Sequence record: NC_104190.1
Reading direction: 5' to 3' (one strand)
Length of the DNA stretch: 64,000 bases
Origin: Escherichia phage IME178
Shown: one piece after another, positions 1-64,000 of the stretch
Layout of the letters: the number at the start of each line of letters is the position of its first letter
Numbering within the stretch: position 1 is the stretch's first letter
The notes under the pieces: generated by a model
Database searches by the model: none
Seen by the model: only the letters and a program-made list of their open reading frames with translations
What the model was told of the DNA's origin: nothing
Position numbers and translations under genes: made by a program

Positions 1-21
1 CTATTTGCAAGAATATATACT

Positions 22-738
22 TTATATAGTGACATTCTTTCTAGCCTTGAGTTTGATACCGAGAGATGCGAAGTAGATATAAGTTGCTAAATAGGACATA
101 GCAGATCCTGTCTCTTCGTAAGACAGAGTTCCTTTCACGTACCGCTCATATTCTGGCTCTAGATTAATAATCGTAGTACTTGGCAATCCTAGCGAATTAC
201 ATAATGATTTGAAAGTTTCTTTATCTCTATGAATCGCATAGTGAATGGCTTTCTCTGTAGGAGTTAATTCTAGATCTTTGGTAATGGCTACGTGCAAACT
301 CGCTATAGTCATGCCAATTCCACGATACGTTTCTTCCTTATTAAGAGAAGGTTTCTGTTTCTCTAGCTCAGGAAGATGTGCAAATTCTCCCTTCTTTCTC
401 GGAATCTTATTATCACTAAGTAATGCTGTTAAGAAATCTGTTTCTTCATAGGCTGGGAGCACTTCATCAATCAATACTAGAATAGAACTAGCATTGATGC
501 CTTTTGCACTAGGATCTAAAGATTTTAATGCTTTATTAGTTTCAACGTAGGAGCCTGCTAATACTACCTTTGAGCTATTCCTATCATATTTAATTTTATT
601 AGCTTCCCAACGTGCAGGACGATAATCTGACAGGAACATTACAGCATACTTCTGTTCATCAGTTAGCTTGGAGAAACATTTCTGGTTTGATTCTTTTGCT
701 AGCGCAATAAGATGTTTTAGTTTTTCTGCTTTATTCAT
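22..738 (-). CDS. hypothetical protein (238 aa)
   Basis: Long ORF in the minus-strand gene array; no motif recognised. Confidence 0.55.
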   Translation of the reverse strand: MNKAEKLKHLIALAKESNQKCFSKLTDEQKYAVMFLSDYRPARWEANKIKYDRNSSKVVLAGSYVETNKALKSLDPSAKGINASSILVLIDEVLPAYEETDFLTALLSDNKIPRKKGEFAHLPELEKQKPSLNKEETYRGIGMTIASLHVAITKDLELTPTEKAIHYAIHRDKETFKSLCNSLGLPSTTIINLEPEYERYVKGTLSYEETGSAMSYLATYIYFASLGIKLKARKNVTI

Positions 739-740
739 TG

Positions 741-1130
741 TTAAACCTCCTGAGCTTTATCTTCTGTATAGAAATCTTCGGTAGCTTGATAATGTAATGT
801 AAAGAATTCAAAAGACAGGCAATCTGATGCTGTATTTTGAATGTATCTTAATTCATTAATAAAGGATTCCTTGAAGATCTTACGGTTAGGTTTTAGTTCT
901 ATCAGTTGGTTAATAAGCTCACCGATTAATTCTATTGCATCATCTATGTACTCATTCATAAATACTGGGGATTCATAGATTATTTCTTCAACTCCGTTAG
1001 TAACTAAAGCGACTACAATTATCTCTCCAGCAGTTTCTTCAGGATAAAGATAATCTGCATCTACTTTACGAACAGTAACACGAGTTTGACTAGTAATTTG
1101 ACGATTTATAGCAATAATATAATGTAACAT
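741..1130 (-). CDS. hypothetical protein (129 aa)
   Basis: ORF tightly packed with neighbours on the same strand. Confidence 0.55.
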   Translation of the reverse strand: MLHYIIAINRQITSQTRVTVRKVDADYLYPEETAGEIIVVALVTNGVEEIIYESPVFMNEYIDDAIELIGELINQLIELKPNRKIFKESFINELRYIQNTASDCLSFEFFTLHYQATEDFYTEDKAQEV

Positions 1131-1191
1131 AATTTCTCCTAATATGCCTCCCCCAATAGAAGGTCTGGAGAGGCGTAGACCTATAAATTAA

Positions 1192-1806
1192 TTAGTAATC
1201 TCTTTTATCTTCATTAATGGCAGCTCCCAACGCCCCCATAATAGCATCCTCTAAACTTCCATGTTGACTAGGATTATTAAAATGAATAGTACAAACAGAA
1301 CTCCTAGAAACTCCAGCATCCGCAGGTGCTACGCTTCGCATATCAGATTCAAAAGCTTCTTGAGTATGTTTCAACTGTACAGAAGGGCCATAATCTTCCC
1401 CAAACTTATATGACTGCGTACTACTTACCACACCCCCACAAGGAACATTGTGCATATCCGACATTAATCTTTTATCGGAGTTATTCAGCATTGCGATTGG
1501 TCCGGACGGCCATGAATCTCGAATAGTTACTGGAGCACTAGGACGGTTCACCTCAGTCTTCACGAGTTTATAACCAGCATCGATCAGTGCATTAATCAGG
1601 TTATCAGCCGGGATGCGAGCCGTGCCAAAAATCTTACGAGCATCTTCGAGCTTACTCTCAAGTTCTTTACAGGCTTTAAGGTCGGTGTGTGCAAATGTTA
1701 GCTTCATAGATTTGAATTGTACAGTAGCAGTTAAATCTTTAAAGCTGTAATCCCATGTGTTCAGTTCATGGTCTGGTACTACTTGAATAGGCTGTTGTGT
1801 AAACAT
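1192..1806 (-). CDS. hypothetical protein (204 aa)
   Basis: Long ORF; start abuts the next gene. Confidence 0.55.
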   Translation of the reverse strand: MFTQQPIQVVPDHELNTWDYSFKDLTATVQFKSMKLTFAHTDLKACKELESKLEDARKIFGTARIPADNLINALIDAGYKLVKTEVNRPSAPVTIRDSWPSGPIAMLNNSDKRLMSDMHNVPCGGVVSSTQSYKFGEDYGPSVQLKHTQEAFESDMRSVAPADAGVSRSSVCTIHFNNPSQHGSLEDAIMGALGAAINEDKRDY

Positions 1807-1991
1807 TATTTATTCTCCAGTTTGTCTAACAGTTTATGGGCTGCTAAATTATATTGTTTAAGTTCACGGTTAAGGATTTGGTTCTCACACTTTAACTCTA
1901 GATTCTTGTTGTTAAGAATGTTGCAGATTAGTAGAAGTGCTAGTATTAGTAACAGAGAACCTACGAGCATTAAAAGAAAAAGAGTTTCCAT
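1806..1991 (-). CDS. small membrane protein (61 aa)
   Basis: Hydrophobic N-terminal segment then coiled-coil-like tail; end-to-end with neighbours. Confidence 0.4.
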   Translation of the reverse strand: METLFLLMLVGSLLLILALLLICNILNNKNLELKCENQILNRELKQYNLAAHKLLDKLENK

Positions 1992-2224
1992 TATTTGATT
2001 CCCATGTAACGTTTAAGATATACGATGAAGTCTTCTGCTGTATGCTCTACGCTACCTTGAGCTACGAATAGCTTGAGAGCTTCACGTTGTAACTTAAGAG
2101 CAGCCAACTCACCCCGTAATTTTACCAGATCTTCTGCTAGTTCTCTAGCTCTACGCATAATAGCAAAAGATACAAGTACTACGATGAATAACATAACTAC
2201 TAAAATAATTGCTATGATTTCCAT
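1991..2224 (-). CDS. small membrane protein (77 aa)
   Basis: N-terminal transmembrane-like stretch; tight packing. Confidence 0.4.
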   Translation of the reverse strand: MEIIAIILVVMLFIVVLVSFAIMRRARELAEDLVKLRGELAALKLQREALKLFVAQGSVEHTAEDFIVYLKRYMGIK

Positions 2225-2502
2225 ATTAACATCCAGCTTTTATCACACATTTGGGCATGATCTATCAGTTCATTCATTGATGTGTTGTTATCATAAATGC
2301 ACTCTAGTATATACTTTCTGTCAAATTCGTCAACCAAATATTCTATATTATTTATTACTACTTTATACAGATCTGGGACTAGAGAGCATGTATTTGGTAT
2401 GGGGCGACTGCTTAAGTCTATTTCATTATAGCCCCACGTTGTTTTAAATAGTTTGTTACTAAGTGCTGCTAATGGATTTGACCATATAATATAGCTACTC
2501 AC
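2212..2502 (-). CDS. hypothetical protein (96 aa)
   Basis: ORF in operon-like array. Confidence 0.45.
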   Translation of the reverse strand: MSSYIIWSNPLAALSNKLFKTTWGYNEIDLSSRPIPNTCSLVPDLYKVVINNIEYLVDEFDRKYILECIYDNNTSMNELIDHAQMCDKSWMLIWKS

Positions 2503-2941
2503 TATTTATCTCCATTCTTAACTTTGAAAACTTATTATACCAAACTATATGATTATCGTCAATTACAAATTTATGATAACATGCTGGTACGGTATAAGTT
2601 CCATAATCCGTGACACGCTGCACAACCTTGTGTGCACACAGTCGACAACCATGCCCTTCTAAATGAGATCTAGCAGTTTGCCAGTAATAACTATCATGAT
2701 CTGGACAATAGATCTCGACTTGCTGTTGCATTGTTTTATAATTTACACGCTCATATCCAAAGAAAGCTCCATGAACTGCAACAGCTTTCTTGATAAATAT
2801 AAGATTTAGTGCTTCTTGTTGAAAGTCGGGATGTAGCTGCTTAATCTTAGTTCTATTAATAGACCCATCCGATTTGATGAATCTATTTATTGGAAAGTTG
2901 TTAGCTTCCTCGATTAATAATTCATTTATTTTATCACGCAT
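2495..2941 (-). CDS. hypothetical Cys/His-rich protein (148 aa)
   Basis: Motifs CPDHD and HGCRLCAH suggest a metal-binding, possibly nuclease-like fold. Confidence 0.5.
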   Translation of the reverse strand: MRDKINELLIEEANNFPINRFIKSDGSINRTKIKQLHPDFQQEALNLIFIKKAVAVHGAFFGYERVNYKTMQQQVEIYCPDHDSYYWQTARSHLEGHGCRLCAHKVVQRVTDYGTYTVPACYHKFVIDDNHIVWYNKFSKLRMEINSE

Positions 2942-2942
2942 G

Positions 2943-3161
2943 TTACTTATTAAATAACTTATTTAGTTTACAGTATAAGTCTTTTGCTTGTTCTTCGGAT
3001 AGCCAAATAATATTGGGGGATGTTCCTCCACCTTTTTGAGCTAATCGTACTGTTTTATTTTTGCTTATTTCACAGGTTACAGCAGATTGATCTTCCGTAG
3101 GGCTATATCTAGCCTTTAGGTAGTTATCTAATGTTTTCATACTAAGTTCCTTGAAACACAA
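2943..3161 (-). CDS. hypothetical protein (72 aa)
   Basis: Small ORF in array. Confidence 0.4.
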   Translation of the reverse strand: MCFKELSMKTLDNYLKARYSPTEDQSAVTCEISKNKTVRLAQKGGGTSPNIIWLSEEQAKDLYCKLNKLFNK

Positions 3162-3194
3162 AAGGCCAGAACAATTAAGTCCTGGCCTCTAGAA

Positions 3195-3566
3195 TTAATG
3201 AAGTTGTTTACCACTTCTTAAAATAGTGGCCATTTCCATAAGATTTAACGTTGTATCACGCTTTTTGATTTGTTTGTCCAGTTCATCGGTACGTTTGCCG
3301 ATGTAAGCGTTAATAGCCATATTCATAGCTGAGGCGAGATCTTCTTTGGTTATCTCTTCATTATCTAAAGCTAATTTAGCTAAAGAATCGAAAGTACTAG
3401 AAAGTCCTATAAGATCTGAGGTTTCACTGGCCAAAATAGGGTTAATATTATCTATTGTTACTTCTAACATAGAGTTAACAATATCTTCACCGTCTATTAG
3501 GCCAGATTCAATATTACTCTCCCATTCCTTCATCTGCTCCAGCAATGGATTTTTCTTTTCTGTCAT
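3195..3566 (-). CDS. hypothetical acidic protein
   Basis: Start moved to ATG at 3566 (MTEKK) with AGGAAA RBS; longest ORF begins at TTG 3632. Confidence 0.45.
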   Translation of the reverse strand: MTEKKNPLLEQMKEWESNIESGLIDGEDIVNSMLEVTIDNINPILASETSDLIGLSSTFDSLAKLALDNEEITKEDLASAMNMAINAYIGKRTDELDKQIKKRDTTLNLMEMATILRSGKQLH

Positions 3567-3975
3567 GGTAAAGGTTTCCTGTATCTGTTGGTAAGAAGGA
3601 CGATTGAGCTTTAGGTGGATGTTGTTTAGCAATCCAGTTAAGAATCAGTACACGACTAGGAACAATATCAGTGTTGCACCAGAAATCATGAACCCACTGA
3701 CGAGCATCCTCAAACTTACCAAATTTATATGCTTTCTTAAACAGTTCAAACCCAAAACAATCTGGTGTGAAGTCTACTTCACGATACTGAATTACTTTAG
3801 AACCAGTTAGGTCTTGGATCGCTGCATTAATTTCTGTATGCGAGAATTTTGTTTCGTGAAACTTATTAAAGAATCGGTAGTTGAAGCGTCCGTTCGTTTC
3901 GACAAACAACTGGATGAAGAGATCGTTAAATTGGTTATCAAACCAGTAATTCTGTAGTTGTTGTAGTGCTGTCAT
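3514..3975 (-). CDS. hypothetical protein (153 aa)
   Basis: ORF; C-terminus overlaps the next gene in another frame. Confidence 0.45.
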   Translation of the reverse strand: MTALQQLQNYWFDNQFNDLFIQLFVETNGRFNYRFFNKFHETKFSHTEINAAIQDLTGSKVIQYREVDFTPDCFGFELFKKAYKFGKFEDARQWVHDFWCNTDIVPSRVLILNWIAKQHPPKAQSSFLPTDTGNLYHDRKEKSIAGADEGMGE

Positions 3976-4172
3976 TTACGAACTCCGTTAATTGCCACGA
4001 TGATGCCTTCGTACATAAAAGGAAGTAATTCAGAAGTGTAGAAGATATTTTCCGTTATTCCTAGATGTCGAAAAAGTATATTAAATAATGCTGTTAGAAA
4101 TACAATCTGAGGCAGTAATACAAAATACTCAGTTACAATCTTTGGTGCCTGATAAACAAGACGTTTTATCAT
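3972..4172 (-). CDS. small membrane protein (66 aa)
   Basis: Hydrophobic ORF; start overlaps neighbour stop. Confidence 0.4.
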   Translation of the reverse strand: MIKRLVYQAPKIVTEYFVLLPQIVFLTALFNILFRHLGITENIFYTSELLPFMYEGIIVAINGVRK

Positions 4173-4271
4173 TGTTTTTAAGTCTCCTTATTACTTTGGC
4201 CTGCTCCACAATAATAAAAACTGCGAGCACTAATAGTGCTAGTAGCCCCGCAGTAATTGATACTAAATCAA

Positions 4272-4598
4272 TCATGGGAGACGCCATACGTAATTAGCTG
4301 TCTGTAGAGTCTTAGCGGTATCATCATGGTACATTACTACAGACTTTGGTGAATAGCTATCAGCTAGTTCTTTACGAATCATTTCACACTCTTCACCAGT
4401 ATCAATATTTTTAACTATCACTTTCATGTTAAGTGGTGTTAATACAGAAAGTGGTTTCCAAGAGTCCTCAATTTCAATTCCTACCTTTTTCTCTATTAAC
4501 ATGAGAACTTCTAATGTATCATCTGGAATACTAATATTATTATTCACAAACTGTAATATCTCATGTAAGGTATTTAATTCATTAAAATTAAGCTTCAT
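4272..4598 (-). CDS. hypothetical protein (108 aa)
   Basis: ORF in array. Confidence 0.45.
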   Translation of the reverse strand: MKLNFNELNTLHEILQFVNNNISIPDDTLEVLMLIEKKVGIEIEDSWKPLSVLTPLNMKVIVKNIDTGEECEMIRKELADSYSPKSVVMYHDDTAKTLQTANYVWRLP

Positions 4599-4833
4599 CT
4601 TTAAGAATATCCTCTACCATATCACAAGACTGTTGCAATTCATCAGCAATACGTTTAATATCGGTTTTTGTTACTTTACCAATTAGCATTACCAGTAACA
4701 TAGAGAAGATAATGAAAGGTACTGGAATAACAAATAAAGCTACCTTAGCTACATTCTTTGGTGTCCATGTGTGGTACTTAGTAACCAGTACACCAACCAC
4801 AACTAAATAAAATGCGAGAATAAACATCATCAT
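4588..4833 (-). CDS. small membrane protein (81 aa)
   Basis: Two hydrophobic segments. Confidence 0.45.
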   Translation of the reverse strand: MMMFILAFYLVVVGVLVTKYHTWTPKNVAKVALFVIPVPFIIFSMLLVMLIGKVTKTDIKRIADELQQSCDMVEDILKDEA

Positions 4834-5111
4834 TTTTTAATCTCCGTAATTATCTGCGCACGCATTACTTTAGCAGGCAATTTATTGTTTCCAACTATTA
4901 CTTCAATATTATTTAACTTTTCTTTAAGAATATCTGAACGTCTTTGGGCCAGTTCAATATCTTGTTCTTGTTCTAGTAAACGGTGGTGCAATCCGCTGTT
5001 AGTAATGAGCATACCTTCCATATTTTTTCGTATGCTTACAATACCAATAATTCCACCAATCGCTGCTAGTGTCATAAGCACTAGCAGTCCAATAAGAATT
5101 TCAATTAACAT
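4830..5111 (-). CDS. membrane-anchored coiled-coil protein (93 aa)
   Basis: N-terminal transmembrane stretch plus charged helix. Confidence 0.45.
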   Translation of the reverse strand: MLIEILIGLLVLMTLAAIGGIIGIVSIRKNMEGMLITNSGLHHRLLEQEQDIELAQRRSDILKEKLNNIEVIVGNNKLPAKVMRAQIITEIKK

Positions 5112-5274
5112 TAAATACCCTTACATTTTTCGTTATTTGGAGTTACTTTGCAAATCTCTACATTTAGCTCATGGAGAGACTTGTCTACTTCAGTTAAGTG
5201 TATGTTAAGAGCAACCATATTATATATTAGTACTCCTATAAGGAATGACAGTATTGAAATTGATACTCTTTCCA

Positions 5275-5544
5275 TTATTTCTTACCTTTCAGTTGCTTAA
5301 CTTCACGCTCAAAAGATGCTGCACGACGTTCGGCAGTCGCTTGATGCTCTTTAGCAAAACGTGCTTCCTGTTTTGCAAGGTTGAATGCCATAGCATTCTT
5401 ATTCAGAGAATCATACATCTTTTTCATTGCCGGAATAGACATCTTCATGAGCTGACCCTCAAAACCCTGCATGTCGAGGAGAATTGCCAGAACGTTAGCC
5501 ATTTCATTTTTAGTCATGTTTTCCATTAGAATTTCCTCTCTCAT
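5275..5544 (-). CDS. hypothetical protein (89 aa)
   Basis: ORF directly downstream of a conserved promoter/leader motif. Confidence 0.5.
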   Translation of the reverse strand: MREEILMENMTKNEMANVLAILLDMQGFEGQLMKMSIPAMKKMYDSLNKNAMAFNLAKQEARFAKEHQATAERRAASFEREVKQLKGKK

Positions 5545-5600
5545 TAATTTATGAACTTATTATACAGAATTTTAAGGCTTAAAGCAACTGAATTTTTTAA
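5545..5600 (-). promoter_or_regulatory. T5-type sigma70 early promoter plus conserved leader
   Basis: Minus-strand TTGCTT, 17-bp spacer, TATAAT (5559-5564), then the conserved AATTAATGAGAG-type leader. Confidence 0.55.
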
Positions 5601-5604
5601 TTAC

Positions 5605-6036
5605 TTACCAATCGTTAACAACGCCAGAGAACTCAGAAGCAAAAACTTTTTCAAATTTCTCTGCAATTTCAGGATGATCTTTGCAGATCAGCTCAATACA
5701 GGCTTCTGGAGTCATTCCTTCATCTTCAGGATCACCATAGTATTTATCCCAAAGATCATCAGGAACGATATGCTCCGCCAAATCTTGGAAAGAGATTAAC
5801 TGATAACGTTCTGCCTCCTCAGGGATAAGAATTTCGCACAGATCTTTATCTATATCGCTACGATAATCCGCAATTAATAGGGCATTGCAAGCATGGCATT
5901 CCCAGACCATCAAACGTTCAGAGATAGGATTAGACTTATCCTGAACGTAAGACTGGAACAAGGTTCGGAAAGTTGCCTTAACTTGTTCAAACTTATCTGC
6001 TGCTGCGAAAACTAGAGCTTTATCAACTTTGTTCAT
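5605..6036 (-). CDS. hypothetical acidic protein (143 aa)
   Basis: ORF downstream of promoter motif. Confidence 0.5.
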   Translation of the reverse strand: MNKVDKALVFAAADKFEQVKATFRTLFQSYVQDKSNPISERLMVWECHACNALLIADYRSDIDKDLCEILIPEEAERYQLISFQDLAEHIVPDDLWDKYYGDPEDEGMTPEACIELICKDHPEIAEKFEKVFASEFSGVVNDW

Positions 6037-6054
6037 TTTGATTCCTTCTCATCA

Positions 6055-6105
6055 ATTTATAAAGTAATTATACAGAAACTTAAGCATTTTAGCAAATAAA
6101 ACTTT
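6055..6105 (-). promoter_or_regulatory. T5-type sigma70 promoter
   Basis: Minus-strand TTGCTA, 17 bp, TATAAT (6067-6072), conserved leader. Confidence 0.55.
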
Positions 6106-6203
6106 TAATTAAGATGCCTAATCCTGTACCAATAGCAATACAAATGATTATAAGTATTGCTATCGCTTGTATAATTCGTTTAATAATAGCCTCAGCTATA
6201 TAC

Positions 6204-6794
6204 TCAGACATTTATATCACCACGTAATACAGCAGCTACATCTTCCCCTATTTGTAATACTTCACCGGTAGTACAATTAACTACTCTGTCATAGCTAGTA
6301 AACTTACCAGACACAATATCCTCTAGTGGAACTGGAGTTTTACTCATTTCAAATGAGACATTAATATAACGTGGGTCACGTAAAGAAATAGTATGTACAT
6401 GTCCGTGAATATTTAGTTTGCCACGAAGTTCATTAGGATGTAAAGGGCAGTGAGATAGCCAAAACTTTTTGCCACCTCCAGTCTGTTTACCTAGAGTCTG
6501 AATATCATCATAAACTTCTGCTAAGTCCCTAATGCTCAGTCCTTGACGTTCCGCATCGTGGTTGCCCATTATAAGTTGGTTAGGAACATTGTGGATAACC
6601 GACTTTAATTTGGCCAGACCTTCACGACCTACTGCAATATCTCCTAGCAAGATAAGTTTTGTTCGTTTACCAATATGCTTGGACAAAGTATCTAGAATAT
6701 ACTCATCATGCTCTTTCATGTTCTTAAACCACGGGCGGAAACGCAACGCTCCAGGGTGGTCTAGGTGCAAGTCTGACCAGAATTTAACTTTCAT
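6204..6794 (-). CDS. calcineurin-like metallophosphoesterase
   Basis: Motifs DLHLDH, GDIAVGR, GNHD and GHVH typical of the metallophosphatase fold. Confidence 0.7.
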   Translation of the reverse strand: MKVKFWSDLHLDHPGALRFRPWFKNMKEHDEYILDTLSKHIGKRTKLILLGDIAVGREGLAKLKSVIHNVPNQLIMGNHDAERQGLSIRDLAEVYDDIQTLGKQTGGGKKFWLSHCPLHPNELRGKLNIHGHVHTISLRDPRYINVSFEMSKTPVPLEDIVSGKFTSYDRVVNCTTGEVLQIGEDVAAVLRGDINV

Positions 6795-7083
6795 TACTCT
6801 TTTCCTTATTCTGTATTAAACTGTCAACCCAAGAGGTTAATACTTTGGTTTTAAACTCCTCGGGAGTTTCTCCTTCCCTAAGGTCTACCTCATTAAGATA
6901 GGTAGTAAGCCTTGTTTCTATCTCTATTTCAGTAGGAGAATTAAAACAAAAATTGACTGCTATTCCAGAATATATTACTCCGGTATCTCCTTTGACGAAA
7001 GCATTAACTAATGCTCTCCAACGAAGGGCATCAATACGCATTGCTCGTAATTCTTCTCGTATTTCCTTCATTCTATCATTCAT
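6784..7083 (-). CDS. hypothetical protein (99 aa)
   Basis: ORF in array. Confidence 0.45.
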   Translation of the reverse strand: MNDRMKEIREELRAMRIDALRWRALVNAFVKGDTGVIYSGIAVNFCFNSPTEIEIETRLTTYLNEVDLREGETPEEFKTKVLTSWVDSLIQNKEKSNES

Positions 7084-7691
7084 TAAAGAATCCTCTGTAC
7101 ACCGCAGCTATTATTTTTGTCTGTGGTAAATGTGGTGATTTTGCCAGTTTCATCATTAACTTGCGCAACCGTCAACTGCCCGTTGAAAACACCGCCAGTA
7201 TCAAGGTAAACACGGTTTTTATAAAGAAGTGGGTAAGGTACTCCAGTATGCCCATGAAACACGAAATCTACCCCTTTAACTTCTGGCACTTCTACCATGT
7301 ATTTTTCTTTAAATCCTGAATAACGCTGGAAATACGGGTGTTCCTCACCATTTTTGGACAAGTAGAAGCCTATTTCTTGGATTACATCTCGATCCCATAA
7401 ATATGGTTCAATATGGTACCCAGGATGGTCATGTGGGTCTTCCTTAGCTGCTTCTACTTGTGCAATAAGATTATCCCATACTGGGGTTTCTACCTCATTA
7501 CCGCATTCTTTGTATGTAAAAGGTACACCACCGTGAACAACACCATACTTCTTACCACGATGTCTAACAGTTAGGAATACTGGCATTTTTTTCAGCCATA
7601 TCTTCGGCGATATTTTTAATGGTGTCTGCATCCAGCTCTTCCATAGCCCATATACCACCGTTATACATCCAATTAGCCCAATCTCCTGCAA
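7083..7691 (-). CDS. Ser/Thr protein phosphatase, C-terminal fragment
   Basis: VVHGGV and FVFHGHT resemble the C-terminal half of lambda-type PPP phosphatases; N-terminal half lies in another frame. Confidence 0.6.
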   Translation of the reverse strand: MQEIGLIGCITVVYGLWKSWMQTPLKISPKIWLKKMPVFLTVRHRGKKYGVVHGGVPFTYKECGNEVETPVWDNLIAQVEAAKEDPHDHPGYHIEPYLWDRDVIQEIGFYLSKNGEEHPYFQRYSGFKEKYMVEVPEVKGVDFVFHGHTGVPYPLLYKNRVYLDTGGVFNGQLTVAQVNDETGKITTFTTDKNNSCGVQRIL

Positions 7692-7959
7692 TCATAAATT
7701 GGTCGTGATTACCACGGACACTGATAAAATGTGGATTATATAGGAATTTGGCTAAAACTTGTAGGTTTTGTGTGCCTCGGTCAATTAAGTCACCAACACA
7801 TACTAAGCAATCTTTCTTGCTATTATACCCAGCTAATTTCAACGCATCTTCCAGCAAATCATTGCATCCATGAATATCACCGACGAAAAACAAGTTGGCG
7901 TCATCCGGCACTACTAGAGTTTTATGTATATTAAATTCTTTTTTCATAATTATTCCCAA
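7564..7959 (-). CDS. Ser/Thr protein phosphatase, N-terminal fragment
   Basis: GDIHG, GDLIDRG and GNHD PPP motifs; ORF ends just after an A7 run. Confidence 0.65.
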   Translation of the reverse strand: MGIIMKKEFNIHKTLVVPDDANLFFVGDIHGCNDLLEDALKLAGYNSKKDCLVCVGDLIDRGTQNLQVLAKFLYNPHFISVRGNHDQFMIAGDWANWMYNGGIWAMEELDADTIKNIAEDMAEKNASIPNC

Positions 7960-8195
7960 ATAACAGTTAAAATAGTTGTGCCATACTCATTAGATAGTTG
8001 GAGAGTATATCCCTCTTTATAGATGGCTTTTATAGCTTCATAACTAATTTCATCACGATTAAACTGTACAAAAGAACCTCCAATCTCCACAGAAGAAACT
8101 ATTCTCTTTTTAACATACTTATACGTTTTCTTCTTGCTCTTAAGGAGTGCAGCTCTATTTATCCTGGCTAAACGTTTTGCTTGTTCCGCTAACAT
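7950..8195 (-). CDS. hypothetical protein (81 aa)
   Basis: ORF in array. Confidence 0.4.
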   Translation of the reverse strand: MLAEQAKRLARINRAALLKSKKKTYKYVKKRIVSSVEIGGSFVQFNRDEISYEAIKAIYKEGYTLQLSNEYGTTILTVIWE

Positions 8196-8199
8196 TTAA

Positions 8200-8577
8200 T
8201 TATCTCCAGTGGTTAGTATGCTTCTCAGCTTCCTCATCGTTAGGCTCAAAGACAACATGGCAGTCAACTGCTTCCCAAAAAGCCTCACGGATTAAAGAGT
8301 TTTTAGCTGAAATGTCTAATTCTCCCCACTCTTCTAAAGTCTCTAGGTCTGTATCAACTTCGGTATCACAGCCAACCAGCCCCAAAGAAACAACAATAGT
8401 AACGCGATCTTCACGTTGTTCGGGATAAACATCAGCATATTCCCAAGCAGCTTCTTCAACATAATATTGTTGTTCCTTTTCTGGAAGTGACTTATACTTT
8501 TCTTCTGTAATACCCATCTCAACAGCACGAGTACCACAAACTACATTGTTATTAATAATTAGATATGCATAGTTCAT
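8200..8577 (-). CDS. hypothetical acidic protein
   Basis: Start moved to ATG 8577 with AGGAG RBS. Confidence 0.45.
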   Translation of the reverse strand: MNYAYLIINNNVVCGTRAVEMGITEEKYKSLPEKEQQYYVEEAAWEYADVYPEQREDRVTIVVSLGLVGCDTEVDTDLETLEEWGELDISAKNSLIREAFWEAVDCHVVFEPNDEEAEKHTNHWR

Positions 8578-8656
8578 CGTAATACTCCTATTTCTTGAGT
8601 GGCAAAGATGTCCATTAATATGGCTAAAATCCCTGCAAAGATAGATGATGTAATCA

Positions 8657-8911
8657 TTATCTCCACCGTGGATAGTCATTACAAGTATATTTAAATTCAA
8701 TTTTCTGAGTAGGAGTAAATATCATATCACCATTGGTGCTAATAGATGTAAGAGTAGTAGATACTGTTCGCATTTCTTGCGTTTGTACACAGTTCTGGGC
8801 TGCCATTTCTTGGGCATCCTTAGCTTTATAATAGGCTTGTACCACCACTAAAGCAGTAGCTACTATACCAAGTCCAACCACTACCTTACCTAAGTGATTA
8901 TATAATATCAT
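8657..8911 (-). CDS. small membrane protein (84 aa)
   Basis: N-terminal transmembrane segment; promoter motif just upstream. Confidence 0.45.
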   Translation of the reverse strand: MILYNHLGKVVVGLGIVATALVVVQAYYKAKDAQEMAAQNCVQTQEMRTVSTTLTSISTNGDMIFTPTQKIEFKYTCNDYPRWR

Positions 8912-8929
8912 TAATTAATCCTCTCATCA

Positions 8930-8972
8930 ATTTATATAAATATTATACCAAAATTTTTAGCAAAAAGCAAGT
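8930..8972 (-). promoter_or_regulatory. T5-type sigma70 promoter
   Basis: Minus-strand TTGCTT, 17 bp, TATAAT (8942-8947), conserved leader. Confidence 0.5.
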
Positions 8973-8978
8973 AAAATA

Positions 8979-9006
8979 AAAGCCTGATCTGCTAAGATCA
9001 GGCTTT
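8979..9006 (-). terminator. rho-independent terminator
   Basis: Perfect hairpin AAGCCTGATC/GATCAGGCTT followed by a T-run on the minus strand. Confidence 0.6.
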
Positions 9007-9027
9007 GTTTATTAGTCTTCTGGATTA

Positions 9028-9303
9028 TCATCCAGGAAATTTTTTAATAGCTTCGTGCATAGTTTCTTTACGAAGCTGACGTCCAATCAGAATATGATTA
9101 GCTTCTACTCGACCATTAGGTAAGCGATCTGCCAGAACTACTACAGGAACTTGGCGCACACCAAATTTCTGCATTAATTCTGTATTATCAGTCTCTTTGT
9201 GGACTTCCAAATTATAGTCATTGACTACTTTATCAAATACTGGCTCAAACATTTTGCAAGGGTTGCAAGTGGAACCTTTCAATAGATATACTAATTTACT
9301 CAT
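9028..9303 (-). CDS. thioredoxin/glutaredoxin-like protein
   Basis: CNPC active-site-like CxxC motif near the N-terminus, small size. Confidence 0.6.
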   Translation of the reverse strand: MSKLVYLLKGSTCNPCKMFEPVFDKVVNDYNLEVHKETDNTELMQKFGVRQVPVVVLADRLPNGRVEANHILIGRQLRKETMHEAIKKFPG

Positions 9304-9727
9304 AGTTATTAATGGCCTCTAAGAAGTTTTTCATAGTTTTTACGGTTGCGGTGCTCAGATCAAGATTTACACCCAAACACTCGGTTAATGCTTCCTGATA
9401 AGGAGCCTTTAATCTGCCTTCCGGGACTTCTACCTTCTTATATTCTTTATTTTTGACCTTTTTAATCATAGTCTCTAGTACAAGAAGCGGTAATTTAGCA
9501 CCTTCAATATCAGTACCCAAAAGTTCAGTTAAAATTTTATTAAGATCAAGACGAGTTAACTTTTTGCCCTTAGACATAGATGCACCTACCTTTGTATCAA
9601 TAGATTTTTCCGCTTTCTTTTCGAGCTTTTTGTACTCAGGAGAGTCATGATCACGGAGTGCAATGTTTAGCTCGTAATGTGGTATACGAAAATGTTCCGC
9701 CATTTGAGTATAGAAACGATCAGACAT
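9296..9727 (-). CDS. hypothetical protein (143 aa)
   Basis: ORF in array. Confidence 0.45.
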   Translation of the reverse strand: MSDRFYTQMAEHFRIPHYELNIALRDHDSPEYKKLEKKAEKSIDTKVGASMSKGKKLTRLDLNKILTELLGTDIEGAKLPLLVLETMIKKVKNKEYKKVEVPEGRLKAPYQEALTECLGVNLDLSTATVKTMKNFLEAINNYE

Positions 9728-9802
9728 AATATATACCTCTCTTAACTAATTTATGTATATATTATATAATAACTAGGGCTAAAAGTCAACTACTTTTTTA
9801 TC

Positions 9803-10219
9803 TTAATCTACTGCATGTATAAATTTTTTCCTAACTAGATACATAGTTATTGGGTAAATTGAGTACATAAGTATCGGGGAGAAAAGGGTGAAATACGCTG
9901 TAACTCCCCCAGCTAACATCAAAGGTATTAATGCTAGAGTAAGGGCCATAAGAATCATACCGAATGAAACAGCCAAAGCTATGGATATAGGATTCTCTAG
10001 TTCCATCCATAACCAACAATATTTCGTATCTCTATGGCAATTGCATTTACAAACGCCGAATGAACCCATAATTATATACTCTAGTCCGTGAATAACCTTT
10101 ATTAATAAGCTATTTCGGGTAGTTAATGCAATGATAGTAAAGACTATCATTAAAACGAATACTACTAGACTTATTTTCCAGATACCTAGCAGCATCATAG
10201 TGAATAGTTCTGCAAACAT
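9803..10219 (-). CDS. membrane protein (138 aa)
   Basis: Multiple hydrophobic segments; downstream of endolysin. Confidence 0.45.
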   Translation of the reverse strand: MFAELFTMMLLGIWKISLVVFVLMIVFTIIALTTRNSLLIKVIHGLEYIIMGSFGVCKCNCHRDTKYCWLWMELENPISIALAVSFGMILMALTLALIPLMLAGGVTAYFTLFSPILMYSIYPITMYLVRKKFIHAVD

Positions 10220-10296
10220 GGCTTTCTCCTATCTTCAAAAATTATTAAAGCCCCCTTTGCCTAAAAAGGCGGGAGTATTCCCGCCTAAGTTATTAA

Positions 10297-10710
10297 TTAA
10301 ACTAGTTCGACATGACCGCCATCATAGGTACCACGTTTTATTTCATCGTGATAGTCTCCAGAATTATTCCAATCAGCACCAAAACGAAGTTTAATACCTA
10401 GTTCTTTACCCGCTTGTTCAAAAGCCTTTTTAACCGCCCAAAATGCTTCTAAGTCATTCCAATCAATTTTGCCATTAATATATGGAGCAAAATCAAGCGC
10501 ATCCCCAGTAATATGCTTGCTTTTACTAGGATCTTTTAAAAATGAAGTACCATTAGCAATATTCTGGGCACTTTGTGCTACTGTACGGATACCCTGTACG
10601 ATTGTGAAATCATATGGGGATAATTCTAAAGCTCTACGAGCTACTTTTTGTAGCTCTGGCTTAACGGTAGCTAATTGTTTTTCGCTATTTTTACCAAATT
10701 TAAAACTCAT
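10297..10710 (-). CDS. lys: endolysin, L-alanyl-D-glutamate peptidase (M15-like)
   Basis: 137 aa, the size I recall for T5 endolysin; zinc-peptidase-like H and D residues. Confidence 0.75.
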   Translation of the reverse strand: MSFKFGKNSEKQLATVKPELQKVARRALELSPYDFTIVQGIRTVAQSAQNIANGTSFLKDPSKSKHITGDALDFAPYINGKIDWNDLEAFWAVKKAFEQAGKELGIKLRFGADWNNSGDYHDEIKRGTYDGGHVELV

Positions 10711-10994
10711 ATTGATCTACCTAAAGATCTCTGTTGTGGGGAACAGAGCTTTGTTAAATATTCCTTAAATTTCTCAGAATCGGCTGCATCTACAGGATTA
10801 TCTTTCCAAGCAATACCAATATATCCAGCATAGATATTGTTTAGATTGAAATATGGACAAGTGTATATGTAATTAAAAGTAACGTTCTTAAACGCAGGTA
10901 TATTTAACCCCGTATATTTATTTACTCTTACACTTAAATCCGATGCGTAGTTAAAGCCCTCTAAGTGACGTCTGTATAGCTCAGACGTTTTTAT
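10707..10994 (-). CDS. holin-like protein, C-terminal fragment (no start codon)
   Basis: About 95 open codons ending at a TGA that overlaps the lys ATG; no ATG/GTG/TTG; frame offset from upstream ORF at an A5 run. Confidence 0.4.
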   Translation of the reverse strand: MKTSELYRRHLEGFNYASDLSVRVNKYTGLNIPAFKNVTFNYIYTCPYFNLNNIYAGYIGIAWKDNPVDAADSEKFKEYLTKLCSPQQRSLGRSI

Positions 10995-11364
10995 TTACTG
11001 CTTTATCGGCCAAGTCAGCCCTATCTAATTGCGCATTGCTTTCCCATGCAATAATGTTAGAATAATCATTAATGGCATCGGGTTTATACTTGACTACAAA
11101 AACAGCATCCGCACCCGTTTGAGAAAAGAGTACCATGCTCTTTTCTCTAGCTACATTAGGAAAGTTATCTATCCTTTGAGTTTGAACATCCTGTAGAACC
11201 GCAGACGTGGAGAAAGTCTTTAAGAATGACATCACCTCGCTAGTATTACTAACAAATAAGAAAATAATGACAGCAACTAAGATAGTTAGCAGACGTTTAA
11301 GAAGCGATGCTGGATCTTTCGCTTCTTGGAGCAGTACCGTTAATAATTGTAAGAACTTTTCCAA
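10981..11364 (-). CDS. holin-like membrane protein, N-terminal fragment
   Basis: Transmembrane segment; directly upstream of endolysin; frame breaks at the A5 run. Confidence 0.5.
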   Translation of the reverse strand: MEKFLQLLTVLLQEAKDPASLLKRLLTILVAVIIFLFVSNTSEVMSFLKTFSTSAVLQDVQTQRIDNFPNVAREKSMVLFSQTGADAVFVVKYKPDAINDYSNIIAWESNAQLDRADLADKAVNKNV

Positions 11365-11479
11365 TTGTAACCTCCTCTAACTAGTACCATTATACTAATT
11401 TTGGAGGAAAATTACAATGTATTTTTAAAGATTTTCTTTGGAGCACAAAATTTTGTCGTTGTCAAGAAGAATTTTAGAT

Positions 11480-11512
11480 AAAAGAAAAGCCAGGGTCGTT
11501 AAACCCTGGCTT
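11480..11512 (-). terminator. rho-independent terminator
   Basis: Hairpin GCCAGGG/CCCTGGC followed by a T-run on the minus strand. Confidence 0.6.
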
Positions 11513-11520
11513 AAAATTAC

Positions 11521-12120
11521 TTACTCTTCGTTGTGCTCCTCGGATTGAGGTAACTGGGCTTTATTATATTGCTCAGATCGATATTTTGCCAAGATTTCAA
11601 TACGCTTATGGATTTCTTTGCTATCTAGATAGATATTTTTGTTGTCTTTTACCATCTCGTCGATTTCGTCTATTGAGAAGAACGGATAGTAGACATCTAG
11701 CATCATATCTTCTACGAACTTGTTGTAAGATTCATAGGCTTTCTTGATTTCTTGACCTTTCTCACAGAACCCACCAGAGAATGTATGTCCCATTAGTGTA
11801 GCATGTGGATGTACCACCCATCCATGACAAGATAGGAAAATTGTGCAGTAAGCAGAAGCACTAGGACCAACCAGATGTCCTATAACTGTTCCACGGCAAT
11901 TAGCAATTAAGTTAGATAACTGTGCAGCAGTATCAACATAACCACCAGGGCCATTAATCATCAGATTAATTTCGTCGTCCTCATTTGCTTGCATAAGTAC
12001 CATTGATAAATCACGGTATTCATCCGGCGGGCCTAATTCTTCATCAAAGAAAAAGGTATACTCATTAGATTGGCGAATGGAGTGAAACAGGTTAGTCTTT
12101 TCTTCTTTTTTATTAGTCAT
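11521..12120 (-). CDS. ClpP-like serine protease
   Basis: NGPGG motif and overall ClpP/crotonase-like pattern. Confidence 0.65.
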   Translation of the reverse strand: MTNKKEEKTNLFHSIRQSNEYTFFFDEELGPPDEYRDLSMVLMQANEDDEINLMINGPGGYVDTAAQLSNLIANCRGTVIGHLVGPSASAYCTIFLSCHGWVVHPHATLMGHTFSGGFCEKGQEIKKAYESYNKFVEDMMLDVYYPFFSIDEIDEMVKDNKNIYLDSKEIHKRIEILAKYRSEQYNKAQLPQSEEHNEE

Positions 12121-12132
12121 AGCGATCCTTGA

Positions 12133-12885
12133 TTATCCAACTAGTGGTTCTAGCTCTAAGTCACAGAAGTTATAAACTTCTAGTTTAAGGTTATTGATAC
12201 CATCGAATTTATTAACTAATTCGTGAGTAATATATTTTGCAGGAATACCACTTTCAGATGGATGATCTGATTTAATAGTGAACTTCTGCTCAGCGGGTAC
12301 TACATTTACTATCAAAGAATCCATATCTAAATGGTTTGTTTCTCTGAGTAACTCTCCTTCATTGGGGAATCTAACATCTGTTATTACGGCGACATCTGGG
12401 TCGTCTTTAGCGATGGATTGCTCCAGAATTATGAGCCAAATGCGTTCATGCACCAGCTGCCTTCCTAGCTCTGTCCCTACGAGCTGTAACATTTTTCTCG
12501 GAGAAATAAATAAACTATAAAGTCCGTCTTCTTTATTCTCTGAGATAAGTTGTTGGGGATTAAGATATTTTTCCTCAAAAATAGGCCAAACGTACGAGAA
12601 GTCTTCAAACTTATCGATACCGTACTTAAACCACACATCCCTGGCTCGCTCCAACTGAGATTGTGTGACCGTAAACCATTGGTCAATCTCTTTTCCCCTG
12701 CGCCCTCCTAGAAACTCTGGAGTTACACCGAGGATTACGGATGCAAGTTCATAAACGGGCTTAGCAAAACTATAACGACGAGATAAACACGTTGGATACG
12801 TGTCATTACACCAATCGATAATTAATTTTGCAACGGTATCTTTTCCCGAACCAGCTTCACCATGTAAACCGACTAATACTGACAT
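12133..12885 (-). CDS. dnk: deoxynucleoside monophosphate kinase
   Basis: P-loop GEAGSGKDT near the N-terminus; 250 aa, the size I recall for T5 dNMP kinase. Confidence 0.75.
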   Translation of the reverse strand: MSVLVGLHGEAGSGKDTVAKLIIDWCNDTYPTCLSRRYSFAKPVYELASVILGVTPEFLGGRRGKEIDQWFTVTQSQLERARDVWFKYGIDKFEDFSYVWPIFEEKYLNPQQLISENKEDGLYSLFISPRKMLQLVGTELGRQLVHERIWLIILEQSIAKDDPDVAVITDVRFPNEGELLRETNHLDMDSLIVNVVPAEQKFTIKSDHPSESGIPAKYITHELVNKFDGINNLKLEVYNFCDLELEPLVG

Positions 12886-12900
12886 TAATCTTTCCTATTG

Positions 12901-13239
12901 TTAATTGGTGGATAGTAAACTAAGCAACGTTTTTTCTTGTAAATCTTGGCGATAGAAGCAAACCATACCAGTCAGTCGTGAAATATATGAGTATTCTGCC
13001 TCACGGCATTTTGCCAACATATTCCAATCTTTATATGGTACAACAACTACTACGCCATCTTCTCCATTTGTAGCTAATTTCTTTTCAAACTTAAAGTCAA
13101 AGCTACACGGTTGAAGTCCTTTAGGCCAGTCTACATGAGCTTGCTTTAACTCATGAGATGGCTCTGGTTTTATTTCTTCTGCACAGCCTGTGATTGTGAT
13201 TGCGGCTGCGAGCAGTATTCCAAGTTTCCAGTTAAACAC
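12901..13239 (-). CDS. putative lipoprotein
   Basis: Signal peptide with lipobox ITGC. Confidence 0.55.
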   Translation of the reverse strand: MFNWKLGILLAAAITITGCAEEIKPEPSHELKQAHVDWPKGLQPCSFDFKFEKKLATNGEDGVVVVVPYKDWNMLAKCREAEYSYISRLTGMVCFYRQDLQEKTLLSLLSTN

Positions 13240-13619
13240 GCTAATCTTTCCTCGAACTCTTTACTCTGCTTTTTAGCAATTAATGTTACCAATCCAGGCT
13301 TTGCAGCTATAATATCTTGGCGACTAAGTGCTTTATCTAACTGCTTAATCTTTTTGTCTAGATCTGCTTGAGAAATATTATTCATCGTGAAATACTGATT
13401 CATTCTAGTCTCACGAAGTTCGCTTTCAGCTTTCACCTTATTAAGCGAAGTCTCTAGAGAAGAGATCTTTTTAGTAGCTACTGCAAGATCACCTGCTAGA
13501 GTCTCCACTTTATCTACTAAATGATAAGCACCAAACCCGATGCCTATCGCTAGACCTGCTCCCAGGATATACCACTTACCGTGCCATATTCCTGAAAGAA
13601 GTTTTTGTATCAAATCCAT
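13170..13619 (-). CDS. membrane-anchored coiled-coil protein
   Basis: N-terminal transmembrane segment followed by charged helices. Confidence 0.45.
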   Translation of the reverse strand: MDLIQKLLSGIWHGKWYILGAGLAIGIGFGAYHLVDKVETLAGDLAVATKKISSLETSLNKVKAESELRETRMNQYFTMNNISQADLDKKIKQLDKALSRQDIIAAKPGLVTLIAKKQSKEFEERLACLTGNLEYCSQPQSQSQAVQKK

Positions 13620-14274
13620 GCGCTGCTAACCTGTCTTTATCTGATACTTTAATCATATCAGGCTCACCAGTTCCTAGTACTCCAAAGATATACTGTTCGA
13701 GAACTTGGTGTAAACGGTATAAGTTACTTTCAATTTCCTGCCACGGAATACCTGACTGATGGAAACGAATGTTAGTCTGAATCACGAAGTTACGAACATC
13801 ATCGTTATCGTTCTTTTTAATACCTTTCACATATGCAATCGGTACACGCAGTTCGGATAAGATACGTTCTGCTTTAGGTTTTGCTTCAGCGAGCAAATCA
13901 CGCATTGTTTCACGAACATCTCCGCGACTCTTATCCATTAAGTAAGAACGAGCATGCAATCCCATCTCTTCCATTTTATCGAACATAGTGTCGAGATTAA
14001 ACGTTTTGAAGCTAAATGCTGGATGCCAGCAGTATAGCTCGTGTAACCAGTAAACTTCACCTGCAACAAATAGTGGGTTTACAAAATATTCGAAATCACC
14101 ACGGAAAGATAGCGAACCATCACGAAATACCTGGCGAGTGTGCACAATGTTCTTTTCTGCATCATCGGTTACTTTAACCAGCAACTCTTCAGTTTTACGT
14201 TCCCAAACACGATCTGGGTCGAACAAACTGTTCTGCAAATCATACACATCAGCGAACTTAGAAATAATCCTCAT
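13576..14274 (-). CDS. hypothetical protein (232 aa)
   Basis: Long ORF downstream of promoter motif. Confidence 0.5.
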   Translation of the reverse strand: MRIISKFADVYDLQNSLFDPDRVWERKTEELLVKVTDDAEKNIVHTRQVFRDGSLSFRGDFEYFVNPLFVAGEVYWLHELYCWHPAFSFKTFNLDTMFDKMEEMGLHARSYLMDKSRGDVRETMRDLLAEAKPKAERILSELRVPIAYVKGIKKNDNDDVRNFVIQTNIRFHQSGIPWQEIESNLYRLHQVLEQYIFGVLGTGEPDMIKVSDKDRLAAHGFDTKTSFRNMAR

Positions 14275-14294
14275 ATTTAATCCTCTTGCCTCAA

Positions 14295-14345
14295 TCTATA
14301 AACATATTATACAAAAGTTTGGGCATCTAAGCAACTAAAATTTTA
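14295..14345 (-). promoter_or_regulatory. T5-type sigma70 promoter
   Basis: Minus-strand TTGCTT, 17 bp, TATAAT (14306-14311), conserved leader. Confidence 0.5.
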
Positions 14346-14349
14346 TTAT

Positions 14350-14386
14350 AAAAATAGCCCAGTCGCAACTTTGCAGGCTGGGCTTT
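14350..14386 (-). terminator. rho-independent terminator
   Basis: Hairpin AGCCCAG/CTGGGCT with T-run on the minus strand. Confidence 0.55.
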
Positions 14387-14429
14387 GTCATTATTTGCTT
14401 TTGCTAGTAAGTTGATTTTAATATCAATC

Positions 14430-14810
14430 TTATGTAATATTAGTTTCTCTAGCTTTGCGTAGTACCCCTGCATTTCTCCACAATTTGATGTCAGCAACTG
14501 TTTCTTTATATGGGGCAATGGTAGAACCAATTGGGCCAGCAACTAATAGTCCAAAGAACCCTACAATACGCATGTAGAACAAGCATTCTTTGGCTGTCAT
14601 ATTATTTACTGCTTTTTTCTGCTTTTCATCTTTAAACTTCTGTTCTTGATCATCAATACGTAGATACTTAACAAACCATTCAGCAGAATATTCGTCCAGA
14701 TGTCTAATAATAGCTATCGCATATCCAGCACCGATTAAAAACCAAGTTGTAACAAGAATTAGTAATGTAGTCATATTATCTCCAGTTATGGCTAGCAGCC
14801 ACCTCACCAC
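14430..14810 (-). CDS. membrane protein (126 aa)
   Basis: Several hydrophobic segments. Confidence 0.45.
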   Translation of the reverse strand: MVRWLLAITGDNMTTLLILVTTWFLIGAGYAIAIIRHLDEYSAEWFVKYLRIDDQEQKFKDEKQKKAVNNMTAKECLFYMRIVGFFGLLVAGPIGSTIAPYKETVADIKLWRNAGVLRKARETNIT

Positions 14811-14884
14811 TTACCGCACTAAGGGGCACGACTCCCTTATCCGTAACAGCTGCAGGTGACGCAACTCGGTCCTACGCGAGTTCT

Positions 14885-15169
14885 TTAGGTATTCTGCATT
14901 TCAGCTTTAAATTTTTTCATATTACGAGTCTTTCTATAAAAGAAAAATACAGATGTTGGGCCTAGAAGAATATCCACAATAAATATCATAGATCTAGCAC
15001 ATCTGAGTAATGTTTTATCATCAAGAGGAGGCAGATCTAACGGTCGAGTTTTATGTATAACGTATAATATTACATCTTTATTCTTAGAAATATACAGATC
15101 ATCAACCAAGCTGTAAATAGCTACTATAGATCCAATGACGAACCAAAGAGCAAATGGAGAGATAATCAT
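14885..15169 (-). CDS. membrane protein (94 aa)
   Basis: Hydrophobic segments. Confidence 0.45.
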   Translation of the reverse strand: MIISPFALWFVIGSIVAIYSLVDDLYISKNKDVILYVIHKTRPLDLPPLDDKTLLRCARSMIFIVDILLGPTSVFFFYRKTRNMKKFKAEMQNT

Positions 15170-15462
15170 TTCAGATCCTTTTCATTAATTAGAATATTAG
15201 TAAACAGTGGAGTAACTCCTAGACTCATAGTAGGTCCAAACGTATTCATGGCTACCCACAATTGCATAGTAATCATCCCATCTTTAATCTCTGGATCTTT
15301 ATATTCTTCGATACGTTTTTTAGCAAAGGCAACTACATCTGGAGTACTACCGTTCTTTACAACATGATCATGCCAAAACTGAGCGTTTTCACTCCGTAGG
15401 AATGTTAAAACATCCTTAGTTGCTGGAATCTGCACTGTGCTATTGATGTTTAGTCTTTTCAC
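15166..15462 (-). CDS. hypothetical protein (98 aa)
   Basis: ORF in array. Confidence 0.45.
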   Translation of the reverse strand: MKRLNINSTVQIPATKDVLTFLRSENAQFWHDHVVKNGSTPDVVAFAKKRIEEYKDPEIKDGMITMQLWVAMNTFGPTMSLGVTPLFTNILINEKDLK

Positions 15463-15859
15463 GTTCTTCTCTCCGACGTTTAGATTCTTTCATCATATGA
15501 GCTGCTACAACTTCGTGGTAGTAGTCATTAATGTTATCTTCTGGCAAGAAATGCTTAATAGTCTCTAGCTGACAAATAACTCGATGAAGATGGTTATTTG
15601 GTAGACACAATTTTATACCTGCAACAAATCCAGAGAAGCCTGGAACACTGAACATGGGTTGGGCTTCTACTCTACCTTCAGAGTTGATATTAAGCTCAAT
15701 TGAGATACCCATTTTCATACTATAAAGCTGGCAATATTCTCCATTACCAGACCTTGACCAAACAGTGAAATCCTCATCAATTTGATCTTGGATTTCTGTA
15801 ATTGCAAATTTAATTCTAGGGTCTAAATTATTCATCTTCACCTTCAAAGTCGCAATCAT
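15440..15859 (-). CDS. hypothetical protein (139 aa)
   Basis: ORF in array. Confidence 0.45.
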   Translation of the reverse strand: MIATLKVKMNNLDPRIKFAITEIQDQIDEDFTVWSRSGNGEYCQLYSMKMGISIELNINSEGRVEAQPMFSVPGFSGFVAGIKLCLPNNHLHRVICQLETIKHFLPEDNINDYYHEVVAAHMMKESKRRREEREKTKHQ

Positions 15860-16133
15860 AACGACAAGTAAAAGAGCTGGAGCTATTAGTACGTTGAGTG
15901 GTTATTTCACCACGTTTGCCAATAGTAACGGCTGGAGTAGAGAAGTTTTTATTAGTATAGATTTCTACTTTACCATTACGTTCTTTAACATCGCGAACTT
16001 TACCATACTCGGTAATAATACCGTTCTGTTGGACTTTAACATTACCATTTTTCATAGAAACTTTGGTAGACGCCAGAGAACCGAAACTAACTGCGGAGAT
16101 CATCAGTGCAATAATAAACTTATTCATCTTCAT
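15828..16133 (-). CDS. secreted protein with signal peptide
   Basis: Start moved to internal Met (MKMNKFIIALMISAVSFGSLAS), which gives a classic signal peptide. Confidence 0.45.
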   Translation of the reverse strand: MKMNKFIIALMISAVSFGSLASTKVSMKNGNVKVQQNGIITEYGKVRDVKERNGKVEIYTNKNFSTPAVTIGKRGEITTQRTNSSSSFTCRYDCDFEGEDE

Positions 16134-16401
16134 CCTCCCCACTACAATCACGACATACATCATAATCGTTGAAAGAACGTTCGTGAGCTTCACACCACCA
16201 AGAACAAGAATCGCAGAGGAACATTTCGGTTTTCTCCAGTGCTTGACCTAAAAGATCATCAGCTTCCTCAGCAGTAATCTTCAATCCGCACACATCTGCC
16301 ACACGTTCTTTAATTAAACGACCTGCTTCATGGTAGGACATACAGGTTCCCGCAACATCATGCTCAAGAACATGAACAGCACAGTCTAGACGAGTTTTCA
16401 T
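16120..16401 (-). CDS. Cys-rich hypothetical protein (93 aa)
   Basis: CDSCSWWC and CRDC motifs suggest zinc binding; promoter upstream. Confidence 0.45.
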   Translation of the reverse strand: MKTRLDCAVHVLEHDVAGTCMSYHEAGRLIKERVADVCGLKITAEEADDLLGQALEKTEMFLCDSCSWWCEAHERSFNDYDVCRDCSGEDEDE

Positions 16402-16419
16402 TTCAAACCTCTCTCATCA

Positions 16420-16470
16420 ATTTATAAACATATTATAGCAAGAAAAGAGAGGTTTAGCAAATGAATTATT
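16420..16470 (-). promoter_or_regulatory. T5-type sigma70 promoter
   Basis: Minus-strand TTGCTA (16455-16460), 17 bp, TATAAT (16432-16437), conserved leader. Confidence 0.55.
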
Positions 16471-16477
16471 TCAGAAT

Positions 16478-16825
16478 TTAGTCATAGCACCACCATAACC
16501 CACGCTTACGCATGTCATGATCGCGATTATAATCGTAATTTTCTGGATCTTTCATCACGCGGTGGAGTTCTTGACGATTACCTTGACGAACCATCTTATT
16601 AGAGTGCCACTTAACATTCTTACTAATAGAATTCCAGTTATAACCATCCTTTTTCTCATTACGAATGGTTGCTTCCTTCATTTCTTTTTTGATGTCGTCC
16701 CAGGATTTGGCATAAATAACACGAATCCAGTAGCCATTTTCTTTGAAGAAAGAATATTCTTGAGAGAAGTGTTCTTTAGACTTCCACCACTGATCACCAG
16801 ATTGTTTACGATAAGTACGGCTCAT
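16478..16825 (-). CDS. hypothetical protein (115 aa)
   Basis: ORF in array. Confidence 0.45.
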   Translation of the reverse strand: MSRTYRKQSGDQWWKSKEHFSQEYSFFKENGYWIRVIYAKSWDDIKKEMKEATIRNEKKDGYNWNSISKNVKWHSNKMVRQGNRQELHRVMKDPENYDYNRDHDMRKRGLWWCYD

Positions 16826-16903
16826 ATTACCTCCATTAAGTCTTTTAAATTAACCTAATGTGGATGAATTTTATTATACATATATTATGTACCTTTATAC
16901 AGA

Positions 16904-16940
16904 AAAACCCCAGACTACTTATTCAATAGCTGGGGTTTGT
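16904..16940 (-). terminator. rho-independent terminator
   Basis: Hairpin ACCCCAG/CTGGGGT followed by a T-run on the minus strand. Confidence 0.55.
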
Positions 16941-16946
16941 TATTAA

Positions 16947-17261
16947 TTACAGGTCGGGGCGTTCATCTTCTAAACAGCCTGAGCTGATTCCTTCTCCGAA
17001 TCCTACAAAGCCATCAAATTCATCATTTGAGATGCCCATAATCATCGCTTCCATTTTCCTGATCTCCGAGGTTTTCATGCCTGCTTTACTATTCTTATAG
17101 TACTTGCGAGGGTTCCCACACATCCAACAAGAACAGATGCAAGGAGTAGTAGTGATAATACCTAACCGCTTAGGGCTTTCTTCATGTGGAAAGACTGTCC
17201 AGTACTTCTTGCGGTTGTTCTTTACACGTTGCCTGTGATGACGTCTTAATGCTCGATCCAC
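16947..17261 (-). CDS. Cys-rich hypothetical protein (104 aa)
   Basis: PCICSCWMC cysteine cluster. Confidence 0.45.
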   Translation of the reverse strand: MDRALRRHHRQRVKNNRKKYWTVFPHEESPKRLGIITTTPCICSCWMCGNPRKYYKNSKAGMKTSEIRKMEAMIMGISNDEFDGFVGFGEGISSGCLEDERPDL

Positions 17262-17342
17262 ACATTTCTCCTAAAACTTGGGAGATAAACGGAGTTTGCT
17301 CGACTACCTTGCGTAGCTGGGAGAAATCGTACCCAAACCCCA

Positions 17343-17711
17343 TTACATCGCCTGAGTAAATGTACGACTAATAACGTCGTTCTGTTGTTCACGAGTCAGT
17401 GCATTAAATCGAACAGCGTACCCTGAAACACGGATAGTTAATTGAGGGTATTTTTCAGGATGTTTCTGCGCATCCAAAAGCTGATCACGGCTTAATACAT
17501 TGACATTTAGGTGCTGACCACCTTCGATTTGAGGAACCACTTCCACATCTACAATGCGAAAGGCCTCAGGGTCAAAGTGAGGTGTGATACCTTCTAGATC
17601 TTCAACTAGAACTTTCTGTTTAAGTTCACCATTATCGGAATATAGCTGAATGATCTGATTATTATGAACAATATTAATTACGCCAGATTTAAGGTTTTGA
17701 TATGCTTTCAT
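17343..17711 (-). CDS. grcA: autonomous glycyl radical cofactor (GrcA/YfiD-like)
   Basis: C-terminus [10 protein letters not shown]...[17 protein letters not shown]...TFT matches the glycyl-radical domain of E. coli GrcA and PFL. Confidence 0.8.
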
Positions 17712-17753
17712 TAGATCTCCCCGATGTTAGAATTTGGCTCAGCTATTTATTCT

Positions 17754-17948
17754 TTATACTTTTCCATAGTATACGGAAACTGTCTTACCAGTTTGGTTCA
17801 TGACATATGCTACTTCATCTTCTTTTAAAAAGATGGCTTGGTCTACTCCAACTATAGCCAGTCTTTTATTTCTAGGATTAAAGCTTACACTTTTGCCTGT
17901 ATGAATCTGTTCCCCATTCTTGGCTGACATTATTTTAATTGTTAACAT
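17754..17948 (-). CDS. hypothetical protein (64 aa)
   Basis: Small ORF. Confidence 0.4.
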   Translation of the reverse strand: MLTIKIMSAKNGEQIHTGKSVSFNPRNKRLAIVGVDQAIFLKEDEVAYVMNQTGKTVSVYYGKV

Positions 17949-17985
17949 AGCTGCTCCTAAAGTTAGCTATCTCTAGCTCTTTTAA

Positions 17986-18061
17986 TGGTAGTTAGTAGTG
18001 GATTTGAACCACTGTAGTCGCTCCGTATGAAGGAGGTGCATAACCACTCTGCCAACTAACT
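17986..18061 (-). tRNA. tRNA with CAU anticodon (Met or Ile2)
   Basis: Hand-folded cloverleaf, acceptor AGTTAGT/ACTAACT, loop TTCATAC, encoded CCA. Confidence 0.65.
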
Positions 18062-18157
18062 ATTATGTTTTACTAGACTAAGTAAGTATTCTTTATACTC
18101 TTTAGACCAATTAGCTTTTTTAAACTTTCCTGGACGCATAGTCTTAATTCCTAAATT

Positions 18158-18234
18158 TGGTACTCCGGGAGGGATTTAAACCCCCGATCTCTCGGTTATC
18201 AGCCGAGTGCTTTAGATCGCTAAGCTACCGAAGC
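18158..18234 (-). tRNA. tRNA-Ile (anticodon GAU)
   Basis: Hand-folded: anticodon stem CTCGG/CCGAG, loop CTGATAA, encoded CCA. Confidence 0.7.
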
Positions 18235-18235
18235 A

Positions 18236-18463
18236 TTAACATTTTGCAGCAGAACGTTTGCCATTTCTAGGTGCACCTGGAAGTCGTGCACGTTCTGTCA
18301 TTCTTCGCTTAATCTTTGAGATATTATCTAGTGTTTGTTCTTCAGGCTTAATACCTGAAACACTACACCACTGATTACCATCCCATGCGGTAATGATCAT
18401 AACACCATTACTCATGATCTTTTCTGTAAAAGTAATCCTCATTATAGCAACTCGTCTAAGCAA
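18236..18463 (-). CDS. hypothetical protein (75 aa)
   Basis: Small ORF between tRNA genes. Confidence 0.35.
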   Translation of the reverse strand: MLRRVAIMRITFTEKIMSNGVMIITAWDGNQWCSVSGIKPEEQTLDNISKIKRRMTERARLPGAPRNGKRSAAKC

Positions 18464-18735
18464 GAGGTATATTTAAGTTTACCATCTTTATCTACTTTGA
18501 TTTCGACTTCCGCTCGTGGTACTTGACGAACTACACCATGAATCATCTTATAGCGAATGCCTTTAGCTGGTTCACGCTCTTTTGGAAATACTTGCTTAAC
18601 CGTTACTACCTTAAAACCCTCACGCGGTGTTAACACTACTACTTGATCACCTTCTTTGATCTTCCAAGAGCCAGGAAATTCGTAAGTATAGCGTTGACCA
18701 CCAGTTTGGAACACAACAGAAAGATAACGTTTCAT
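18442..18735 (-). CDS. hypothetical protein (97 aa)
   Basis: ORF downstream of promoter motif. Confidence 0.45.
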   Translation of the reverse strand: MKRYLSVVFQTGGQRYTYEFPGSWKIKEGDQVVVLTPREGFKVVTVKQVFPKEREPAKGIRYKMIHGVVRQVPRAEVEIKVDKDGKLKYTSCLDELL

Positions 18736-18744
18736 TTGGCTTCC

Positions 18745-18800
18745 CTCTCATTAATTTATATAAATATTATAACAATAAATAAGAGAGAAAGCAAATGAAT
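18745..18800 (-). promoter_or_regulatory. T5-type sigma70 promoter
   Basis: Minus-strand TTGCTT, 17 bp, TATAAT (18766-18771), conserved leader. Confidence 0.5.
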
Positions 18801-18802
18801 TT

Positions 18803-18970
18803 TTAATAAAGTTTAGTCACTTCATAAACTATACTACGAGATTCTTTATTACGTTCTATTAAATTAGCATATGCTTTTTCAGCTTCATTTTTAGTATTAA
18901 AGTCTATAACGTGGGAGGTATTAGCTCTGTTTGATTGACTATACCAGATAACTACTAGGAGTTTAAACAT
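18803..18970 (-). CDS. hypothetical protein
   Basis: Start moved to internal Met so the ORF does not overlap the adjacent tRNA. Confidence 0.35.
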   Translation of the reverse strand: MFKLLVVIWYSQSNRANTSHVIDFNTKNEAEKAYANLIERNKESRSIVYEVTKLY

Positions 18971-18984
18971 AATAGTCCTTAAAT

Positions 18985-19071
18985 TGGTGCTGGGCACAGG
19001 ATTCGAACCTGCAATGGGATTACTCCTCCTGATTACAAATCAGGTGCATTCAACCATTCTGCCAACCCAGC
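18985..19071 (-). tRNA. tRNA with long variable arm; anticodon ambiguous (UGU or GUA)
   Basis: Acceptor GCTGGGT/GCCCAGC, T-arm GGTTCGAATCC, 15-nt variable region, loop TTTGTAA. Confidence 0.55.
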
Positions 19072-19236
19072 AAAACCCGTTATTTCAACGGGATTTCTTT
19101 TTCAATAACAGGAGACTTGTCAGCCATAACTGTCATTGCCATTTGTTGTAGAAATTCAAAAGTGAAGGCTACACGTTCTTCACCAATCTCTACTTCTACA
19201 CGTTTCTTTTGTTTATCAATCTTGACTTTTAGGTTA

Positions 19237-19488
19237 TCAGCCATTAGAGAGTACAGTACTGGTAGTTGGCAATACTACAGATGGAGCAACAGTGTTTAAA
19301 TGCTTTCTCCAGTCTAGGTTAAATTGTTTTCGAAACTCTTCATAAGGTTCTTCTGGATAAAAGCTAAAACCTCCTTTCTCATCATTCAGGATAACGGAGC
19401 CGTCAGTTTGTTCGTATGCTCGGTATGTTTCTCCAATAATAATAACTCGTTTATCGGTACTTTTATTACGAAACTCAAAAACGTGCAT
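19237..19488 (-). CDS. hypothetical protein (83 aa)
   Basis: ORF between tRNA genes. Confidence 0.4.
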   Translation of the reverse strand: MHVFEFRNKSTDKRVIIIGETYRAYEQTDGSVILNDEKGGFSFYPEEPYEEFRKQFNLDWRKHLNTVAPSVVLPTTSTVLSNG

Positions 19489-19504
19489 AACGTTTCCTTA
19501 AAGT

Positions 19505-19580
19505 TGGAGCGGCTAGAGGGAATCGAACCCTACTCAGCGAGGCTTGGAAGGCCTGCGACACAACCCGTGTGCTTAACCGC
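19505..19580 (-). tRNA. tRNA-Gly (anticodon UCC), tentative
   Basis: Hand-folded: acceptor GCGGTTA/TAGCCGC, loop CTTCCAA, encoded CCA. Confidence 0.55.
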
Positions 19581-19588
19581 TTATTATT

Positions 19589-19664
19589 TGGCTGGAGAAG
19601 GAGGAATCGAACCTACCATTAACGGAGTCAAAGGCCGTTGTGCTAACCGTTACACTACTCTCCA
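19589..19664 (-). tRNA. tRNA-Gln (anticodon UUG)
   Basis: Starts with U and ends CCAGCCA like E. coli tRNA-Gln; loop CTTTGAC. Confidence 0.6.
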
Positions 19665-19670
19665 ATTATT

Positions 19671-19746
19671 TGGCTGGGATGCCACGGATCGAACGTGGAA
19701 CCTTCGGAGTCAGAGGCCGACGATCTGCCAATTGATCTACATCCCA
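19671..19746 (-). tRNA. tRNA-Gln (anticodon CUG)
   Basis: Acceptor TGGGATG/CATCCCA, loop CTCTGAC, 3-prime end GCCA. Confidence 0.6.
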
Positions 19747-19758
19747 ATAATTTTTATT

Positions 19759-19953
19759 CTACGGAAAAATTGTTGTTGGCTCAGATTCTTCCAAACGTTT
19801 GCCTTCATGATCTACTCGAATAACTCCGCATCCCTCGCAAATCACAACAGCACCGTAGCCTTCTTTAACTTCAGCTTCTGTAATCAAACCAGAAAGATCA
19901 CCAGTATCTCTGCCCCACATATCAATGGAGCATTGTTTGCAGAAATCAGCCAT
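19759..19953 (-). CDS. Cys-rich hypothetical protein (64 aa)
   Basis: CxxC pairs (CKQC, CEGC). Confidence 0.4.
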   Translation of the reverse strand: MADFCKQCSIDMWGRDTGDLSGLITEAEVKEGYGAVVICEGCGVIRVDHEGKRLEESEPTTIFP

Positions 19954-19977
19954 ATTTATTTCCTATTTAAGTTAATT

Positions 19978-20054
19978 TGGGGTGGCTAGTGGAATTCGAA
20001 TCCACATAGGCCTGATTCACAATCAGGATCATTAACCAATTATGATATAGCCAC
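19978..20054 (-). tRNA. tRNA-His (anticodon GUG)
   Basis: Acceptor GTGGCTA/TAGCCAC, anticodon arm CCTGA-TTGTGAA-TCAGG, encoded CCA. Confidence 0.7.
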
Positions 20055-20420
20055 AATTGAAAACTCGCAGGGTTAGCGAAACCTTCCTCAATTAGCATGT
20101 TCTAGAATACTAATCAAGTTATCTCCTATTGCGCGCAGCTCAAGACGAGTACGAATTTTCAATTGTGGCGGCTCTCAGAAACTCTTCTACTCTAGTCTTA
20201 GCAGCTTACTCCCGAACGCATGTCGGGGAAGTCTTACCAAGAGCATCAAATAGCACCGTTACACTTTGAGCCATAGATGTATCAAGAAGCAGAAGGACTT
20301 GAACCTTCACGAGATAGACCATTTATCTCAGCCGCTTTATGAGGTATGTTGCAGGGAGTGGATGTTCCCTATAAACCTTTTAGGCAGCCCCGTCTACCGA
20401 TTCCGGCATACTTCAAGATT

Positions 20421-20515
20421 TGGAGGTAGGTAAGGGGATCGAACCCTTACACCGTATCACTACGATCAACCGATTTCAAGTCGGAGTCCAGCGCCAGCCA
20501 TTGGATTGACCTACC
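20421..20515 (-). tRNA. tRNA-Ser (anticodon UGA), type II
   Basis: Acceptor GGTAGGT/ACCTACC, loop CTTGAAA, long variable arm, encoded CCA. Confidence 0.65.
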
Positions 20516-20527
20516 ATATAAATTGTT

Positions 20528-20618
20528 TGGCGGAAGAGGAGAGATTTGAACTCTCAAGCCGTTTTACCAGTCAGCCACTTTCCAAGCGGTTTTCGTCGCC
20601 AATTCGATTTGCTCTTCC
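20528..20618 (-). tRNA. type II tRNA, probably Ser (anticodon GGA)
   Basis: Acceptor GGAAGAG/CTCTTCC, T-arm GAGAGTTCAAATCTCTC, long variable arm. Confidence 0.55.
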
Positions 20619-20654
20619 AATAATAAGATGATGCCTCTATCACACCAGGCAGTT

Positions 20655-20730
20655 ACGCCCCGCTGGGATTCGAACCCATTAAAACAGCTCAACCGAGATA
20701 GTAGGTTTAATTTACTCTGACCATCAAATT
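20655..20730 (-). other. tRNA-like element, possible pseudo-tRNA
   Basis: Perfect T-arm-like GGGTTCGAATCCC but no acceptor stem could be paired by hand. Confidence 0.3.
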
Positions 20731-20807
20731 TGGTGCGTGACAAGGGATTCGAACCCTCAAAACCCGACTTCTAAGGACGGTATGTATGCCCATTCCATCA
20801 ATCACGC
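20731..20807 (-). tRNA. tRNA with UAG anticodon loop (Leu-type) but short variable arm
   Basis: Acceptor GCGTGAT/GTCACGC, loop CTTAGAA, 77 nt with CCA; one T-T mismatch in anticodon stem. Confidence 0.5.
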
Positions 20808-20812
20808 GTATT

Positions 20813-20891
20813 TGGTGGAGAATAACGGAATCGAACCGTTCTGATGTCCTCGGTGCAAGCGAGGTGTCCACTCCATGCAGACCCATTCCCC
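20813..20891 (-). tRNA. tRNA-Ala (anticodon UGC)
   Basis: Anticodon arm CCTCG-CTTGCAC-CGAGG, encoded CCA. Confidence 0.65.
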
Positions 20892-21150
20892 AAATTCTTT
20901 AGTTTACTAAGGCTATTAGCTCGGCGTAACTACAGCACCTTCGCTTAGAGCGGAAGGAACTACGTCATCTCGCAAACCCAATACACTATTCAGTTGCCGC
21001 TGAATCTAGTGGACCAATCTAGAACTTCTCCCGAATCGTAGGGATCGTGCTTTTTGGCAGCCAGTCCTAGGTCGAGCTAATACCTTAGTGAACTATGATG
21101 AGGATTTCTCCTCATCAATTTATATAAATATTATAACAAGAAATTAAGCA

Positions 21151-21510
21151 TCAAGCAAGTACATTTTTGCAGACTTCTTGTATTTCCTTAACATCGCTAA
21201 TGAAAAGGTAATCGGAACTTCCAGAGTGCATACTAGACATTAGTACACCACTATCTGGTGCATCTTCTTTTAACGTAATGCCTAACCAGAACTCGGCAAA
21301 ACTAGGTGTTACCTCACCTTGACTTGCCTTGAATACATCGGCTTCTGTGATCTCCTGACCAGTAGAAAGTCCCATGTACGGTACGTTCAGATCAATATCT
21401 TTGTAGAACTCAGCTAAATCTTGTTCGAAGTCCCAACCTTTAGAGATAGCGAACTCCATTGTCACATGACCGAAATAACCTTGAATCTTGCTTGATAATT
21501 GCATTTGCAA
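21151..21510 (-). CDS. hypothetical protein (119 aa)
   Basis: ORF between tRNA blocks, promoter motif upstream. Confidence 0.45.
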   Translation of the reverse strand: MQMQLSSKIQGYFGHVTMEFAISKGWDFEQDLAEFYKDIDLNVPYMGLSTGQEITEADVFKASQGEVTPSFAEFWLGITLKEDAPDSGVLMSSMHSGSSDYLFISDVKEIQEVCKNVLA

Positions 21511-21529
21511 TTCCTTATTTTGAGTTAAT

Positions 21530-21603
21530 TGGTACCCGGTGATAGAATCGAACTATTTCAACCGCCATGTAAAGACGGGGTTCTCCCATTAAACTAACCG
21601 AGC
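21530..21603 (-). tRNA. tRNA-Val (anticodon UAC)
   Basis: Anticodon arm CCGTC-TTTACAT-GGCGG, encoded CCA. Confidence 0.6.
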
Positions 21604-21607
21604 AAAT

Positions 21608-21686
21608 TGGTAGATCGCCTGGGACTTGAACCCAGAACCTTCCGATTAAAAGTCGGATGCTACTAAACCTATTGAGCTAGCGATCT
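21608..21686 (-). tRNA. tRNA-Lys (anticodon UUU)
   Basis: Anticodon arm TCCGA-CTTTTAA-TCGGA, T-arm GGGTTCAAGTCCC, CCA. Confidence 0.65.
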
Positions 21687-21687
21687 A

Positions 21688-21855
21688 TTAGTAACCATTG
21701 TATACTTCTTTAATAGAGTGAACTTTCAAGTAAGGGTGATTAGTACTAAACTCTGCCATTACTTCATCCCAATTTCTACCATAATGAGCAAGTAAGGATT
21801 TTGATGTATTCTTACCTAAGCGTTTGTCACTTACTACTAATCGAAATACTTTCAT
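21688..21855 (-). CDS. small hypothetical protein (about 55 aa)
   Basis: ATG with GAGGAT RBS between tRNA genes; below the ORF-track size cutoff. Confidence 0.3.
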   Translation of the reverse strand: MKVFRLVVSDKRLGKNTSKSLLAHYGRNWDEVMAEFSTNHPYLKVHSIKEVYNGY

Positions 21856-21875
21856 TTCGAAATCCTCTATTAAAA

Positions 21876-21952
21876 TGGAAGCGGGTGCAGGAATCGAACC
21901 TACCTCTTTCTAGCTTATGAGACTAGCGATCTCTACCAGAGATCTAACCCGC
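21876..21952 (-). tRNA. tRNA with CAU anticodon (Met or Ile2)
   Basis: Anticodon arm CTAGT-CTCATAA-GCTAG, encoded CCA. Confidence 0.6.
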
Positions 21953-21959
21953 AATTGTT

Positions 21960-22037
21960 TGGTCTCCGTGGGAGGATTTGAACCCCCGACCCTATCGCCC
22001 CAAACGAAACGCTCTGGCCAAACTGAGCTACACGGAG
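21960..22037 (-). tRNA. tRNA-Pro (anticodon UGG), tentative
   Basis: D-arm TAGCTCAGTTTGG, acceptor CTCCGTG/CACGGAG, loop TTTGGGG. Confidence 0.55.
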
Positions 22038-22041
22038 AATA

Positions 22042-22200
22042 TTATTTCTTCAACCACAACAAAGATAAGCCAAGCATACTAAAGCCACTAACTAATCCGA
22101 TACATTTTTCTTCTATAGTAAAAGTATCTAGATTAAATGCTGTTATAGCTATTGGCATACACCATAATGCCATAAAAACTTGAGCTATCTTGTGTTTCAT
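22042..22200 (-). CDS. small hydrophobic protein (52 aa)
   Basis: ATG with AGAAGGAAAG RBS and conserved promoter/leader at 22205-22270. Confidence 0.35.
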   Translation of the reverse strand: MKHKIAQVFMALWCMPIAITAFNLDTFTIEEKCIGLVSGFSMLGLSLLWLKK

Positions 22201-22653
22201 TTTGCTTTCCTTCTCTTCACTTTATAAAATATATTATACAGATAATTAAGAGAAATAGCAAATGAATTTTTAATAAATTTACTTATTGTGTAGGCCACCT
22301 GGAGGCTACCAACCCCACGGCTGACAAAGAAGTTTGCGAGACCTCTCTTAAATGCCAGAATAGACCCGCCGATCTATCGGAACCTACATAATAAGTAAAC
22401 TTTATAGTGTCATTCTAGACAGGACTCGAACCTATTATCACTTGTGCGGACTTACGAGAACCATTCTTTCACTCGAATCGAACGAGCTTCTGCCCTAGCC
22501 AAGCTGGTTTCCCCATCAACCACGCTAGAATGTTTGATTGTTTTCAGTGCAAGAGTCCGAGTCTTGGACACGACCGCTTTGCAAGTACATAGGCAGCTTA
22601 TCATGAGTCAGCACTTCCGAATTGCTAGCTCCGTGTTCTGCACTGAAATTTTA

Positions 22654-23001
22654 TTAGTTTAACCTTAAAGTATTATCTACTTCACCATTAATTGTTCGGC
22701 ATTCCTCTGGAATTGCTGGAGTAGCCTTGTATTCCCACCACTCAGCTCCATCATATTCCCCACGTTCTAGCCAGGTTCCATCGGCAAACCATACATTACC
22801 ATAAAGTAGTTGTCCACCATAACCAGAATCATACTCAAAGTCTAGGTTATTAAGAAAATCCCCAATATCTTCTTCTGTATACCCCAGAGGTAATACCCAA
22901 ACTTTTTTGTCCCCATAATACCCGAATTCTATTTTAATACACTTAACTTCAGAATTAGTATTTTTTAAGGCAAGTAACAACTCTTCTTTAGCATTACGCA
23001 T
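22654..23001 (-). CDS. hypothetical protein (115 aa)
   Basis: ORF between tRNA blocks. Confidence 0.45.
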   Translation of the reverse strand: MRNAKEELLLALKNTNSEVKCIKIEFGYYGDKKVWVLPLGYTEEDIGDFLNNLDFEYDSGYGGQLLYGNVWFADGTWLERGEYDGAEWWEYKATPAIPEECRTINGEVDNTLRLN

Positions 23002-23027
23002 AGTATATTTCTCGTGCTAGTTTAGTT

Positions 23028-23103
23028 TGGTACACCCACTAGGACTTGAACCTAGAACCCTCCGCTTAAGAGGCGGTAGCTCTAACCATTGAGCTATGGA
23101 TGT
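23028..23103 (-). tRNA. tRNA-Lys (anticodon CUU), tentative
   Basis: D-stem GCTC/GAGC, loop CTCTTAA, T-arm CTAGGTTCAAGTCCTAG, CCA. Confidence 0.55.
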
Positions 23104-23281
23104 ATTAAATTACTTTTTCCAGTTCATCAGCTATGGCTTTGATTTTTTCAAAGTTTACATCACTAATAATGATACCTTCCAGTGACAGAGATATTCTAGC
23201 ATTTTTTCGTAGCAGATTCTTTTATCTGCTCTATCTCTTCTGGAGTAAACTCTCTACGTTCCATAGCTAACCTACATTATT

Positions 23282-23358
23282 TGGCGCGACCGATGGGATT
23301 CGAACCCACATTCTCTCCCGTGACAGGGGAGTACCCTTACCAAGCCAGCCCCGGTCGC
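23282..23358 (-). tRNA. tRNA-Asp (anticodon GUC)
   Basis: Acceptor GCGACCG/CGGTCGC, anticodon arm CTCCC-CTGTCAC-GGGAG, CCA. Confidence 0.7.
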
Positions 23359-23367
23359 ATAATTCAT

Positions 23368-23553
23368 TTACTCAGCTTTGAGTTTTTCAATAGCTGCATT
23401 AAGTTCTTTAAGAAACTCTTTCCGTACATTAAGCTCTCGAATACTCATTAAAAGATCAGCCTTTCGAGCTTCAATATCTTTTTGTCGGCACTTAATGTTA
23501 TTAGCTGTGTTATCACGATGAACTTCTAGCTGTGCAATTACATTCTTGGACAT
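23368..23553 (-). CDS. coiled-coil hypothetical protein (61 aa)
   Basis: Small charged helical ORF. Confidence 0.4.
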   Translation of the reverse strand: MSKNVIAQLEVHRDNTANNIKCRQKDIEARKADLLMSIRELNVRKEFLKELNAAIEKLKAE

Positions 23554-23655
23554 GCTTGTTTCCTCAGTTATTAATGAAAATGGTATCTGTGGCTGAATTC
23601 GATATCAGCAATGATAGCTGGTTGGCTACCGGTTTACTTAACTCTACACAGAATT

Positions 23656-23738
23656 TGGCGGGCCGTGTAGGATTCGAACCTACGTTGTCTTTCGACATGG
23701 ATTAACAGTCCACCGCCAAACCGCTTGGCTAACGACCC
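23656..23738 (-). tRNA. tRNA with GUU anticodon (Asn-type) and extended variable arm
   Basis: Acceptor GGGTCGT/ACGGCCC, loop CTGTTAA, 13-nt variable region, CCA. Confidence 0.55.
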
Positions 23739-23890
23739 TAAATTTATATTGCTGACTAGGATTTTCACCTAGACGGAGTTAGCACCGTAGCGTGTAGCGG
23801 CATACCTCTCCAAACCGTGCCTCATCTTTCAATTACGGAGACAGTGTTCCTACGCGTGCCTGAATTGATTTAACAATTCTTTCAGCAAAT

Positions 23891-23966
23891 TGGACGACCG
23901 CATGAGATTTGAACTCACATAAAAAGGATTTGCAATCCTTCGCCTAAGCCATTCAGCCAACGGTCG
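23891..23966 (-). tRNA. tRNA-Cys (anticodon GCA)
   Basis: Anticodon arm AAGGA-TTGCAAA-TCCTT, encoded CCA. Confidence 0.65.
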
Positions 23967-23971
23967 ATTTA

Positions 23972-24259
23972 TTATCTTTCATAATGTATAGCTACATGGT
24001 CGGAACCACAATTGCTACACACTTTCTTACCTGTTTTAGAGTAGTAATCTTGATCACCACATTCATAACAGATACATAATTCTTTTTCTTGTTTTTCGAG
24101 ATCTTCAAATTCTAGATCATTGAAGTCCCCTAGAGTACGGGTGTAAAACCCATCTCCTGAGTCATAGCCTGATTTACCACAATCACACATTTTAAATTCA
24201 CGAAGATGTGTGAAAATGTGCTTGGAACCACAACACTTAAATCTAACTAATCGTTTCAT
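23972..24259 (-). CDS. zinc-ribbon hypothetical protein (95 aa)
   Basis: Several CxxC pairs (CDCG, CYECG, CSNCG). Confidence 0.45.
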   Translation of the reverse strand: MKRLVRFKCCGSKHIFTHLREFKMCDCGKSGYDSGDGFYTRTLGDFNDLEFEDLEKQEKELCICYECGDQDYYSKTGKKVCSNCGSDHVAIHYER

Positions 24260-24498
24260 TTAACACGCTCCGGTAGATCTTCTAGTTTATATTCAGTAGC
24301 CACATTAGCAGCATCTAAAAGTAATCCCATGTGTTTAAGGATTTTAGTGATAGATTCGCCTTCGGCTTCTTCTACGAAAGAACGTAAATGAACAAAGTCA
24401 ATTCCACCGTCCATACCAGAGAAAATATTTAGTAAGCGAAGCATTACCAGCTTACGTTCATTCAATTCTTGTTCTGTCATGTTGCTTCTCCAGTTCAA
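24256..24498 (-). CDS. hypothetical protein (80 aa)
   Basis: ORF downstream of promoter motif at 24500-24545. Confidence 0.45.
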   Translation of the reverse strand: MNWRSNMTEQELNERKLVMLRLLNIFSGMDGGIDFVHLRSFVEEAEGESITKILKHMGLLLDAANVATEYKLEDLPERVK

Positions 24499-24547
24499 TT
24501 TATGTAATTATTATACAGAACTTTTAGAAACTAAGCAACTACATTTT

Positions 24548-24826
24548 TTAAGAATTTGATGCCTTTTTTTTTTTTTTTTTCTTCTTATACTTCCACGTTA
24601 ATGGATTCTGTCGATTGTGAACGCTTGAGATCTTTGTCTCGTCAAAGTTCTTCAATACCATGTAATCACAAGATAATTGTTCTAATGGAATGTGATCACC
24701 GTCAAAAGCGTATACATAAGGCTGTTGACTAGCACTATAATGATAGACTTTGTTAATTCTACGTTTCAGCAACTTATCCGCGCAGTAAATAAAGAAGTTT
24801 TCAGGATGCATCAGCAGCTCCCTCAA
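24548..24826 (-). CDS. hypothetical protein with C-terminal poly-Lys encoded by an A17 tract
   Basis: ORF runs through a 17-nt homopolymer giving KYKKKKKKKK before the stop. Confidence 0.4.
   Translation of the reverse strand: MRELLMHPENFFIYCADKLLKRRINKVYHYSASQQPYVYAFDGDHIPLEQLSCDYMVLKNFDETKISSVHNRQNPLTWKYKKKKKKKKASNS
24564..24580. repeat. 17-nt T/A homopolymer
   Basis: Uninterrupted T17 on the plus strand inside the 3-prime end of a minus-strand ORF. Confidence 0.9.
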
Positions 24827-24828
24827 TT

Positions 24829-24903
24829 TGGTGCACCCTGTTCGTATCGAACGAACCTCTCAAGCTCTTCAGGCAAGCGCTAATCCATCTCAGCTAAAGG
24901 TGC
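24829..24903 (-). tRNA. tRNA-like gene, possibly Phe (anticodon GAA) with mismatched anticodon stem
   Basis: Good acceptor and T-arm (GTTCG-TTCGATA-CGAAC); loop CTGAAGA; two U-U mismatches in anticodon stem. Confidence 0.4.
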
Positions 24904-24909
24904 AAATTT

Positions 24910-24980
24910 TGGCAGGGGTAAAGGTATTCGAAACCTTTTCATGGGTTTTGGAGGCCCATTTGCAACCTATGCGTACCCCA
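24910..24980 (-). tRNA. tRNA-Trp (anticodon CCA)
   Basis: T-arm AAGGT-TTCGAAT-ACCTT, loop CTCCAAA, encoded CCA. Confidence 0.55.
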
Positions 24981-24989
24981 ATTATTAAT

Positions 24990-25064
24990 TGGCACACCCA
25001 ACGAGGATCGAACTCGTGTTCCCACTGTGAAAGAGTGATGTCCTAACCGCTAGACGATAGGTGC
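24990..25064 (-). tRNA. tRNA-Glu (anticodon UUC)
   Basis: Anticodon arm TCACT-CTTTCAC-AGTGG, T-arm ACGAG-TTCGATC-CTCGT, CCA. Confidence 0.6.
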
Positions 25065-25071
25065 ATTAATT

Positions 25072-25159
25072 TGGTGGGCGTTAATGGAGTCGAACCACTC
25101 GAGTCGCAATGACCAGGGATTTACAATCCCCTCCGCTACCACTTACGGAATAAACGCCC
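25072..25159 (-). tRNA. tRNA-Tyr (anticodon GUA), type II
   Basis: Acceptor GGGCGTT/AACGCCC, anticodon arm GGGGA-TTGTAAA-TCCCT, long variable arm, CCA. Confidence 0.7.
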
Positions 25160-25289
25160 ATATTTAGAAGTATTCAAAAATTTTCATTTAAACACTTTTA
25201 AATATGTTTCCAAATTAGATAAATATTATACCAAGTTTTAAGGCACTGAGCAAGTCAAATTTTAAAGAACTTGCTCAGTACTGTATTAG

Positions 25290-25565
25290 TTAGTCGAACT
25301 TAGGAGTGACAGTTAAGGAGAATGGAAGTTCGAAAACTTCTTCACCCTCATCACTAACAGTAATTACACGGCCTTTAAGTTCAGACATTGAAATATCAAT
25401 ATCAGCTTTTGCATCTGGAGCCATTCCAGCTTCAACACATTTAGCTTTAACTTCCGGCAGAAGTTCTACATCGTAGAAATAAAGCCATTCAATCTCACCT
25501 TCCCAGCCTTCCCAGGATTTACAGATTGCACTTTCAATACCAGTTGCTATAACACGATTTTGCAT
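25290..25565 (-). CDS. hypothetical acidic protein (91 aa)
   Basis: ORF downstream of promoter motif. Confidence 0.45.
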   Translation of the reverse strand: MQNRVIATGIESAICKSWEGWEGEIEWLYFYDVELLPEVKAKCVEAGMAPDAKADIDISMSELKGRVITVSDEGEEVFELPFSLTVTPKFD

Positions 25566-25655
25566 TAGTTAACTCCTTCATCAATTTATATAACTATTAT
25601 ATCAGAAATTTAAAGCAAAAGGCAAGTACATTTTTAAAAATTCTATTTGGAGGAG

Positions 25656-25862
25656 CTAAACTCCAGATTCTTCAGCCAAGTCTAGACTAATAAGAGATAT
25701 AGCCATAATTGCTGCTGCGTGCTCTTTTTCTCCAGTCTCTTTAGCTAGAGTTATAATATCAAGAATTTGCTTATGAAAGTCTGCAACCTCTTGAGTCATA
25801 CCTGCTTCAGCAATCATGCCTTTAAGCATGAAACGTTGTGCGGTAATTTCAGGATTAGCCAT
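25656..25862 (-). CDS. hypothetical protein (68 aa)
   Basis: Small ORF. Confidence 0.4.
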   Translation of the reverse strand: MANPEITAQRFMLKGMIAEAGMTQEVADFHKQILDIITLAKETGEKEHAAAIMAISLISLDLAEESGV

Positions 25863-26037
25863 GTTGTTTCTCCAGTTTCATCTTTAATAGTCTACAAATA
25901 AAATCAATGTCTTCATCCGTGCCTAAATCTCTATCTTCAAGAGTTGCCTTGAAGTTTTTAGTCAATTCCATGAGGATAACTTCTCTAGAACGACGTGTTG
26001 GCGGAGGTGGAGGTCTATACATCTTATTTCCTTAATT

Positions 26038-26114
26038 TGGTAGGGGTGGTGGGATTCGAACCCACAAAACCTGAATTTTAAGTCCAGTACCTATGCCAAT
26101 TCGATTACACCCCC
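26038..26114 (-). tRNA. tRNA with UAA anticodon loop (Leu-type) but short variable arm
   Basis: Acceptor GGGGGTG/CACCCCT, anticodon arm CTGGA-CTTAAAA-TTCAG, T-arm GTGGG-TTCGAAT-CCCAC, 5-nt variable loop, CCA. Confidence 0.55.
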
Positions 26115-26215
26115 ATGTAATCAGTTTATTAGTTGATACATATTATAGCCTAGTGAAAATCCTACTACTAGTCCCACAAACCAACCAATATAATAATCTT
26201 TTAGTTTCACAGGTA

Positions 26216-26401
26216 TTATCCTCTTTCAATATCTAGAGAAATACCACAGCTAGGATTAATACCTGTACCCTTGCAATTTGGGCAAACCCAGATATTGCAA
26301 AAAGTATCTCCTGCTTCTGCATCAGAACTTTCACCGATCCCCCTACACTCAGGGCAGGCACATTCTTCTAGCTCTTGCTTGAGTTCTTGAAACTTAGACA
26401 T
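26216..26401 (-). CDS. zinc-ribbon hypothetical protein (61 aa)
   Basis: CPEC...CPNC cysteine pairs. Confidence 0.4.
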   Translation of the reverse strand: MSKFQELKQELEECACPECRGIGESSDAEAGDTFCNIWVCPNCKGTGINPSCGISLDIERG

Positions 26402-26410
26402 ATAGTCTCC

Positions 26411-26599
26411 TTAGTCAATTACTTTTGAGGCTTCAAGGTAATCGATATAGTGTACGTTTTCTACCGTAATCATATAATCTGCCACTTTATCCATAGCTTG
26501 GGCTTCAGAGGTAGCTCTGGCTAACCTATATCCTTTTTTATATTCATCAGGGTATTCTCTATCTTGAATAAACACAACATAAACTATGTATAATTCCAC
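26411..26599 (-). CDS. hypothetical protein (about 62 aa, GTG start)
   Basis: Track ORF trimmed to GTG 26599 with AGGGGA RBS so it no longer overlaps two tRNA genes. Confidence 0.35.
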   Translation of the reverse strand: MELYIVYVVFIQDREYPDEYKKGYRLARATSEAQAMDKVADYMITVENVHYIDYLEASKVID

Positions 26600-26619
26600 T
26601 TGTAATCCCCTAATTAAGT

Positions 26620-26697
26620 TGGTGGCTCCCCGAGGATTCGAACCTACGTACCTTCCGGTTATGAGCCGGGTGCTCATACCATATGAGCTTGAGAACC
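26620..26697 (-). tRNA. tRNA with CAU anticodon (Met, fMet or Ile2)
   Basis: D-stem GCTC/GAGC, anticodon arm CCGG-CTCATAA-CCGG, CCA; T-stem weak. Confidence 0.5.
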
Positions 26698-26703
26698 AAA
26701 ATC

Positions 26704-26792
26704 TGGCGGAAGAAGTGGGAATCGAACCCACAAGGCTATATTTCAAACCGACAGATTAGCAATCTGCTGCAATACCGTTATGCTATTCTTCC
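26704..26792 (-). tRNA. tRNA-Ser (anticodon GCU), type II
   Basis: Acceptor GGAAGAA/TTCTTCC, loop TTGCTAA, long variable arm, CCA. Confidence 0.65.
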
Positions 26793-26813
26793 GAATTTAT
26801 AAGATATATTATA

Positions 26814-27332
26814 TTAGAAATTTAGCTTCATAGCAAGAAAATTTTTCAAGTTTTCGGTAGACATCTCATCCACATCTACGGGAGAAACAAAGCCGTTTAA
26901 TTTTCTAGCAAATTTTTCACCATCGGGATCATTGTCACCAATAGCTATCAATTTAAAAGGTAGTAATTTCAGTTGCTTTAATAATGCTTTTCCCGGAGAA
27001 GAACCCAACATTGCTAGGGCGGGATAACCAGCGTTATGTAACGCAACTGCCTTAAATACAGATTCAGCAATCAATACTACTTTTTCATCTCCATTGAGAG
27101 TTTCTAGCCCCCATACACACTGTGTAGTAGAATGGGTAAAATATTTAGCTTCAAATGGGCACTTACCCTGCCTTTTGGGAGCAGAGGGATTATAAGTCTG
27201 ATAGCCTCTCAACATCCCAGAGAAGTCATACAACGGGACTGTTAGCCATCCTTCCGGACTTAACCAGCAATGATATTTATCTGTATCAAATCCCCTAGAT
27301 AAGAGGTGCTGTATTAGCTCATCAACATTCAT
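26814..27332 (-). CDS. Toprim-domain protein
   Basis: Start moved to ATG 27332 (AGGAGA RBS); conserved Glu in VVLIAES and DxD in IAIGDNDPDG. Confidence 0.55.
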   Translation of the reverse strand: MNVDELIQHLLSRGFDTDKYHCWLSPEGWLTVPLYDFSGMLRGYQTYNPSAPKRQGKCPFEAKYFTHSTTQCVWGLETLNGDEKVVLIAESVFKAVALHNAGYPALAMLGSSPGKALLKQLKLLPFKLIAIGDNDPDGEKFARKLNGFVSPVDVDEMSTENLKNFLAMKLNF

Positions 27333-27371
27333 ATTTGATCTCCTAGTTAGATTTACAAATACATTATATAG

Positions 27372-27406
27372 AAAAGCCCTGCGCTCTCCAGGGAACGCAG
27401 GGCTCA
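27372..27406 (-). terminator. rho-independent terminator
   Basis: Hairpin GCCCTGCG/CGCAGGGC followed by a T-run on the minus strand. Confidence 0.55.
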
Positions 27407-27428
27407 CTTCAGATGTTACGTGCGGATA

Positions 27429-28376
27429 TTATTTATTACGCATATCCATGATCATTTGACCATCGTAGCCAGTACCTACCACAGTCTGAGGCACACCACC
27501 TTGATACTTCTGAGCACGGATCATTTCAACTTCCAGTTGCTTCCAGCGAATCATCTCAGGAGTAATGGTACGTTGCAATGCGGCGTTAGCTTCAGCTTCT
27601 TTCTTAGCTGCGTACAATTTAGCATCTGCGTCACGTTCATTAGCAATAGCTTGGTTGTTGCGAGCTTCACGATCTGCTTCTGCTTGTTTAACTTTTTGCT
27701 GTGCTTCCTGTTCAACACGAGCTAATTCAGCTTTAGCAGCATTAACTTGCTCTTCACGAACTTTGGTATTCTGTACCTGTTCCATGATTACCGGTGGCAA
27801 AGTAATATCCTGAAGGAACACCTGCTTAACTGTGTAACCATATGGGCGTGCATACTCTTCAACTTCCTGTTGAATTGCAGTTTGCAATTGAGCCTGAATT
27901 TTAGCATCAAACAAATCTTGTGCTTTAGGTACAGACTTACCAAACTCACGAATAGTAGACAGTAATTTTTCAGTTACATATTTGTCTAACGCTTGATCCT
28001 GAGTACCTGCATTAATACGGTTAATCGGTGCTTTAGAACCATCAAACTGCAACATAACAGTCAGGTCAACAGTGGATTTAAACTTATCCTGACTAGGAAC
28101 CTGAAGTTTATCTAATTTCAGAGCAATATCTTTAGTACTAAAAGTATCAAAAGAAGCAAAAGGATTTACAATATGAAAGCCCGGCAATACAGGGTTAGGA
28201 TCAACTTTACCCAAGAAAGTCTGGGTCTTAACAGTACCGTCTTGAACAACGGTATAGGAGTTAAGAGCTAGAACTAAACCTGCTAAACCAACTACAGCAC
28301 CAATACCCCAACGTTTAATAGTGCGAATTACTTTTTGCTCAGAAGTCAATTCTTTCATATTTTTAGTATTAAACAT
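27429..28376 (-). CDS. SPFH/band-7 (prohibitin/HflC-like) membrane protein
   Basis: N-terminal transmembrane anchor, SPFH-like core, long Ala/Glu/Gln-rich coiled coil. Confidence 0.65.
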   Translation of the reverse strand: MFNTKNMKELTSEQKVIRTIKRWGIGAVVGLAGLVLALNSYTVVQDGTVKTQTFLGKVDPNPVLPGFHIVNPFASFDTFSTKDIALKLDKLQVPSQDKFKSTVDLTVMLQFDGSKAPINRINAGTQDQALDKYVTEKLLSTIREFGKSVPKAQDLFDAKIQAQLQTAIQQEVEEYARPYGYTVKQVFLQDITLPPVIMEQVQNTKVREEQVNAAKAELARVEQEAQQKVKQAEADREARNNQAIANERDADAKLYAAKKEAEANAALQRTITPEMIRWKQLEVEMIRAQKYQGGVPQTVVGTGYDGQMIMDMRNK

Positions 28377-28410
28377 ATATTTCCTTTGTTTTAGCTACAG
28401 TTAATAAAAT

Positions 28411-28485
28411 TGGCCGAGGTGACAGGATTCGAACCTGCATAAAGGAATTTAGAAGACTCCTGCCTCTCCCTTAGACTACACCCCG
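28411..28485 (-). tRNA. tRNA-Arg (anticodon UCU)
   Basis: T-arm GCAGG-TTCGAAT-CCTGT, anticodon arm AGGAGT-CTTCTAA-ATTCCT, CCA. Confidence 0.65.
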
Positions 28486-28984
28486 TTTAAGTATTTTTAA
28501 GAACTCTCGTAAAAACTCTTAAAAATACAGACGATACCGGGAGAGTCATAAGTCTCACTCATTAAGTATTTCAAGACAAAATACAGTAACGTCTATTATT
28601 TTCCAGTTTAAGTCAGGGTGACTTAGTGGTTATGTCCTGCGGTATATTGAGGACTCGGTTAGGCTTGGGGTCATGACTTCCCGCCTTTTGCTGCTACTCA
28701 ACAGGAGTTATCGCGAATTACCTGTGCTATTGTGCACCATTAGTGGCATCTCTCATGCCAGCATTTCCCACTTTATGGATAGCTTGAAAAACTACTCCGA
28801 TATGGAGGAAAAACTTCACTATCTAGAATACCTTCTAAAGTTCTTCTTTAGCCTGGACATAGTTAAATCGTAATAAAACTATTCAGCAGACTGGTTGGTT
28901 AGTCTGGAACCAACTACCGCGTGGTTTAGGCAGTGCGCAACTAACCTCGGAAGCTTTTACGTTAAAAGCATCAGTTATCCAGTT

Positions 28985-29066
28985 CTTACCGACCGTAGGA
29001 TTCGAACCTACATCTTCCACCAGTTACGGCTTGATAATACCAATTATACTAGGACGGCAGTGTTAC
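28985..29066 (-). other. tRNA-like element, possible pseudo-tRNA
   Basis: T-arm GTAGG-TTCGAAT-CCTAC and D-arm-like AGTATAATTGG, but no anticodon stem found and no CCA. Confidence 0.3.
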
Positions 29067-29104
29067 TACATAAGTGATTTCCACACCCCACTATTTATAA
29101 ATTA

Positions 29105-29165
29105 GAGAGTAATTTCTATCTAATTTATGAATATATTATACAGAATTTATAAGCATTTAGCAAAT
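29105..29165 (-). promoter_or_regulatory. T5-type sigma70 promoter upstream of the tRNA cluster
   Basis: Minus-strand TTGCTA, 17 bp, TATAAT (29135-29140), conserved leader. Confidence 0.5.
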
Positions 29166-29171
29166 GAATTT

Positions 29172-29606
29172 TTAGAAAAATTCGCTAGCAATCAAAGCAG
29201 TTGTTTTACCATCATAACGCCCTGGAAACTCTGCCTTAATGGTTTTCATTAAGAGAGCTTTGGTGATACCGGGGTTTAGCTTAACCAGTTCTGCAAAATA
29301 CTTACGAATTTCAGTTTCAGTCAGTTGACTTGGCTGATACTCTTGCAGCATGGAATAAAGCAGTTGCTCATAGTCTACATCAGCAGGAACTTTCGTACCA
29401 ACTTTAATAGTGCGCTGTTTTGCATTTTCTAAAGCCTTAATCTGAGCTTTCAGATAGGCTACGAACTCGGTTCGAGTAATAATGTCTTTATCAATACGTT
29501 GCAAATCACCAATCATGGTCTGAAGATTAAGCGCCCGCTCTTTATCACCGTGAGTACGTGCTAGACTAAGCAGTCCACGAAGGGTCATTAGGATATTTTC
29601 ACCCAT
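29172..29606 (-). CDS. hypothetical protein (144 aa)
   Basis: ORF; ATG overlaps the stop of the upstream small ORF. Confidence 0.5.
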   Translation of the reverse strand: MGENILMTLRGLLSLARTHGDKERALNLQTMIGDLQRIDKDIITRTEFVAYLKAQIKALENAKQRTIKVGTKVPADVDYEQLLYSMLQEYQPSQLTETEIRKYFAELVKLNPGITKALLMKTIKAEFPGRYDGKTTALIASEFF

Positions 29607-29776
29607 TATTTCATCCCCAATGCTTGGTTAAAAGATTGCTCTGTCATAACTGCTGAGACTTTGGCGAAATCAAACTTTTTAGGGTTCGTAGTGATTTCAG
29701 CAACGTTAGAAGTTTTAACAGTTTTCGTAGTACGAATACCGCGAGTGTTAACACCAATAATTACAACTGATTTCAT
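29606..29776 (-). CDS. small hypothetical protein (56 aa)
   Basis: ATG 29776 with GAGAGGAAG RBS in the conserved leader; stop overlaps next gene's ATG. Confidence 0.4.
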   Translation of the reverse strand: MKSVVIIGVNTRGIRTTKTVKTSNVAEITTNPKKFDFAKVSAVMTEQSFNQALGMK

Positions 29777-29844
29777 ATTTCGCTTCCTCTCATTAATTTA
29801 TGGAAGTATTATACGGAAATTTAAGTATTTAAGCAAGTAAATTT

Positions 29845-30312
29845 TTAAGTTTTAGTGACAACAGGTTTATAAAACGTATGTCCCTTAATCTTAGTTGTTT
29901 TCTTAAATTTCTTTGTCCAGTAAGGTTTATCTTTACCACTATGGAAGTATAGTGCTCCATGTGTAGGATCTTGTGGTAAATCAACGTAGTATATCACTCT
30001 AGCTAAATTCTTAGCGGTTTGCCAAGCCTCATCAGTTTTATCAACTTTTGGTCTCTTAGATACCCAAGAGAACTGGTTAGACTGATATACTACTTTACAG
30101 TAGGAATCTGGGAATTTACCGGAGTTTACACGGTTTTTAGTAACATGTGCAATCGCCGTCATCCCCTTTATGCCCTCACCACGACTTTCGAAATAGATAT
30201 TTTTAGCAATGCAATCTATTTCTTTTGCATCGTGCGATGCCTGACTACTAAAGCTGAAGGTAAGGGCAGCTACTAAAAGCAAAGCTGCCTTCATTCTTTT
30301 TACTCCTGCCAA
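29845..30312 (-). CDS. secreted cell-wall hydrolase (SleB-like)
   Basis: Signal peptide MKAALLLVAALTFSFSSQA; body resembles SleB/hydrolase-2 family by memory. Confidence 0.55.
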   Translation of the reverse strand: MAGVKRMKAALLLVAALTFSFSSQASHDAKEIDCIAKNIYFESRGEGIKGMTAIAHVTKNRVNSGKFPDSYCKVVYQSNQFSWVSKRPKVDKTDEAWQTAKNLARVIYYVDLPQDPTHGALYFHSGKDKPYWTKKFKKTTKIKGHTFYKPVVTKT

Positions 30313-30617
30313 TCATATTCAACACGATTGGGGTTTTCTTTATACCCTAAGTCAAGCAAATCATTACGCATAGTTTGCTTAGCTACTGGGTTCGAGGTTA
30401 CTAGTACCACTTTCTTTGGTCTCTGCCCAAATTCTAAGAGTAAACGAAGAATTTGATAACCTTCCATACCATCTACAGCCAAGTCATTATCCATATAAAC
30501 GAAATGGCCTGTGGTATCAGTTTTATTCAGAAACTCTATAGCGGCTTCTGGGGTTCGAATGATAATGTCCATTCCGTGAAGATTACGCACATCATCAATC
30601 AAAATATGAAAAGTCAT
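30300..30617 (-). CDS. stand-alone receiver-like (CheY/REC-like) domain protein
   Basis: Alternating beta/alpha pattern with DD (LIDDV), D (YMDNDL) and T (VVLVTS) at REC positions. Confidence 0.45.
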   Translation of the reverse strand: MTFHILIDDVRNLHGMDIIIRTPEAAIEFLNKTDTTGHFVYMDNDLAVDGMEGYQILRLLLEFGQRPKKVVLVTSNPVAKQTMRNDLLDLGYKENPNRVEYDWQE

Positions 30618-31059
30618 AATAGCCTCGTTTCATCAATTTAAAAATATATTATACAGATAACTTAGTAAATTAGCAAATACATTTTTAAATTGTGAAACTA
30701 GTAAACCGATAAACAGCCTAGAGGCGCCACAGGCCATATCTTATGAGCCATGTACCTTTAATCTAGGGTTTGAATCATCAACGAATACTTTGCATCTTTT
30801 AGCTTTAGAAGTTTAGAAGTTTGAGTTCTTTAAACTTTTCAGCTTTCATACTTAAATGTTGATCTTTGAAGTTGTGTCGGTAATATCAACGACGCTTTGT
30901 TCTTACGTGTCAGCTTAAAAGGCTGGTGTAATAAACATAATCTCCAATAGATTATACTTTATAGTATGGTCAGCGGTCCTATTTAACCTCGTATTTCAAC
31001 CGCTGCTGCGAGGTAAGATGCTTGGGCTTTCGTCTACCGATTTACTAGCTTTTAAATTA

Positions 31060-31413
31060 TTACTCTACTTCAATGAAGGTAGAGGCGTTAGACTCGGACA
31101 GAACAAAGTCAACATTTGTTGCAAAGTCCTGATATTCCTCGTCATGCTGCTTAATCAGCTTTTCCAGTTCCAGCGGATCAATCAAGAATGGAGTATTCTT
31201 GAGTTCCAGCAGGTTGAGCTGCATTTTAACTTCATCTTCGGAAGTTTTTCTTATCGCGGGTAGCCATGCTATCCTGCAAACGCTCATATTTAGCATCAAA
31301 CTGTGCTTTCTGCGTATTAAACTTAACCGTGGCGGCATGGAACTGCTTACGCATGTTAGCCAGCAGTTGGGCTTTAAGTTCCATAGAACGCTTAGCTTCA
31401 ATTGCTTCCGCAA
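31060..31413 (-). CDS. hypothetical protein, probable C-terminal fragment
   Basis: Overlaps the upstream ORF by 182 nt in another frame; frames meet at an A5 run. Confidence 0.4.
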   Translation of the reverse strand: MRKQLKLSVLWNLKPNCWLTCVSSSMPPRLSLIRRKHSLMLNMSVCRIAWLPAIRKTSEDEVKMQLNLLELKNTPFLIDPLELEKLIKQHDEEYQDFATNVDFVLSESNASTFIEVE

Positions 31414-31699
31414 CAGTCATCTTACGAGAGCCAATCTCAACGATTGTTTCCGCATTGCTTTTAATCAGAGCAGCTTTGATACGATCACGCTGGGACATCA
31501 TATCCAGCAGAGACTGGAAATCAGTCTTAATACGAGTAGACAGATCAGCTACTTCGATTGCAGCGCCAACTACAACCTGGTTTTTATCCTTACCTTCACC
31601 AACAGCGATCAGAAGCTGCTGTTCAGTAGCTTTACGGATTTTAGCTTCCAGAGATTTGATAGTTGCCAGAGCGCGAGTTTTAGAAATACGAGTAGTCAT
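31232..31699 (-). CDS. hypothetical coiled-coil protein (155 aa)
   Basis: ORF with charged helical composition. Confidence 0.5.
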   Translation of the reverse strand: MTTRISKTRALATIKSLEAKIRKATEQQLLIAVGEGKDKNQVVVGAAIEVADLSTRIKTDFQSLLDMMSQRDRIKAALIKSNAETIVEIGSRKMTVAEAIEAKRSMELKAQLLANMRKQFHAATVKFNTQKAQFDAKYERLQDSMATRDKKNFRR

Positions 31700-31752
31700 T
31701 ATTTGCTTCCTTATATGAAGTTTGAGATTTGAATTTGTTTAAAGTTGGCCTA

Positions 31753-31935
31753 TTACAGACCAATTGCCAGCAGAGTGCGCAGAACAGTATCATTACTGTT
31801 ATCAATTTTAGGATTAGCACGATTTAGCAGATCAAAGATTTTCTGGATACCTGATTGACGTTCAGCCATACAACGGATACCCAGATTACGAGTAGCTTTC
31901 TTACCATTTTTACGAACATTTTTAGATACTGGCAT
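31753..31935 (-). CDS. small basic protein (60 aa)
   Basis: Lys/Arg-rich ORF. Confidence 0.4.
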   Translation of the reverse strand: MPVSKNVRKNGKKATRNLGIRCMAERQSGIQKIFDLLNRANPKIDNSNDTVLRTLLAIGL

Positions 31936-32005
31936 ATATGTTTTCCTTTTATTGTTTTCTCAAATTTATGAATATATTATACAGAATTTTGGGGCCGGAA
32001 GCAAA

Positions 32006-32707
32006 TCAAATTTTCATTTTTTCGATCATAGCTGCAACACAATAGCTTTCAACTAAGGCATCAAATGCAGGGTCATGCTTAGCTGGATAGATCCCATAAC
32101 GAATAGTGTCCATCTTCTCCATTTTAGCTATTGCCCAGCTAATACCTTCGGTCTCTAGAGCTTTATAACTGTACCCAGCTTGCATCCAGAGATTACGAAG
32201 AGATCGAACATTACCCAAATTCCAGAATTTCCACGGAACTACCTCTTCATTAGTTCCAGCATGGAACGTGTTTGCAGAGTAGATAGTCATATCAAACTCT
32301 GGACCATTGCCATAATACAAAGCATTTTCGCCTAGAGCCAACTCCATAATATTTTGAGCCATAGAGAAGGCAGCATAGTTTGAGCCAAATTTATTAGTGC
32401 AATTATGTTTACCATTTTGGAAGGCAATCAGTTTTGGATTACGTTCTTTCATGGCTTCCATAATGTGGATAGCAGACGGGCTATTTTTAGCTTGATCCAT
32501 CCAGAATGCTAGAGTAGATGCTGTAACTTTGGCACCAGAATTAAGCTGATCCTGCACATCCAAAGTAGCAAATACTAAGTCAGGGTCTTTATCAATCCCA
32601 TGCATAGCCACAAAAGCGAAAGAAGGCATTACGATATGAGTAGTACCACAATCTCCTGGAGTTCCTAGAGATTCAATATCTAGCATACCAAATGGTTTTA
32701 CTTTCAT
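32006..32707 (-). CDS. DEDD-type 3-prime to 5-prime exonuclease (DexA-like)
   Basis: N-terminal MLDIESLG (Exo I-like DxE) and C-terminal H/D motifs, like T4 DexA. Confidence 0.55.
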   Translation of the reverse strand: MKVKPFGMLDIESLGTPGDCGTTHIVMPSFAFVAMHGIDKDPDLVFATLDVQDQLNSGAKVTASTLAFWMDQAKNSPSAIHIMEAMKERNPKLIAFQNGKHNCTNKFGSNYAAFSMAQNIMELALGENALYYGNGPEFDMTIYSANTFHAGTNEEVVPWKFWNLGNVRSLRNLWMQAGYSYKALETEGISWAIAKMEKMDTIRYGIYPAKHDPAFDALVESYCVAAMIEKMKI

Positions 32708-32735
32708 AACTTATCCTTTATTGTGTAGAAAACTA

Positions 32736-32972
32736 TTAAAGAGCTGTCTCTTTAATAGACTCCCACTTCTTGGGGTCTTTAAAACCAGGAAGCATATCCT
32801 CACTGACATCCCAGTTCTCTTCCATAGAGAAGTCGGGCCAGTCATTCCAGCTACCTTCCAGCTCTTCATAACAGGTATCCATTACTTCATGACTAGAAAG
32901 TCGTGTATAATCCCTAGCGGACTTATGGGTGCTAGCACGGTTAAAATCATTCTTTGCTACAAAATTACGCAT
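32736..32972 (-). CDS. hypothetical acidic protein (78 aa)
   Basis: ORF in array. Confidence 0.4.
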   Translation of the reverse strand: MRNFVAKNDFNRASTHKSARDYTRLSSHEVMDTCYEELEGSWNDWPDFSMEENWDVSEDMLPGFKDPKKWESIKETAL

Positions 32973-32984
32973 AGTTTCTCCAAA

Positions 32985-33006
32985 TAAGAGGGGCTTTCGC
33001 CCCTAT
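32985..33006 (-). terminator. rho-independent terminator
   Basis: Hairpin GAGGGGC-TTTC-GCCCCT flanked by a T-run on the minus strand. Confidence 0.55.
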
Positions 33007-33013
33007 TTATCTA

Positions 33014-33529
33014 TTACTTCGCTTTACGCTTGCGAGCTGGTTTAGCAGATTTACGAGCGGAATCACCCGTGAACTTAATGCCTACACCATAACACAGAGC
33101 ACGAACATTATCTTTACTATACTCTACACCAAAGATATTTGGCTTAACAGAACCAAACTGTCCACGAGTATCACGCAATACATCTGCTGTTGGTTTACGC
33201 TTCTGGTTAACTGCCTTCTCATAGTCTTTCATAGACATACCATTACGAGAGAACAATTCAGCCCCAGCATTGAAGCTCAGGGAAACTGGGACAGATTTAT
33301 GGCCGTAATTTTCTACATACATAACCATTTTGTAGGATTTACGGGTGGCATTTTTAGCTTTAGGCTTCTTACGAATCGGAGCCGGATTATTCAGTGCTTG
33401 CGCAGCCTGAGCATCGGTAGGATGCTTACGCAGGTGACGTTCCAGACGAGCTTTGCGATTAGCCTCGGTCTGCGGGAAAGTTTTAACTGCCGGAGCTGCT
33501 TGAGTTTTTGCGTTTTTCTGCTTAGCCAT
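33014..33529 (-). CDS. basic hypothetical protein (171 aa)
   Basis: Lys/Ala-rich termini; promoter motif upstream. Confidence 0.5.
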   Translation of the reverse strand: MAKQKNAKTQAAPAVKTFPQTEANRKARLERHLRKHPTDAQAAQALNNPAPIRKKPKAKNATRKSYKMVMYVENYGHKSVPVSLSFNAGAELFSRNGMSMKDYEKAVNQKRKPTADVLRDTRGQFGSVKPNIFGVEYSKDNVRALCYGVGIKFTGDSARKSAKPARKRKAK

Positions 33530-33544
33530 TATTTATTTTCCTTT

Positions 33545-33605
33545 TTGTTTATCAATTTATGAAATATATTATACGAGAATTTGAAACGTTTAGCAAATGA
33601 ATTTT
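33545..33605 (-). promoter_or_regulatory. T5-type sigma70 promoter
   Basis: Conserved TTGCT -35 / TATAAT -10 / leader motif family. Confidence 0.5.
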
Positions 33606-33612
33606 TTAAAAA

Positions 33613-33891
33613 TTATCTACCAACCATCTTAGCTTGTTCAGCATCTGAGACATATTGATACGCTCCTTTATTATACGCCGGAGCAGTACACATTTTCTTA
33701 CGCTCAATCTCTTCTTGAGCTTTTCTTTCGCGTTCAGCTAATTCTTCGTCCAGATAAACTAAACGTTGTTCTGGAGGGGGTGGAAGACGTGTTTCTGGCT
33801 CACCAATATTAGCCTTTCTTATTTGACGAGGTGATTGTGCACGTTTTCTCAATGGTTTAAATCCTAGTGAATTTGAGTTATAAATTCGCAT
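33613..33891 (-). CDS. hypothetical protein (92 aa)
   Basis: ORF in array. Confidence 0.45.
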   Translation of the reverse strand: MRIYNSNSLGFKPLRKRAQSPRQIRKANIGEPETRLPPPPEQRLVYLDEELAERERKAQEEIERKKMCTAPAYNKGAYQYVSDAEQAKMVGR

Positions 33892-33967
33892 AAAGCCCTC
33901 CTCACTTTCAATACGAATATTATACTAAATTAGAGGGCTTTAAGCAAGAAAATTTTTAATTTATTTA

Positions 33968-34444
33968 TCACATCTCAGCCATTTCAGCTTCAGTAATAAC
34001 TGTATTACATAAGGCATCTACAGCTTCATTACCACTGATACCAGAATGTCCTTTAACCTTAATAAAGGTAGGGTTAGTATTATGAAAGTTGATATACTGC
34101 TGTGTTAATTTAAATGCTTCCTGCCAAAGTTCTAGATTAAGAGGGACTTCACCATCTGCTTTCTTCCAACCTTTCCTTTGCCAAGAAAACATCCAACTTT
34201 CCATACCATTTTTGCAATAAGCAGAGTCAGTATATATAGCAATTGGTCTATTATCTTTTTTAACAGACCAACGTAGGGCTTCTACGATAGCTGTGAGTTC
34301 CATCTCATTATTTGTAGTTTTAGGATTATAACCAGATTTAGAACCTAAACGATCGTCGTTATCATCATAGACAATAAAACCCCAAGCACCTGGACCTGGA
34401 TTAGACTTACAAGCACCATCTGTGTAAATGTGGAAAACCGACAT
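33968..34444 (-). CDS. rnhA: ribonuclease H
   Basis: RNase HI motifs: TDGAC, NNEMEL and KVKGHSG...NEAVD. Confidence 0.85.
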   Translation of the reverse strand: MSVFHIYTDGACKSNPGPGAWGFIVYDDNDDRLGSKSGYNPKTTNNEMELTAIVEALRWSVKKDNRPIAIYTDSAYCKNGMESWMFSWQRKGWKKADGEVPLNLELWQEAFKLTQQYINFHNTNPTFIKVKGHSGISGNEAVDALCNTVITEAEMAEM

Positions 34445-34707
34445 TATTTTTCACCTTCTGTTACAACTCTAGTTTTTGGCGGAATTGGAGGCATTGGTGG
34501 AACTCTTGGGTACTTTCTTTGTGGACCATTTGATGCTAAAGACGGCTCAGGAGGCTTAGGTTTTATAGCCTCTAATTCCCTATCCAAGAATTCCTCTATT
34601 GCTCTATCTACAAAGTAGTCATAAGGTAAATGATAGTATTCTGATAGAGTAAGAAGTTTGTGTTCTTGCCTTTCTGTTAAATAAATTTTCTTTCTAAAGA
34701 GTCCCAT
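34444..34707 (-). CDS. hypothetical Pro-rich protein (87 aa)
   Basis: ORF; stop overlaps rnh start. Confidence 0.4.
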   Translation of the reverse strand: MGLFRKKIYLTERQEHKLLTLSEYYHLPYDYFVDRAIEEFLDRELEAIKPKPPEPSLASNGPQRKYPRVPPMPPIPPKTRVVTEGEK

Positions 34708-34802
34708 ATGTGTACCTCCAATTTATAAAATATATTATATTTAAATTTCACTAAATAAGCAAATGAAATTTAAATATAATAGCCCCGAAGGGGCTATTTG
34801 AG

Positions 34803-35156
34803 CTAAATTATAATTAAGATTATGAGAGCATAGGTTAAGTAATGGAGTAACTGATCAAATCCTAAAGCTATCCAAAACCTGGAATCACTTATATCGTATT
34901 TACAACATTGTGCTTTCCAGTAATCTATGATAAAGTGTAGGATTAATTCCATTATAACTAAAGTTATAGCCATTCCTAGTGATGTGAACATAGTAAGGAT
35001 TATAAAGGTTAATCCAGCATGTACTAGAGAATGAGTTAGTAATGGAAGTTTCCATCCTATTTTGTGAGTCTTCCTTAACATGTATGGGGTTTGGAGGGGA
35101 TAATCAGCCATAAAATGTTTTAGGAAGAATATAACAAATAATAATATTGTAAACAT
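34803..35156 (-). CDS. membrane protein (117 aa)
   Basis: Multiple transmembrane segments. Confidence 0.5.
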   Translation of the reverse strand: MFTILLFVIFFLKHFMADYPLQTPYMLRKTHKIGWKLPLLTHSLVHAGLTFIILTMFTSLGMAITLVIMELILHFIIDYWKAQCCKYDISDSRFWIALGFDQLLHYLTYALIILIII

Positions 35157-35159
35157 ATA

Positions 35160-36014
35160 TTATACCGTAAAGGGGTATGCAATAGCGGGGTGATGTTCGT
35201 AACCACGAACAGTAAAATCATCCTTACTTACCCAGATCAATACATCCTCTAGAGTTCGGATATTTGGGTTGATTTCTAGAGTAGGAGGTGCAAAAGGTTC
35301 ACGATCGAATTGCTTATGCTCCATCAAAACATTATACTGATCCTCATAGATATGAAGATTGATAATCTTCTGGCGTGCAATTCCTGGTTTAAGGCCTGTA
35401 ATCTGTGCCATTAATGCTAGAAGCGTATAGCACTGAACCATGTTAAATACTTGGCCTAGCAGGAAGTCATTAGATCTCTGGAAAGAGTTCAGGTATAATG
35501 TATCTCCCAAAATAGAGAACTGATGAGTGTGCATACATGGACGTAAGCAACCCTTTGAGAACTCCCCCGGATTCCAGAACGTTAGAATTTCCCCACGATC
35601 ATCAATGCCCTTCTTCAGGTTATGGTAAATCTTGGCTAGCTGGTCAAACATAAGACCATCGGAATTAGTCCACTGACGTCCTTGAACACCATAGACTCGT
35701 CCCATATCATCCTCACCTTTACGGTATGGATTGTCTAGCCAAGCTAAGTTTTCATTTGCATTAGCATTCCATGTGTTAACACCAATAGCGCGGAATTGTG
35801 CTGCTGAATCATACCCACGTAGATACCCAATCATTTCCATTATTGCTTGTTTTGCAAACGCCTTACGGGTAGTAATAAGTGGAAATTCACCTGCACCTAC
35901 GTTAAAAGTAAAATCTGCGTCAATAATGGTGAGGCAACGAACCCCTGTTCTAGGATTCGTTACCCACTGACCTTCTGATAGAATACGTTTTCCAACTTCG
36001 ATATACTGATTCAT
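35160..36014 (-). CDS. thyA: thymidylate synthase
   Basis: ThyA-like sequence throughout; sits beside DHFR and RNR genes. Confidence 0.85.
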
Positions 36015-36547
36015 TAATAAGTAACCAATTCCTGTACAAATCGCAGGCTGTTATCACTGTTTGCGCCAGTTGCGTAAACTAAACGAGTAGATTCATAATT
36101 GTAATCTAGAATCGTATTATCCAGATGTACATCTGCCTCTAGTTTTTGATTACTAAAGATTGTGGATACGAAAGCACTTTCAATATGTCCATGAATATAC
36201 ATTTCATACAGTAATGTTGCGCCACCTAAAACCACTGTCTGTTGATCTTTTAAGAATGTAGGCAATGTATCCCCAATCTTAGAAATTGGGGTGTAAATAT
36301 CATGCGTAATATCGTCTGGCAGTGGACGATCAGCACGAATAAATAGGTCAGAAGCTCCAATCATACGTTCCCTAACGGCGTATGGAAGAGCTAAATAAGT
36401 ACCAGCACCAATGATGATGTTATCCGGATTCAACATGTCCAGTTGAGAATAGAAAGCATCTAGTTCTTCTTTGAAGGAACCCCATGGAAGTTTACCGTGG
36501 AGGCCGAACTCCCCATTCGGCCCAACTGCATACATTGCTGTAATCAT
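36014..36547 (-). CDS. frd: dihydrofolate reductase
   Basis: DHFR N-terminal motif [11 protein letters not shown]...LPW; size and position between thyA and nrdB. Confidence 0.8.
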
Positions 36548-37689
36548 AAGAAATCTCCAAATTCATTACCCAGATCTTTCAGAGTATCAGTAGAGGTTTC
36601 GGTGACTTGACCTACACGATATGCTGCACCAATCTGGATTTCTTGTGGAGCAGGCTGTAAAGAAGTGGTATCCAACCAGTTCATGATCCACGGAATAGGG
36701 TTTTTGGTGATTACTGGTAAATGACTAGGCCATTCTACACCAATGTGCATAAATGCATTACGCCCCACAAAGTACAGATATTCTTCTAGAAGTTCTGCAT
36801 TCAAGCCAATCAGACTACGACCTTTGAAAATGAAATGACCCCATTCAATTTCAGTTTTCAAAGTTTTCAGGAGCTGTGCTGGTGCTTTAGCCACTGCTTC
36901 ATCTACCAGATCTTTGTCAAATTGCTGAAACATAATCTGGATGATTGCTTTGGACATCTGAGTGTGCAGAGCTTCATCTTTAGCGATTAATTGCAGATTT
37001 TTAGCAATACCTTGCAGAATATCGTTCTCTGCTAATGCAAAGGTACATGCAAAGGATGCGTAAAACTGCATTGCTTCCAGACCATAGATCGCAAAGTAAG
37101 CGTCTAATAGTTTAGCCTGAGTTTCACGTTTAACTTCAGGGAACTCAGTTTCTGGGTATGTATTGTCGCCACGATGATCGCGTACTGCGATGAAATACTG
37201 ACCTAACTGGTACAGTTCATCGAATAGTTCAACAGAATCAGCGATACGTGCGAATGCTTCTTGGTTTTTGGTTACAGAATCAATAAATTCTGCTGGATCA
37301 GTCAGCACATTACGAATAATATTGCTATAAGCACGACTATGTAGGTCTTCAAAATAGCTCCACTGTTTGAGCATACCTTCCAATTCTGGACGACTTACAA
37401 GCGGCATAATAGCCGCTTCAGGGGCACGACTGATAAAGGAATCAGTTTGAGTTTGCCATGCTAAGTTCAGGAGTGTAATTTCCTGAATTTCTCGTGGGAG
37501 ATTAGGCCATTGTTTCTTATCTGCTTCCAGACTGATTTCAGTTTCAGTCCAAAATTGAGAGCGTTGCAGAAGTGCCAGACGTTCTAGTTCTGGGTGTGCT
37601 ACACGTACGTAATCTGCGATACCGAGAGAATCTCCCAGGAAAAGGTCAGCGTTAGTATGATCCCAATTCAGGTTTAGTAAAGTAGTCAT
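36544..37689 (-). CDS. nrdB: ribonucleotide reductase class Ia small subunit
   Basis: Ferritin-like di-iron radical subunit pattern; adjacent to nrdA. Confidence 0.85.
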   Translation of the reverse strand: MTTLLNLNWDHTNADLFLGDSLGIADYVRVAHPELERLALLQRSQFWTETEISLEADKKQWPNLPREIQEITLLNLAWQTQTDSFISRAPEAAIMPLVSRPELEGMLKQWSYFEDLHSRAYSNIIRNVLTDPAEFIDSVTKNQEAFARIADSVELFDELYQLGQYFIAVRDHRGDNTYPETEFPEVKRETQAKLLDAYFAIYGLEAMQFYASFACTFALAENDILQGIAKNLQLIAKDEALHTQMSKAIIQIMFQQFDKDLVDEAVAKAPAQLLKTLKTEIEWGHFIFKGRSLIGLNAELLEEYLYFVGRNAFMHIGVEWPSHLPVITKNPIPWIMNWLDTTSLQPAPQEIQIGAAYRVGQVTETSTDTLKDLGNEFGDFL

Positions 37690-37764
37690 TGATTTTCCTC
37701 TTTCTCACTATTTCAGGAATATTATAGCAAATCTGGTAGCGATTAGCAAGTAAAATTTCAAAGA

Positions 37765-37795
37765 AAAAGGAGACCCGAAGATCTCCTTGTTTTTA
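37765..37795 (-). terminator. intergenic hairpin terminator (T-runs on both sides)
   Basis: Hairpin AAGGAGA/TCTCCTT between nrdA and nrdB. Confidence 0.45.
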
Positions 37796-40126
37796 TTAAA
37801 TAGTACAACCGCCTGATGCACAACCGGCTGCTTCCTCTCCTGCACCTCCACCATTTGCGGTATTGAAGTTAGCATAATAGAAAGTTTTCCACCCGTATTT
37901 AACAGCAGTCATGAAATCACGAACTACTACTGGGCCAGGAATAACTTCATTCTCAAACTTGGTGTAGTCGTAGTACATATTCGTACTGATAGACTGACTG
38001 AAGAATTTCTGCATAGTTGCTACCCATTTGATCAACTCGATACGATCTACATCATAAGCCAGTTTATAGCTCATTAACGTTTCCCAATCGGTTGCACCCG
38101 GGGCAATTGCAATTACTTTATTTACTGCACTACCCTTGATAGATACAATCTTACGAGGCGGTTCAATAGAGTTAGTAACACCTAACAGAACAGAAGAACT
38201 TTCTCCCGGCATCTGAGCAGTCAGAACAGAGTTACGCATACCGTATTTCAGAATATCTGCACGCAGAGACTCCCAATCCATTTCTAGACCTACGGATACC
38301 AGTTCATCAACAGTTTTCTTATACGTGTCGATTACTAGAATTCCTTTAGATGGTTTAGTACGATCAAACCACTCACATGCGCCCTGTTCTTTAGCCAGGC
38401 GTACAGAGGCTTTATGCAGGAAGTAAGACAGTTTTTCAGCCTCACGGTGAATCCAGTTACGGGCTTCAATACCTTCGTAAGCCAGACCTTCTGCTGCCAT
38501 TGCACCCGCTGCGTTCATCAGGCCAATACCAACATTACGACGTTTCTTAGCCGTATATTCCATAGTTGGGAACGGATAATCCTGAATTTCAATAATTGTG
38601 TCAACAAATTTCAGAAGGATGTAGCAAGTTTTTTCCCACTCAGCCAGAGATTCCATGCGTCCAAGTACAACACCACCTAAGTTACATAGAGATACTTCAC
38701 CAATATCCTCCGGCTTCATTTGATCAAGCTGCTCTTTTGTCTTATACAGCTCTGTAATGTGGTGGAATGGACGTGTAGGCTGAGTAATTTCAACACAAAG
38801 GTTTGTCATACGGATCGGATCAAGGAAGTTACCGTGACGGTTAGATTCCCCAATGTGGTGAGCATACATACGTCCTGTTTCCATCCTGATACGTAGCCAA
38901 GTATCTAGGATTTCTTTTGCAGAGACCCTAGGAGCTGCTGGAACTGTTTTTCCTTCGTGGTCGATCTTTGTAAGAGATGCCACACGTTTCTCCGCTGCCA
39001 CGTAGATTTCTTCAAATTTAGCCTCGTCATCACTATAAAACGCTTCATGAACTTCTGGAGCATAGAAGTATGACATTAGCGTAATATCTTCGTTTTTAAG
39101 ATAACGTTTTAACAAAAGATTGTTAAAGCTCAGAGAATAATCCATCTTATCGATTTTATTCTCATCTGTAGCACGTTGTTGCTTAACCTGCATTAATTGA
39201 ATGATTTCAGGGTCGAAGTATGGATAAGACACTGTAGCAGAACCACCACGAGTTTGCTGGGTATTGGCCTTTACTGAGCGATCAATGTGTCGATAATATG
39301 GCAGTTTTCCGGAATGCGGGAATGCCCCATTTCGCACCGGATCAGCAATTGATCGGCTTTCAAGATGATACCCGATTCCCGCTCTGGCTGCAACCATTTT
39401 GAAGACGATGTGCTCGGCGGTGTCGATTGAATCCAACGTGTCAGTGGAATCCACGAGGCAGCAACTAGCAAATCCACGATCACTAGAGCGCAGACCAACC
39501 AGTGGCGGCGTAGGAACGTTGATTTTGTGGAGTGACATTGCGTTGTAGAGGTCGATTGCATCTAGAATTGTCCAGTTAGGTTGAGATAGCATCGCCATTG
39601 CCATACCCATGTAGGCGAATTGCGGGGTTTCATAAATTTCACCAGTAGCTATATTACGACGGGAATACTTATCAAAGAACTGCTTCAGCCCACCACTAGT
39701 AAAAAGACGGTCACGATCATGGTCGATAACCTGATTCAGAGCTTCAAATTGCTCATCTGTAATCCATGCACTCATATCTTCCCATGCACCTACGCTAACC
39801 ATGTGATCATGGAAGAAGCGTAAAGAAGGTGGTTCGAAAGAATCATAAAGGCGTTTACGCATTTGCGCAAGACGTAATTCCTTTGCTGGCACATCGTATG
39901 CTGGATTATCTTTGATAAGACTTTCAGCAGCTTTAATTAATGCATCCATCAGAGTGTCGGAATCTACAACCCCTTTAGGTAGGGTTTTTTGAGCAGCCAT
40001 AGTAATGGCTGACCAGCTTACATCAACTGTTTTGCAACCATACTCTGCCCAACCATTGAGTTTTTCAGGAGCAAAGTCTTCTACAGTACCGTCACGTTTA
40101 ATTACTTTTTCAATGCGATGGCTCAT
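37796..40126 (-). CDS. nrdA: ribonucleotide reductase class Ia large subunit
   Basis: ATP-cone start MSHRIEKVIKRDG and NrdA-like core; start moved to ATG 40126 with AAGGAAA RBS. Confidence 0.85.
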   Translation of the reverse strand: MSHRIEKVIKRDGTVEDFAPEKLNGWAEYGCKTVDVSWSAITMAAQKTLPKGVVDSDTLMDALIKAAESLIKDNPAYDVPAKELRLAQMRKRLYDSFEPPSLRFFHDHMVSVGAWEDMSAWITDEQFEALNQVIDHDRDRLFTSGGLKQFFDKYSRRNIATGEIYETPQFAYMGMAMAMLSQPNWTILDAIDLYNAMSLHKINVPTPPLVGLRSSDRGFASCCLVDSTDTLDSIDTAEHIVFKMVAARAGIGYHLESRSIADPVRNGAFPHSGKLPYYRHIDRSVKANTQQTRGGSATVSYPYFDPEIIQLMQVKQQRATDENKIDKMDYSLSFNNLLLKRYLKNEDITLMSYFYAPEVHEAFYSDDEAKFEEIYVAAEKRVASLTKIDHEGKTVPAAPRVSAKEILDTWLRIRMETGRMYAHHIGESNRHGNFLDPIRMTNLCVEITQPTRPFHHITELYKTKEQLDQMKPEDIGEVSLCNLGGVVLGRMESLAEWEKTCYILLKFVDTIIEIQDYPFPTMEYTAKKRRNVGIGLMNAAGAMAAEGLAYEGIEARNWIHREAEKLSYFLHKASVRLAKEQGACEWFDRTKPSKGILVIDTYKKTVDELVSVGLEMDWESLRADILKYGMRNSVLTAQMPGESSSVLLGVTNSIEPPRKIVSIKGSAVNKVIAIAPGATDWETLMSYKLAYDVDRIELIKWVATMQKFFSQSISTNMYYDYTKFENEVIPGPVVVRDFMTAVKYGWKTFYYANFNTANGGGAGEEAAGCASGGCTI

Positions 40127-40268
40127 TTGGCTTTCCTTTTTATAGTTATCAGGATTTAAGGAATATTCTACTTTATTATCGGTCATTAGGCAAATAAAAT
40201 TTTCTGATAGAAAAGGCCCGAGTATTTTCATACCCAGGCCCTGTATATTACCAGTCTAGCTTTTTAGC

Positions 40269-40490
40269 TTATTCAATTACTTTAGCTCTAGCTACTTCTT
40301 TTAATAGAATATCTATGGAGGTGCTCAGCTCGTTATAATTGAATGGTTTATTTGGATTTGAGGTTACAATTTTCCACGCTAGGGTTGTCTTAGGACTTTC
40401 TTCCCCTTCCTTACGTGTAATCATATTAGCAGCACTCAGTGAAGTACGATGTATTTTAGTTTTACGGCTCAGATGAACGACGTTTCCCAT
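40269..40490 (-). CDS. hypothetical protein
   Basis: Start moved to ATG 40490, directly after the phoH stop. Confidence 0.4.
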   Translation of the reverse strand: MGNVVHLSRKTKIHRTSLSAANMITRKEGEESPKTTLAWKIVTSNPNKPFNYNELSTSIDILLKEVARAKVIE

Positions 40491-40491
40491 A

Positions 40492-41244
40492 TTACACCTT
40501 CCCCATGTCTTTAAAGATGTCATAGAATGCTTTAGACTCAACAGAACGAACGTTATCAATCAATTCGATCATTGAGAATGGGGCATTTTCGTATTTCTCA
40601 TAGACTTCCATAAGGAGTGCTAGACCTGAGTCACCTTTAATGTCTTTCTGAGCTATATCTCCGCAGATAATTAAACGGCAGTCTTGCCCTACACGAGTTA
40701 GAAGACAAATCATTGCCTCAACGGAAATATTCTGAGCTTCATCGACAATTACATAGGAGTTGTTGAAAGTTCTGCCACGAGCATGTTCGACAGCCAAAAA
40801 TTTAATTTTCTGACGTTCGACGTATCCCTTATAGGCATGATCGCCGATGGCCCATTTCATACCATCAGCTATTGGCTCCAACCAAGGCTCTAGCTTTTCT
40901 GCTAGATCACCAGGAAGCATACCAAGAGACTTACCTAGAGGTTCATTAGGACGTACGAGGATCACTTGCTCAATATCTGAGTGAATGTCTACGAGTTCCT
41001 GAGCTGCAAGAACGGACGGGATAAAGGTTTTACCAGTACCTGGCTCACCAATACCCACAGTCACTGTGTTGTTCTTGATCATATTGATATATGATTTTTG
41101 CTCGCGGTTTTTACCTACTAGGGATTTAGCAACTGGGTTAGCGTAATCATTAGAAAAATCAGCCTGAATTACGTTATTCTCATACTTGTTGCCACGCTTT
41201 CTTGAACCATTGCGGTTCTCTCTTTTTTGACGTGCTTTTCCCAT
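40492..41244 (-). CDS. phoH: PhoH-like ATPase
   Basis: Walker A GEPGTGKT and PhoH-like core; start moved to ATG 41244 with AGGAG RBS. Confidence 0.8.
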   Translation of the reverse strand: MGKARQKRENRNGSRKRGNKYENNVIQADFSNDYANPVAKSLVGKNREQKSYINMIKNNTVTVGIGEPGTGKTFIPSVLAAQELVDIHSDIEQVILVRPNEPLGKSLGMLPGDLAEKLEPWLEPIADGMKWAIGDHAYKGYVERQKIKFLAVEHARGRTFNNSYVIVDEAQNISVEAMICLLTRVGQDCRLIICGDIAQKDIKGDSGLALLMEVYEKYENAPFSMIELIDNVRSVESKAFYDIFKDMGKV

Positions 41245-41299
41245 AAATAACACTCCTATAGTGTACTTCGCTAACAGAGGATCAACAAAAAGATCTTGT

Positions 41300-41350
41300 T
41301 TATCAACTTACAAATATATTATACCAATATATACAGTAAAAAGCAACTAC
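41300..41350 (-). promoter_or_regulatory. T5-type sigma70 promoter for the phoH/nrd operon
   Basis: Minus-strand TTGCTT (41341-41346), 17 bp, TATAAT (41318-41323), conserved leader. Confidence 0.5.
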
Positions 41351-41538
41351 AATTTTAAATAAGCCTATGATATTGCATTTAAATAAAAAATTTGCTTGCT
41401 TTTAACGTGAGATGTGTGATACTAGATAATCATTTTATATCGCGTGCACGAGTGCGTGATTATACAATTTTTAATAGAAATTGGCAAATAAAATTTTTTG
41501 ACTCAGATCATGTTACAGAACTTTATAGTAAAATATTG

Positions 41539-41567
41539 TTGACATCCGCCCTCGAATGAGTTATAAT
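41539..41567 (+). promoter_or_regulatory. consensus sigma70 promoter upstream of nrdD
   Basis: TTGACA (41539-41544), 17-bp spacer, TATAAT (41562-41567). Confidence 0.6.
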
Positions 41568-41596
41568 AGTAGTCTTAGTTAGAGAAGGAGAGTATA

Positions 41597-43471
41597 ATGA
41601 ATCGCAATGAAGAACTAAAGTATAAAGAAATGCAGGCGTTAATTAGAAACTGCAAAGAGATTATCGAAGGGTCAGCAGATGAAGAGCTGCTGTTTAATAA
41701 TGCCAATAAACCCTCAGAACGTTTCCCTACACAAAGGGATATGCTTGCAGGTGAATTGAGTAAATATCTGATTCTAGAAGAAATGCCAATTCAGATTCGA
41801 AATGCTCATATGATTGGGGATATTCATTTCCATGATGCTGATTATGCTGCATTAGGCATGACTAACTGTTGTCTGGTAGCTCTGGAAGATATGTTGAAGA
41901 ATGGTATGAAGGTTGGTAATGCTGAAATTAGCACTCCAAACTCTATCACTACTGCGGCGGCTATTACTGCTCAGATTATCACTCAAGTTAGCTCCCATCA
42001 GTATGGTGGTACTTCTGTAGACCGCCTTGATGAAGTATTAGCCCCTTATGTTCGTAAATCCTATGACAAAAATCATGCGTTTGCAAAACGTTGGACTAAG
42101 GATGAAGCCAAAGCATCCGTAATGGCTACGGAAATGACTGAGAAAGAAGTCTATGACGCTTGTCAGGGTTTAGAATATGAAATCAATACCATGTTCAACT
42201 CTAATGGTCAGAGTCCATTTATTACCTTTGGTTTTGGTCTAGGAACTTCTTGGGAGGCACGTCTAGTACAGAAAGCAATACTAAAAGTACGTATGGATGG
42301 TTTAGGTATCAATAAACGTACAGCTATCTTCCCGAAACTAGTATTTGTGCTTCGTGATGGCGTTAACATGAAACCAGGAGATGTTAATTATGACATCAAG
42401 AAGTTAGCTATGAAATGTACGTCTGAACGTATGTATCCAGATTATATCAGCTATGATAAGGTTGTGGAAGTTACTGGAGACTATAAAGTTTCTATGGGCT
42501 GCCGTTCATTCCTAGCTGCTACAGAAGATGGTGAAACTGCTGGTCGTAATAACTTAGGTGTTGTTTCTGTAAACTTGCCTAGAATTGCTATCGAAGCTGA
42601 AGGAAATATTGACCTATTCTTTGATTTGCTTGAGCTACGTGTGGATACAGCGTTAAAAGCATTGGAGTGGAGAGTTGATCGCTTAAAATACATCCAAGCT
42701 AAAGCTGCACCCATCCTCTATATGTCAGGAGCCTTTGGGTTACGCTTGGGGCCTGATGAGTATGTATTCGATCATTTCTATAACCGTGCTTCTGTATCTC
42801 TAGGGTATATTGGTTGCCATGAAATGCTACAGTTCATGTTTGGCAAAGATGTAGACACAATGTCCGAGACCTGCATCAAGTTTGTTCAGCGTGTATTGCA
42901 GTACATGCGGGATAGAGTCGATCAGAAGAAGGAAGAAACTAAGTTAGGTTATAGCCTGTATGCTACACCATCAGAATCCCTATGTGATCGTTTTTGTCGT
43001 CTAGACCGTGAATATTTCCCGGAGCATGAAGATATTCTATCCAAAGGATACTATACTAATTCTCATCACCTTGATGTGGAACGTAAAGTTGCTCCCAATG
43101 TGAAATTTGATTATGAGTCTAACTTTACGCCGATCGCTTCTGGTGGATGTATTTCCTATGTAGAGCTACCAGATATGAAACGATTCCCAGATGCACTGGA
43201 ATGGGTTATTAATTATGCTGCTAGTAAAGTTCATTACTTCGGTATTAATACTCCAGTGGATTCTTGTGGTAAATGTGGATTCTTAGGTGAAACAATAGCA
43301 TCCGAAGATGGATTTAAGTGCCCTATCTGTGGTAATCATGACCCCGAAACTCTTGAAGTAACTCGTCGAGTTTGTGGGTATCTTGGAAATCCTGGTGCTC
43401 GTCCATTTAACCCAGGCAAACAGCATGAGGTTATGGGCAGGGTGAAACATCAGGATATTCGAGCTAAATAA
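41597..43471 (+). CDS. nrdD: anaerobic ribonucleoside-triphosphate reductase (class III)
   Basis: C-terminal glycyl-radical motif RVCGYLG; Cys-rich zinc site CGKCG...CPICG. Confidence 0.85.
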   Translation: MNRNEELKYKEMQALIRNCKEIIEGSADEELLFNNANKPSERFPTQRDMLAGELSKYLILEEMPIQIRNAHMIGDIHFHDADYAALGMTNCCLVALEDMLKNGMKVGNAEISTPNSITTAAAITAQIITQVSSHQYGGTSVDRLDEVLAPYVRKSYDKNHAFAKRWTKDEAKASVMATEMTEKEVYDACQGLEYEINTMFNSNGQSPFITFGFGLGTSWEARLVQKAILKVRMDGLGINKRTAIFPKLVFVLRDGVNMKPGDVNYDIKKLAMKCTSERMYPDYISYDKVVEVTGDYKVSMGCRSFLAATEDGETAGRNNLGVVSVNLPRIAIEAEGNIDLFFDLLELRVDTALKALEWRVDRLKYIQAKAAPILYMSGAFGLRLGPDEYVFDHFYNRASVSLGYIGCHEMLQFMFGKDVDTMSETCIKFVQRVLQYMRDRVDQKKEETKLGYSLYATPSESLCDRFCRLDREYFPEHEDILSKGYYTNSHHLDVERKVAPNVKFDYESNFTPIASGGCISYVELPDMKRFPDALEWVINYAASKVHYFGINTPVDSCGKCGFLGETIASEDGFKCPICGNHDPETLEVTRRVCGYLGNPGARPFNPGKQHEVMGRVKHQDIRAK

Positions 43472-43477
43472 GCTAAT

Positions 43478-43512
43478 CAGCCGGGTTGCTAGTCGACCTG
43501 GCTTTTATTTTA
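43478..43512 (+). terminator. rho-independent terminator
   Basis: Imperfect hairpin AGCCGGG/CCTGGCT followed by a T-run. Confidence 0.45.
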
Positions 43513-43570
43513 TTTGCTTTCAGCCAAAAATTTATATATAATAGATTTATAAATTTGATAGGAGAAAGCT

Positions 43571-43783
43571 ATGAGAGTTCACAAGGTAGATAAAGAACGT
43601 ATCTATTTTATTATGGATTCTGGGGCATATGGTTCCATTCTCCGTGAGGATATAACTAAATTATGTTTAGTAAATACTTGGATGGACGAAGGGAAGATTG
43701 ATCCTAGGGTGGGATTGTGCTTATCTGAGCCCTCCCTTTCTATTGCTAGTGCAGAAATTGAAATGTTTGAGGAACAAGAATGA
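43571..43783 (+). CDS. hypothetical protein (70 aa)
   Basis: ORF with GGAGA RBS. Confidence 0.45.
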   Translation: MRVHKVDKERIYFIMDSGAYGSILREDITKLCLVNTWMDEGKIDPRVGLCLSEPSLSIASAEIEMFEEQE

Positions 43784-43983
43784 AAAACGTAAAACATCTT
43801 AAATATCGCTTAATTTACAATGGGCGTATGGAGACAGAAGATCTGGCCCAGTTAGCTATTAACTCTAATGAGGTTACAGTGCGTGCGCTGGCAATTGAAA
43901 AGTTGCGTGCCTCTTATGAAAATCGTGTTATGGAACTAGAGGAGAAACTTTATGGACTTCTTGAATCAGAATCTACCAGATAA
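43780..43983 (+). CDS. hypothetical protein (67 aa)
   Basis: Start overlaps upstream stop. Confidence 0.45.
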   Translation: MKNVKHLKYRLIYNGRMETEDLAQLAINSNEVTVRALAIEKLRASYENRVMELEEKLYGLLESESTR

Positions 43984-44173
43984 GGGTTTAAACTCCGCTT
44001 TGGAAAACGCATTAATACAGTACTGGGAAACTGGTTATAAGGATGGTGTTGAATCCTGCGCTACTATGCTAGAAGTTATTGCTAATACCTTAATGGAGAA
44101 AGGCAATAAAGAATTAGCTGAGCTATTAGACAGTATTGGGCAAAACTTCAGAGAACAGGTGAAAAATGCGTAG
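43952..44173 (+). CDS. hypothetical protein (73 aa)
   Basis: ORF in plus-strand array. Confidence 0.4.
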   Translation: MDFLNQNLPDKGLNSALENALIQYWETGYKDGVESCATMLEVIANTLMEKGNKELAELLDSIGQNFREQVKNA

Positions 44174-44981
44174 ATTAATTATTATTAGCGGTGCAGGTTT
44201 GAGTGTTGAAAGTGGTGTACGAGCTTTTCGTACTGATACTGCTAGTGGTAAAGCATTGTGGGATGATTATGATCTAGAGGAAGTATGTAATATTCATGCC
44301 TTTCGTGGTAATTTTTATCATAAAACCCATATGTTTTACAACAACCGTCGTGAAGAGCTAAAAACTGTTGAACCCAATCTTGCGCATTTGCGTATTGGTG
44401 AATGGTATAAACAATATCCAGGTCAAGTAGTAAACTTGACCACTAACGTTGATGACCTTATTGAGCGTGCTGGCGTTCCACATAGTGACATTCTACACAT
44501 TCACGGATATTTGAAAGAGGTTGTTGTAGCTGATAGCTACAATAGTAGCAATAAACGGATTATTGATGTAGGATACAGTTCTATTGATCCAGATGATTAT
44601 AAATGGGTTAAGCCTAATGTAATCTTCTTTGGAGAGCATGCCCCTGCATACGCAGAAATGTATAATGTTTTTGATGGTATTACCAGTCAAGATATGATCA
44701 TTGTGGTTGGTTGCTCTAACCAAGTAATTAACTTCTACTGGGAATTATTTCCTGTTCTTAATAGGACTGCTGCGAAATTTATGGTAGTTAACTACTATGA
44801 TAGTGCCCTAGCAGCAGAGCCAGGCTATCAAGGTATGACTCGTAGTGAGATGTACCAGTTGGAAGAACGCGGTGTCCCTTACTGGAGTAAAGGTGCGGTA
44901 GATGCTTTCAGTGACCCTGATTTTATTGCTCGTGTAGAAGCTCATTTAGAGGGTAGACCTTATGTGTCAGGAAATAAGTAA
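44166..44981 (+). CDS. Sir2-family NAD-dependent protein
   Basis: Sirtuin motifs GAGLSVESGVRAFR, TTNVDDL and HIHG; no Zn-ribbon CxxC pairs seen. Confidence 0.65.
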   Translation: MRRLIIISGAGLSVESGVRAFRTDTASGKALWDDYDLEEVCNIHAFRGNFYHKTHMFYNNRREELKTVEPNLAHLRIGEWYKQYPGQVVNLTTNVDDLIERAGVPHSDILHIHGYLKEVVVADSYNSSNKRIIDVGYSSIDPDDYKWVKPNVIFFGEHAPAYAEMYNVFDGITSQDMIIVVGCSNQVINFYWELFPVLNRTAAKFMVVNYYDSALAAEPGYQGMTRSEMYQLEERGVPYWSKGAVDAFSDPDFIARVEAHLEGRPYVSGNK

Positions 44982-45474
44982 TACTCCAATTATTTTTCTA
45001 GATATTGATGGGGTGCTCAATTCGAGCATCTCCCACCATCATGCACCTGATAATGAAAAGATTTTCTTTGGGAGTGACTGGGTTTTCAAACCGCTTCTCA
45101 AGGCTTTTCAAGATTTTATTCGTCCTTCCTCGATAATGATTGTTGGGGTATCCTCATGGTTCTCTGTCAGGAATGAGATGGAGAACGTTCAGATTATGAC
45201 CGGATTAGGTCTTATCGATCGTTTTCTTGGTACAACGGATTTTACTGGGGGTGGGCTATCTAGAGGTAATTCTGTTCTCCGTTTCGTTGAAAAGCATAAG
45301 CTCAAACATTGGTGTGTACTTGATGATGCGGGTGCTATGATGTATCAGTACCCAACGGTTATAGTCAACGGTAGGACTGGGATAAATCTTCAGGATTTAA
45401 GAGCTGTTAGCTATATGCTAGAATTTAGCCCAGATCTTGAAATGTGTAAATCCTTACAACAATTTAAGGTGTAA
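44962..45474 (+). CDS. HAD-like phosphatase/hydrolase
   Basis: HAD motif I FLDIDGVL near the N-terminus, later VLDD acidic motif. Confidence 0.5.
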   Translation: MCQEISNTPIIFLDIDGVLNSSISHHHAPDNEKIFFGSDWVFKPLLKAFQDFIRPSSIMIVGVSSWFSVRNEMENVQIMTGLGLIDRFLGTTDFTGGGLSRGNSVLRFVEKHKLKHWCVLDDAGAMMYQYPTVIVNGRTGINLQDLRAVSYMLEFSPDLEMCKSLQQFKV

Positions 45475-45486
45475 ATATGTTCAATA

Positions 45487-45903
45487 ATGTATTCTCTAAA
45501 GAAGCTAACCCAGTTTTGGTTAACTTTTGGCGTACTCTCCCAGCTAGTGTATAATGAGGCTATTAACTCTTTGAAAATATGGTGTGAGAATAACGAAATC
45601 TCCTTTGCTTTTAAAGATGATATTGATGAGGCCCCCTGTATTGGTTTAATTGTGCAGGTAGAGGATGGCCTTGAAGAGATTGTGGGCTGGAAAGAGTTAG
45701 ACGAAATGGGCTTAGTTTTTGCGTTAAACTATAAGCTGTTTATGCCTGCTAAGCATCGCCTCGTTGTTAACTATAAAAATAGTGAATCTCCTGGTTTTCA
45801 GGTTAATGAACGTTATGGTTGGTCTTACTTACCGGAAGAAGTAAATGAGGGGATTCAGAAACTTCGACGTTTCGGGTATATGATCCCAGGTTTAACTGCT
45901 TAA
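45487..45903 (+). CDS. hypothetical protein, paralog A
   Basis: Shares PCIG, W-x-EL-x-MGL and C-terminal G-Y-x-PGL motifs with the next ORF. Confidence 0.5.
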   Translation: MYSLKKLTQFWLTFGVLSQLVYNEAINSLKIWCENNEISFAFKDDIDEAPCIGLIVQVEDGLEEIVGWKELDEMGLVFALNYKLFMPAKHRLVVNYKNSESPGFQVNERYGWSYLPEEVNEGIQKLRRFGYMIPGLTA

Positions 45904-45912
45904 GGAGGCAGA

Positions 45913-46302
45913 ATGGAACAAGTATACTGGCGTCAGATTGACCCTAGTTTGGTGAAGCGTGCGGAGAAGCTGCTACAACGTTGGTTGGGGGTAAGACAAG
46001 CCTCCTTCACTTTTCCTGAGCAGCAAACAGATGATCCCTGTATTGGTGTTTTCCTATCCGGCTACGCCGGGGAATGGGAGATGGACTGGAATGAATTGTC
46101 CGCTATGGGTTTAATTGTTGCCCTAAACTTCTCTATATTCCATCCACGTGGTTTGGCCATATGTCGTGTGCCTGATGACGGTTGTTCGCCCCATCTTTTA
46201 CAGGTGGAAGATGATACTTGGGAGTATACTCCGGATATTCTTAAAGAAGCTAAAGAACAATTAAACCGTGTTGGGATCTATGTTCCGGGATTAAATGACT
46301 AA
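45913..46302 (+). CDS. hypothetical protein, paralog B
   Basis: Tandem duplicate of the preceding ORF by shared motifs. Confidence 0.5.
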   Translation: MEQVYWRQIDPSLVKRAEKLLQRWLGVRQASFTFPEQQTDDPCIGVFLSGYAGEWEMDWNELSAMGLIVALNFSIFHPRGLAICRVPDDGCSPHLLQVEDDTWEYTPDILKEAKEQLNRVGIYVPGLND

Positions 46303-46328
46303 TGATTTTTATTAGCTGAACTATGATT

Positions 46329-46356
46329 ACCGAGTCATTTTGGCTCGGTTTTATCC
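46329..46356 (+). terminator. rho-independent terminator
   Basis: Hairpin CCGAG/CTCGG followed by TTTTAT. Confidence 0.45.
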
Positions 46357-46396
46357 GTACTCAAGACCAATGATAGCACCATCCGGAAAATTTTAC

Positions 46397-46425
46397 TTGC
46401 AGGATGCCCAAAATCTTGATATAAT
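46397..46425 (+). promoter_or_regulatory. T5-type sigma70 promoter
   Basis: TTGCAG -35-like, 17 bp, TATAAT (46420-46425), conserved leader. Confidence 0.5.
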
Positions 46426-46925
46426 ATTTATATTGAATTGAGAGACATTAGTAAAAATTGATTTTGCTAATTTTTCTTGTTTACAATCCGCGATACGGAA
46501 CAGTTAGGCTGCCCCATTAAGGGTTGTTTTAACTGTTACATGTTAGTTTTTAAACAAATAGTTAATAGAATACTTAGCGATCTGCGCCCCATAGGAACCC
46601 TGGTAAGGCCTCGAAGCAACCTAGTATGAGGTGGTTGTGAAGTGAGATGGGAGGAGTGAAAAACTACCGAGACGTGATTCTGTAAGTTATATTGCATCTA
46701 GTATGAGCTAGTATATGAAGCATTAGGTGAGCAAATCTGGCTTAGCGGCCATCCTCAAGGATTTGTGCGATATAGCAAAGCAGCAGCGCAGCGTGAAAGT
46801 GGAAGTTGCCACCCCACTTCAGTATTTGCGATTAATTTGTTGAGAAATTGACAGTAACAGTTGTTCTATTCTTTCTGAATAGTCCTAAAGAAAATTTATT
46901 TCATTTCCAACACAGGAGTATTGTT

Positions 46926-49715
46926 GTGTTCTCAATCCTACAAGGTCATGCAGGATTTCATCGCGATTTAGCCACAGGCAATTGGCGAGAAGTTAAAGCA
47001 GAAGATTATCTTTTTGCTAAAAGATTTTCCTCAAAGCATCCTGAAGGTAAACCAGCTTCAATGCCCTTCAAGTTTGATGTAATTGATGAAGTTGATCCTC
47101 AAACCCTAGTAGAAATGCTTCCTCTTATGAGACGTTTAACGTCTGACCCTCATATCGTTGCGGTACGAGGTAGATGTCTTGCACCTAAAAATAATGTGCG
47201 ACGTAAGAAGGGCAACTTTAATGTATCTAACCCAAGTCATATAATTGCAATGGACGTGGATGGTATTGTGGATACAGGTGGTTGTAACAAGTTTGATCTT
47301 GTTGGCATGGCTCGACATATTATTAGAATGTTAAATAGTATTAGTGAGGATATGTTTCCTCTTGATGCAGGGTTTATCGCTCATGCATCGTCTTCGGCTG
47401 GGCTAAAACCAGGTATCCGAATGCACTTAATACTAGAATCTAATGTTAAAGTAACTCAGGGTCAAATCAAATTCTTATTTACATCTATCAATGAAAGTAG
47501 TAGACAAAAGTATGGCTTTGATATTGCCGACTTAGCTTATTACTCTTCCGTACAGCTCCATTATTTTGCAGATCCGTTATTTACCGATGGTATAGTAGAT
47601 CCGTTTAAAGCGGAGGGTGCTTCACGTCTGGTATTTGTTAAAGGTTCTAAAGTAAATTTACCAAATAATCTGGTTGACTATGAAACAACTAGAGGTGAGT
47701 TTAAGGAGGAGTTTTACTCTTTACTCGATCAAATTAAAGGTAAAAAAGCTGCCTCTGATAAAGTAGAGGAAACTATCAGCGAACTAGAAGAAGCTGAGGA
47801 TGGGGTGTACTTGCGTATTATCCCCAAACTATACCATAGAGCATTAGAGGATGGTGTTGATTTTGCATGGCTAGAAAAAGAAATCCGTCCAGCCTTATCA
47901 GAATATATCGCAACTAAAGATAACAGTCGTAATATTCAAGATTACTTTAATAACGGTCGTAAACAGGCTCTGAAAGCATTTGTTAATAATTCTAAACGCG
48001 ATATACCTGATGTTTTAAAAGGTATTCCACTTAAAAAGCTAGAAACTAACTCCCTAGAAACTGATAACTTCTTGAAATTAAATACTGTGCCACCAGAAGG
48101 TTATATGACTTTTGTAAAAGCAAGTCTAGGTACAGGTAAAACCACGGCGGTTGTGCGTTGGTTAGATTCAGGAGTTATTAAAGGTAATTTCTTAGCAATT
48201 ACCAATACTAGAGCGCTGGTGTCTTCAAATGCTAAGAAATTCAGTGCAGGACAATATGATAAGTCTGTAGATATGCTTAATTTTAAGCGTGGTGCTATTG
48301 ACCGTATGTCCACAACTATTCACTCTTTGCATAAGTTCAAGAGTTTTATTGGTCAAATTGATGCAATCTTTATCGATGAATGTGATGCTGTAATGAATGA
48401 CCTGTTATTCGCCCCGGTTGTTAAACAACGTCGTGAGTGTATTCAGGTTCTTCGGGATATTCTTGCAACTGCAAAAATCATTATATTATCAGATGGTGAT
48501 ATTAGTGCAGAAACAATTGAAGCATATGGTTCCTTGATTGAGTTTGATAAACCGGTTGCATTTTATAATCACCACCGTAAGATGTTGTCAAAAGCTCATG
48601 CTTATGAGTTCCCTGATGAATCCAGTATTTGGGTTGCACTTCAGACTTCTCTAGAGATGGGTGAGAAATCTATTCTGGTATCTGACTGTGGCCCTGATGA
48701 GCTGAATGAGAAGGGCATGGCATTACGTCGTAATACGGGTGCGTTAGTTAAGGAAATCCACTCAAACTCTACGTCTGATGTAGATATTCGACGTATTCTG
48801 GATTACACAACTAATGAGCTAATTGACCAACAAATTGATTGCTTATTATGTAGTCCATCCGTAACTAGTGGTGTTGACTTCAACTATTTTGATAACGTAT
48901 TCGTTATTACTAGAACCAGCAACCAAGCGCCAAACATGCGTTTCCAAGCAATCAGGCGCGACCGTGGTGCTCAGAACATCTATTATTTTATTGATAAATC
49001 TACGAGTGGATTCTCCGCAGGTTCTGAACAATATAACATTGATGAAGGTTGGCTGGAGTTAGCACAGCAATTATACGCACGTCGCAGGGAGCTGGAATCT
49101 AGGAACTATACTAGTACTTTACGTTATTACTTGCTTGATCAGGGTGCAACTATTGATATTTTCAGTGAAAGCTGGGGAACTATCGAAGGTGCAGGCAAAG
49201 AGTATACAGAAGAGCGAATCAAAGCCATTTTGTATTCAACTCCTGATTATTGCGCTCCACGTCATGCGGATGCGTATGAAGCTAAACTACTTCTTGTTCG
49301 CTACTATCATCTTGAGTCTATTAAAGATGTAACAGTTGAGCATGTTGAACAATATATCAAGGATAAACCGAATGATCGAGCTGCATTCTTCCATAAAATG
49401 CACGAGATGTTCTGGGAAGATATTAAGAAGTGTTCAAACGTCACTATCAAACCATTCATAGAAGCTCTGAAAGGTAAGAAGAAAGATTTCTTCCTTAAAA
49501 CAGGTCAGAGTGCTAACCCAAAATATGCGAGAATGTATCTTGGTATGATGGGTATTGGTAAGGATATGAACACTGAAAATATTGTAGACTGGTACAGAAC
49601 CTATTGTAAAATCGAGTGTATGCCAATCCCATATAAGTTTATGACTGATGAGGAGAAACATATGCATGATGAAGCAATGGCAGAGCTAGGTGCTAGAAAT
49701 GACAGTGAAGAATAA
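46926..49715 (+). CDS. primase-polymerase (AEP-like) / P-loop helicase fusion, origin-binding-type replication protein
   Basis: N-terminal IIAMDVDG and GIRMHLIL (AEP-like); Walker A GTGKTT and Walker B IFIDECD; start set to GTG 46926 after AGGAG RBS. Confidence 0.6.
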   Translation: MFSILQGHAGFHRDLATGNWREVKAEDYLFAKRFSSKHPEGKPASMPFKFDVIDEVDPQTLVEMLPLMRRLTSDPHIVAVRGRCLAPKNNVRRKKGNFNVSNPSHIIAMDVDGIVDTGGCNKFDLVGMARHIIRMLNSISEDMFPLDAGFIAHASSSAGLKPGIRMHLILESNVKVTQGQIKFLFTSINESSRQKYGFDIADLAYYSSVQLHYFADPLFTDGIVDPFKAEGASRLVFVKGSKVNLPNNLVDYETTRGEFKEEFYSLLDQIKGKKAASDKVEETISELEEAEDGVYLRIIPKLYHRALEDGVDFAWLEKEIRPALSEYIATKDNSRNIQDYFNNGRKQALKAFVNNSKRDIPDVLKGIPLKKLETNSLETDNFLKLNTVPPEGYMTFVKASLGTGKTTAVVRWLDSGVIKGNFLAITNTRALVSSNAKKFSAGQYDKSVDMLNFKRGAIDRMSTTIHSLHKFKSFIGQIDAIFIDECDAVMNDLLFAPVVKQRRECIQVLRDILATAKIIILSDGDISAETIEAYGSLIEFDKPVAFYNHHRKMLSKAHAYEFPDESSIWVALQTSLEMGEKSILVSDCGPDELNEKGMALRRNTGALVKEIHSNSTSDVDIRRILDYTTNELIDQQIDCLLCSPSVTSGVDFNYFDNVFVITRTSNQAPNMRFQAIRRDRGAQNIYYFIDKSTSGFSAGSEQYNIDEGWLELAQQLYARRRELESRNYTSTLRYYLLDQGATIDIFSESWGTIEGAGKEYTEERIKAILYSTPDYCAPRHADAYEAKLLLVRYYHLESIKDVTVEHVEQYIKDKPNDRAAFFHKMHEMFWEDIKKCSNVTIKPFIEALKGKKKDFFLKTGQSANPKYARMYLGMMGIGKDMNTENIVDWYRTYCKIECMPIPYKFMTDEEKHMHDEAMAELGARNDSEE

Positions 49716-49932
49716 AAAATGGGAAACAAGGAAGTTTCCAGTAAAAGAACGTAAAGTTCCTGTTTACGACACTTCGGAAAAGCTATGTAGGGTGGTACCG
49801 CATAGACTAGCTGGCATCCCTAACATATCCGAGTGGTTACTTAAACAACGGAAAACTAACGTGTCTCTTCGCGTAGGCTTTGAGTTAGATAAAGTCTATG
49901 CTGAACTTGCTTCTTTGCTCAAGGAATCGTAA
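49690..49932 (+). CDS. hypothetical basic protein (80 aa)
   Basis: ORF overlapping the end of the upstream gene; true start may be ATG 49699. Confidence 0.4.
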   Translation: MLEMTVKNKKWETRKFPVKERKVPVYDTSEKLCRVVPHRLAGIPNISEWLLKQRKTNVSLRVGFELDKVYAELASLLKES

Positions 49933-49949
49933 AAATTTATTTGCATAGT

Positions 49950-49985
49950 GCAAAAAATTTCTGTATAATAGATTCATAAATTTGA
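49950..49985 (+). promoter_or_regulatory. T5-type promoter/leader
   Basis: TATAAT (49974-49979) followed by conserved AAATTTGAGAGAGGAG leader. Confidence 0.45.
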
Positions 49986-50000
49986 GAGAGGAGTTTAAAT

Positions 50001-50705
50001 ATGGCTGGTTCTCGTAGAAAGAAACATATCCATGAAATCCCGGATGAAGTCTTTAAAAAGGTTATAGAGCATCTGGAGAACGGTGGTACTAAGAAAGCAG
50101 CATGTGAAATGCTCGGCGTATCGTCCAATCCAACTATGGAAAGGATGATTGAAGAATGGCAAGACCGCCAGATTCAGGTTGCCGAAATGAAGAAAAAGAA
50201 ACGTGGCACTCTCATTGAAGGCATTGAGTTAGCCAACGTTATTGAGCAGTATTTATCTGGTGATTCTTTTGAAGAAATTGCCGATCGTAATTATCGCTCT
50301 GTAGCAATGGTTAAATCTGTTCTGGAACGATATGGTGCTCTACTTCGTTTGAACGATATTGTAGATCCATTGAATCCTCCAATTATTCCTGATGATGCTG
50401 TAGCAGAAGAATTTGCAGTTGGTGAGCTTGTTTGGGTTCCTGGATACCAGTGTATCGGTGAAATCAAAAAAGCAATGGATAATCCTGTTGGTTGTTACCG
50501 TGTATGGCTTCTATCAGAAGGCAAACAACAGAACGTTCATTATATGAATTACGAGTTGGCCTCTGTTAAACATCTGGAAAAGTTAGGGGTTGACGTAAAA
50601 TCTCTAGGATATAAATGGACTAGTGAAGAAATTATTACGTTGATTAACGAAGCTGTTAAGGCTGCCCTGAAACTTGATAAAGAAAAAGGAAAACGCCGTG
50701 AGTAA
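50001..50705 (+). CDS. putative HTH DNA-binding protein (234 aa)
   Basis: N-terminal helix-turn-helix-like segment (GGTKKAACEMLGVS). Confidence 0.5.
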   Translation: MAGSRRKKHIHEIPDEVFKKVIEHLENGGTKKAACEMLGVSSNPTMERMIEEWQDRQIQVAEMKKKKRGTLIEGIELANVIEQYLSGDSFEEIADRNYRSVAMVKSVLERYGALLRLNDIVDPLNPPIIPDDAVAEEFAVGELVWVPGYQCIGEIKKAMDNPVGCYRVWLLSEGKQQNVHYMNYELASVKHLEKLGVDVKSLGYKWTSEEIITLINEAVKAALKLDKEKGKRRE

Positions 50706-50961
50706 GCTAACAGATTTGCTTAAAGATGGAGATGTAAAATATCTCCAGCGGGATAGCTGGGGTAATTGGGATGCTCGTACTTATTACTCTACTATTATAA
50801 AAGTAGATGTTGATAATAATGATATTATCGAGTTTACCTGGTGGCCCAATGAAGATGGGTATACCAAGTTCGATATAAAAGACGCAACATGGAAGACCAC
50901 CTCCCTAACCCTAGAAGAAGCTCTGGCGGATGATTGGGAGATCGTTGAGCTAGATGTATAG
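50698..50961 (+). CDS. hypothetical protein
   Basis: Start moved to GTG 50698 with AAGGAAAA RBS. Confidence 0.4.
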   Translation: MSKLTDLLKDGDVKYLQRDSWGNWDARTYYSTIIKVDVDNNDIIEFTWWPNEDGYTKFDIKDATWKTTSLTLEEALADDWEIVELDV

Positions 50962-51067
50962 CAGTTATCGAAAAATTTCAGTTGCTTAATCCTATAATTC
51001 TTGATATAATATTCTCATAGTTTGAAAGAACTATTCTGTTTAATTCTTAATTAAGGAAATATAAAAT

Positions 51068-51478
51068 ATGACTACTCCAACTCAGTGGACTGATGAACTG
51101 TTCGAAAAAATGTCTTCCGAATACGTTGCTCGTATGGAACAATTCCCAGAGGATGAACGTCCTGGTGTTAGCATGGAAATTGTTAGCGAAATTGCCCAGG
51201 AAAATGGTGTAACTCCGAACGGTTTTCGTATGAAGCTAACTAAAGCAGGTTTGTATATCAAGAAAGCTGCTGGCTCTGCTTCTAAATCTAGTGCATCTAC
51301 TGGAGAAAAAGCTTCTGGTGGTTCTCGCACTTCTAAAGCTCAAGCTCATGCCGACCTTCGTTCAGCATTCTCTGATGCTGGCCTAGCACCAGATTTTCTG
51401 GATGATGCAATTATCGACAAACTGACCGGTAAAGCGGCTGCTCATCTGGCAGAAGCAATCCGAGCTATCACTAAGTAA
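51068..51478 (+). CDS. hypothetical Ala/Ser-rich protein (136 aa)
   Basis: ORF with promoter/leader motif at about 51000. Confidence 0.5.
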   Translation: MTTPTQWTDELFEKMSSEYVARMEQFPEDERPGVSMEIVSEIAQENGVTPNGFRMKLTKAGLYIKKAAGSASKSSASTGEKASGGSRTSKAQAHADLRSAFSDAGLAPDFLDDAIIDKLTGKAAAHLAEAIRAITK

Positions 51479-51514
51479 TTTTTAGATAAATCCACCAACA
51501 AAAGGAACACAGTT

Positions 51515-51811
51515 ATGACCAAAGCTGAAATTATCGCACAATGTGAAAAATTTGGTGAGTTTTATCTTCATTACGAGAAACTTCGTCAGAAAGGAACCAC
51601 ATACCTTCAGGGTACGATGGAATTTGATCCAGCCCAAGATAAATATCTAGCTGAGCGTATTAAACGTGAACGTATTCGTAAAGCGAAAGATGATGAGATC
51701 CTTGTCTTCTCTCGTACTAATGATAGTTTCCGTTTTATTCCTGTCGAGAAAGTCCGTCGTGTGACTAGCCTCCAATCAGAGTTAGATCGTGCTTCTCCAG
51801 TAGGCCGATAA
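51515..51811 (+). CDS. hypothetical protein (98 aa)
   Basis: ORF with AAAGGAA RBS. Confidence 0.5.
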   Translation: MTKAEIIAQCEKFGEFYLHYEKLRQKGTTYLQGTMEFDPAQDKYLAERIKRERIRKAKDDEILVFSRTNDSFRFIPVEKVRRVTSLQSELDRASPVGR

Positions 51812-51819
51812 GAAACCAA

Positions 51820-51846
51820 TTAGCCCCTATATGGGGCTTTTTGTGT
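51820..51846 (+). terminator. rho-independent terminator
   Basis: Hairpin AGCCCC-TATAT-GGGGCT followed by a T-run. Confidence 0.6.
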
Positions 51847-51861
51847 ATTTGGAATATGTAA

Positions 51862-52170
51862 ATGAGCGAACAGGTAAATCAAAACTATGAAGGACACGTT
51901 GATGACCAGTCCATCATACTTTGGGAGAAGGAGGGAGAACAAGTAAGATTAACAGTATCTGAATTTCGTGGGAATCTATACATGGGTATTCGTTACTGGC
52001 TTCTTGATATTAATGATGAATGGTTTCCAACGAAATCTGGCTTCTCTTTTCCTTACACCCTAGAAACAACATCACAGCTTTTCTATGCGTTTACACAGAT
52101 TCTTAGCGAATCTGAGGTTTTACATGAAGTACAGAAACGAGCTGAAGAACTCAAAGCCAAGAATGCCTAG
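51862..52170 (+). CDS. hypothetical protein (102 aa)
   Basis: ORF between two terminators. Confidence 0.5.
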   Translation: MSEQVNQNYEGHVDDQSIILWEKEGEQVRLTVSEFRGNLYMGIRYWLLDINDEWFPTKSGFSFPYTLETTSQLFYAFTQILSESEVLHEVQKRAEELKAKNA

Positions 52171-52186
52171 TTCTTGGCTTTTTCTT
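52156..52186 (+). terminator. rho-independent terminator
   Basis: Hairpin AGCCAAGAA/TTCTTGGCT followed by TTTTTCTTT. Confidence 0.6.
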
Positions 52187-52197
52187 TATAAATGTAT

Positions 52198-52226
52198 TTG
52201 CTTTCAACTCAGTTTTATTATATAAT
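52198..52226 (+). promoter_or_regulatory. T5-type sigma70 promoter
   Basis: TTGCTT (52198-52203), 17 bp, TATAAT (52221-52226), conserved leader. Confidence 0.55.
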
Positions 52227-52257
52227 ATTTATATAAATTGATGAGAGATATAAATAA

Positions 52258-52857
52258 ATGACTAATGTAAAAGACTTTATTAAACGCTGTCAAGAAGCAT
52301 ATTATCAAGGTATGTCTTTAATCTCTGACGAAGAATATGATCGTCTGATTAAAAGATTTCCATTAGAAGAAGAGATCGGGCCTAAGGGTGATATTCCACA
52401 TCTGTATCGTATGTATTCTTTACAGAAAGTTTATTATAATCGTGGAGATAAACCTCCGTTCAACCCGTTAGGTCAGGTAGAAACTGATAAGTTAGATGGT
52501 TGTGCGATTTCTCTGTTATATATTAATGGAGAATTTGTTCAAGCACTAACTCGTGGTAATGGTATTCTAGGGAATGATGTCACAAGCAACGTAAGATTGC
52601 TGAATATCCCTAAAAAGATTTCCCAAAAAGTACCTACTCAAATCACTGGTGAAGTTCTAATTACAAAAGAAGTAGAAAATAAACGTAACTTTGCCTCTGG
52701 TGCTATTAACCTCAAAGATAGCGATGATTTCGTACAACGTATTGGGGAAGGTGGTTTAATCTTCGTTGCATATGGTATCCAGTGTTCTGCTGAATCTGTA
52801 GGTATTACAGAAGCGTACTTAAAAGATATGCTCTGGCTGGAGAATGAGACTTCTTAA
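52258..52857 (+). CDS. lig: NAD-dependent DNA ligase, adenylation-domain piece
   Basis: KxDG adenylation motif ([10 protein letters not shown]) and LigA-like N-terminal Ia/NTase sequence. Confidence 0.8.
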
Positions 52858-52868
52858 CAGTTGTTAAT

Positions 52869-53228
52869 GTGCGTTCCTTCTTTAAGTGGATTCCGACGGA
52901 TGGTAAAGTTGTTCGTATTAATGACAACAACAAATTCTTCCGTGAAGGCTGGACTAATAAATTTCCTCGTGGAGCATTCGCTATTAAAGAAGATGAAGAA
53001 GGCGAGATTACAACTCTTACTAAAGTTGAATGGCAGGTAGGGGCTTCTGGTAAAGTAACTCCAGTTGGTTATTTCGAATCGGTAATTATTGATGATGCTA
53101 CAATTGTTAAGGCGACTCTTAATAACGTTGATTATATTAACTCTCTTGATCTAGAGATCGGTTGCCAGATTCGAGTAATTCGTGCTGGTGGTGTAATCCC
53201 GTGCATAGTAGAGCGAGTATACGATTAA
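52869..53228 (+). CDS. lig: NAD-dependent DNA ligase, NTase motif IV-V plus OB-fold piece
   Basis: Aligns by eye to E. coli LigA DIDGVVIK...PRWAVAFKF...VEFQVGRTG...RAGDVIP; GTG start without RBS. Confidence 0.7.
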
Positions 53229-53280
53229 TATATGTAACCCTTTGCTACCCATCTACCATATAGGAATTATAAAGTGGTTA

Positions 53281-53309
53281 TTGACATTTTCGCCGCTTAG
53301 GTATATACT
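53281..53309 (+). promoter_or_regulatory. consensus sigma70 promoter inside the ligase locus
   Basis: TTGACA (53281-53286), 17 bp, TATACT (53304-53309). Confidence 0.5.
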
Positions 53310-53373
53310 ATTATCATTCAGTTGAGGGATAGAAAGTTATGGCGAGGGTAAGCAAAGTTAGTTAAAATTGTAG

Positions 53374-53402
53374 TTGCTAAATGCTTAAATACTTGCTATA
53401 AT
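53374..53402 (+). promoter_or_regulatory. T5-type sigma70 promoter
   Basis: TTGCTA (53374-53379), 17 bp, TATAAT (53397-53402), conserved leader with AAGGAAG RBS. Confidence 0.55.
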
Positions 53403-53429
53403 ATTTATATAAATTGATAAGGAAGAAAT

Positions 53430-54203
53430 TTGATGAAAATCGAAATTCCAACACAATGTCCCTCTTGTGGTTCTAAGCTAGATCTTGTCAATGGACAATT
53501 ATTCTGTCGTAATAAGTCCAACTGTCCAGCGCAATCAAGTAAGTTAATTGAGAACTTCTGTACAAAAATGAAGTTAAAGGGCTTTGGTCCAAAAACTATT
53601 GAGAAGCTGGAGCTGACGAAGATTTCAGAACTATTTTACCTAACCGAACAAGATTTGGTTAGAGCCGTGGGTAGCAAGGTTGCCGCTAAGTTAATTAGCG
53701 AATTAAATACTAAAGTTCGCGGAGACATTGACTTTGGTTCAGTTCTCGGTTCTTTAGGAATCCCTCTAATAGGAGAGGTTGCAGCAAAGAAATTATCCCA
53801 AAATTGCAACAGCTTCCATGATGTGAAGGCTGACGGCAAGGCTGGAGAAAACTATAAAGCCTGGCTAAATTCCCCACAAGGCAAGGATGTTATCGAACTA
53901 CCGTGGAAATTCTCAACTGGTGCTAAAGCTAAAACCGTCGTTACTGATGATTTAGTTGCCCAGCCAAATGGAATCGCGGTATGTATTACCGGGTCTTTGC
54001 AAGACTTTGCAAATAGAACGGATGCAACAAACTATTTAGAAGGTCTAGGATATACGGTTAAGAAATCCGTTACCAAAGACGTCAAATACCTGATCTGTGA
54101 GGATGAATCAAAACGTTCTTCCTCATCTTATAAGAAAGCCGAAACGAATGGGATAGAAATCCTGTCGATTAAAGAACTATTGGAGAAAAATAATAATGTC
54201 TAA
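53430..54203 (+). CDS. lig: NAD-dependent DNA ligase, Zn-finger/HhH/BRCT piece
   Basis: CPSCGS...CRNKSNCPAQ zinc finger, helix-hairpin-helix region, C-terminal BRCT-like domain. Confidence 0.8.
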   Translation: MMKIEIPTQCPSCGSKLDLVNGQLFCRNKSNCPAQSSKLIENFCTKMKLKGFGPKTIEKLELTKISELFYLTEQDLVRAVGSKVAAKLISELNTKVRGDIDFGSVLGSLGIPLIGEVAAKKLSQNCNSFHDVKADGKAGENYKAWLNSPQGKDVIELPWKFSTGAKAKTVVTDDLVAQPNGIAVCITGSLQDFANRTDATNYLEGLGYTVKKSVTKDVKYLICEDESKRSSSSYKKAETNGIEILSIKELLEKNNNV

Positions 54204-54963
54204 ACTGAACTGGAACGTAGAAGGTGTAACCGAGTCTCTGAAAGCAAAAGCCACTGCTCTGGGTGTTTCTGTAATCTCTCAAGAACAAGTAGCTGCTATC
54301 GCTGCTGAACTGGCTGCTGAAACTGGCAAAGATGTTACTGCTCGCTCTGTTGGCTCTAAACTGCGTAAAGAAGGTTTTGAAGTACAGAAAGCTAACGAAG
54401 TACAGAAATCCCCGTGGACTCCTGAGCAGGAAGCTGAACTGGTTGATTTCCTGAACGCTCATGCTGGTCAGTATACCTATGCTGAAATCGCTGCTGCTGT
54501 AGCTGGTGGTCAGTTCGGTGCTAAGCAGGTACAGGGTAAGATTCTGAGCCTGGAAATGACCGCTTCTGTTAAGCCAACCGAAAAAGCTGCTGCTGTTCGT
54601 TCCTTCACTCCGGATGAAGAAACTGATTTTGTTAATCAGGTTGTTGCTGGTGCTACTATTGAAGCTATCGCTGCTCACTTCGGTCGTAATATCAAGCAGA
54701 TCCGTGGTAAAGCTCTGAGCCTGCTTCGTGAAGGTCGTATCGCTGCTATGCCGGTACAGGAAACTTCAAGTGCTAAAACTCGTGAAGATTTGTTAGAAGG
54801 TCTGGATCTGGTTAACATGACTGTTGCTGAGATCGCTGAGAAAACTGGTAAGTCTGAGCGCGGTGTTAAATCTATGCTGTCTCGTCGTGGTCTGGTTGCT
54901 AAGGACTATGATGGTGCCGCTAAGCGTGCTAAACTGGATGCAAAAGCTGCGGCTGCTGAATAA
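54196..54963 (+). CDS. abundant DNA-binding protein with internal repeats (D5-like)
   Basis: Three HTH-like repeats; codon usage of highly expressed genes (GCT/CTG/GGT-rich); 255 aa. Confidence 0.55.
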   Translation: MSKLNWNVEGVTESLKAKATALGVSVISQEQVAAIAAELAAETGKDVTARSVGSKLRKEGFEVQKANEVQKSPWTPEQEAELVDFLNAHAGQYTYAEIAAAVAGGQFGAKQVQGKILSLEMTASVKPTEKAAAVRSFTPDEETDFVNQVVAGATIEAIAAHFGRNIKQIRGKALSLLREGRIAAMPVQETSSAKTREDLLEGLDLVNMTVAEIAEKTGKSERGVKSMLSRRGLVAKDYDGAAKRAKLDAKAAAAE

Positions 54964-54979
54964 TCTGGTAAATTAAACC

Positions 54980-55012
54980 TAAGGGGAGGGGGCTATGCTC
55001 CTTCCCCTTTTT
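54980..55012 (+). terminator. rho-independent terminator
   Basis: GC-rich hairpin AAGGGGAGG/CCTTCCCCTT followed by a T-run. Confidence 0.6.
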
Positions 55013-55045
55013 GCATTTAGAAGGCACGAAAGCGTGCAAAGGAGA

Positions 55046-56518
55046 ATGACCTTGTTTAACGTGCAAGCTGTAGTGTTGAAGATGCTTCTAGCTTCTGAAC
55101 AGAAGCAAATAGCATTGGAAACATTCTCAAAACTGCATAAAGATCATTTTAATGACGCTTTCTCCTCAATTTACCAAGCCGTCCAGAATTATTATAAAAA
55201 ATATAACACAATGCCGTCCATTGACGCACTGATGCTTGAAGCTAATAGGAACGCCCGCCTTTCTCAAGCTCTAGTCGTCTTAGCTAACACTCAAATTCCA
55301 GAAGTGAGCATGGAACAGGCACTTGAAGTCCTAGAGGCTGAATATACACAGGATTTATTCCTGAAGCTTCTAGAAACAGACGTGCTTCAAGATTTAACAA
55401 TGCTGGATCAGGGAGAAATTCTCAACCGAGTTGCCTCCCTTCACTTAAAATTAGAAGAGAAAGTAACGAATACTGGAAAAGTATTCAACGCAGATAACAT
55501 GCGTATTTTCCAGAGAGAAGAAGATACCAAACTGAACCTAATCGCTCTTGGTATTTGTAATGAGTTTGACGCTCAAATTGGTTTAGCTCGCACAGAAACG
55601 TTACTGCTTGGTGGTTGGCGTGGTACTGGTAAATCCATTATCTGTTCAAACATACAGGTTCAGCAATATTTGAATGGAGATATTGCTCCATACTTCTCAA
55701 TTGAGATGAAAGAACATGAAGTATTTAGACGTAATCTAGCCATGTTAGCTGGTGTATCCGCACTAGCAATGCGTAATAATACTCTAGAAGGTGCAGCTCT
55801 GCTGAGATTAGCCAGAACTAGAGCTAGAATGTTTAATGGCGGTGAAGAGCTTTTCGATAACTTCGTTAAACAGTACACAATGGCTAAGATGAGTGATTTC
55901 TACGATATGGAGAGTAAACTAATAGAAGGGTATGAACTACATACTCCTATGATTATCGTTTATGACCCTGAACTGTCCATTACAACAGTTGATGTAGAAT
56001 TAAATAAATTAGTTGCTAGATATGGTGATAAAGTTACAGTAGCTTTATTGGACTATATTAACCAAACCCGACTTCCAGACTCTAAAACCATTGATATGTA
56101 TGACTGGAAAGAACAGATGGTTGTTAGCTCGTCTTTCAAATCTATCTGCCAGAAACATAACGTGGCTGGCGTAGCTCCTTACCAGATCGATCAAGATGGT
56201 AGAACACGTATGTCAAAGGGTATTCTTGATTCCGCAGACATGGCTGCTAATCTTAATGCTGCAAAAGCTGATAATGGTCAAGGTGCTATTATGTTTGACT
56301 TCGTTAAGACTCGTTCTTCTGATAGCGTGAAGTTTATGCCTAAAATGAACTGGGAAACCTTGCGGATGGATAACACTACCAACCTAGCGATGGAAGATAT
56401 ATCTCAAATGGAAGCTGAGTTCGTTATCCCTATTGAGAAGGATAAGCCGGCTCAACCTAAACGTGCTAAGAAAGACAAAACCGAAAATTCAACAGGTGAA
56501 CAGGCCAGCGATATATGA
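55046..56518 (+). CDS. DnaB-like replicative helicase
   Basis: RecA-fold Walker A GGWRGTGKS; longest-ORF start sits inside the terminator hairpin so start moved downstream (55046-55082 uncertain). Confidence 0.65.
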   Translation: MTLFNVQAVVLKMLLASEQKQIALETFSKLHKDHFNDAFSSIYQAVQNYYKKYNTMPSIDALMLEANRNARLSQALVVLANTQIPEVSMEQALEVLEAEYTQDLFLKLLETDVLQDLTMLDQGEILNRVASLHLKLEEKVTNTGKVFNADNMRIFQREEDTKLNLIALGICNEFDAQIGLARTETLLLGGWRGTGKSIICSNIQVQQYLNGDIAPYFSIEMKEHEVFRRNLAMLAGVSALAMRNNTLEGAALLRLARTRARMFNGGEELFDNFVKQYTMAKMSDFYDMESKLIEGYELHTPMIIVYDPELSITTVDVELNKLVARYGDKVTVALLDYINQTRLPDSKTIDMYDWKEQMVVSSSFKSICQKHNVAGVAPYQIDQDGRTRMSKGILDSADMAANLNAAKADNGQGAIMFDFVKTRSSDSVKFMPKMNWETLRMDNTTNLAMEDISQMEAEFVIPIEKDKPAQPKRAKKDKTENSTGEQASDI

Positions 56519-57294
56519 GTAGAATAACAGAACTACTTGATCTGAAAGGCATTGAATATAAAGACACAGGTGGGGACATCCTCATCTGTTGTCTCAATCC
56601 AGATCATGACGATAAACACCCAAGTTTGCGTATTGATCCTGAAACAGGTATTATGCACTGCTTGAGTTGTGGCTTCGGTAAAGGTATACCGAGCATTTAC
56701 CATTATTTTAATGAGACTCAGTACCGACAGTCCCCAAGGCTATCGCAAGTACGTAAAAAGATTTCAGAGATTAGGAATGGGTCAACGAATCTTGCAATTC
56801 CTGAATCTGCTTACCTTTTCGAAGGTGATTTCCGAGGTATAAGTTCTAAGACCTTGAAGAAATATTTTGCTTTCCAACACCAAGCAGACTGGGAAGGCAG
56901 AATTGTATTCCCAATCACAGATGCTGTTGGACGCAATATCCTATTTTTGGGTCGTTCTATAAACAGTTCTGCCCCTCCTAAATACTTAGTAAAACCAAAA
57001 CAAGTTTCACCACCAATTTTTCCTGTACGATATAATACCCCAATTCTTATTCTAGTTGAAGGTATCTTTGATATGCTGAATCTAGAGGATAATGGTATAG
57101 ACTATGCTTCTTGTTGCTTCGGTACACATCAGTTTACTTCAGATAACATTGCAGATAAGTTTAGTCCGTATATTATTGCTGGTGTTAAAGTTGTTGTTAT
57201 CTTACTAGATAATGATGCTTCTGGTAATAAAGCTGCACAAGCACTGGCTAAGCTAATTCGTACAAAAAACGCGTTTAACACCTGTAGTTGCTAA
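56515..57294 (+). CDS. DnaG-like DNA primase (zinc-binding plus TOPRIM), truncated by frameshift
   Basis: Zn ribbon CCLNPDH...HCLSCGFG, TOPRIM ILVEGIFD and LLDNDASG; ORF stops just after an A6 run. Confidence 0.75.
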   Translation: MSRITELLDLKGIEYKDTGGDILICCLNPDHDDKHPSLRIDPETGIMHCLSCGFGKGIPSIYHYFNETQYRQSPRLSQVRKKISEIRNGSTNLAIPESAYLFEGDFRGISSKTLKKYFAFQHQADWEGRIVFPITDAVGRNILFLGRSINSSAPPKYLVKPKQVSPPIFPVRYNTPILILVEGIFDMLNLEDNGIDYASCCFGTHQFTSDNIADKFSPYIIAGVKVVVILLDNDASGNKAAQALAKLIRTKNAFNTCSC

Positions 57295-57406
57295 CTTTCT
57301 TCTGCCTGAAGGTAAAGACCCAGGTGACTTAAGTAAAGAAGAAATTGATATGTTAGCAAAACGTATTGAAATTTTAGTTGCTGAATCGCTTAAAGATTTG
57401 GTATAA
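57257..57406 (+). CDS. DNA primase C-terminal fragment (+1 frame)
   Basis: +1 frame after the A6 run encodes the canonical TOPRIM tail LPEGKDPGDL. Confidence 0.6.
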   Translation, partial: FVQKTRLTPVVANFLLPEGKDPGDLSKEEIDMLAKRIEILVAESLKDLV

Positions 57407-57455
57407 TAGTCCTAAATAACTGAGGAGCTACTATGGAATATGTATATATATTTAT

Positions 57456-57764
57456 GTGGATGTTCCAGTGTATGATAGTATAACACACAAAGAGGTTAAA
57501 CTAGAGCGGTTTACAACACTGGAGTCCCTTAATAAACGAAAGAATTTCCATTTATTTGGTGATCCTAAATTACCTGCATCTTATATTTACTTTAAAGTAA
57601 AAGATACAGGTCAAGAGGTATACCTAACATATGATTGGGCTGTTGTAGAAAATACTGAGCAATCTATGAAAGCGCTAGATGCTTTTCTGCGTATAGATGA
57701 AGAATTTCGGGTACTAGAAAAGCAGCGCAATGAAATGCGTAAATTACTTCACACCTATAAATAG
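57456..57764 (+). CDS. hypothetical protein (102 aa)
   Basis: GTG start without RBS; overlapped by a 16-codon ORF (57433-57483) that has a strong GAGGAG RBS. Confidence 0.4.
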   Translation: MDVPVYDSITHKEVKLERFTTLESLNKRKNFHLFGDPKLPASYIYFKVKDTGQEVYLTYDWAVVENTEQSMKALDAFLRIDEEFRVLEKQRNEMRKLLHTYK

Positions 57765-57767
57765 TAT

Positions 57768-57796
57768 TTGCTATTATCCCAATATTTTGATATAAT
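57768..57796 (+). promoter_or_regulatory. T5-type sigma70 promoter upstream of DNA polymerase
   Basis: TTGCTA (57768-57773), 17 bp, TATAAT (57791-57796). Confidence 0.55.
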
Positions 57797-57857
57797 ATAT
57801 TGGTAAGTTAGAGAAGAAACACTGAAGTTATACTTACTTACCAAGAGGAGATTAAAT

Positions 57858-60425
57858 TTGAAAATCGCAGTAGTTGATAAAGCTCTAAATAACACTCGTT
57901 ATGATAAACATTTCCAGCTATACGGCGAGGAAGTTGATGTATTCCATATGTGTAACGAGAAGTTATCTGGTCGTTTGCTTAAAAAGCACATTACTATTGG
58001 AACACCAGAAAACCCATTTGATCCGAATGATTATGATTTTGTTATACTAGTAGGTGCTGAACCTTTCCTGTATTTCGCAGGTAAGAAAGGCATTGGTGAC
58101 TATACTGGTAAACGTGTAGAGTATAATGGATATGCTAACTGGATTGCGAGTATCAGCCCAGCCCAGTTACACTTTAAACCTGAAATGAAACCAGTTTTCG
58201 ATGCAACAGTAGAAAATATCCACGATATTATCAATGGTCGTGAGAAGGTTGCAAAAGCTGGTGATTATCGTCCTATTACTGACCCTGAGGAGGCAGAAGA
58301 ATATATCAAGATGGTGTATAATATGGTTATCGGACCTGTCGCATTCGACTCCGAAACCTCAGCACTATACTGTCGAGATGGTTATCTGCTTGGTGTTTCT
58401 ATGTCTCACCAAGAGTATCAGGGTGTGTATATCGATTCTGATTGTCTCACAGAGGTTGCAGTATATTATCTCCAGAAAATTCTGGACAGTGAAAACCACA
58501 CTATTGTTTTTCACAACTTGAAGTTCGATATGCACTTTTATAAGTACCATCTGGGGCTTACTTTTGATAAAGCGCATAAAGAACGCAGGCTCCATGATAC
58601 CATGTTGCAGCACTATGTTCTAGATGAGCGTCGTGGTACTCATGGCTTAAAATCTCTAGCTATGAAGTACACCGATATGGGTGACTATGACTTCGAACTA
58701 GATAAGTTTAAAGATGATTACTGCAAAGCACATAAAATTAAGAAAGAAGATTTCAGCTATGATCTGATTCCTTTTGATATTATGTGGCCATATGCTGCAA
58801 AAGATACAGATGCTACTCTACGTCTTCATAACTTCTTCTTACCAAAAATTGAGAAGAATGAAAAACTTTGCAGTCTGTATTATGATGTTCTAATGCCTGG
58901 TTGTGTATTTCTCCAGCGTGTTGAGGATCGTGGTGTACCTATTTCTATTGATCGTTTAAAAGAAGCTCAGTACCAGTTAACCCATAATCTGAATAAAGCT
59001 CGTGAAAAGCTGTATACTTATCCAGAAGTCGTTCAGCTAGAGAAAGATCAGAACGAAGCATTTAATCCTAACTCTGTTAAGCAGCTACGTGTTCTTCTGT
59101 TTGACTATGTTGGCTTAACTCCAACAGGTAAACTGACGGATACTGGAGCAGACTCTACAGATGCAGAAGCTCTGAACGAATTGTCTACGCAGCATCCAAT
59201 TGCTAAGACTCTACTAGAGATTCGTAAGCTGACTAAGCTGATCTCTACTTATGTTGAGAAAATTCTTCTGAGCATTGATGCAGATGGTTGCATTCGTACT
59301 GGCTTCCACGAACACATGACTACTTCTGGTCGTCTGAGTTCTTCTGGTAAACTGAACCTGCAACAGTTACCTCGTGATGAATCTATTATCAAGGGTTGTG
59401 TAGTAGCTCCTCCGGGGTACCGTGTAATCGCGTGGGACTTAACAACTGCGGAAGTTTATTATGCTGCTGTTCTATCTGGTGATAGAAATATGCAACAGGT
59501 ATTTATCAACATGAGAAATGAACCTGATAAATACCCGGACTTCCACTCTAACATCGCACACATGGTATTTAAGCTCCAATGCGAACCCCGTGATGTTAAA
59601 AAGCTGTTCCCAGCTTTGCGTCAAGCAGCTAAAGCAATCACCTTTGGTATTCTGTATGGTTCTGGCCCAGCTAAAGTAGCTCATTCTGTTAACGAAGCTC
59701 TTCTGGAACAGGCTGCTAAGACAGGCGAACCGTTTGTAGAATGTACGGTTGCAGATGCTAAAGAGTATATCGAAACTTACTTCGGTCAGTTCCCACAGCT
59801 TAAGCGTTGGATTGATAAGTGCCACGATCAGATCAAGAATCATGGATTTATCTATAGTCACTTTGGTCGTAAGCGTCGTCTGCACAATATCCACTCCGAA
59901 GACCGTGGTGTTCAGGGTGAGGAAATCCGTTCTGGATTTAACGCAATCATTCAGTCTGCTTCTTCTGATAGTCTCCTTTTAGGTGCTGTAGATGCAGATA
60001 ATGAGATCATTTCTCTTGGCCTAGAACAAGAGATGAAGATTGTTATGCTAGTTCACGACTCCGTAGTTGCTATTGTTCGTGAGGATTTGATCGACCAATA
60101 CAATGAAATCTTGATTCGTAATATTCAGAAAGACCGCGGTATTAGTATTCCTGGCTGTCCGATTGGTATTGATTCAGATTCTGAAGCTGGAGGTTCTCGC
60201 GACTACTCTTGTGGTAAGATGAAGAAACAGCACCCATCAATCGCTTGTATTGATGATGATGAATATACTCGTTATGTCAAGGGTGTATTACTTGACGCAG
60301 AATTCGAGTATAAGAAACTAGCTGCAATGGATAAAGAGCATCCAGATCATAGCAAATACAAGGATGATAAGTTTATTGCTGTATGTAAAGATTTGGATAA
60401 CGTGAGAAGGATTCTCGGTGCTTGA
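57858..60425 (+). CDS. DNA polymerase (family A, T5-type)
   Basis: 855 aa, the size I recall for T5 polymerase; 3-prime to 5-prime exo motifs (AFDSET) and Pol A motifs; TTG start after AGGAG RBS. Confidence 0.85.
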   Translation: MKIAVVDKALNNTRYDKHFQLYGEEVDVFHMCNEKLSGRLLKKHITIGTPENPFDPNDYDFVILVGAEPFLYFAGKKGIGDYTGKRVEYNGYANWIASISPAQLHFKPEMKPVFDATVENIHDIINGREKVAKAGDYRPITDPEEAEEYIKMVYNMVIGPVAFDSETSALYCRDGYLLGVSMSHQEYQGVYIDSDCLTEVAVYYLQKILDSENHTIVFHNLKFDMHFYKYHLGLTFDKAHKERRLHDTMLQHYVLDERRGTHGLKSLAMKYTDMGDYDFELDKFKDDYCKAHKIKKEDFSYDLIPFDIMWPYAAKDTDATLRLHNFFLPKIEKNEKLCSLYYDVLMPGCVFLQRVEDRGVPISIDRLKEAQYQLTHNLNKAREKLYTYPEVVQLEKDQNEAFNPNSVKQLRVLLFDYVGLTPTGKLTDTGADSTDAEALNELSTQHPIAKTLLEIRKLTKLISTYVEKILLSIDADGCIRTGFHEHMTTSGRLSSSGKLNLQQLPRDESIIKGCVVAPPGYRVIAWDLTTAEVYYAAVLSGDRNMQQVFINMRNEPDKYPDFHSNIAHMVFKLQCEPRDVKKLFPALRQAAKAITFGILYGSGPAKVAHSVNEALLEQAAKTGEPFVECTVADAKEYIETYFGQFPQLKRWIDKCHDQIKNHGFIYSHFGRKRRLHNIHSEDRGVQGEEIRSGFNAIIQSASSDSLLLGAVDADNEIISLGLEQEMKIVMLVHDSVVAIVREDLIDQYNEILIRNIQKDRGISIPGCPIGIDSDSEAGGSRDYSCGKMKKQHPSIACIDDDEYTRYVKGVLLDAEFEYKKLAAMDKEHPDHSKYKDDKFIAVCKDLDNVRRILGA

Positions 60426-60915
60426 TTTCAAATTGCCCGTATATGCTTTACGGGCTTTTGTATCAATTGAGCAAGAAGGTGATTATTCCGTAATTACAAC
60501 AAGATATAATAAATATGTGCTAGATAACAGGAAGTTGCCTGGCACTTTTTCTCAACGTAGGCTTATTCTATTTGAGAAACGGAAAGAATTACCATATAAG
60601 CTCTATCCTATTAGAGGTAGAATATCAATGTTGTCTCAATTAGTTGGGTCAAAGCGTAGCCAATTTATAGATTCTGATGGAAATCTTATTAACTGGAAGA
60701 AAACTACGTTCTATGATGTTGTCACCTCTAAAGTTTTGCATTCAGCTAGAATTTATAACGGAAAATACCAATGCTATGTAGCTAAAGTTCCGTATCCATT
60801 TGTATTATCCTATGTTCCAGCTTATATAAGCTATATTCTGGTAAATAATAGCCCTGTTATTTATCAAGTCCATCAAGAGGAGCCTGAAATTCCTAGACTT
60901 AGAATAAAATTATGA
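60418..60915 (+). CDS. hypothetical protein (165 aa)
   Basis: ORF between polymerase and helicase. Confidence 0.5.
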   Translation: MLDFKLPVYALRAFVSIEQEGDYSVITTRYNKYVLDNRKLPGTFSQRRLILFEKRKELPYKLYPIRGRISMLSQLVGSKRSQFIDSDGNLINWKKTTFYDVVTSKVLHSARIYNGKYQCYVAKVPYPFVLSYVPAYISYILVNNSPVIYQVHQEEPEIPRLRIKL

Positions 60916-62264
60916 AGGTTGTTATATCTAATAAAGCCTATTTCAAGCCCGATGATGAACTTTGGGATTATTGTAGTAAGCAAACCACTTATCACATAGA
61001 GACAATGACTAGTAAATACCCTATTATGTATAAGAATAGTGGTGTTGTTGCCAAAGAGATTAAGTGGATTCCTATTACACGTCTGGACTTACTAGATGCT
61101 AAAGGAGTAAAATACGAATTAGTAGATAAACGTACATTAGCTCCGGTAGATATACCAAAACCTAAGTTCAAGCTGCGTGAAGAAGACCAGCTCCCAATAT
61201 ATGAAGAGTGCGATGATACCTGTATTATTAATGGTAAGCCTGGGTTTGGTAAAACTATCCTAGCCCTTGCACTTGCGTATAAATTTGGCCAGAAAACTTT
61301 GGTAATCTGTACGAATACATCCATTCGTGAAATGTGGGCGGCAGAAGTTCGTAAATGGTTTGGGTTTGAACCGGGCATTATAGGTTCTGGGAAATACAAT
61401 ATTGATCCACCAATTGTGGTCAGTAATATTCAAACAGTGAATAAACATGCGAATAATCTTTCTAAAGTATTCGGTACTGTTATAGTTGATGAAGTTCACC
61501 ATTGTGTGGCTACAACTTTCACTAACTTCCTAGAAATATCATGTGCTCGCTATAAAATTGGACTATCCGGCACATTAAAACGGAAAGATGGTCTACAAGT
61601 TATGTTCAAAGATTTCTTTGGATATAAGATCTTTAGCCCCCCGGTTAATAATACTGTTGCACCTACAATCCATAGGTACTCCGTACCTGTTGAGTTATCA
61701 GGAAACCAAAACGTACCATGGGCATTACGTGCTAACGATGTGTATAATCATCCTAAATATCGAGAGACTATTATAAACCTGGCACATTTATACGTGAATA
61801 TGGGGCATAAAGTACTCATTGTAAGTGATAGAACAGAGTTAATCCAAACAGTATTAGAAGCTCTTGCACAGCGTGGTGTTACAACATATGAAATTATAGG
61901 GGCAACCCACTTAGATGACCGATTAAAAATTCAGGAAGATATAGCAAAAGGTGGACCTTGTGTACTTGCAGCAGCTCAAAGCATCTTCTCTGAAGGTATT
62001 TCTCTTAATGAGTTGTCTTGTTTAATAATGGGAAGTCTCATTAATAATGAGTCTCTCATTGAACAGCTTGCAGGTCGTGTTCAACGTATTGTCGATGGTA
62101 AACTCGACCCTATTGTTGTAGATCTAATTATGAAAGGTGGCACTGGACTAAGACAGGCTTCTGGACGTATGGCAGTATATCGTAACAACGGGTGGAAAAC
62201 TATTACCATGACTCCTGAGAAAGCAGTTCAATTAGCTAAAATTGCATTTGGCAACAGCTCATAA
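60912..62264 (+). CDS. SF2 DNA helicase (D10-like)
   Basis: Walker A GKPGFGKT, DEVH box VIVDEVHH, C-terminal helicase domain motifs. Confidence 0.75.
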   Translation: MKVVISNKAYFKPDDELWDYCSKQTTYHIETMTSKYPIMYKNSGVVAKEIKWIPITRLDLLDAKGVKYELVDKRTLAPVDIPKPKFKLREEDQLPIYEECDDTCIINGKPGFGKTILALALAYKFGQKTLVICTNTSIREMWAAEVRKWFGFEPGIIGSGKYNIDPPIVVSNIQTVNKHANNLSKVFGTVIVDEVHHCVATTFTNFLEISCARYKIGLSGTLKRKDGLQVMFKDFFGYKIFSPPVNNTVAPTIHRYSVPVELSGNQNVPWALRANDVYNHPKYRETIINLAHLYVNMGHKVLIVSDRTELIQTVLEALAQRGVTTYEIIGATHLDDRLKIQEDIAKGGPCVLAAAQSIFSEGISLNELSCLIMGSLINNESLIEQLAGRVQRIVDGKLDPIVVDLIMKGGTGLRQASGRMAVYRNNGWKTITMTPEKAVQLAKIAFGNSS

Positions 62265-62485
62265 ATGATGTATAATATACACATAAATTTGAGAGAGAAA
62301 GTTTCGGATTGATAAGAAAGTCCGAAGCAGAAAAATAAAAAATTTTAGTTGCTAAATTCTCTCGAAATCTAGTATAATATATACATAAATTCGAGGAGAA
62401 AATAAAAATTAAATTCTTCGATTATGAAAAGCTATACTTACTAGCTAGAGGAAATTCCGACCTAATTATTAAGCTATTCAAAAGA

Positions 62486-62770
62486 ATGCTTACAGAGCCT
62501 GATGCTCACCAATTATTGGTCGGTTCCTCATTCATTTTGAATGAATCAACAATAGTTGATAATCCAAATAAATTGTCTAATAGACAACTGGCAGAATATC
62601 TAGGAATTTTAAGTCTACGAAATTATGCCGAATACAAGTTTACAAACGATCCTAGTTTGGACATACAATATGTTCCAGTATGGATACCACGTTTAGTAAT
62701 CGACACTAACCCACTAATCGCAATTAACAAATCGAAATTAATCTTTAAAGAGGAAATAAAATATGGCTAA
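62486..62770 (+). CDS. hypothetical protein (94 aa)
   Basis: ORF downstream of two tandem promoter motifs (62265-62300, 62370-62400). Confidence 0.45.
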   Translation: MLTEPDAHQLLVGSSFILNESTIVDNPNKLSNRQLAEYLGILSLRNYAEYKFTNDPSLDIQYVPVWIPRLVIDTNPLIAINKSKLIFKEEIKYG

Positions 62771-63536
62771 GTCTTGGGGCGAAACTACTGGCGGTTCTAA
62801 CGATAAAATCGAATTCCTGAAGTTCAACAACGGTATCACTCGTGTTCGTATCGTTTCTGGTGTTCTTCCACGTTATGTCTATTGGCTGACTAATAAAGAG
62901 GGTAATGTAGCTCCTTTCGAATGTCTCCGTTTTAACCGTGACAAAGAGAGCTTTGTTCGTGGTAAAGCTGATCCGGTTCATGAGATGGGCTTTTTCGAGA
63001 AAGAGCTGGATAAAGACGGTAATCGTGTTCCGCTGAAACCGAAGAAAAACTATATCGCTTTTGTTATCGACCGTTCTGATAACAAACTGAAAGTAATGGA
63101 AGTCAAGGCTACTATTCTGAAAGGCATCCAGTCTATCATGAAGCAGTTGAATCTGGCAACTCCGTTTGATATTGATATTTCTATCGAGAAAAAAGGTAAA
63201 GGTTTCGATACTGAGTATGATGTACAGCAGATTGCTGCTATGCAGTTCCAGATTAAGCTGCAAGATCCCAACAGTGCAGAATCTAAGCAATACGCTGCAG
63301 ATGTAGATCTGATCGGTGAAGCTATGTGTGATGGAGATGGCGACATCATTAAGTTCGAAAAAGTTCCTTCTCTGGAACAAACTTATCCGGTTCCTACCTA
63401 TGAAGAGCAGAAAGAAGCAATTCAAGCCTTCATGGAGGGTCGTGAGAATAAAGATGATGATGCCAAATCTGGTAATAGCAATGCAGGCTCCCAGAAAGGT
63501 ATTGACACAGAAGCTGCAAGCGATCTGGACGACTAA
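62763..63536 (+). CDS. abundant acidic-tailed protein (257 aa)
   Basis: Strong E. coli-like high-expression codon usage; acidic C-terminal tail. Confidence 0.5.
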   Translation: MAKSWGETTGGSNDKIEFLKFNNGITRVRIVSGVLPRYVYWLTNKEGNVAPFECLRFNRDKESFVRGKADPVHEMGFFEKELDKDGNRVPLKPKKNYIAFVIDRSDNKLKVMEVKATILKGIQSIMKQLNLATPFDIDISIEKKGKGFDTEYDVQQIAAMQFQIKLQDPNSAESKQYAADVDLIGEAMCDGDGDIIKFEKVPSLEQTYPVPTYEEQKEAIQAFMEGRENKDDDAKSGNSNAGSQKGIDTEAASDLDD

Positions 63537-63542
63537 TAAATA

Positions 63543-63568
63543 GAGGGGCTTCGGCCCCTTTCTTTTTA
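63543..63568 (+). terminator. rho-independent terminator
   Basis: Hairpin AGGGGC-TTCG-GCCCCT followed by a T-run. Confidence 0.65.
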
Positions 63569-63572
63569 ACCA

Positions 63573-64000
63573 ATGAGAATATTATTTAGTGCTGATCATC
63601 ATATCAAACTAGGACAAGATAAAGTTCCAAAGGAATGGCAGAAGCGTCGCTTCCTGATGCTGGGAGAACGGTTAAATGATATATTCCATAATCATAACTG
63701 TGATCTTCATATTGCTGGTGGTGATATACTTGATGTTGCCGATCCGTCGTCAGAAGAAATAGAACTGCTTGAACAGTTCATGTCAAGACTTGACCATCCA
63801 GGCAAAATCTTTACTGGAAATCATGAAATGTTAACGAAAACTATTTCATGCCTATATCATTATGCGGGGGTTATTAATAAAGTAACGAGTGGGAAGTGGG
63901 AAGTAGTTACCAAACCATATCGTTCCCCTGAATTTGATATTGTTCCGTATGATGAAATCCATAAGTCTAAGTGGAAACCATCTGAATCAAAACTATGTTT
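63573..64000 (+). CDS. Mre11/SbcD-like nuclease subunit (5-prime partial, runs off window)
   Basis: Calcineurin-like nuclease motifs DHH, GGDILD and GNHE. Confidence 0.65.
   Translation, partial: MRILFSADHHIKLGQDKVPKEWQKRRFLMLGERLNDIFHNHNCDLHIAGGDILDVADPSSEEIELLEQFMSRLDHPGKIFTGNHEMLTKTISCLYHYAGVINKVTSGKWEVVTKPYRSPEFDIVPYDEIHKSKWKPSESKLC

What the first reader, a model, noticed from the sequence alone, without database searches (positions are those of the whole stretch)
22290..22650. Second non-coding block with tRNA-like fragments
About 360 bp between a small ORF and the next gene contain T-loop-like motifs (CAGGACTCGAACC, CGAATCGAACGAGC) without complete cloverleaves, and the plus-strand ORF here is antisense to the whole cluster. 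Suggests pseudo-tRNAs or a composite non-coding RNA.
Basis: seen in the sequence. Interest (0 to 1): 0.4.

Follow-up and report, generated by a model that had tools for sequence, protein, structure and literature searches.

The report
T5-type stable tRNA-like RNA block
This 360-base stretch of a T5-like phage is not tRNA debris but three back-to-back structured small-RNA genes: two are already annotated in phage T5 as stable RNAs of unknown function, and one of those is a tRNA whose anticodon loop is replaced by a conserved 55-base folded domain, a design that recurs in phage tRNA clusters from many environments.

Summary
The window is a T5-like phage, 100% identical here to Salmonella phage PK7. 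The flagged gap on the minus strand is syntenic with the T5 interval annotated as RNA2 ("tRNA-like stable RNA, unknown function") and RNAIV ("stable RNA, unknown function"). Upstream lies a 105-nt stem-closed element that no record annotates (EL1).

tRNA software finds no tRNA here. The RNAs are nevertheless not decayed.
- **RNA2** has a complete tRNA frame, but the anticodon loop is replaced by a 55-nt structured insert. The frame and insert hairpin are supported by covariation: 92.6% of cells paired in 40 distinct sequences, against 54% shuffled and 37-43% slid.
- A model of RNA2 finds about 30 divergent relatives in metagenomes and two in MAG contigs. Nearly all with flanking sequence lie on the same strand inside tRNA clusters. 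Rfam has no family for it.
- **RNAIV** is a covariation-supported four-way junction limited to T5-like phages.
- **EL1** is about 15-fold less variable than neighbouring third codon positions.

Function is unknown. My best guess, with low confidence, is that these RNAs are matured by the tRNA-processing enzymes and that RNA2 is a non-decoding tRNA mimic. The locus is already known; the family breadth and architecture appear undescribed.

The parts
22544..22648 (-). EL1: an unannotated 105-nt element closed by a 10-11 bp stem (UUUCAGUGCA...UGCACUGAAA) with three internal hairpins predicted. It starts 5 nt after the stop codon of the T5.067 homologue.
   Evidence: Not annotated in T5 or BF23. 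MFE fold (z = -1.7, which is not decisive). 218 phage records carry it, all at >=95% identity. Nucleotide diversity is 0.010, against 0.150 at third codon positions of the adjacent ORF. No covariation is available, so the fold itself is unproven.
22408..22532 (-). RNA2 orthologue (125 nt). It has a tRNA frame: acceptor 22525-22531 / 22412-22418, D-arm 22505-22522, anticodon-type stem 22500-22504 / 22440-22444, and T-arm 22419-22435. The anticodon loop is replaced by the insert listed next.
   Evidence: 95% identical and syntenic to T5 misc_RNA rna2. Covariation. Model R1 aligns genuine tRNAs end to end, with the insert collapsed to a ~7-nt loop.
22445..22499 (-). The 55-nt insert of RNA2. Proposed layout: helix Pa (GGGC / GUCC), helix Px (the AGAA / UUCU register in this copy), an inner hairpin 22471-22487 capped by the T-loop UUCGAUU, a GAAAGAAUGG bulge with an invariant GG, and the near-invariant string CGUAAGUCCGCA.
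   Evidence: Parsed family table. Pa and Px tests. The MFE fold recovers Pa and Px. The inner hairpin is helix 4.
22390..22407 (-). AU-rich spacer. Its 3' 13 nt (AAGUUUACUUAUU, 22390-22402) form the 5' arm of a long duplex that encloses RNAIV.
   Evidence: Fold. The arm is conserved ahead of RNAIV in SuperGirl and, in variant form, My1, even where tRNA-Gly and other genes separate it from RNA2; the Stitch row of A8 starts inside the arm and shows only its last 4 nt, the rest being read from the raw L003 sequence.
22287..22389 (-). RNAIV orthologue (103 nt), a four-way junction. Parts: a 10-bp terminal stem, an 8-bp hairpin with a GGCG loop, a long arm with an invariant 7-nt loop CUCGCAA, and a short hairpin with a UUGGUAG loop.
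   Evidence: 98% identical to T5 misc_RNA rnaIV. Covariation: 93.2% paired, 16 of 34 pairs changed on both sides, slid controls 39-51%. Model R2 scores it at 121 bits and finds nothing outside T5-like phages.
22274..22286 (-). The 3' arm (AAUAAGUAAAUUU) of the long duplex that encloses RNAIV.
   Evidence: RNAIV plus both arms folds at -48.7 kcal/mol, z = -4.53, with 0 of 200 shuffles as good.
22233..22261 (-). Promoter P13a (TTGCTA, 17 nt, TATAAT). It starts the next transcription unit and marks the 3' limit of the RNA block.
   Evidence: Consensus scan gives 10 of 12 matches. Annotated as P13a in T5 and BF23.

Best explanation
**What it is (shown).** The block encodes three consecutive structured non-coding RNAs on the minus strand. 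They lie at the 3' end of a tRNA-containing transcription unit and just upstream of promoter P13a. Two are the orthologues of phage T5 RNA2 and RNAIV, which GenBank annotates as stable RNAs. The third, EL1, is unannotated.

**How they are made (inferred).** They are co-transcribed with the neighbouring tRNAs and ORFs. RNA2 would be cut out by the enzymes that mature tRNAs: RNase P at its 5' end, then 3' trimming and CCA addition. Some relatives encode the CCA. RNAIV would be released by cleavage of the roughly 23-bp duplex formed by its terminal stem and its complementary flanks, which looks like an RNase III-type substrate.

**RNA2 architecture (shown).** RNA2 is a tRNA-derived RNA that cannot decode. 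It keeps the acceptor stem, D-arm, anticodon-type stem, variable loop and T-arm. A 55-nt rod replaces the 7-nt anticodon loop.

**RNA2 tip (inferred).** The rod ends in a second T-loop, and an invariant GG sits beside it. This resembles a second tRNA 'elbow'.

**Function (guess).** RNA2 acts in trans as a stable tRNA mimic. It would present this conserved domain to a factor that normally handles tRNAs and is shared by many bacteria. One candidate is a tRNA-targeting defence nuclease, which fits the known counter-defence role of other T5 tRNA-region genes. I put that specific function at about 0.3.
For: **Identity**
- 100% match to Salmonella phage PK7 and 97% to T5.
- T5 and BF23 annotate rna2, rnaIV and P13a at the syntenic positions.

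**RNA2 frame**
- 12 lineages: 93.4% paired, 19 of 27 pairs changed on both sides, 0 of 500 shuffles as good, slid controls 33-42%.
- 40 distinct sequences: 92.6% paired against 54% shuffled and 37-43% slid, with 422 double-sided cells.
- Model R1 scores RNA2 at 144.8 bits. It then aligns real tRNAs full length at 14-29 bits, with the 53-nt insert replaced by their ~7-nt loop.
- Rfam's own tRNA model calls relatives L117 (50.6 bits) and L094 (47.9 bits) as tRNA with a 51- or 56-nt insertion at the anticodon loop.

**Insert structure**
- Px: 80% paired against 58% shuffled, 0 of 2000 shuffles as good.
- Pa fourth pair: C:G in 5 sequences, U:A in 19, U.U in 16. C never occurs with A or U.
- The GG of 'AUGG' and the T-loop UUCRAUU are invariant.

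**Not coding**
- The AUGG-to-CGUAA spacing varies by 2-5 nt.
- Single-nucleotide indels occur between lineages.

**Context**
- Relatives occur in Demerecviridae of six host genera and in Acinetobacter T4-like phages.
- About 30 divergent metagenomic copies and 2 MAG copies were found.
- Of 28 divergent loci scanned, 22 have tRNA genes near the element, always on its strand and often 4-10 nt away. The six without are mostly contigs of about 1-1.4 kb.
- Some copies encode a 3' CCA: Erwinia KEY ACCA, Klebsiella TCCA, UTK0010 GCCA.

**Selection**
- Diversity is 0.010 (EL1), 0.019 (RNA2) and 0.034 (RNAIV), against 0.150 at third codon positions next door.

**RNAIV**.

**Background**
- T5 tRNA-Lys neutralises PARIS, and T5 tRNA-Tyr is reported to counter retron Eco7 (PMC11464382).
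Against: - No experiment or transcript data were available here. Ends, processing enzymes and stability rest on the GenBank annotation and on analogy with tRNA maturation.
- The decoy idea has no direct support. T5Mos lacks 30661-38625, which includes RNA2 and RNAIV, yet it grows on laboratory E. coli. T5 tRNA-Lys alone fully restored infectivity of the separate mutant T5-123, whose deletion (29191-32442) does not include RNA2 (PMC11464382).
- A decoy that only had to be uncleavable would not need such a conserved, elaborate insert.
- No protein gene recurs next to the RNA, so context gives no clue to a partner.
- The Px register is not uniform. T5-type copies pair one position off the others, and Pa has a U.U in 16 of 40 sequences.
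- The window copy of RNA2 has an MFE z-score of only -0.74.
- EL1 has no covariation. Its low diversity could reflect recent spread rather than constraint.
Confidence: 0.7

Rival explanations
1. Cis-acting role only. The three structures would be transcript 'punctuation'. They would provide RNase P, RNase III or RNase E entry sites and protective 3' structures that separate and stabilise the upstream mRNA (the T5.067 homologue) and the tRNAs. The excised RNAs would be by-products with no trans function.
For: - The block sits at the 3' end of a mixed ORF and tRNA unit, immediately before promoter P13a.
- EL1 begins 5 nt after a stop codon.
- RNAIV is enclosed by a ~23-bp duplex with z = -4.53.
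- T5Mos, which lacks the region, is viable (PMC11464382).
Against: - Punctuation needs only a tRNA-like shape. It does not explain a 55-nt insert whose sequence (CGUAAnUCCGCA, the AUGG motif, the UUCGAUU loop) is nearly invariant across phage families, hosts and environments.
- In other phages RNA2-type genes sit between tRNAs, not next to mRNAs.
- T5 annotation calls the RNAs stable species.
Confidence: 0.2
2. RNA2 is a functional tRNA gene interrupted by a small intron. The intron would be removed to give a normal decoding tRNA.
For: - The frame is fully tRNA-like, and the insertion is exactly at the anticodon loop.
- Bacterial and phage tRNA and protein genes are known to carry introns (general knowledge).
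Against: - No anticodon-loop remnant is present. The 3-4 nt after the 5' stem strand vary (GCUA, CCGA, ACGA, AUA and others) without U33. The 3' side is always GCA.
- The insert is far smaller than group I introns and matches no ribozyme or intron family in Rfam at E<=10.
- Its bulge-helix-bulge order is the mirror image of the archaeal splicing motif (my reading of the structure).
- T5 annotates the 125-nt unspliced form as the stable RNA.
- The frame shows no consistent isotype.
Confidence: 0.06
3. RNA2 is a miniature tmRNA-like or otherwise aminoacylated RNA that acts on the ribosome.
For: - It combines a tRNA-like acceptor and T-arm with an extra domain in place of the anticodon arm, and some copies encode CCA.
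- The Acinetobacter copies lack a D-stem, as tmRNA does.
- The string CUCGUAAnUCCGCA loosely resembles E. coli tmRNA CCUCGUAAAAAGCCGCA (recalled from memory, not tested).
Against: - ARAGORN finds no tmRNA here, and Rfam gives no tmRNA match.
- There is no G3:U70 pair.
- Pair 1:72 is mostly A:U or U:A and varies freely.
- No reading frame is conserved, because spacing changes by non-multiples of three and in-frame stops occur.
- One phage contig carries both a real tmRNA and an RNA2-type gene (L086).
- The extended arm would clash with the decoding centre (inference).
Confidence: 0.06
4. The block is decayed tRNA genes (pseudo-tRNAs) or chance T-loop-like strings. Alternatively, it encodes the 72-aa + strand ORF.
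For: - tRNA software does not call anything here.
- Some GenBank records place 'hypothetical protein' features over the region.
Against: - Compensatory changes occur in every helix of RNA2 and RNAIV.
- Diversity is 4- to 15-fold below neighbouring third codon positions.
- The motif count is far above chance.
- The ORFs have no PHROG match, while the flanking genes do.
- The + strand ORF spans EL1, which is absent from Epseptimavirus loci that still keep RNA2.
Confidence: 0.02

Closest known systems
Phage T5 / BF23 RNA2 and RNAIV (GenBank AY543070, AJ604530 misc_RNA rna2, rnaIV)
   Same: They are orthologues. RNA2 is 95% and RNAIV 98% identical to T5. Order is the same: T5.067 homologue, gap, RNA2, RNAIV, promoter P13a, T5.066 homologue. 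All are on the same strand.
   Different: Nothing material differs. BF23 and Epseptimavirus phages have tRNA-Gly(GCC), and in some cases other genes, inserted between RNA2 and RNAIV. The annotation gives no structure, family or function, and it leaves EL1 unannotated.
Phage T4 species 1 and species 2 RNAs (rnaC, rnaD)
   Same: They are stable small RNAs of unknown function encoded inside a phage tRNA cluster on the tRNA strand. rnaC ends in a T-arm plus acceptor-like 3' end.
   Different: They are not homologous. Model R1 gives rnaC only 15.5 bits, which is the level of ordinary tRNAs, and the insert motifs are absent. RNA2-type genes do occur in other T4-like phages (Acinetobacter 133 and Acj9).
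Canonical tRNA (Rfam RF00005)
   Same: RNA2 shares the acceptor stem, D-arm with GG, 5-bp anticodon-type stem, 4-5 nt variable loop, T-arm with UUCGAGU, tRNA-array context and occasional encoded CCA.
   Different: It has no 7-nt anticodon loop, no U33 and no anticodon. A 50-56-nt structured insert takes their place. The window copy is not detected by ARAGORN or by RF00005 even at E<=10.
tmRNA (SsrA)
   Same: Both combine a tRNA-like acceptor and T-arm module with a large non-tRNA domain where the anticodon arm would be.
   Different: RNA2 has no G3:U70, no tag reading frame, no detected pseudoknots, and about one third of the length. It is not recognised by ARAGORN or Rfam.
Bacterial Y RNA-like YrlA (Rfam RF02553)
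   Same: Both are non-decoding RNAs that mimic tRNA D- and T-arms. YrlA-type RNAs also occur in phages (general knowledge).
   Different: The topology is opposite. In YrlA the 5' and 3' ends form the protein-binding stem and the acceptor-like stem is closed by a loop (general knowledge). Only a 23.8-bit partial hit was seen in one relative, against a gathering score of 69. No rsr-like gene is nearby.

Membership tests
T5 RNA2 orthologue group | Sequence identity and synteny with T5 misc_RNA rna2 (between the T5.067 homologue and RNAIV / P13a, on the tRNA strand) | tested here: met
   125 of 125 nt aligned at 95% identity. The flanking ORFs match the T5.067 and T5.066 positions.
T5 RNAIV orthologue group | Sequence identity and synteny with T5 misc_RNA rnaIV, immediately upstream of promoter P13a | tested here: met
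   103 of 103 nt at 98% identity. The promoter TTGCTA-17-TATAAT lies at 22261-22233.
T5 RNA2 / RNAIV | Accumulates as a discrete stable RNA in infected cells | not testable with these tools
   This rests only on the wording of the GenBank annotation ('stable RNA'). The primary papers are not in the searchable library.
Canonical tRNA | Cloverleaf frame: 7-bp acceptor, D-arm, 5-bp anticodon stem and T-arm with T-loop, supported by covariation | tested here: met
   Real tRNAs align full length to the RNA2 model.
Canonical tRNA | 7-nt anticodon loop with U33 and a readable anticodon | tested here: not met
   The loop is replaced by 55 nt. The flanks vary and lack U33.
Canonical tRNA | Recognised by tRNA detectors (ARAGORN; Rfam RF00005 at the gathering score) | tested here: not met
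   No call in 22150-22750 even at E<=10. Two distant relatives do pass RF00005 with a 51- or 56-nt insertion.
Intron-containing tRNA | A recognisable self-splicing intron or splicing motif, and exon ends that restore an anticodon loop | tested here: not met
   No Rfam intron or ribozyme match. No conserved loop remnants. Actual splicing is not testable here.
tmRNA | G3:U70 alanine identity pair, a tag reading frame ending in a stop, and detection by ARAGORN or Rfam | tested here: not met
   Position 3:70 is U:A in the window copy and varies freely across the family. The frame is not conserved. No tmRNA call was made.
T4 rnaC / rnaD | Sequence or structure homology to T4 species 1 or 2 RNA | tested here: not met
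   MAFFT shows no meaningful alignment. R1 gives 15.5 bits for rnaC and nothing for rnaD.
YrlA / Y RNA-like | Rfam RF02553 at the gathering score, and an adjacent rsr gene | tested here: not met
   No hit in the window. One relative scores 23.8 bits against a gathering score of 69. No recurrent neighbouring protein was found.
RNA2-type 'anticodon-loop-replaced' tRNA mimics (family defined here) | tRNA frame plus the insert layout GGGY..G-N-N, hairpin with UUCRAUU loop, ..GG.., N-N-C-GUAA-N-UCC-GCA | tested here: met
   The window copy scores 144.8 bits with R1 and shows every motif. 40 distinct members are aligned in A7.

The most novel reading that the evidence does not exclude
RNA2 is the long-known but unrecognised founder of a widespread phage RNA class that Rfam does not curate. 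The class is a 'double-elbow' tRNA mimic: the anticodon loop is replaced by a conserved rod that ends in a second T-loop / GG module. It would be carried as a regular member of tRNA arrays by unrelated large phages (T5-like, T4-like, and many uncultured ones from soil, water and gut). It would act in trans on a universally conserved tRNA-handling factor of the host, for example by neutralising a tRNA-directed defence nuclease or by hijacking a tRNA-processing or modifying enzyme.
Probability: 0.3. Interest if true: 0.8.

Novelty: already known. Interest (0 to 1): 0.45.

Why it matters
Stable small RNAs of unknown function in the tRNA clusters of T4 and T5 have been an open question for decades. 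Recent work shows that genes in the T5 tRNA region are counter-defence tools: tRNA-Lys acts against PARIS and tRNA-Tyr against retron Eco7.

If RNA2 really belongs to a conserved family present in many unrelated phages, three things follow.
- Its function is probably general rather than a T5 curiosity.
- The alignment and structure model give concrete mutations to test, in the T-loop, the GG, GUAA, and helices Pa and Px.
- Annotation pipelines are missing a recurrent phage gene, or overlaying it with false 'hypothetical proteins' or false tRNA calls.

For the scan itself, the practical result is that this finding is an orthologue of annotated T5 features and not a new locus.

Tried and rejected
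- **Rfam.** Searching the block at E<=10 returned only noise: archaeal sRNA162, the pan motif and sRNA41 at 16 bits.
- **Whole-block folding.** Folding all 371 nt gave no signal on either strand, with z of -0.24 and -0.98. Only the separate elements are informative.
- **Short ORF in the insert.** I considered AUG GUU CUC GUA AGU CCG CAC AAG UGA, or a UAA-terminated tag. I rejected it because of 1-nt indels in the Klebsiella and Acinetobacter copies, variable AUGG-CGUAA spacing, and an in-frame UGA in L179.
- **Archaeal-type splicing motif.** I considered a bulge-helix-bulge motif. The order of bulges relative to the 4-bp helix is the mirror image, so I rejected it (reasoning on the structure, not a tool test).
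- **Homology to T4 rnaC.** A shared UCGAUUCGAG string suggested it. In rnaC that string is the acceptor strand, and the model score is at background.
- **Recurrent neighbouring protein.** I looked within +/-4 kb of 38 family members. No family occurs in more than 3 loci, and several 'families' are spurious ORFs across tRNA genes.
- **Ancestral tRNA isotype of the frame.** Best identities were 0.6-0.75 to assorted isotypes, which is uninformative.
- **Literature.** Searches for primary descriptions of T5 RNA2 or RNAIV found only papers citing the T5 genome and deletion-mutant work. The original reports are not in the library.
Full report
**1. Where the window comes from**

The region 22200-22720 is 100% identical to Salmonella phages PK7 and PK8. 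It is 97-99% identical to many Tequintavirus genomes, including T5.

The window carries the T5-type tRNA cluster on the minus strand.
- ARAGORN finds 22 tRNAs between 17986 and 28485.
- Rfam adds two more, at 26623-26697 and 28987-29058.

**2. Checking the observation**

Both quoted strings are present, at 22420-22432 and 22474-22487 on the + strand. On the minus strand they are T-arm-type hairpins.

The T-loop core GTTCGANTC occurs 18 times in the window. All are on the minus strand within the tRNA cluster, against 1.07 expected by chance.

The interval lies between two ORFs that each match a PHROG family: 22042-22200 and 22654-23001, both on the minus strand. The ORFs inside the interval, 72 aa on + and 50 aa on -, match nothing.

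ARAGORN and Rfam find no tRNA, tmRNA or other family in 22150-22750. This holds at the gathering threshold and at E<=10.

**3. What is annotated at the same place in T5**

In GenBank AY543070 the syntenic gap runs between T5.067 (348 nt, matching the window ORF 22654-23001) and T5.066 (159 nt, matching 22042-22200). It contains three features:
- misc_RNA rna2: "RNA2, tRNA-like stable RNA with unknown functions", 125 nt
- misc_RNA rnaIV: "RNAIV, stable RNA with unknown functions", 103 nt
- promoter P13a

BF23 is annotated the same way, with a tRNA-Gly(GCC) between the two RNAs.

Pairwise alignment and BLAST map these features onto the window:

| Feature | Window coordinates (minus strand) | Identity to T5 |
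|---|---|---|
| RNA2 | 22408-22532 | 95% |
| RNAIV | 22287-22389 | 98% |
| P13a (TTGCTA-17-TATAAT) | 22261-22233 | not computed |

About 120 nt between the T5.067 stop codon and RNA2 are unannotated in both records. In the window this is a stem-closed element at 22544-22648, which I call EL1.

**4. RNA2 is a tRNA frame with the anticodon loop replaced**

I compared the window copy with copies from these phages:
- Epseptimavirus: Stitch, UTK0010
- Erwinia phage KEY
- Serratia phage Slocum
- a Klebsiella T5-like phage
- Pectobacterium phage My1
- the T4-like Acinetobacter phages 133 and Acj9

The comparison shows five helices:
- a 7-bp acceptor stem
- a D-arm with a GG-containing loop
- a 5-bp stem in the position of the anticodon stem, followed by a 4-5 nt variable loop
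- a T-arm (UUCGAGU loop)
- an inner hairpin capped by UUCGAUU

On a plain MAFFT alignment of 12 lineages, this structure scores as follows:
- 93.4% of cells paired
- 19 of 27 pairs changed on both sides
- no shuffle of 500 reached the observed values
- sliding the 3' partners by 1-3 columns dropped pairing to 33-42%

A covariance model of this alignment (R1) scores the window copy at 144.8 bits. It then matches genuine tRNAs of the window and of T4, T5 and other phages over its full length at 14-29 bits. In those matches, 52-53 model positions (the insert) are replaced by the tRNA's 6-7-nt remainder of the anticodon loop.

This shows directly that RNA2 is tRNA-shaped everywhere except at the anticodon loop, where it carries 55 nt (22445-22499).

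Some copies encode a 3' CCA after a discriminator base: KEY ACCA, Klebsiella TCCA, UTK0010 GCCA. The window copy has G-ACA.

**5. RNA2 belongs to a widespread family**

I scanned for the pattern GTTCRATTC-N(12-34)-CGTAANTCCGCA and confirmed hits with R1.
- Metagenome contigs gave 39 hits at 43-147 bits. About 30 are divergent. By R1 score, eight match the T5 group and two the Klebsiella T5-like type.
- Genome or MAG contigs gave 2 hits: a Pseudobdellovibrionaceae MAG contig and an unclassified one.
- For comparison, ordinary tRNAs reach at most about 29 bits with R1.

Rfam's own tRNA model calls two of these relatives as tRNA with a 51- or 56-nt insertion exactly at the anticodon loop: L117 at 50.6 bits and L094 at 47.9 bits.

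ARAGORN was run on 28 of the divergent loci.
- In 22 it finds tRNA genes near the element, always on the same strand and often only 4-10 nt away.
- Several arrays include suppressor tRNAs, and one contig carries a phage tmRNA.
- The six loci with no tRNA call include four contigs of about 1-1.4 kb.

On the 40 distinct sequences, the five helices score as follows. This alignment was fitted to the model, so it leans towards the structure. The independent MAFFT result agrees.
- 92.6% paired, against 54% shuffled and 37-43% slid
- 422 cells changed on both sides
- covariation score 0.892 against 0.200

**6. Anatomy of the insert**

I parsed all members on fixed anchors. The common plan, 5' to 3', is:
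- 3-4 variable nucleotides
- GGGY
- one A or U
- G-N-N
- 0-4 nucleotides
- a 4-6 bp hairpin with loop UUCGAUU (or UUCAAUU)
- about 10-14 nt, usually (U)GAAAG(U/A)AUGG, with an invariant GG
- N-N-C
- GUAA
- N-UCC
- GCA

Two further helices are supported.
- **Px** (G-N-N with N-N-C) is 80% paired against 58% in shuffles, with 0 of 2000 shuffles as good. Pair types include GUA/UAC, GUC/GAC, GUG/CAC, GUU/AAC, GGC/GCC, GGU/ACC, GAG/CUC and GGG/CCC. T5-type copies use a register one position off (AGAA/UUCU).
- **Pa** (GGGY with N-UCC) has a fourth pair that is C:G in 5 sequences, U:A in 19 and U.U in 16. C never occurs with A or U.

The single-sequence MFE fold of the window copy independently proposes Pa and Px.

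The insert is therefore a rod that continues the anticodon-type stem. It has GUAA and GAAAG..GG bulges and is capped by a T-loop. The invariant GG next to a T-loop suggests a D-loop / T-loop-type contact, which would form a second 'elbow'. That last point is inference only.

The insert is not coding.
- The AUGG-to-CGUAA distance varies between 2 and 5 nt.
- Lineages differ by single-nucleotide indels.
- One member has an in-frame UGA.

No anticodon-loop remnant is conserved. The frame has no consistent isotype. Pair 1:72 is mostly A:U or U:A.

**7. RNAIV**

I compared the window type with the Epseptimavirus types (Stitch, SuperGirl) and with My1. The comparison supports a four-way junction:
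- a terminal stem
- an 8-bp hairpin with a GGCG loop (GAUAGAUC/GGUCUAUU, GACACAUC/GGUGUGUU, GUAAACC/GGUUUAC)
- a long arm ending in the invariant 7-nt loop CUCGCAA
- a short hairpin with a UUSRUAG loop

Scores are 93.2% paired, 16 of 34 pairs changed on both sides, 0 of 500 shuffles as good, and 39-51% in slid controls. Most of the double-sided changes come from two divergent sequences, so this support is thinner than for RNA2.

The AU-rich sequences on either side of RNAIV are complementary: 22390-22402 and 22274-22286. With them the structure folds at -48.7 kcal/mol, z = -4.53. The arms are retained in SuperGirl and, in variant form, in My1. For Stitch the 5' arm is read from the raw sequence rather than from alignment A8. 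A duplex of about 23 bp is the kind of substrate RNase III cuts, but this is inference.

A model of RNAIV (R2) finds nothing in other phage tRNA-array loci or among 119 pattern-matched viral contigs. RNAIV is therefore confined to T5-like phages. R2 does not match tRNAs.

**8. EL1**

EL1 is present in 218 phage records, all at >=95% identity, and is never annotated as RNA.

The table gives mean nucleotide diversity among 17 distinct Tequintavirus sequences.

| Region | Diversity |
|---|---|
| EL1 | 0.010 |
| RNA2 | 0.019 |
| RNAIV | 0.034 |
| Second codon positions, adjacent ORF | 0.022 |
| Third codon positions, adjacent ORF | 0.150 |
| P13a region | 0.136 |

The predicted fold is a 10-11 bp closing stem with three hairpins. 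It has an unremarkable z-score (-1.7) and no covariation. The element is clearly constrained or recently spread, but its structure is not established.

**9. How it probably works**

Shown:
- three conserved structured RNA genes on the tRNA strand
- RNA2 cannot decode
- RNA2-type genes behave as ordinary members of phage tRNA arrays

Taken from annotation only:
- the RNAs accumulate as stable species

Inferred:
- co-transcription with upstream genes, since T5 annotates no promoter or terminator between P14b and P13a
- release of RNA2 by RNase P plus 3' trimming and CCA addition
- release of RNAIV via its long duplex

Function is unknown. The tRNA frame evolves freely while keeping its shape. 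The insert sequence is nearly fixed across phages of very different hosts. This pattern argues for a trans-acting RNA whose insert contacts something conserved among bacteria.

T5 tRNA-region genes counter tRNA-directed defences: tRNA-Lys against PARIS, and tRNA-Tyr against retron Eco7 as cited in PMC11464382. My preferred guess is therefore a tRNA mimic that engages a tRNA-handling or tRNA-cleaving factor. I give this only about 0.3.

Points against a necessary role in the laboratory:
- T5Mos lacks 30661-38625, which covers RNA2 and RNAIV, and still grows.
- T5 tRNA-Lys alone restored infectivity of the separate mutant T5-123 on PARIS hosts. The T5-123 deletion does not include RNA2 (PMC11464382).

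The main rival is a purely cis role in transcript processing and stability.

**10. Comparison with known systems, and novelty**

The locus itself is already known, as the T5 and BF23 misc_RNA annotations show.
- It is not a member of the tmRNA, YrlA or T4 rnaC/rnaD families, and it is not a detectable canonical tRNA (see the membership table).
- Rfam 15 has no family for RNA2, RNAIV or EL1.
- I found no paper in the searchable library that describes the RNA2 architecture or its distribution. The older T5 literature is not held there, so I cannot exclude an earlier description of the fold.

Three things appear to be new here:
- the family-level model of RNA2 (frame plus Pa, Px and T-loop rod) and its wide distribution
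- the covariation support for RNAIV and its flanking duplex
- the recognition of EL1 as a constrained element

**11. Verdict**

This is a real feature. The locus is already annotated in T5 and its function is unknown. Interest is moderate, and would be higher if the trans-acting tRNA-mimic reading holds.

Noticed in passing
window 20056-20161, 20166-20272, 20273-20417, 20911-21082, 23581-23653, 28486-29121 (all minus strand): The other T5 'stable RNAs of unknown function' all have orthologues in this window, at 85-99% identity: RNAIII, RNAI, RNA1 (tRNA-like), RNA2H, RNA3 (putative tRNA-like) and RNAX. None is found by ARAGORN. Rfam's only match among them is the tRNA hit inside RNAX noted in the next item. 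They were not analysed further.
   Followed up: partly
window 26623-26697 and 28987-29058 (minus strand): Rfam calls two tRNAs that ARAGORN misses, at 40.3 and 35.5 bits. The second lies inside the RNAX orthologue.
   Followed up: no
window 19508-19581 and 20425-20515 (minus strand); T-loop core also at 20667-20675: There are sub-threshold tRNA-like matches here: the Rfam tRNA-Sec model scores 30.9 and 37.6 bits against a gathering score of 47. T5 has tRNA-Gly(UCC) and tRNA-Ser genes at the corresponding places. These may be divergent or degenerate tRNAs.
   Followed up: partly
L003 (Salmonella phage Stitch) ~812-915; L028 ~8288-8390: In Epseptimavirus, directly after tRNA-Gly(GCC), there is another ~103-nt tRNA-like RNA (GUGGAGA...AGCAGGUUCGACUCCUGU-CUCUCCAC-ACCA). 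It has an acceptor stem, a T-arm and an encoded CCA, but a non-canonical body. ARAGORN does not call it. It is absent from the window.
   Followed up: no
L005 1464-1568 (Acinetobacter phage 133); L074 398-511 (Acj9): RNA2-type genes occur in T4-like Acinetobacter phages. In phage 133 the gene exactly fills the unannotated gap between tRNA-Gly and tRNA-Cys. These copies lack a D-stem. In Acj9 an annotated CDS (Acj9p148) overlies it, which is probably a false gene call.
   Followed up: partly
L077 390-459 (Salmonella phage UTK0010): ARAGORN calls a 'tRNA-Arg(ccg)' that is really the 5' half of the RNA2 homologue. It uses the inner T-loop hairpin as a T-arm. This is an example of how the family produces false tRNA annotations.
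   Followed up: yes
L086 7557-7931 and 11274-11390; L126 and L205: Uncultured phage contigs that carry RNA2-type genes also carry other unusual RNA genes. L086 has a phage-encoded tmRNA (tag ANDTVYALAA). L126 and L205 have suppressor-type tRNAs with anticodons CUA and UUA.
   Followed up: no
L179 4194-4316 (Pseudobdellovibrionaceae MAG contig, 330 kb); L085 (570-kb contig), L088 (310-kb contig): Some RNA2-type genes lie on very long contigs. These could be jumbo phages, prophages or bacterial chromosomes. I did not determine whether any copy is truly chromosomal.
   Followed up: no
window 22654-23001 (minus strand): The T5.067 homologue (phrog_3972, unknown function) has a weak local match of residues 75-102 to an excisionase PHROG (E = 5e-6).
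   Followed up: no

What the first reader, a model, noticed from the sequence alone, without database searches (positions are those of the whole stretch)
24548..24826. 17-nt A/T homopolymer inside a coding sequence, giving a poly-lysine tail
T17 on the plus strand (24564-24580) sits in the 3-prime end of a minus-strand ORF and encodes KYKKKKKKKK. Tracts this long are very prone to polymerase and ribosome slippage, so the C-terminus is probably heterogeneous and the tract length is uncertain in any assembly.
Basis: seen in the sequence. Interest (0 to 1): 0.5.

Follow-up and report, generated by a model that had tools for sequence, protein, structure and literature searches.

The report
Private homopolymer run, probably sequence error
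The 17-T run really is in this T5-like phage sequence, but no other sequenced relative has it, and the same sequence carries about nine other private one-base homopolymer frameshifts that break conserved genes such as holin, primase and ligase, so it is most likely a sequencing or assembly error (or error-inflated) rather than a biological device.

Summary
T17 lies at 24564-24580, inside the 3' end of a minus-strand ORF that ends ...WKYKKKKKKKKASNS*. It is the only homopolymer of 8 or more in the 64 kb.

The window is a T5-like phage (Tequintavirus), and the ORF is the homolog of T5 ORF067 (PHROG 5876, function unknown). In all 35 relatives whose site was read directly, and by matched length and identity in 403 GenBank records, the site is an interrupted 9-nt TTTCTTTTT or a 1-3 nt variant of it. 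The protein then ends ...KKKKKGIKFLKNVVA*. The window therefore carries a C>T change plus 8 extra T. This is a frameshift, and the ancestral tail is still intact out of frame.

The same window holds eight other private +1 insertions in A/T runs of 5-7 nt and one private -1. These split the Ser/Thr phosphatase, thioredoxin, holin, o-spanin, two small ORFs, ligase A and primase. No relative shares them.

So the sequence has systematic homopolymer-length errors, and T17 is its extreme case. If the run is real, known RNA-polymerase slippage and ribosome sliding would give mixed C-termini, with +1 slippage restoring the ancestral tail. Nothing suggests a selected function. Interest is low.

The parts
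24564..24580 (-). A17 on the sense (minus) strand, T17 on the + strand. It equals the ancestral AAAAAGAAA with G>A plus 8 extra A.
24548..24811 (-). Homolog of T5 ORF067 (AAX12004.1; PHROG 5876, function unknown), 87 aa from the ATG at 24811. The C-terminal 10 codons are replaced by ASNS* through the frameshift.
   Evidence: (matches PHROG profile positions 1-81 of 90)
24531..24563 (-). Ancestral tail GGC ATC ... GCT TAG (GIKFLKNVVA*), intact but out of frame. It would be read from transcripts or genomes with A15, A18 or A21.
24510..24538 (-). T5-type early promoter (-35 TTGCTT 24538-24533, 17-nt spacer, -10 TATAAT 24515-24510; start site about 24503), overlapping the ancestral tail. The A17 lies at about -61 to -77 and an A6 at -42 to -47.
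   Evidence: T5P18 annotated in AY587007; AKFV33 promoter annotation
24256..24480 (-). Downstream gene served by that promoter (PHROG 8408, function unknown; homolog of AKFV33 orf069).
7586..7592 (.). Private +1 (T7 vs T6). Splits the Ser/Thr protein phosphatase gene at about residue 120 of 287.
9040..9045 (.). Private +1 (T6 vs T5). Removes the last 7 residues of the thioredoxin homolog.
10988..10992 (.). Private +1 (T5 vs T4). Splits the holin gene at about residue 125 of 218.
12930..12935 (.). Private +1 (T6 vs T5). Shifts the o-spanin tail. It is also the A-run just upstream of a TTGCTT -35 box.
23202..23207 (.). Private +1 (T6 vs T5). Splits the homolog of AKFV33 orf066 (52 aa).
31245..31249 (.). 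Private +1 (T5 vs T4). Splits the homolog of AKFV33 orf083 / T5.085 at residue 151 of 212.
52848..52849 (.). Private -1 (GAGAAC to GAGAC). Splits ligase subunit A at residue 197 of 323.
57264..57269 (.). Private +1 (A6 vs A5). Splits DNA primase at residue 251 of 296.
62337..62342 (.). Private +1 (A6 vs A5), intergenic, just upstream of a TTGCTA -35 box.

Best explanation
T17 is a homopolymer-length anomaly private to this one sequence. It most likely arose, or was inflated, during sequencing, amplification or assembly. The window is a T5-like phage. The site is the lysine-rich C-terminal stretch of a small accessory early gene (T5 ORF067 family), and in the relatives whose DNA was read it is AAG AAG AAA AAG AAA or a 1-3 nt variant of that. 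The window differs by one G>A change (synonymous, AAG to AAA) and 8 extra A. This shifts the frame and swaps the conserved tail GIKFLKNVVA for ASNS. The same sequence shows a systematic excess of one-base over-calls in A/T runs that break conserved and essential genes, so its homopolymer lengths cannot be taken at face value. T17 is the largest such event, at the most A-rich site. Shown: the run is present, it is unique, it causes a frameshift, and private frameshifts occur elsewhere in the window. Inferred: those frameshifts are errors and not mutations, and T17 belongs to the same error process.
For: Uniqueness of the run: 403 GenBank T5-like records match a 121-nt query centred on the tract, none above 91.7% identity, and the top 60 all match over 113-114 nt instead of 121. 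The site was read directly in 25 loci: 21 have AAGAAGAAAAAGAAA, 2 have a one-codon deletion, 1 has an A>G change and 1 has +1 A. It was also read in 10 further contigs from NCBI and Logan assemblies, and all have the ancestral sequence, including the closest (L173, 97.5% identical, which shares the flanking TGGAAG allele). T10 or longer at this site was not found in IMG/VR or GTDB genomes, and the JGI metagenome hits were all unrelated sequences. The exact protein is not on record. The three protein clusters in the database all end KK[KR]KKGIKFLKNVVA. Systematic problem: 58.4 kb was compared with two references per segment. This found eight private +1 insertions in A/T runs and no private deletions in A/T runs of 4 or more. 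tblastn shows frame splits in phosphatase, thioredoxin, holin, o-spanin, orf066 and orf083 homologs, ligase A and primase, with 91-100% amino-acid identity between the window and the closest comparator on both sides of each junction where both sides align. At the primase and holin sites the best of about 438 GenBank records are identical to the window except for the extra base. Ten contigs that encode an identical DnaB all have intact primase and ligase and lack the private indels. Homopolymer frameshift errors are a documented feature of phage assemblies (PMC10438801).
Against: The other private events are +/-1 in runs of 4-6, whereas T17 needs +8 and a base change. No common platform is known (from my own knowledge) to over-call an interrupted T3-C-T5 by 8. 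Some real expansion, for example a real G>A change creating A9 that then slipped, may therefore underlie it. No reads are available, so error and mutation cannot be separated directly. The gene is dispensable (absent from the matched ~19-kb tRNA-region segment of PK7, 98% identical), so a real frameshift here would be tolerated, unlike those in primase or holin.
Confidence: 0.62

Rival explanations
1. The expansion is real, recent and selectively neutral. A synonymous AAG>AAA change made an uninterrupted A9 in the Lys stretch. Replication slippage then expanded it to about A17 in this isolate. The frameshift of the last 10 codons is tolerated because the gene is accessory. Host RNA polymerase slippage and ribosome sliding then give a mixture of three C-termini. 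Transcripts with A18 or A15 restore ...K(n)GIKFLKNVVA, and those with A16 or A19 give ...RHQILKKCSCLVSKSSV.
For: The required substitution is synonymous and the ancestral site is already purine-only. Small length changes occur at or near this site in other deposits: Kenya-K36 has +1 A, and NBSal003 and oldekolle have -1 in the A6 downstream. The gene is missing from the matched ~19-kb tRNA-region segment of the close relative PK7. The products for each tract length were computed. T5 genes are transcribed by host sigma70 RNA polymerase (PMC7472727). Slippage on long A/T runs yields all three frames (PMC1088944), and E. coli ribosomes slide robustly at A11 or longer (PMC4363877). A +8 change is not a typical base-calling error.
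Against: It is a singleton among more than 400 relatives. It sits in a sequence with about nine other private homopolymer frameshifts that cannot all be real in a viable phage, so the prior for any private homopolymer length in this sequence being real is low.
Confidence: 0.3
2. The tract is a selected device. It could be a programmed transcriptional-slippage or phase-variable site that lets one gene make alternative C-termini. It could also be an upstream A-tract that tunes the early promoter 60-77 bp downstream of it.
For: All three frames downstream are open for 4, 10 and 17 codons. The run lies immediately upstream of a T5 early promoter of the TTGCTT-17-TATAAT type.
Against: There is no conservation of the run in any relative, whereas programmed slippage sites and contingency tracts are conserved or polymorphic across strains. 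The tract lies at -61 to -77, outside the -40 to -60 UP-element zone (own knowledge of the UP-element consensus). That zone is already occupied by a conserved A6. The alternative-frame 'extension' is simply the ancestral reading frame.
Confidence: 0.04

Closest known systems
Homopolymer-length errors in phage genome assemblies that create spurious frameshifts (e.g. PMC10438801)
   Same: The indels are private to one assembly and confined to homopolymer runs. They split otherwise near-identical conserved genes, with several per genome.
   Different: Typical errors are +/-1 or 2 nt. Here one event is +8 with loss of an interrupting base, which is unusually large.
Transcriptional slippage sites (Thermus thermophilus dnaX A9, IS-element A/T runs; Baranov et al. 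2005, PMC1088944)
   Same: A run of A of 9 or more in the sense strand near the 3' end of a gene, with short alternative-frame tails. A host-type RNA polymerase would be expected to stutter on it.
   Different: Programmed sites are conserved among homologs. This run is absent from every homolog, and the useful alternative frame is just the ancestral frame.
Ribosome sliding on lysine-encoding poly(A) (Koutmou et al. 2015, PMC4363877)
   Same: A17 encoding consecutive AAA lysines exceeds the A11 length at which E. coli ribosomes slide and terminate out of frame.
   Different: That is a general property of any such run, not a system. Nothing was measured here.
Phase-variable (contingency) homopolymeric tracts
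   Same: A long mononucleotide run within a coding region, where length changes switch the reading frame.
   Different: Contingency tracts are maintained as tracts and vary in length between strains. Relatives here have an interrupted, stable 9-nt sequence.
T5 ORF067 / PHROG 5876 small early proteins of the tRNA-gene region
   Same: The ORF is a clear member over its conserved core, with the same position after tRNA-Phe and a basic C-terminal patch.
   Different: The last 9 profile positions are missing because of the frameshift, and the basic patch is lengthened from K5 to K8.

Membership tests
Assembly/sequencing homopolymer artefact | The length variant is private to one sequence among close relatives | tested here: met
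   None of 403 GenBank records, 35 directly read loci, or the IMG/VR, GTDB and JGI scans has it.
Assembly/sequencing homopolymer artefact | Accompanied by other private homopolymer indels that break conserved or essential genes | tested here: met
   Eight private +1 in A/T runs and one -1. Phosphatase, thioredoxin, holin, o-spanin, orf066 and orf083 homologs, ligase A and primase are split. None is shared by about 438 records or by 10 contigs with an identical DnaB.
Assembly/sequencing homopolymer artefact | Reads or independent resequencing give a different length | not testable with these tools
   No reads are available. Exact-protein look-ups did not find the source or an independent assembly of the same phage.
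Programmed transcriptional slippage site | Uninterrupted A or T run of about 9 or more in the coding sequence | tested here: met
   A17 in the sense strand.
Programmed transcriptional slippage site | The run is conserved among homologs | tested here: not met
   Homologs whose DNA was read have AAGAAGAAAAAGAAA or a 1-3 nt variant. More distant homologs have mixed Lys/Arg basic tails.
Programmed transcriptional slippage site | mRNA population heterogeneous in run length, with two or more products detected | not testable with these tools
   Needs RNA and protein data.
Phase-variable contingency tract | Tract length polymorphic between strains or within populations | tested here: not met
   Relatives share one interrupted sequence. 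The only variants are a codon deletion in 2 loci, an A>G change in 1 and +1 in 1 record.
UP element / upstream A-tract of a sigma70 promoter | A/T-rich element within about -40 to -60 of the start site | tested here: not met
   The A17 maps to about -61 to -77. The conserved A6 at -42 to -47 occupies the proximal UP position. The positions of the UP subsites are from my own knowledge.
PHROG 5876 / T5 ORF067 protein family (the ORF, not the tract) | Significant profile match over the full length | tested here: inconclusive
   E = 8e-55, but only profile positions 1-81 of 90 match. The missing part is the frameshifted tail.

The most novel reading that the evidence does not exclude
The A17 run is real and hypermutable, and it acts as a slippage switch in a T5-like phage. 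Host RNA polymerase stuttering would make three C-terminal isoforms of the ORF067-family protein from one gene, with +1 slippage regenerating the ancestral tail. The length of the A-tract would also modulate the adjacent early promoter.
Probability: 0.04. Interest if true: 0.4.

Novelty: not a real feature. Interest (0 to 1): 0.08.

Why it matters
The main value is as a quality flag. This sequence should not be used for gene calls or for frameshifting claims at homopolymers without the reads, because nine genes (about eight beyond ORF067), including holin, primase and ligase A, are split by private one-base indels. If the tract were confirmed in reads, it would be a modest natural example of a frameshift mutation that transcriptional slippage partly rescues in a dispensable phage gene. 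That phenomenon is known and would not be a new mechanism.

Tried and rejected
- A loose pattern scan of IMG/VR (GATGCCTTT...TTCTTAT) returned only chance matches in unrelated contigs. It was replaced by protein-guided loci and a stricter T10 pattern. The 11 metagenome hits to that pattern were all unrelated sequences.
- No intrinsic terminator lies near the tract. The simple promoter scan missed the T5 promoter because its TTGCTT -35 box matches only 3 of 6 consensus positions. The promoter was taken from the T5 and AKFV33 annotations and from the sequence.
- RNA-derived or transcription-linked origin: all the private insertions add A to the sense strand. However, 97% of A/T runs of 6 or more and 75% of runs of 5 or more are sense-strand A anyway, so the bias is not significant.
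- Mutator-polymerase idea: the window's DNA polymerase has only three conservative private substitutions, V131, E144 and S300.
- Protein function: there is no Pfam hit and the PHROG has unknown function. A search of 1.84 billion representatives found only 7 small relatives plus one spurious repeat protein. The AlphaFold model had mean pLDDT 58, so no fold search was run.
- Exact-protein look-ups for the source or a near-isogenic genome failed for ORF067, the helicase and NrdA. The DnaB and NrdD look-ups gave 95-97% relatives only.

Full report
**What is there.** The + strand carries T17 at 24564-24580. It lies in the 3' end of a minus-strand ORF spanning 24548-24826 from a TTG. The likely start is the ATG at 24811, behind a GAGGGAG ribosome-binding site. 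The ORF ends ...NPLTWKYKKKKKKKKASNS*. It is the only homopolymer of 8 or more in the 64-kb window. The next longest are one T7 and the A6/T6 runs. Base composition predicts 1.3e-4 T runs of 17 or more.

**Context.** The window is a T5-like phage of the genus Tequintavirus. The best matches are AKFV33 at 96.7% and PK7 at 98.2%, and no identical record exists. The ORF sits in the tRNA-gene region directly after tRNA-Phe. It is the homolog of T5 ORF067 (AAX12004.1) and belongs to PHROG 5876, of unknown function, with no Pfam match. A deep search found only a handful of small relatives in T5-like phages. They share a conserved core and a basic C-terminal patch. A structure model was of low confidence (mean pLDDT 58). 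The gene is accessory, because PK7 lacks it in the matched ~19-kb tRNA-region segment.

**The tract is derived and unique.** In T5, EC100, NBSal003, EH4, smaug and PRF-SP13 the site reads TTTCTTTTT or a close variant.
- Of the 25 loci where the site was extracted, 21 have sense-strand AAGAAGAAAAAGAAA, 2 lack one codon, 1 has an A>G change and 1 (Kenya-K36) has one extra A.
- Ten more contigs from NCBI and Logan assemblies that carry the identical downstream gene all have the ancestral sequence. This includes the closest (97.5% identical), which shares the window's flanking allele.
- A 121-nt query centred on the tract matched 403 GenBank records, none above 91.7% identity. The top 60 all matched over 113-114 nt.
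- No T10 or longer at this site was found in IMG/VR or GTDB genomes. The metagenome hits were unrelated sequences.
- The window's exact protein is not on record.
- All three protein clusters end KK[KR]KKGIKFLKNVVA.

The window therefore has one G>A change on the sense strand (synonymous, AAG>AAA) plus 8 extra A. Eight is not a multiple of three, so the tail GIKFLKNVVA* is replaced by ASNS*. The ancestral tail remains intact in another frame. The PHROG profile accordingly matches only positions 1-81 of 90.

**Overlap with a promoter.** The ancestral tail overlaps a T5 early promoter. T5 annotates it as T5P18 and AKFV33 annotates it by the consensus TTGCTT-N17-18-TATAATA. In the window the -35 box is at 24538-24533 and the -10 box at 24515-24510. 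A conserved A6 lies at -42 to -47, and the A17 lies at about -61 to -77. This double constraint explains why the tail's DNA is so conserved. The A17 lies outside the usual UP-element zone (positions from my own knowledge).

**The decisive finding.** To test assembly quality I compared the window with two references per segment (JLBYU40, PK7, AKFV33, SPLA5b and FGS009; 58.4 kb doubly covered). I kept only indels where both references agree against the window. Eight are +1 insertions in A/T runs:

| Site | Run in window | Effect |
|---|---|---|
| 7586 | T7 | Ser/Thr phosphatase split at ~120/287 |
| 9040 | T6 | thioredoxin loses its last 7 residues |
| 10988 | T5 | holin split at ~125/218 |
| 12930 | T6 | o-spanin tail shifted |
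| 23202 | T6 | AKFV33 orf066 homolog split |
| 31245 | T5 | orf083/T5.085 homolog split at 151/212 |
| 57264 | A6 | primase split at 251/296 |
| 62337 | A6 | intergenic |

There are no private deletions in A/T runs of 4 or more. One private -1 at 52848 splits ligase A at residue 197 of 323.

tblastn confirms the frame splits. Against the closest comparator, amino-acid identity is 91-100% on both sides of each junction where both sides align. The large genes (polymerase, helicases, NrdA, NrdD, origin-binding protein) are intact. At the primase and holin sites, the best of about 438 GenBank records are identical to the window over 121 nt except for the extra base. Ten contigs that encode an identical DnaB all have an intact primase and ligase and lack the private indels. 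A viable phage carrying all of these lesions is not plausible. Homopolymer frameshift errors are well documented in phage assemblies (PMC10438801). The private differences at 33000 and 33989 are shared with another contig, so they are natural variation.

**Alternatives examined.**
- All the insertions add A to the sense strand, which could hint at an RNA-level origin. But 97% of A/T runs of 6 or more are sense-strand A anyway, so there is no real bias.
- The window's DNA polymerase has only three conservative private substitutions, so there is no sign of a mutator enzyme.
- There is no terminator at the site.

**Mechanism if the run were real.** T5 genes are transcribed by host sigma70 RNA polymerase (PMC7472727). 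In many bacterial genomes selection against A/T runs in coding regions becomes evident at about 9 nt, and slippage on such runs gives mRNAs in all three frames (PMC1088944). E. coli ribosomes slide robustly at A11 or longer (PMC4363877). By computation:
- A17, A14 and A20 give ...K(n)ASNS.
- A15, A18 and A21 give the ancestral ...K(n)GIKFLKNVVA.
- A16 and A19 give ...K(n)RHQILKKCSCLVSKSSV, the frame also read in Kenya-K36.

**Verdict.** The best explanation (confidence 0.62) is that T17 is the extreme member of a set of homopolymer-length errors in this sequence. A real G>A change or a modest real expansion may underlie it. The main rival (0.30) is a real, recent, neutral slippage expansion in a dispensable gene. 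A selected slippage or promoter device is very unlikely (0.04), because the run is absent from every relative. The one unexplained point is the size of the event: +8 with loss of the interrupting base is larger than typical base-calling errors. Only reads or resequencing can settle this.

Noticed in passing
window 7586, 9040, 10988, 12930, 23202, 31245, 52848, 57264, 62337: Private one-base homopolymer indels (eight +1 in A/T runs, one -1) split the Ser/Thr phosphatase, thioredoxin, holin, o-spanin, two small ORFs, ligase A and primase. None is present in any relative examined.
   Followed up: yes
window 34790-34793: Private G4 (G3 in relatives) within GCCCCGAAGGGGC makes a perfect 5-bp GC hairpin in an intergenic spot. 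It could be another over-call or a real improvement of a terminator stem.
   Followed up: partly
window 23972-24259 (-): A 95-aa ORF matches two different PHROGs end to end (7042 over residues 1-60, 34563 over residues 56-95). A 95-aa ORF is called at the same position in one Logan contig (L178) and a 98-aa ORF in L173, so it is probably a natural mosaic variant and not an error.
   Followed up: partly
L150 (Kenya-K36) and L003 (NBSal003); protein P0011 (oldekolle): Other deposited T5-like genomes also show 1-nt length differences here. Kenya-K36 has +1 A in the Lys stretch, giving a 97-aa product in the third frame. NBSal003 and oldekolle have -1 in the A6 about 20 nt downstream, giving ...GIKFLKM*.
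   Followed up: partly
L152 (Salmonella phage PK7): The closest relative over the tRNA region (98%) has no ORF067 homolog in the matched ~19-kb segment, so the gene is dispensable.
   Followed up: partly
window 12930-12935 and 62337-62342: Two of the private +1 events fall in the A-run immediately upstream of T5-type -35 boxes (TTGCTT and TTGCTA), which is the proximal UP-like position of early promoters.
   Followed up: no
window 18985-19071 (-): ARAGORN calls an 87-nt tRNA-Thr here, whereas AKFV33 annotates a 75-nt tRNA-Thr in the corresponding region. The length difference was not examined.
   Followed up: no

What the first reader, a model, noticed from the sequence alone, without database searches (positions are those of the whole stretch)
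26814..28376. SPFH/band-7 membrane protein and a small Toprim-domain protein embedded in the tRNA cluster
Two mid-sized proteins with their own terminator sit between tRNA genes. A roughly 170-aa stand-alone Toprim protein resembles RNase M5-type or OLD-type nuclease domains and could process the polycistronic tRNA precursors; the SPFH protein has a membrane anchor and long coiled coil.
Basis: inference. Interest (0 to 1): 0.5.

Follow-up and report, generated by a model that had tools for sequence, protein, structure and literature searches.

The report
Known anti-retron gene plus phage SPFH
The small Toprim gene in this T5-like phage's tRNA cluster is the already reported anti-retron gene rad (ORF75), a zinc-finger-less copy of the primase catalytic core and not a tRNA-processing nuclease. 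The neighbouring SPFH gene is a separate, uncharacterised membrane-cage protein common in large phages.

Summary
Both ORFs exist at the stated coordinates, on the minus strand of a T5-like phage (Tequintavirus, about 96% identical to AKFV33/PK7), between tRNA-Arg and tRNA-Ser.

**Toprim protein (26814-27332, 172 aa).** It is 96% identical to phiSP15 ORF75 and 93% to T5 ORF071. This is the published Rad (retron anti-defense) gene. It lets T5-like phages escape retrons Eco2 and Eco7, and in a preprint it lowers retron ncRNA and msDNA. Its mechanism is still unresolved.

- It is under strong purifying selection (dN/dS about 0.06), yet dispensable. It is deleted in BF23, T5n and SP15m, and about 270 phage records carry a ≥80%-identical copy against about 430 with a ≥90%-identical SPFH.

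**SPFH protein (27429-28376, 315 aa).** It is a canonical cage-type SPFH subunit with no cysteine, so the "lipoprotein" label is wrong. It has its own terminator and also occurs in T4-like phages that lack Rad.

**The pair.** It is not a unit: 18 of 26 T5-like loci have a 2-kb insert between the two genes.

Verdict: ordinary and already known. The tRNA-processing idea is not supported.

The parts
28411..28485 (-). tRNA-Arg (TCT), upstream boundary of the segment
   Evidence: ARAGORN; Rfam tRNA 49.3 bits
27429..28376 (-). SPFH/band-7 membrane protein, 315 aa (homologue of T5.080, the band-7 protein AAX12012.1 of T5 record AY587007, and of phiSP15 E0157_078). N-terminal TM helix, SPFH domain, 76-residue helix, C-terminal strands.
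   Evidence: Pfam Band_7 E 3e-17. AF2 model secondary structure. Foldseek top matches are erlin, prohibitin, HflK/C, stomatin and QmcA. 98% identical to the phiSP15 protein and contains zero Cys.
27374..27405 (-). Intrinsic terminator after the SPFH gene (13-bp G+C-rich stem, loop of 6, U tract)
   Evidence: Terminator scan. RNA fold -25.9 kcal/mol, z = -3.96. AKFV33 annotates a terminator at the same place.
27363..27390 (-). Weak sigma-70-like promoter match (TGGAGA-16-TATAAT) overlapping the terminator, just upstream of rad. Function uncertain.
   Evidence: Consensus scan, 10 of 12 matches. The number of such sites in the region is not above the shuffled expectation.
26814..27332 (-). rad (retron anti-defense; homologue of phiSP15 ORF75, T5 ORF071/T5.076). 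172 aa, the DnaG-type primase RNA-polymerase core without a zinc finger.
26808..26836 (-). T5-type early promoter match (TTGCTA-17-TATAAT) overlapping the 3' end of rad, in front of tRNA-Ser
   Evidence: Consensus scan. Annotated as a T5-consensus promoter at the same place in AKFV33.
26704..26792 (-). tRNA-Ser (GCT), downstream boundary
   Evidence: ARAGORN; Rfam 60.5 bits
26623..26697 (-). Further tRNA (annotated tRNA-Met in AKFV33), missed by ARAGORN
   Evidence: Rfam tRNA 40.3 bits, E 2e-6; AKFV33 annotation

Best explanation
The segment holds two independent early accessory genes of a T5-like phage, lying in its tRNA-rich, deletable 'anti-defence' region.

**The 172-aa Toprim protein** is the orthologue of Rad (phiSP15 ORF75, T5 ORF071). 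Experiments show that this gene lets T5-like phages plate on hosts carrying retrons Eco2 (Ec67) and Eco7 (Ec78). A preprint extends this to Ec83, Ec48 and Se72.

Structurally it is the catalytic core of a DnaG-type primase: the N-terminal subdomain plus the Toprim subdomain. The Toprim acidic residues are kept (E90, D133/D135, D153/D155). It has no zinc-binding domain, no C-terminal subdomain and no helicase-binding domain.

The most likely mechanism is inferred, not shown. Rad would use this metal-dependent active site on the one component all retrons share, the msr-msd ncRNA or the msDNA made from it. It would cut or otherwise destroy that nucleic acid so the retron cannot be assembled or fire.

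**The 315-aa SPFH protein** is a separate gene with its own terminator. It most likely forms a membrane-anchored SPFH cage like HflK/C, QmcA or prohibitin in the infected cell's inner membrane. Its client and its role in infection are unknown.
For: **Identity (shown)**
- 165 of 172 residues identical to phiSP15 E0157_075. That gene sits at the same place, after the SPFH gene and before tRNA-Ser/tRNA-Met.
- 93% identical to the T5 AY587007 CDS between ORF070 and ORF072. The BF23 paper names this CDS as ORF071 = Rad.

**Function (from the literature)**
- ORF75 is the determinant that rescues deletion mutants on retron Eco2 and Eco7 (Nat Commun 2024, PMC11555353).
- The preprint reports reduced msDNA and msr-msd RNA but unchanged RT and effector transcripts. 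It also reports loss of function for R13E, P33T, I88T, D135H and E156H.
- All five residues are present at exactly those numbers in the window protein. R13 and D135 are kept in at least 90% of 76 aligned family representatives, and P33 and E156 are invariant in the nine closest relatives.

**Fold and family (shown)**
- AF2 pLDDT 96.
- The family profile hits only DnaG in the PDB.
- Family conservation: E90 99%, D133 89%, D135 93%, D153 90%, Y64 100%.

**Selection and dispensability**
- Median dN/dS is 0.06 over 27 T5-like copies, 2 of them disrupted.
- The gene is absent from BF23, T5n and SP15m.

**SPFH**.

**Independence of the two genes**
- A terminator lies between them.
- A 2-kb opposite-strand insert separates them in T5, SP15 and 18 of 26 loci.
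- The SPFH gene occurs in T4-like phages without Rad.
Against: - The mechanism rests on one 2023 preprint. [quoted passage not shown]
- No in vitro nuclease activity has been reported in the papers I could read.
- For retrons whose msDNA-RT complex holds a toxin in check (Se72/Sen2, Ec48), destroying the ncRNA or msDNA would be expected to release the toxin rather than disarm it. This is from my own knowledge of those systems. Simple degradation may therefore not be the whole story.
- The protein keeps the primase 'KY' motif (K63-Y64) and a conserved R13. I believe these match NTP-contacting residues of DnaG, but that is from memory. If so, a nucleotidyl-transfer activity is as compatible with the sequence as hydrolysis.
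- Nothing is known about the function of the SPFH protein.
Confidence: 0.8

Rival explanations
1. One reading: the small Toprim protein is an RNase M5-like or OLD-like nuclease that processes the phage's polycistronic tRNA precursors.
For: - The gene lies between tRNA genes on the same strand.
- Toprim domains can be RNases.
- Elsewhere, Rad-family genes directly follow or are fused to CCA-adding tRNA nucleotidyltransferase.
- 22 of 73 viral loci have same-strand tRNAs within 10 kb.
Against: - BF23 has lost the gene in a ~4-kb, five-gene deletion, so a T5-like phage does without it.
- About 270 phage records carry a Rad copy at least 80% identical, against about 430 with a ≥90%-identical SPFH.
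- 2 of 27 copies are disrupted.
- The tested phenotype is anti-retron.
- Jerseyviruses carry a homologue beside a helicase; the annotated example, phage 5sent1, has no tRNA feature in its record.
- Only 3 of 73 loci have a tRNA within 1 kb.
Confidence: 0.04
2. The protein is an auxiliary or back-up primase: a minimal DnaG-type RNA polymerase that synthesises primers without a zinc finger, possibly with a partner protein.
For: - It has the full primase RNA-polymerase-core fold with the Toprim acidic residues and the KY motif.
- In Jerseyviruses the homologue overlaps the stop codon of an SNF2-type helicase gene in the replication module.
- One family member carries an N-terminal DUF3268 zinc-finger domain.
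- The canonical primase ORF in this window is frameshifted.
Against: - There is no zinc-binding domain, which DnaG and T7-type primases need for template recognition (established knowledge).
- The arginine of the DnaG 'GGR' motif is a conserved tyrosine here (Y47).
- The phage has its own complete DnaG-type primase next to a DnaB-like helicase and the polymerase.
- The frameshift in that primase is one extra A not seen in any relative, so it is probably a sequencing error.
- The gene is dispensable and lies in the accessory region.
- Jerseyvirus also has a 728-aa AAA_25 helicase that could carry the replicative primase.
Confidence: 0.07
3. Rad-family proteins work on tRNA-like RNAs in general, for example in tRNA end repair or as a counter to tRNA-targeting defences. 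On this view retron inhibition is one consequence of a broader RNA-directed activity.
For: - There is a conserved CCA-adding-enzyme/Rad gene pair in 22 Vibrio and Shewanella phage records, and a single-ORF fusion in the metagenomic protein P0051.
- There is a HAD fusion.
- AAA_33 kinase, metallophosphoesterase and RNA ligase genes are among the neighbours in a minority of viral loci.
- The gene lies in the tRNA-rich region of T5-likes.
Against: - These are neighbourhoods of accessory-gene islands, where many unrelated functions sit together.
- The neighbours are heterogeneous. The most frequent one is in 17 of 73 loci and is a GNAT-like protein.
- Other fusions are to DNA- or protein-modifying domains: Mom, Arr-like ART, GNAT.
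- There is no experimental link to tRNA.
Confidence: 0.12
4. The SPFH protein and Rad form a functional two-gene module.
For: They are adjacent on the same strand in this window and in 7 of the 26 T5-like viral loci examined.
Against: - A strong terminator lies between them.
- 18 of 26 loci, T5 and SP15 have a 2-kb opposite-strand insert between them.
- BF23 lost ORF071-075 (Rad among them); the band-7 gene, the next CDS in the T5 record, is not on that list.
- The SPFH gene is in 721 phage records, including T4-like phages where it sits by rI with its own terminator and no Rad.
- Rad alone, expressed from a plasmid, is sufficient for retron escape.
Confidence: 0.03

Closest known systems
Rad (retron anti-defense) = phiSP15 ORF75 = T5 ORF071 (AY587007) / T5.076
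   Same: 96% and 93% amino-acid identity over the full length. Same position at the edge of the tRNA-rich region, before tRNA-Ser/tRNA-Met. All five residues whose mutation weakens Rad (R13, P33, I88, D135, E156) are present.
   Different: In this window and in AKFV33-like phages the 2-kb opposite-strand cassette (T5 ORF072-074) between rad and the SPFH gene is missing, so the two genes abut. phiSP15 annotates a 17-codon longer N-terminus.
DnaG-type primase RNA-polymerase domain (E. coli, Aquifex, B. subtilis and M. tuberculosis DnaG; T7 gp4 primase; Twinkle; T4 gp61)
   Different: No zinc-binding domain, no C-terminal helical subdomain and no helicase-binding domain. The 'GGR' arginine is a conserved Tyr, and the EGxxD aspartate is Lys in the T5 lineage. 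It is not in the replication module. It is dispensable. No significant pairwise similarity to the phage's own primase.
RNase M5 (Toprim ribonuclease that matures 5S rRNA)
   Different: RNase M5 lacks the DnaG N-terminal subdomain that makes up residues 1-80 here. There is no sequence-profile match. The RNase M5 C-terminal domain is absent.
OLD-family / PARIS AriB / Gabija GajA Toprim nucleases
   Same: The Toprim catalytic fold class only.
Cage-forming SPFH proteins (HflK/C, QmcA, prohibitin, erlin, stomatin, flotillin)
   Same: For the 315-aa protein: the same order of N-terminal TM helix, SPFH domain, very long helix and C-terminal strand. Foldseek E 1e-10 to 1e-14. phmmer to QmcA gives E 2.5e-6.
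   Different: It belongs to a phage-restricted clade in T5-like, T4-like, Aeromonas, Proteus and Morganella phages. No NfeD-like or FtsH-like partner gene lies beside it. Function untested.

Membership tests
Rad / ORF75 anti-retron protein of T5-like phages | Orthology to phiSP15 ORF75 / T5 ORF071 (high identity, same locus) | tested here: met
   96% identity to E0157_075 and 93% to the T5 copy. Same flanking genes.
Rad / ORF75 anti-retron protein of T5-like phages | Residues whose mutation weakens Rad (R13, P33, I88, D135, E156) | tested here: met
   All are present at those positions counted from the ATG at 27332.
Rad / ORF75 anti-retron protein of T5-like phages | Rescues phage plating on retron Eco2/Eco7 hosts; lowers retron ncRNA and msDNA | not testable with these tools
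   Reported for the 96%-identical protein. Not measured for this sequence.
DnaG-type DNA primase | CHC2 zinc-binding domain at the N-terminus | tested here: not met
   No Zn_ribbon_DnaG hit. The protein starts at the RNA-polymerase core (PHROG 849 positions 143-337 of 435). The phage's own primase has the domain.
DnaG-type DNA primase | RNA-polymerase core fold (N-terminal subdomain plus Toprim) | tested here: met
DnaG-type DNA primase | Toprim acidic residues (Glu; DxD; third D-x-D) | tested here: met
   E90, D133/D135, D153/D155, conserved 89-99% in the family except D155. The second acidic residue of EGxxD is Lys in the T5 lineage (D in 70 and K in 48 of 134 sequences).
DnaG-type DNA primase | Basic residue of the 'GGR' motif and the C-terminal subdomain / helicase-binding domain | tested here: not met
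   Tyr47 (97% conserved) aligns with the Arg of M. tuberculosis DnaG 'GFGARR'. The protein ends about 20 residues after the third acidic motif.
DnaG-type DNA primase | Primer synthesis on ssDNA | not testable with these tools
   Needs a biochemical assay.
RNase M5 | Toprim domain followed by the RNase M5 C-terminal domain; sequence membership | tested here: not met
OLD-family nuclease (OLD, GajA, AriB) | ABC ATPase domain or partner plus OLD-type Toprim | tested here: not met
SPFH / band-7 superfamily (315-aa protein) | SPFH domain | tested here: met
   Pfam Band_7 63.6 bits against a cut-off of 23.6. Foldseek probability 1.0 to erlin, prohibitin, HflK/C and stomatin.
SPFH / band-7 superfamily (315-aa protein) | Membrane anchor, long helix after the SPFH domain, and C-terminal strand, as in cage-forming members | tested here: met
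   Model: helix 12-38 (hydrophobic WGIGAVVGLAGLVLAL), helix 195-270, strands 300-310.
SPFH / band-7 superfamily (315-aa protein) | Assembly into a multimeric membrane cage | not testable with these tools
   Only a monomer was modelled.
Bacterial lipoprotein (label carried by PHROG 200 and RefSeq) | Lipobox with an invariant cysteine after the signal peptide | tested here: not met
   The protein contains no cysteine at all.

The most novel reading that the evidence does not exclude
Rad belongs to a very large family of stand-alone primase-core proteins: 956 clusters at 50% identity, mostly 165-190 aa, and every source context I examined was a phage or viral contig. On this reading the family has been converted from primer synthesis to an RNA-directed counter-defence activity. 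The recurring linkage to CCA-adding enzyme (gene pair and fusion), to tRNA clusters and to RNA-repair-type neighbours would mean the true substrates are tRNA-like or structured small RNAs, with retron ncRNA as one case. The enzyme might act by nucleotidyl transfer rather than by simple cleavage. The neighbouring phage SPFH cage could be a second, membrane-level counter-defence.
Probability: 0.15. Interest if true: 0.65.

Novelty: already known. Interest (0 to 1): 0.25.

Why it matters
For the scan, this is a negative result. The 'Toprim nuclease for tRNA processing' is a gene already shown to be an anti-retron factor, and the SPFH gene is a common, already annotated phage accessory gene.

Two things remain of interest to specialists.

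1. **Rad's mechanism is unpublished.** This analysis shows that Rad is a complete DnaG primase catalytic core with its metal site intact but without a zinc finger. That narrows the mechanistic options and points to specific mutants and substrates.
2. **No function is known for the phage SPFH clade.** It is shared at about 83% identity between T5-like and T4-like phages.

Two database labels should also be corrected: 'DNA primase' for Rad and 'lipoprotein' for the SPFH protein.

Tried and rejected
- **Single-sequence phmmer of Rad against the PDB** gave only chance xylanase hits. A family profile was needed.
- **The word-indexed protein search** found only 8 relatives. The exhaustive profile search found 956 clusters.
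- **The search for related loci with the 76-sequence alignment** failed for lack of a conserved stretch. A 16-sequence subclade worked, so the neighbourhood statistics describe one subclade plus the T5-likes, not the whole family.
- **One literature query was badly posed** and returned radiology papers. One was rejected for a short term.
- **The context of the Glu-less variant P0007** was uninformative.
- **An early miscount.** My notebook checkpoint says 27 of 60 loci have tRNAs within 10 kb. The script gives 22 of 73, and that is the figure used here.
- **A recent duplicate of the phage's own primase** was considered and rejected. There is no significant pairwise similarity.
- **An SPFH-Rad operon** was considered and rejected. 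There is a terminator between the genes and the linkage is variable.
- **A link to the weak PADLOC hit** (DnaG-like domain of a defence RT, E 7e-5) was considered. It is too weak and too short to build on.
- **No functional paper on the T5 SPFH protein** was found in two searches.
Full report
**What the window is.** The 2.2 kb around the finding is 96% identical to Tequintavirus genomes such as AKFV33, PK7 and NBEco002, and matches 455 phage records, nearly all Salmonella or Escherichia T5-like phages. Twenty-two tRNA genes lie on the minus strand between 17986 and 28485. This is the tRNA-rich early region of a T5-like phage.

**Checking the observation.** Both ORFs exist on the minus strand. 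The SPFH ORF is 27429-28376 (315 aa), with an AAGGAA ribosome-binding site before the ATG, and scores 63.6 bits on Pfam Band_7.

The Toprim ORF ends at 26814. The mechanical ORF list extends it to a GTG at 27407. However, the ATG at 27332 has an AGGAG 7 nt upstream, and the extension would run through a terminator hairpin.

- Pfam Toprim_2 is just above its cut-off (22.6 against 22.1 bits).
- PHROG 849 'DNA primase' matches at E 2.6e-59, but only to profile positions 143-337 of 435.

The genes are flanked by tRNA-Arg (28411-28485) and tRNA-Ser (26704-26792). Rfam finds one more tRNA at 26623-26697.

The strong intrinsic terminator (27405-27374; 13-bp stem, z = -4) lies between the two genes, after the SPFH gene. 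It does not follow the pair.

**What the Toprim protein is, by sequence and fold.**

- A single-sequence search of the PDB found nothing.
- An exhaustive profile search of 1.84 billion representative proteins found 956 clusters at E ≤ 0.001 and 390 at E ≤ 1e-10. Almost all are stand-alone proteins of 165-190 aa.
- A profile of 76 members hits only DnaG primases in the PDB: E. coli, Aquifex, M. tuberculosis and S. aureus, at E 8e-6 to 8e-4. Small Toprim proteins follow at E > 0.1, and neither RNase M5 nor OLD appears.
- The AlphaFold model is very confident (pLDDT 96.1).

The protein is therefore the N-terminal subdomain plus the Toprim subdomain of a DnaG-type primase. It lacks the zinc-binding domain and everything C-terminal to the third acidic motif.

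Family conservation:

| Residue | Conservation |
|---|---|
| E90 | 99% |
| D133 | 89% |
| D135 | 93% |
| D153 | 90% |
| G43, Y64, G75 | 100% |
| R13 | 97% |
| Y47 | 97% |

The alignment to M. tuberculosis DnaG puts K63-Y64 on the primase 'KY' motif. It puts Y47 on the arginine of the 'GGR' motif.

The phage's own primase is elsewhere, at 56515 onward, next to a DnaB-like helicase and the polymerase. It has a zinc ribbon, DNAG_N and Toprim domains and shows no significant pairwise similarity to the small protein. The small protein is thus not a recent duplicate or fragment of it.

[quoted passage not shown] It also states that BF23 has lost ORF071-075 in a 4-kb deletion.

In AY587007 the CDS labelled 'DNA primase' between ORF070 and ORF072 (37201-37719) is the 93%-identical homologue of the window protein.

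The source preprint (Azam et al. 2023, doi 10.1101/2023.03.15.532788) maps the activity to ORF75 of phage phiSP15. In the phiSP15 record, E0157_075 is the gene after tRNA-Ser/tRNA-Met, and it is 165/172 identical to the window protein.

The preprint reports the following:

- Rad rescues deletion mutants on retrons Ec67, Ec78 and Ec83, and rescues lambda vir on Ec48 and Se72.
- Homologues from other phages also work.
- msDNA and msr-msd RNA fall, while RT and effector transcripts do not.
- R13E, P33T, I88T, D135H and E156H weaken the protein.

Those five residues are present at exactly those numbers in the window protein.

The peer-reviewed version (Nat Commun 2024, PMC11555353) keeps only the genetic result: ORF75 lets the phage evade Eco2 and Eco7. 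It says the mechanism could not be determined. I found no later paper that resolves it.

**Testing the tRNA-processing idea.** Several results count against it.

- The fold is primase-core, not RNase M5 or OLD.
- BF23 has lost the gene in its ~4-kb, five-gene deletion.
- About 270 phage records carry a ≥80%-identical Rad, against about 430 with a ≥90%-identical SPFH.
- 2 of 27 T5-like copies are disrupted. The rest are under strong purifying selection, with median dN/dS 0.06. That pattern fits a useful but conditionally needed accessory gene.
- Homologues at about 46% identity sit in Jerseyvirus replication modules. There they overlap the stop codon of an SNF2-type, intein-containing helicase gene, and the annotated example (phage 5sent1) has no tRNA feature in its record.

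Some context does point towards RNA.

- In 22 Vibrio and Shewanella phage records a Rad-family gene directly follows the CCA-adding tRNA nucleotidyltransferase. In one metagenomic protein (P0051) the two are a single ORF.
- In 73 loci of one viral subclade, 22 have tRNAs within 10 kb. Of those tRNAs, 95 of 96 are on the same strand and 90 of 96 are upstream. Only 3 loci have one within 1 kb, and many of these loci are related to each other.
- Neighbours are heterogeneous: a GNAT-like protein in 17 loci, a GIY-YIG endonuclease in 12, an AAA_33 kinase in 8, a metallophosphoesterase in 8, and RNA ligase in 4.
- Other fusions join the domain to Arr-like ADP-ribosyltransferase, Mom, GNAT, HAD or a DUF3268 zinc finger.

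I read this as residence in accessory and anti-defence islands, with a possible but unproven link to tRNA-like RNAs.

**The SPFH protein.** The model (pLDDT 77) has these elements:

- a TM helix at 12-38;
- the SPFH domain at 41-192;
- a 76-residue helix at 195-270 and a second helix at 273-290;
- short C-terminal strands.

This full-length arrangement matches cage-forming SPFH proteins (erlin, prohibitin, HflK/C, stomatin, QmcA) at Foldseek E 1e-10 to 1e-14. QmcA is the best sequence match in the PDB.

The protein has no cysteine, so the 'lipoprotein' label from PHROG 200 and RefSeq cannot be right.

Homologues occur in 721 phage records:

- T5-like phages;
- T4-like Klebsiella, Citrobacter and Cronobacter phages at about 83% identity;
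- Aeromonas phages at about 60% identity.

All named members of the family in the protein database are from phages or phage-sized contigs. In the T4-like phage CfP1 the gene sits beside rI in the tk region, again with its own terminator and no tRNA nearby. I found no functional study.

**Are the two genes a unit?** No.

- A terminator separates them.
- T5 and phiSP15 have a 2-kb opposite-strand cassette between them.
- 18 of 26 T5-like viral loci have the same cassette.
- BF23's deletion is listed as ORF071-075, which does not include the band-7 gene, the next CDS in the T5 record.
- Rad alone, from a plasmid, is sufficient for retron escape.

**Mechanism: what is shown and what is inferred.**

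- Shown by others: the orthologue confers escape from several retrons, and in a preprint it lowers their ncRNA and msDNA.
- Shown here: it is a DnaG primase core with an intact metal site, and it lacks the zinc finger and the GGR arginine.
- Inferred: it uses that site on the retron ncRNA or msDNA.

Two cautions apply. For retrons in which the msDNA restrains a toxin, plain degradation should trigger rather than disarm them (my own knowledge of those systems). And retention of the KY motif and R13 leaves nucleotidyl transfer open as an alternative chemistry.

**Verdict.** The interpretation as a tRNA-precursor nuclease of the RNase M5 or OLD kind is not supported.

Noticed in passing
window 56515-57407 (+), A-run at about 57263-57270: The phage's canonical DnaG-type primase ORF stops early at 57294. 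The conserved 'LPEGKDPGD' acidic motif and the C-terminus continue in the +1 frame. The window has one base more than every close relative over this stretch (241 against 240 nt), and T5 reads through. This is probably a homopolymer sequencing error, but a real frameshift is not excluded.
   Followed up: partly
window 26623-26697 (-): A tRNA found by the Rfam model (40.3 bits, E 2e-6) but not by ARAGORN. It corresponds to the tRNA-Met annotated in AKFV33 and phiSP15 next to tRNA-Ser.
   Followed up: partly
window 25072-25159, 25290-25565, 25656-25862 (-): The window also carries the other published retron countermeasures of this region. These are tRNA-Tyr (counters the Eco7 PtuAB effector) and homologues of phiSP15 ORF71 (96% identical) and ORF72 (74% identical), which the preprint says counter retron Ec83. 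The preprint is inconsistent about whether the pair is ORF71/72 or ORF72/73.
   Followed up: partly
L006 3595-5429 (Vibrio phage F99); protein P0051: A Rad-family gene directly follows, and overlaps, the CCA-adding tRNA nucleotidyltransferase (PolyA_pol + HD) in 22 Vibrio and Shewanella phage records. In one metagenomic protein the two are fused into a single 582-aa ORF.
   Followed up: partly
proteins P0038, P0055, P0075, P0081, P0127, P0128: The Rad-type primase core is fused in single ORFs to Arr-like ADP-ribosyltransferase, GNAT, Mom, HAD phosphatase, cytidylyltransferase or a DUF3268 zinc-finger domain. Some of these may be polyvalent proteins or gene-call fusions.
   Followed up: no
L004 3620-6513 (Salmonella phage 5sent1, Jerseyvirus): A 46%-identical Rad homologue overlaps the stop codon of an SNF2-type helicase gene that carries an intein (Hint + LAGLIDADG), inside the replication module of a 43-kb phage whose record lists no tRNA feature.
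   Followed up: partly
window 27429-28376; L118 4917-5831 (Citrobacter phage CfP1): The SPFH protein is about 83% identical between T5-like siphoviruses and T4-like myoviruses, which implies recent exchange between unrelated phage families. The 'lipoprotein' name propagated in RefSeq and PHROG 200 is wrong, because the protein has no cysteine.
   Followed up: partly
L003 about 19700-20230 (T5 AY587007 69700-70230): T5 has extra sequence of about 500 nt between the helicase and primase genes. It has a homing-endonuclease-like reading frame and is absent from this window.
   Followed up: no
window 24548-24826 (-): A 92-aa ORF ends in a run of nine lysines (KKKKKKKKK), that is, a long A/T homopolymer tract in the DNA, just beside tRNA-Phe.
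   Followed up: no
window 26814-27332: The only PADLOC match of Rad is a weak one (E 7e-5, 62 residues) to the DnaG-like domain of a defence-associated reverse transcriptase model (RTasDnaG-like). Rad also inhibits retron Eco2, whose RT is fused to a Toprim domain.
   Followed up: no
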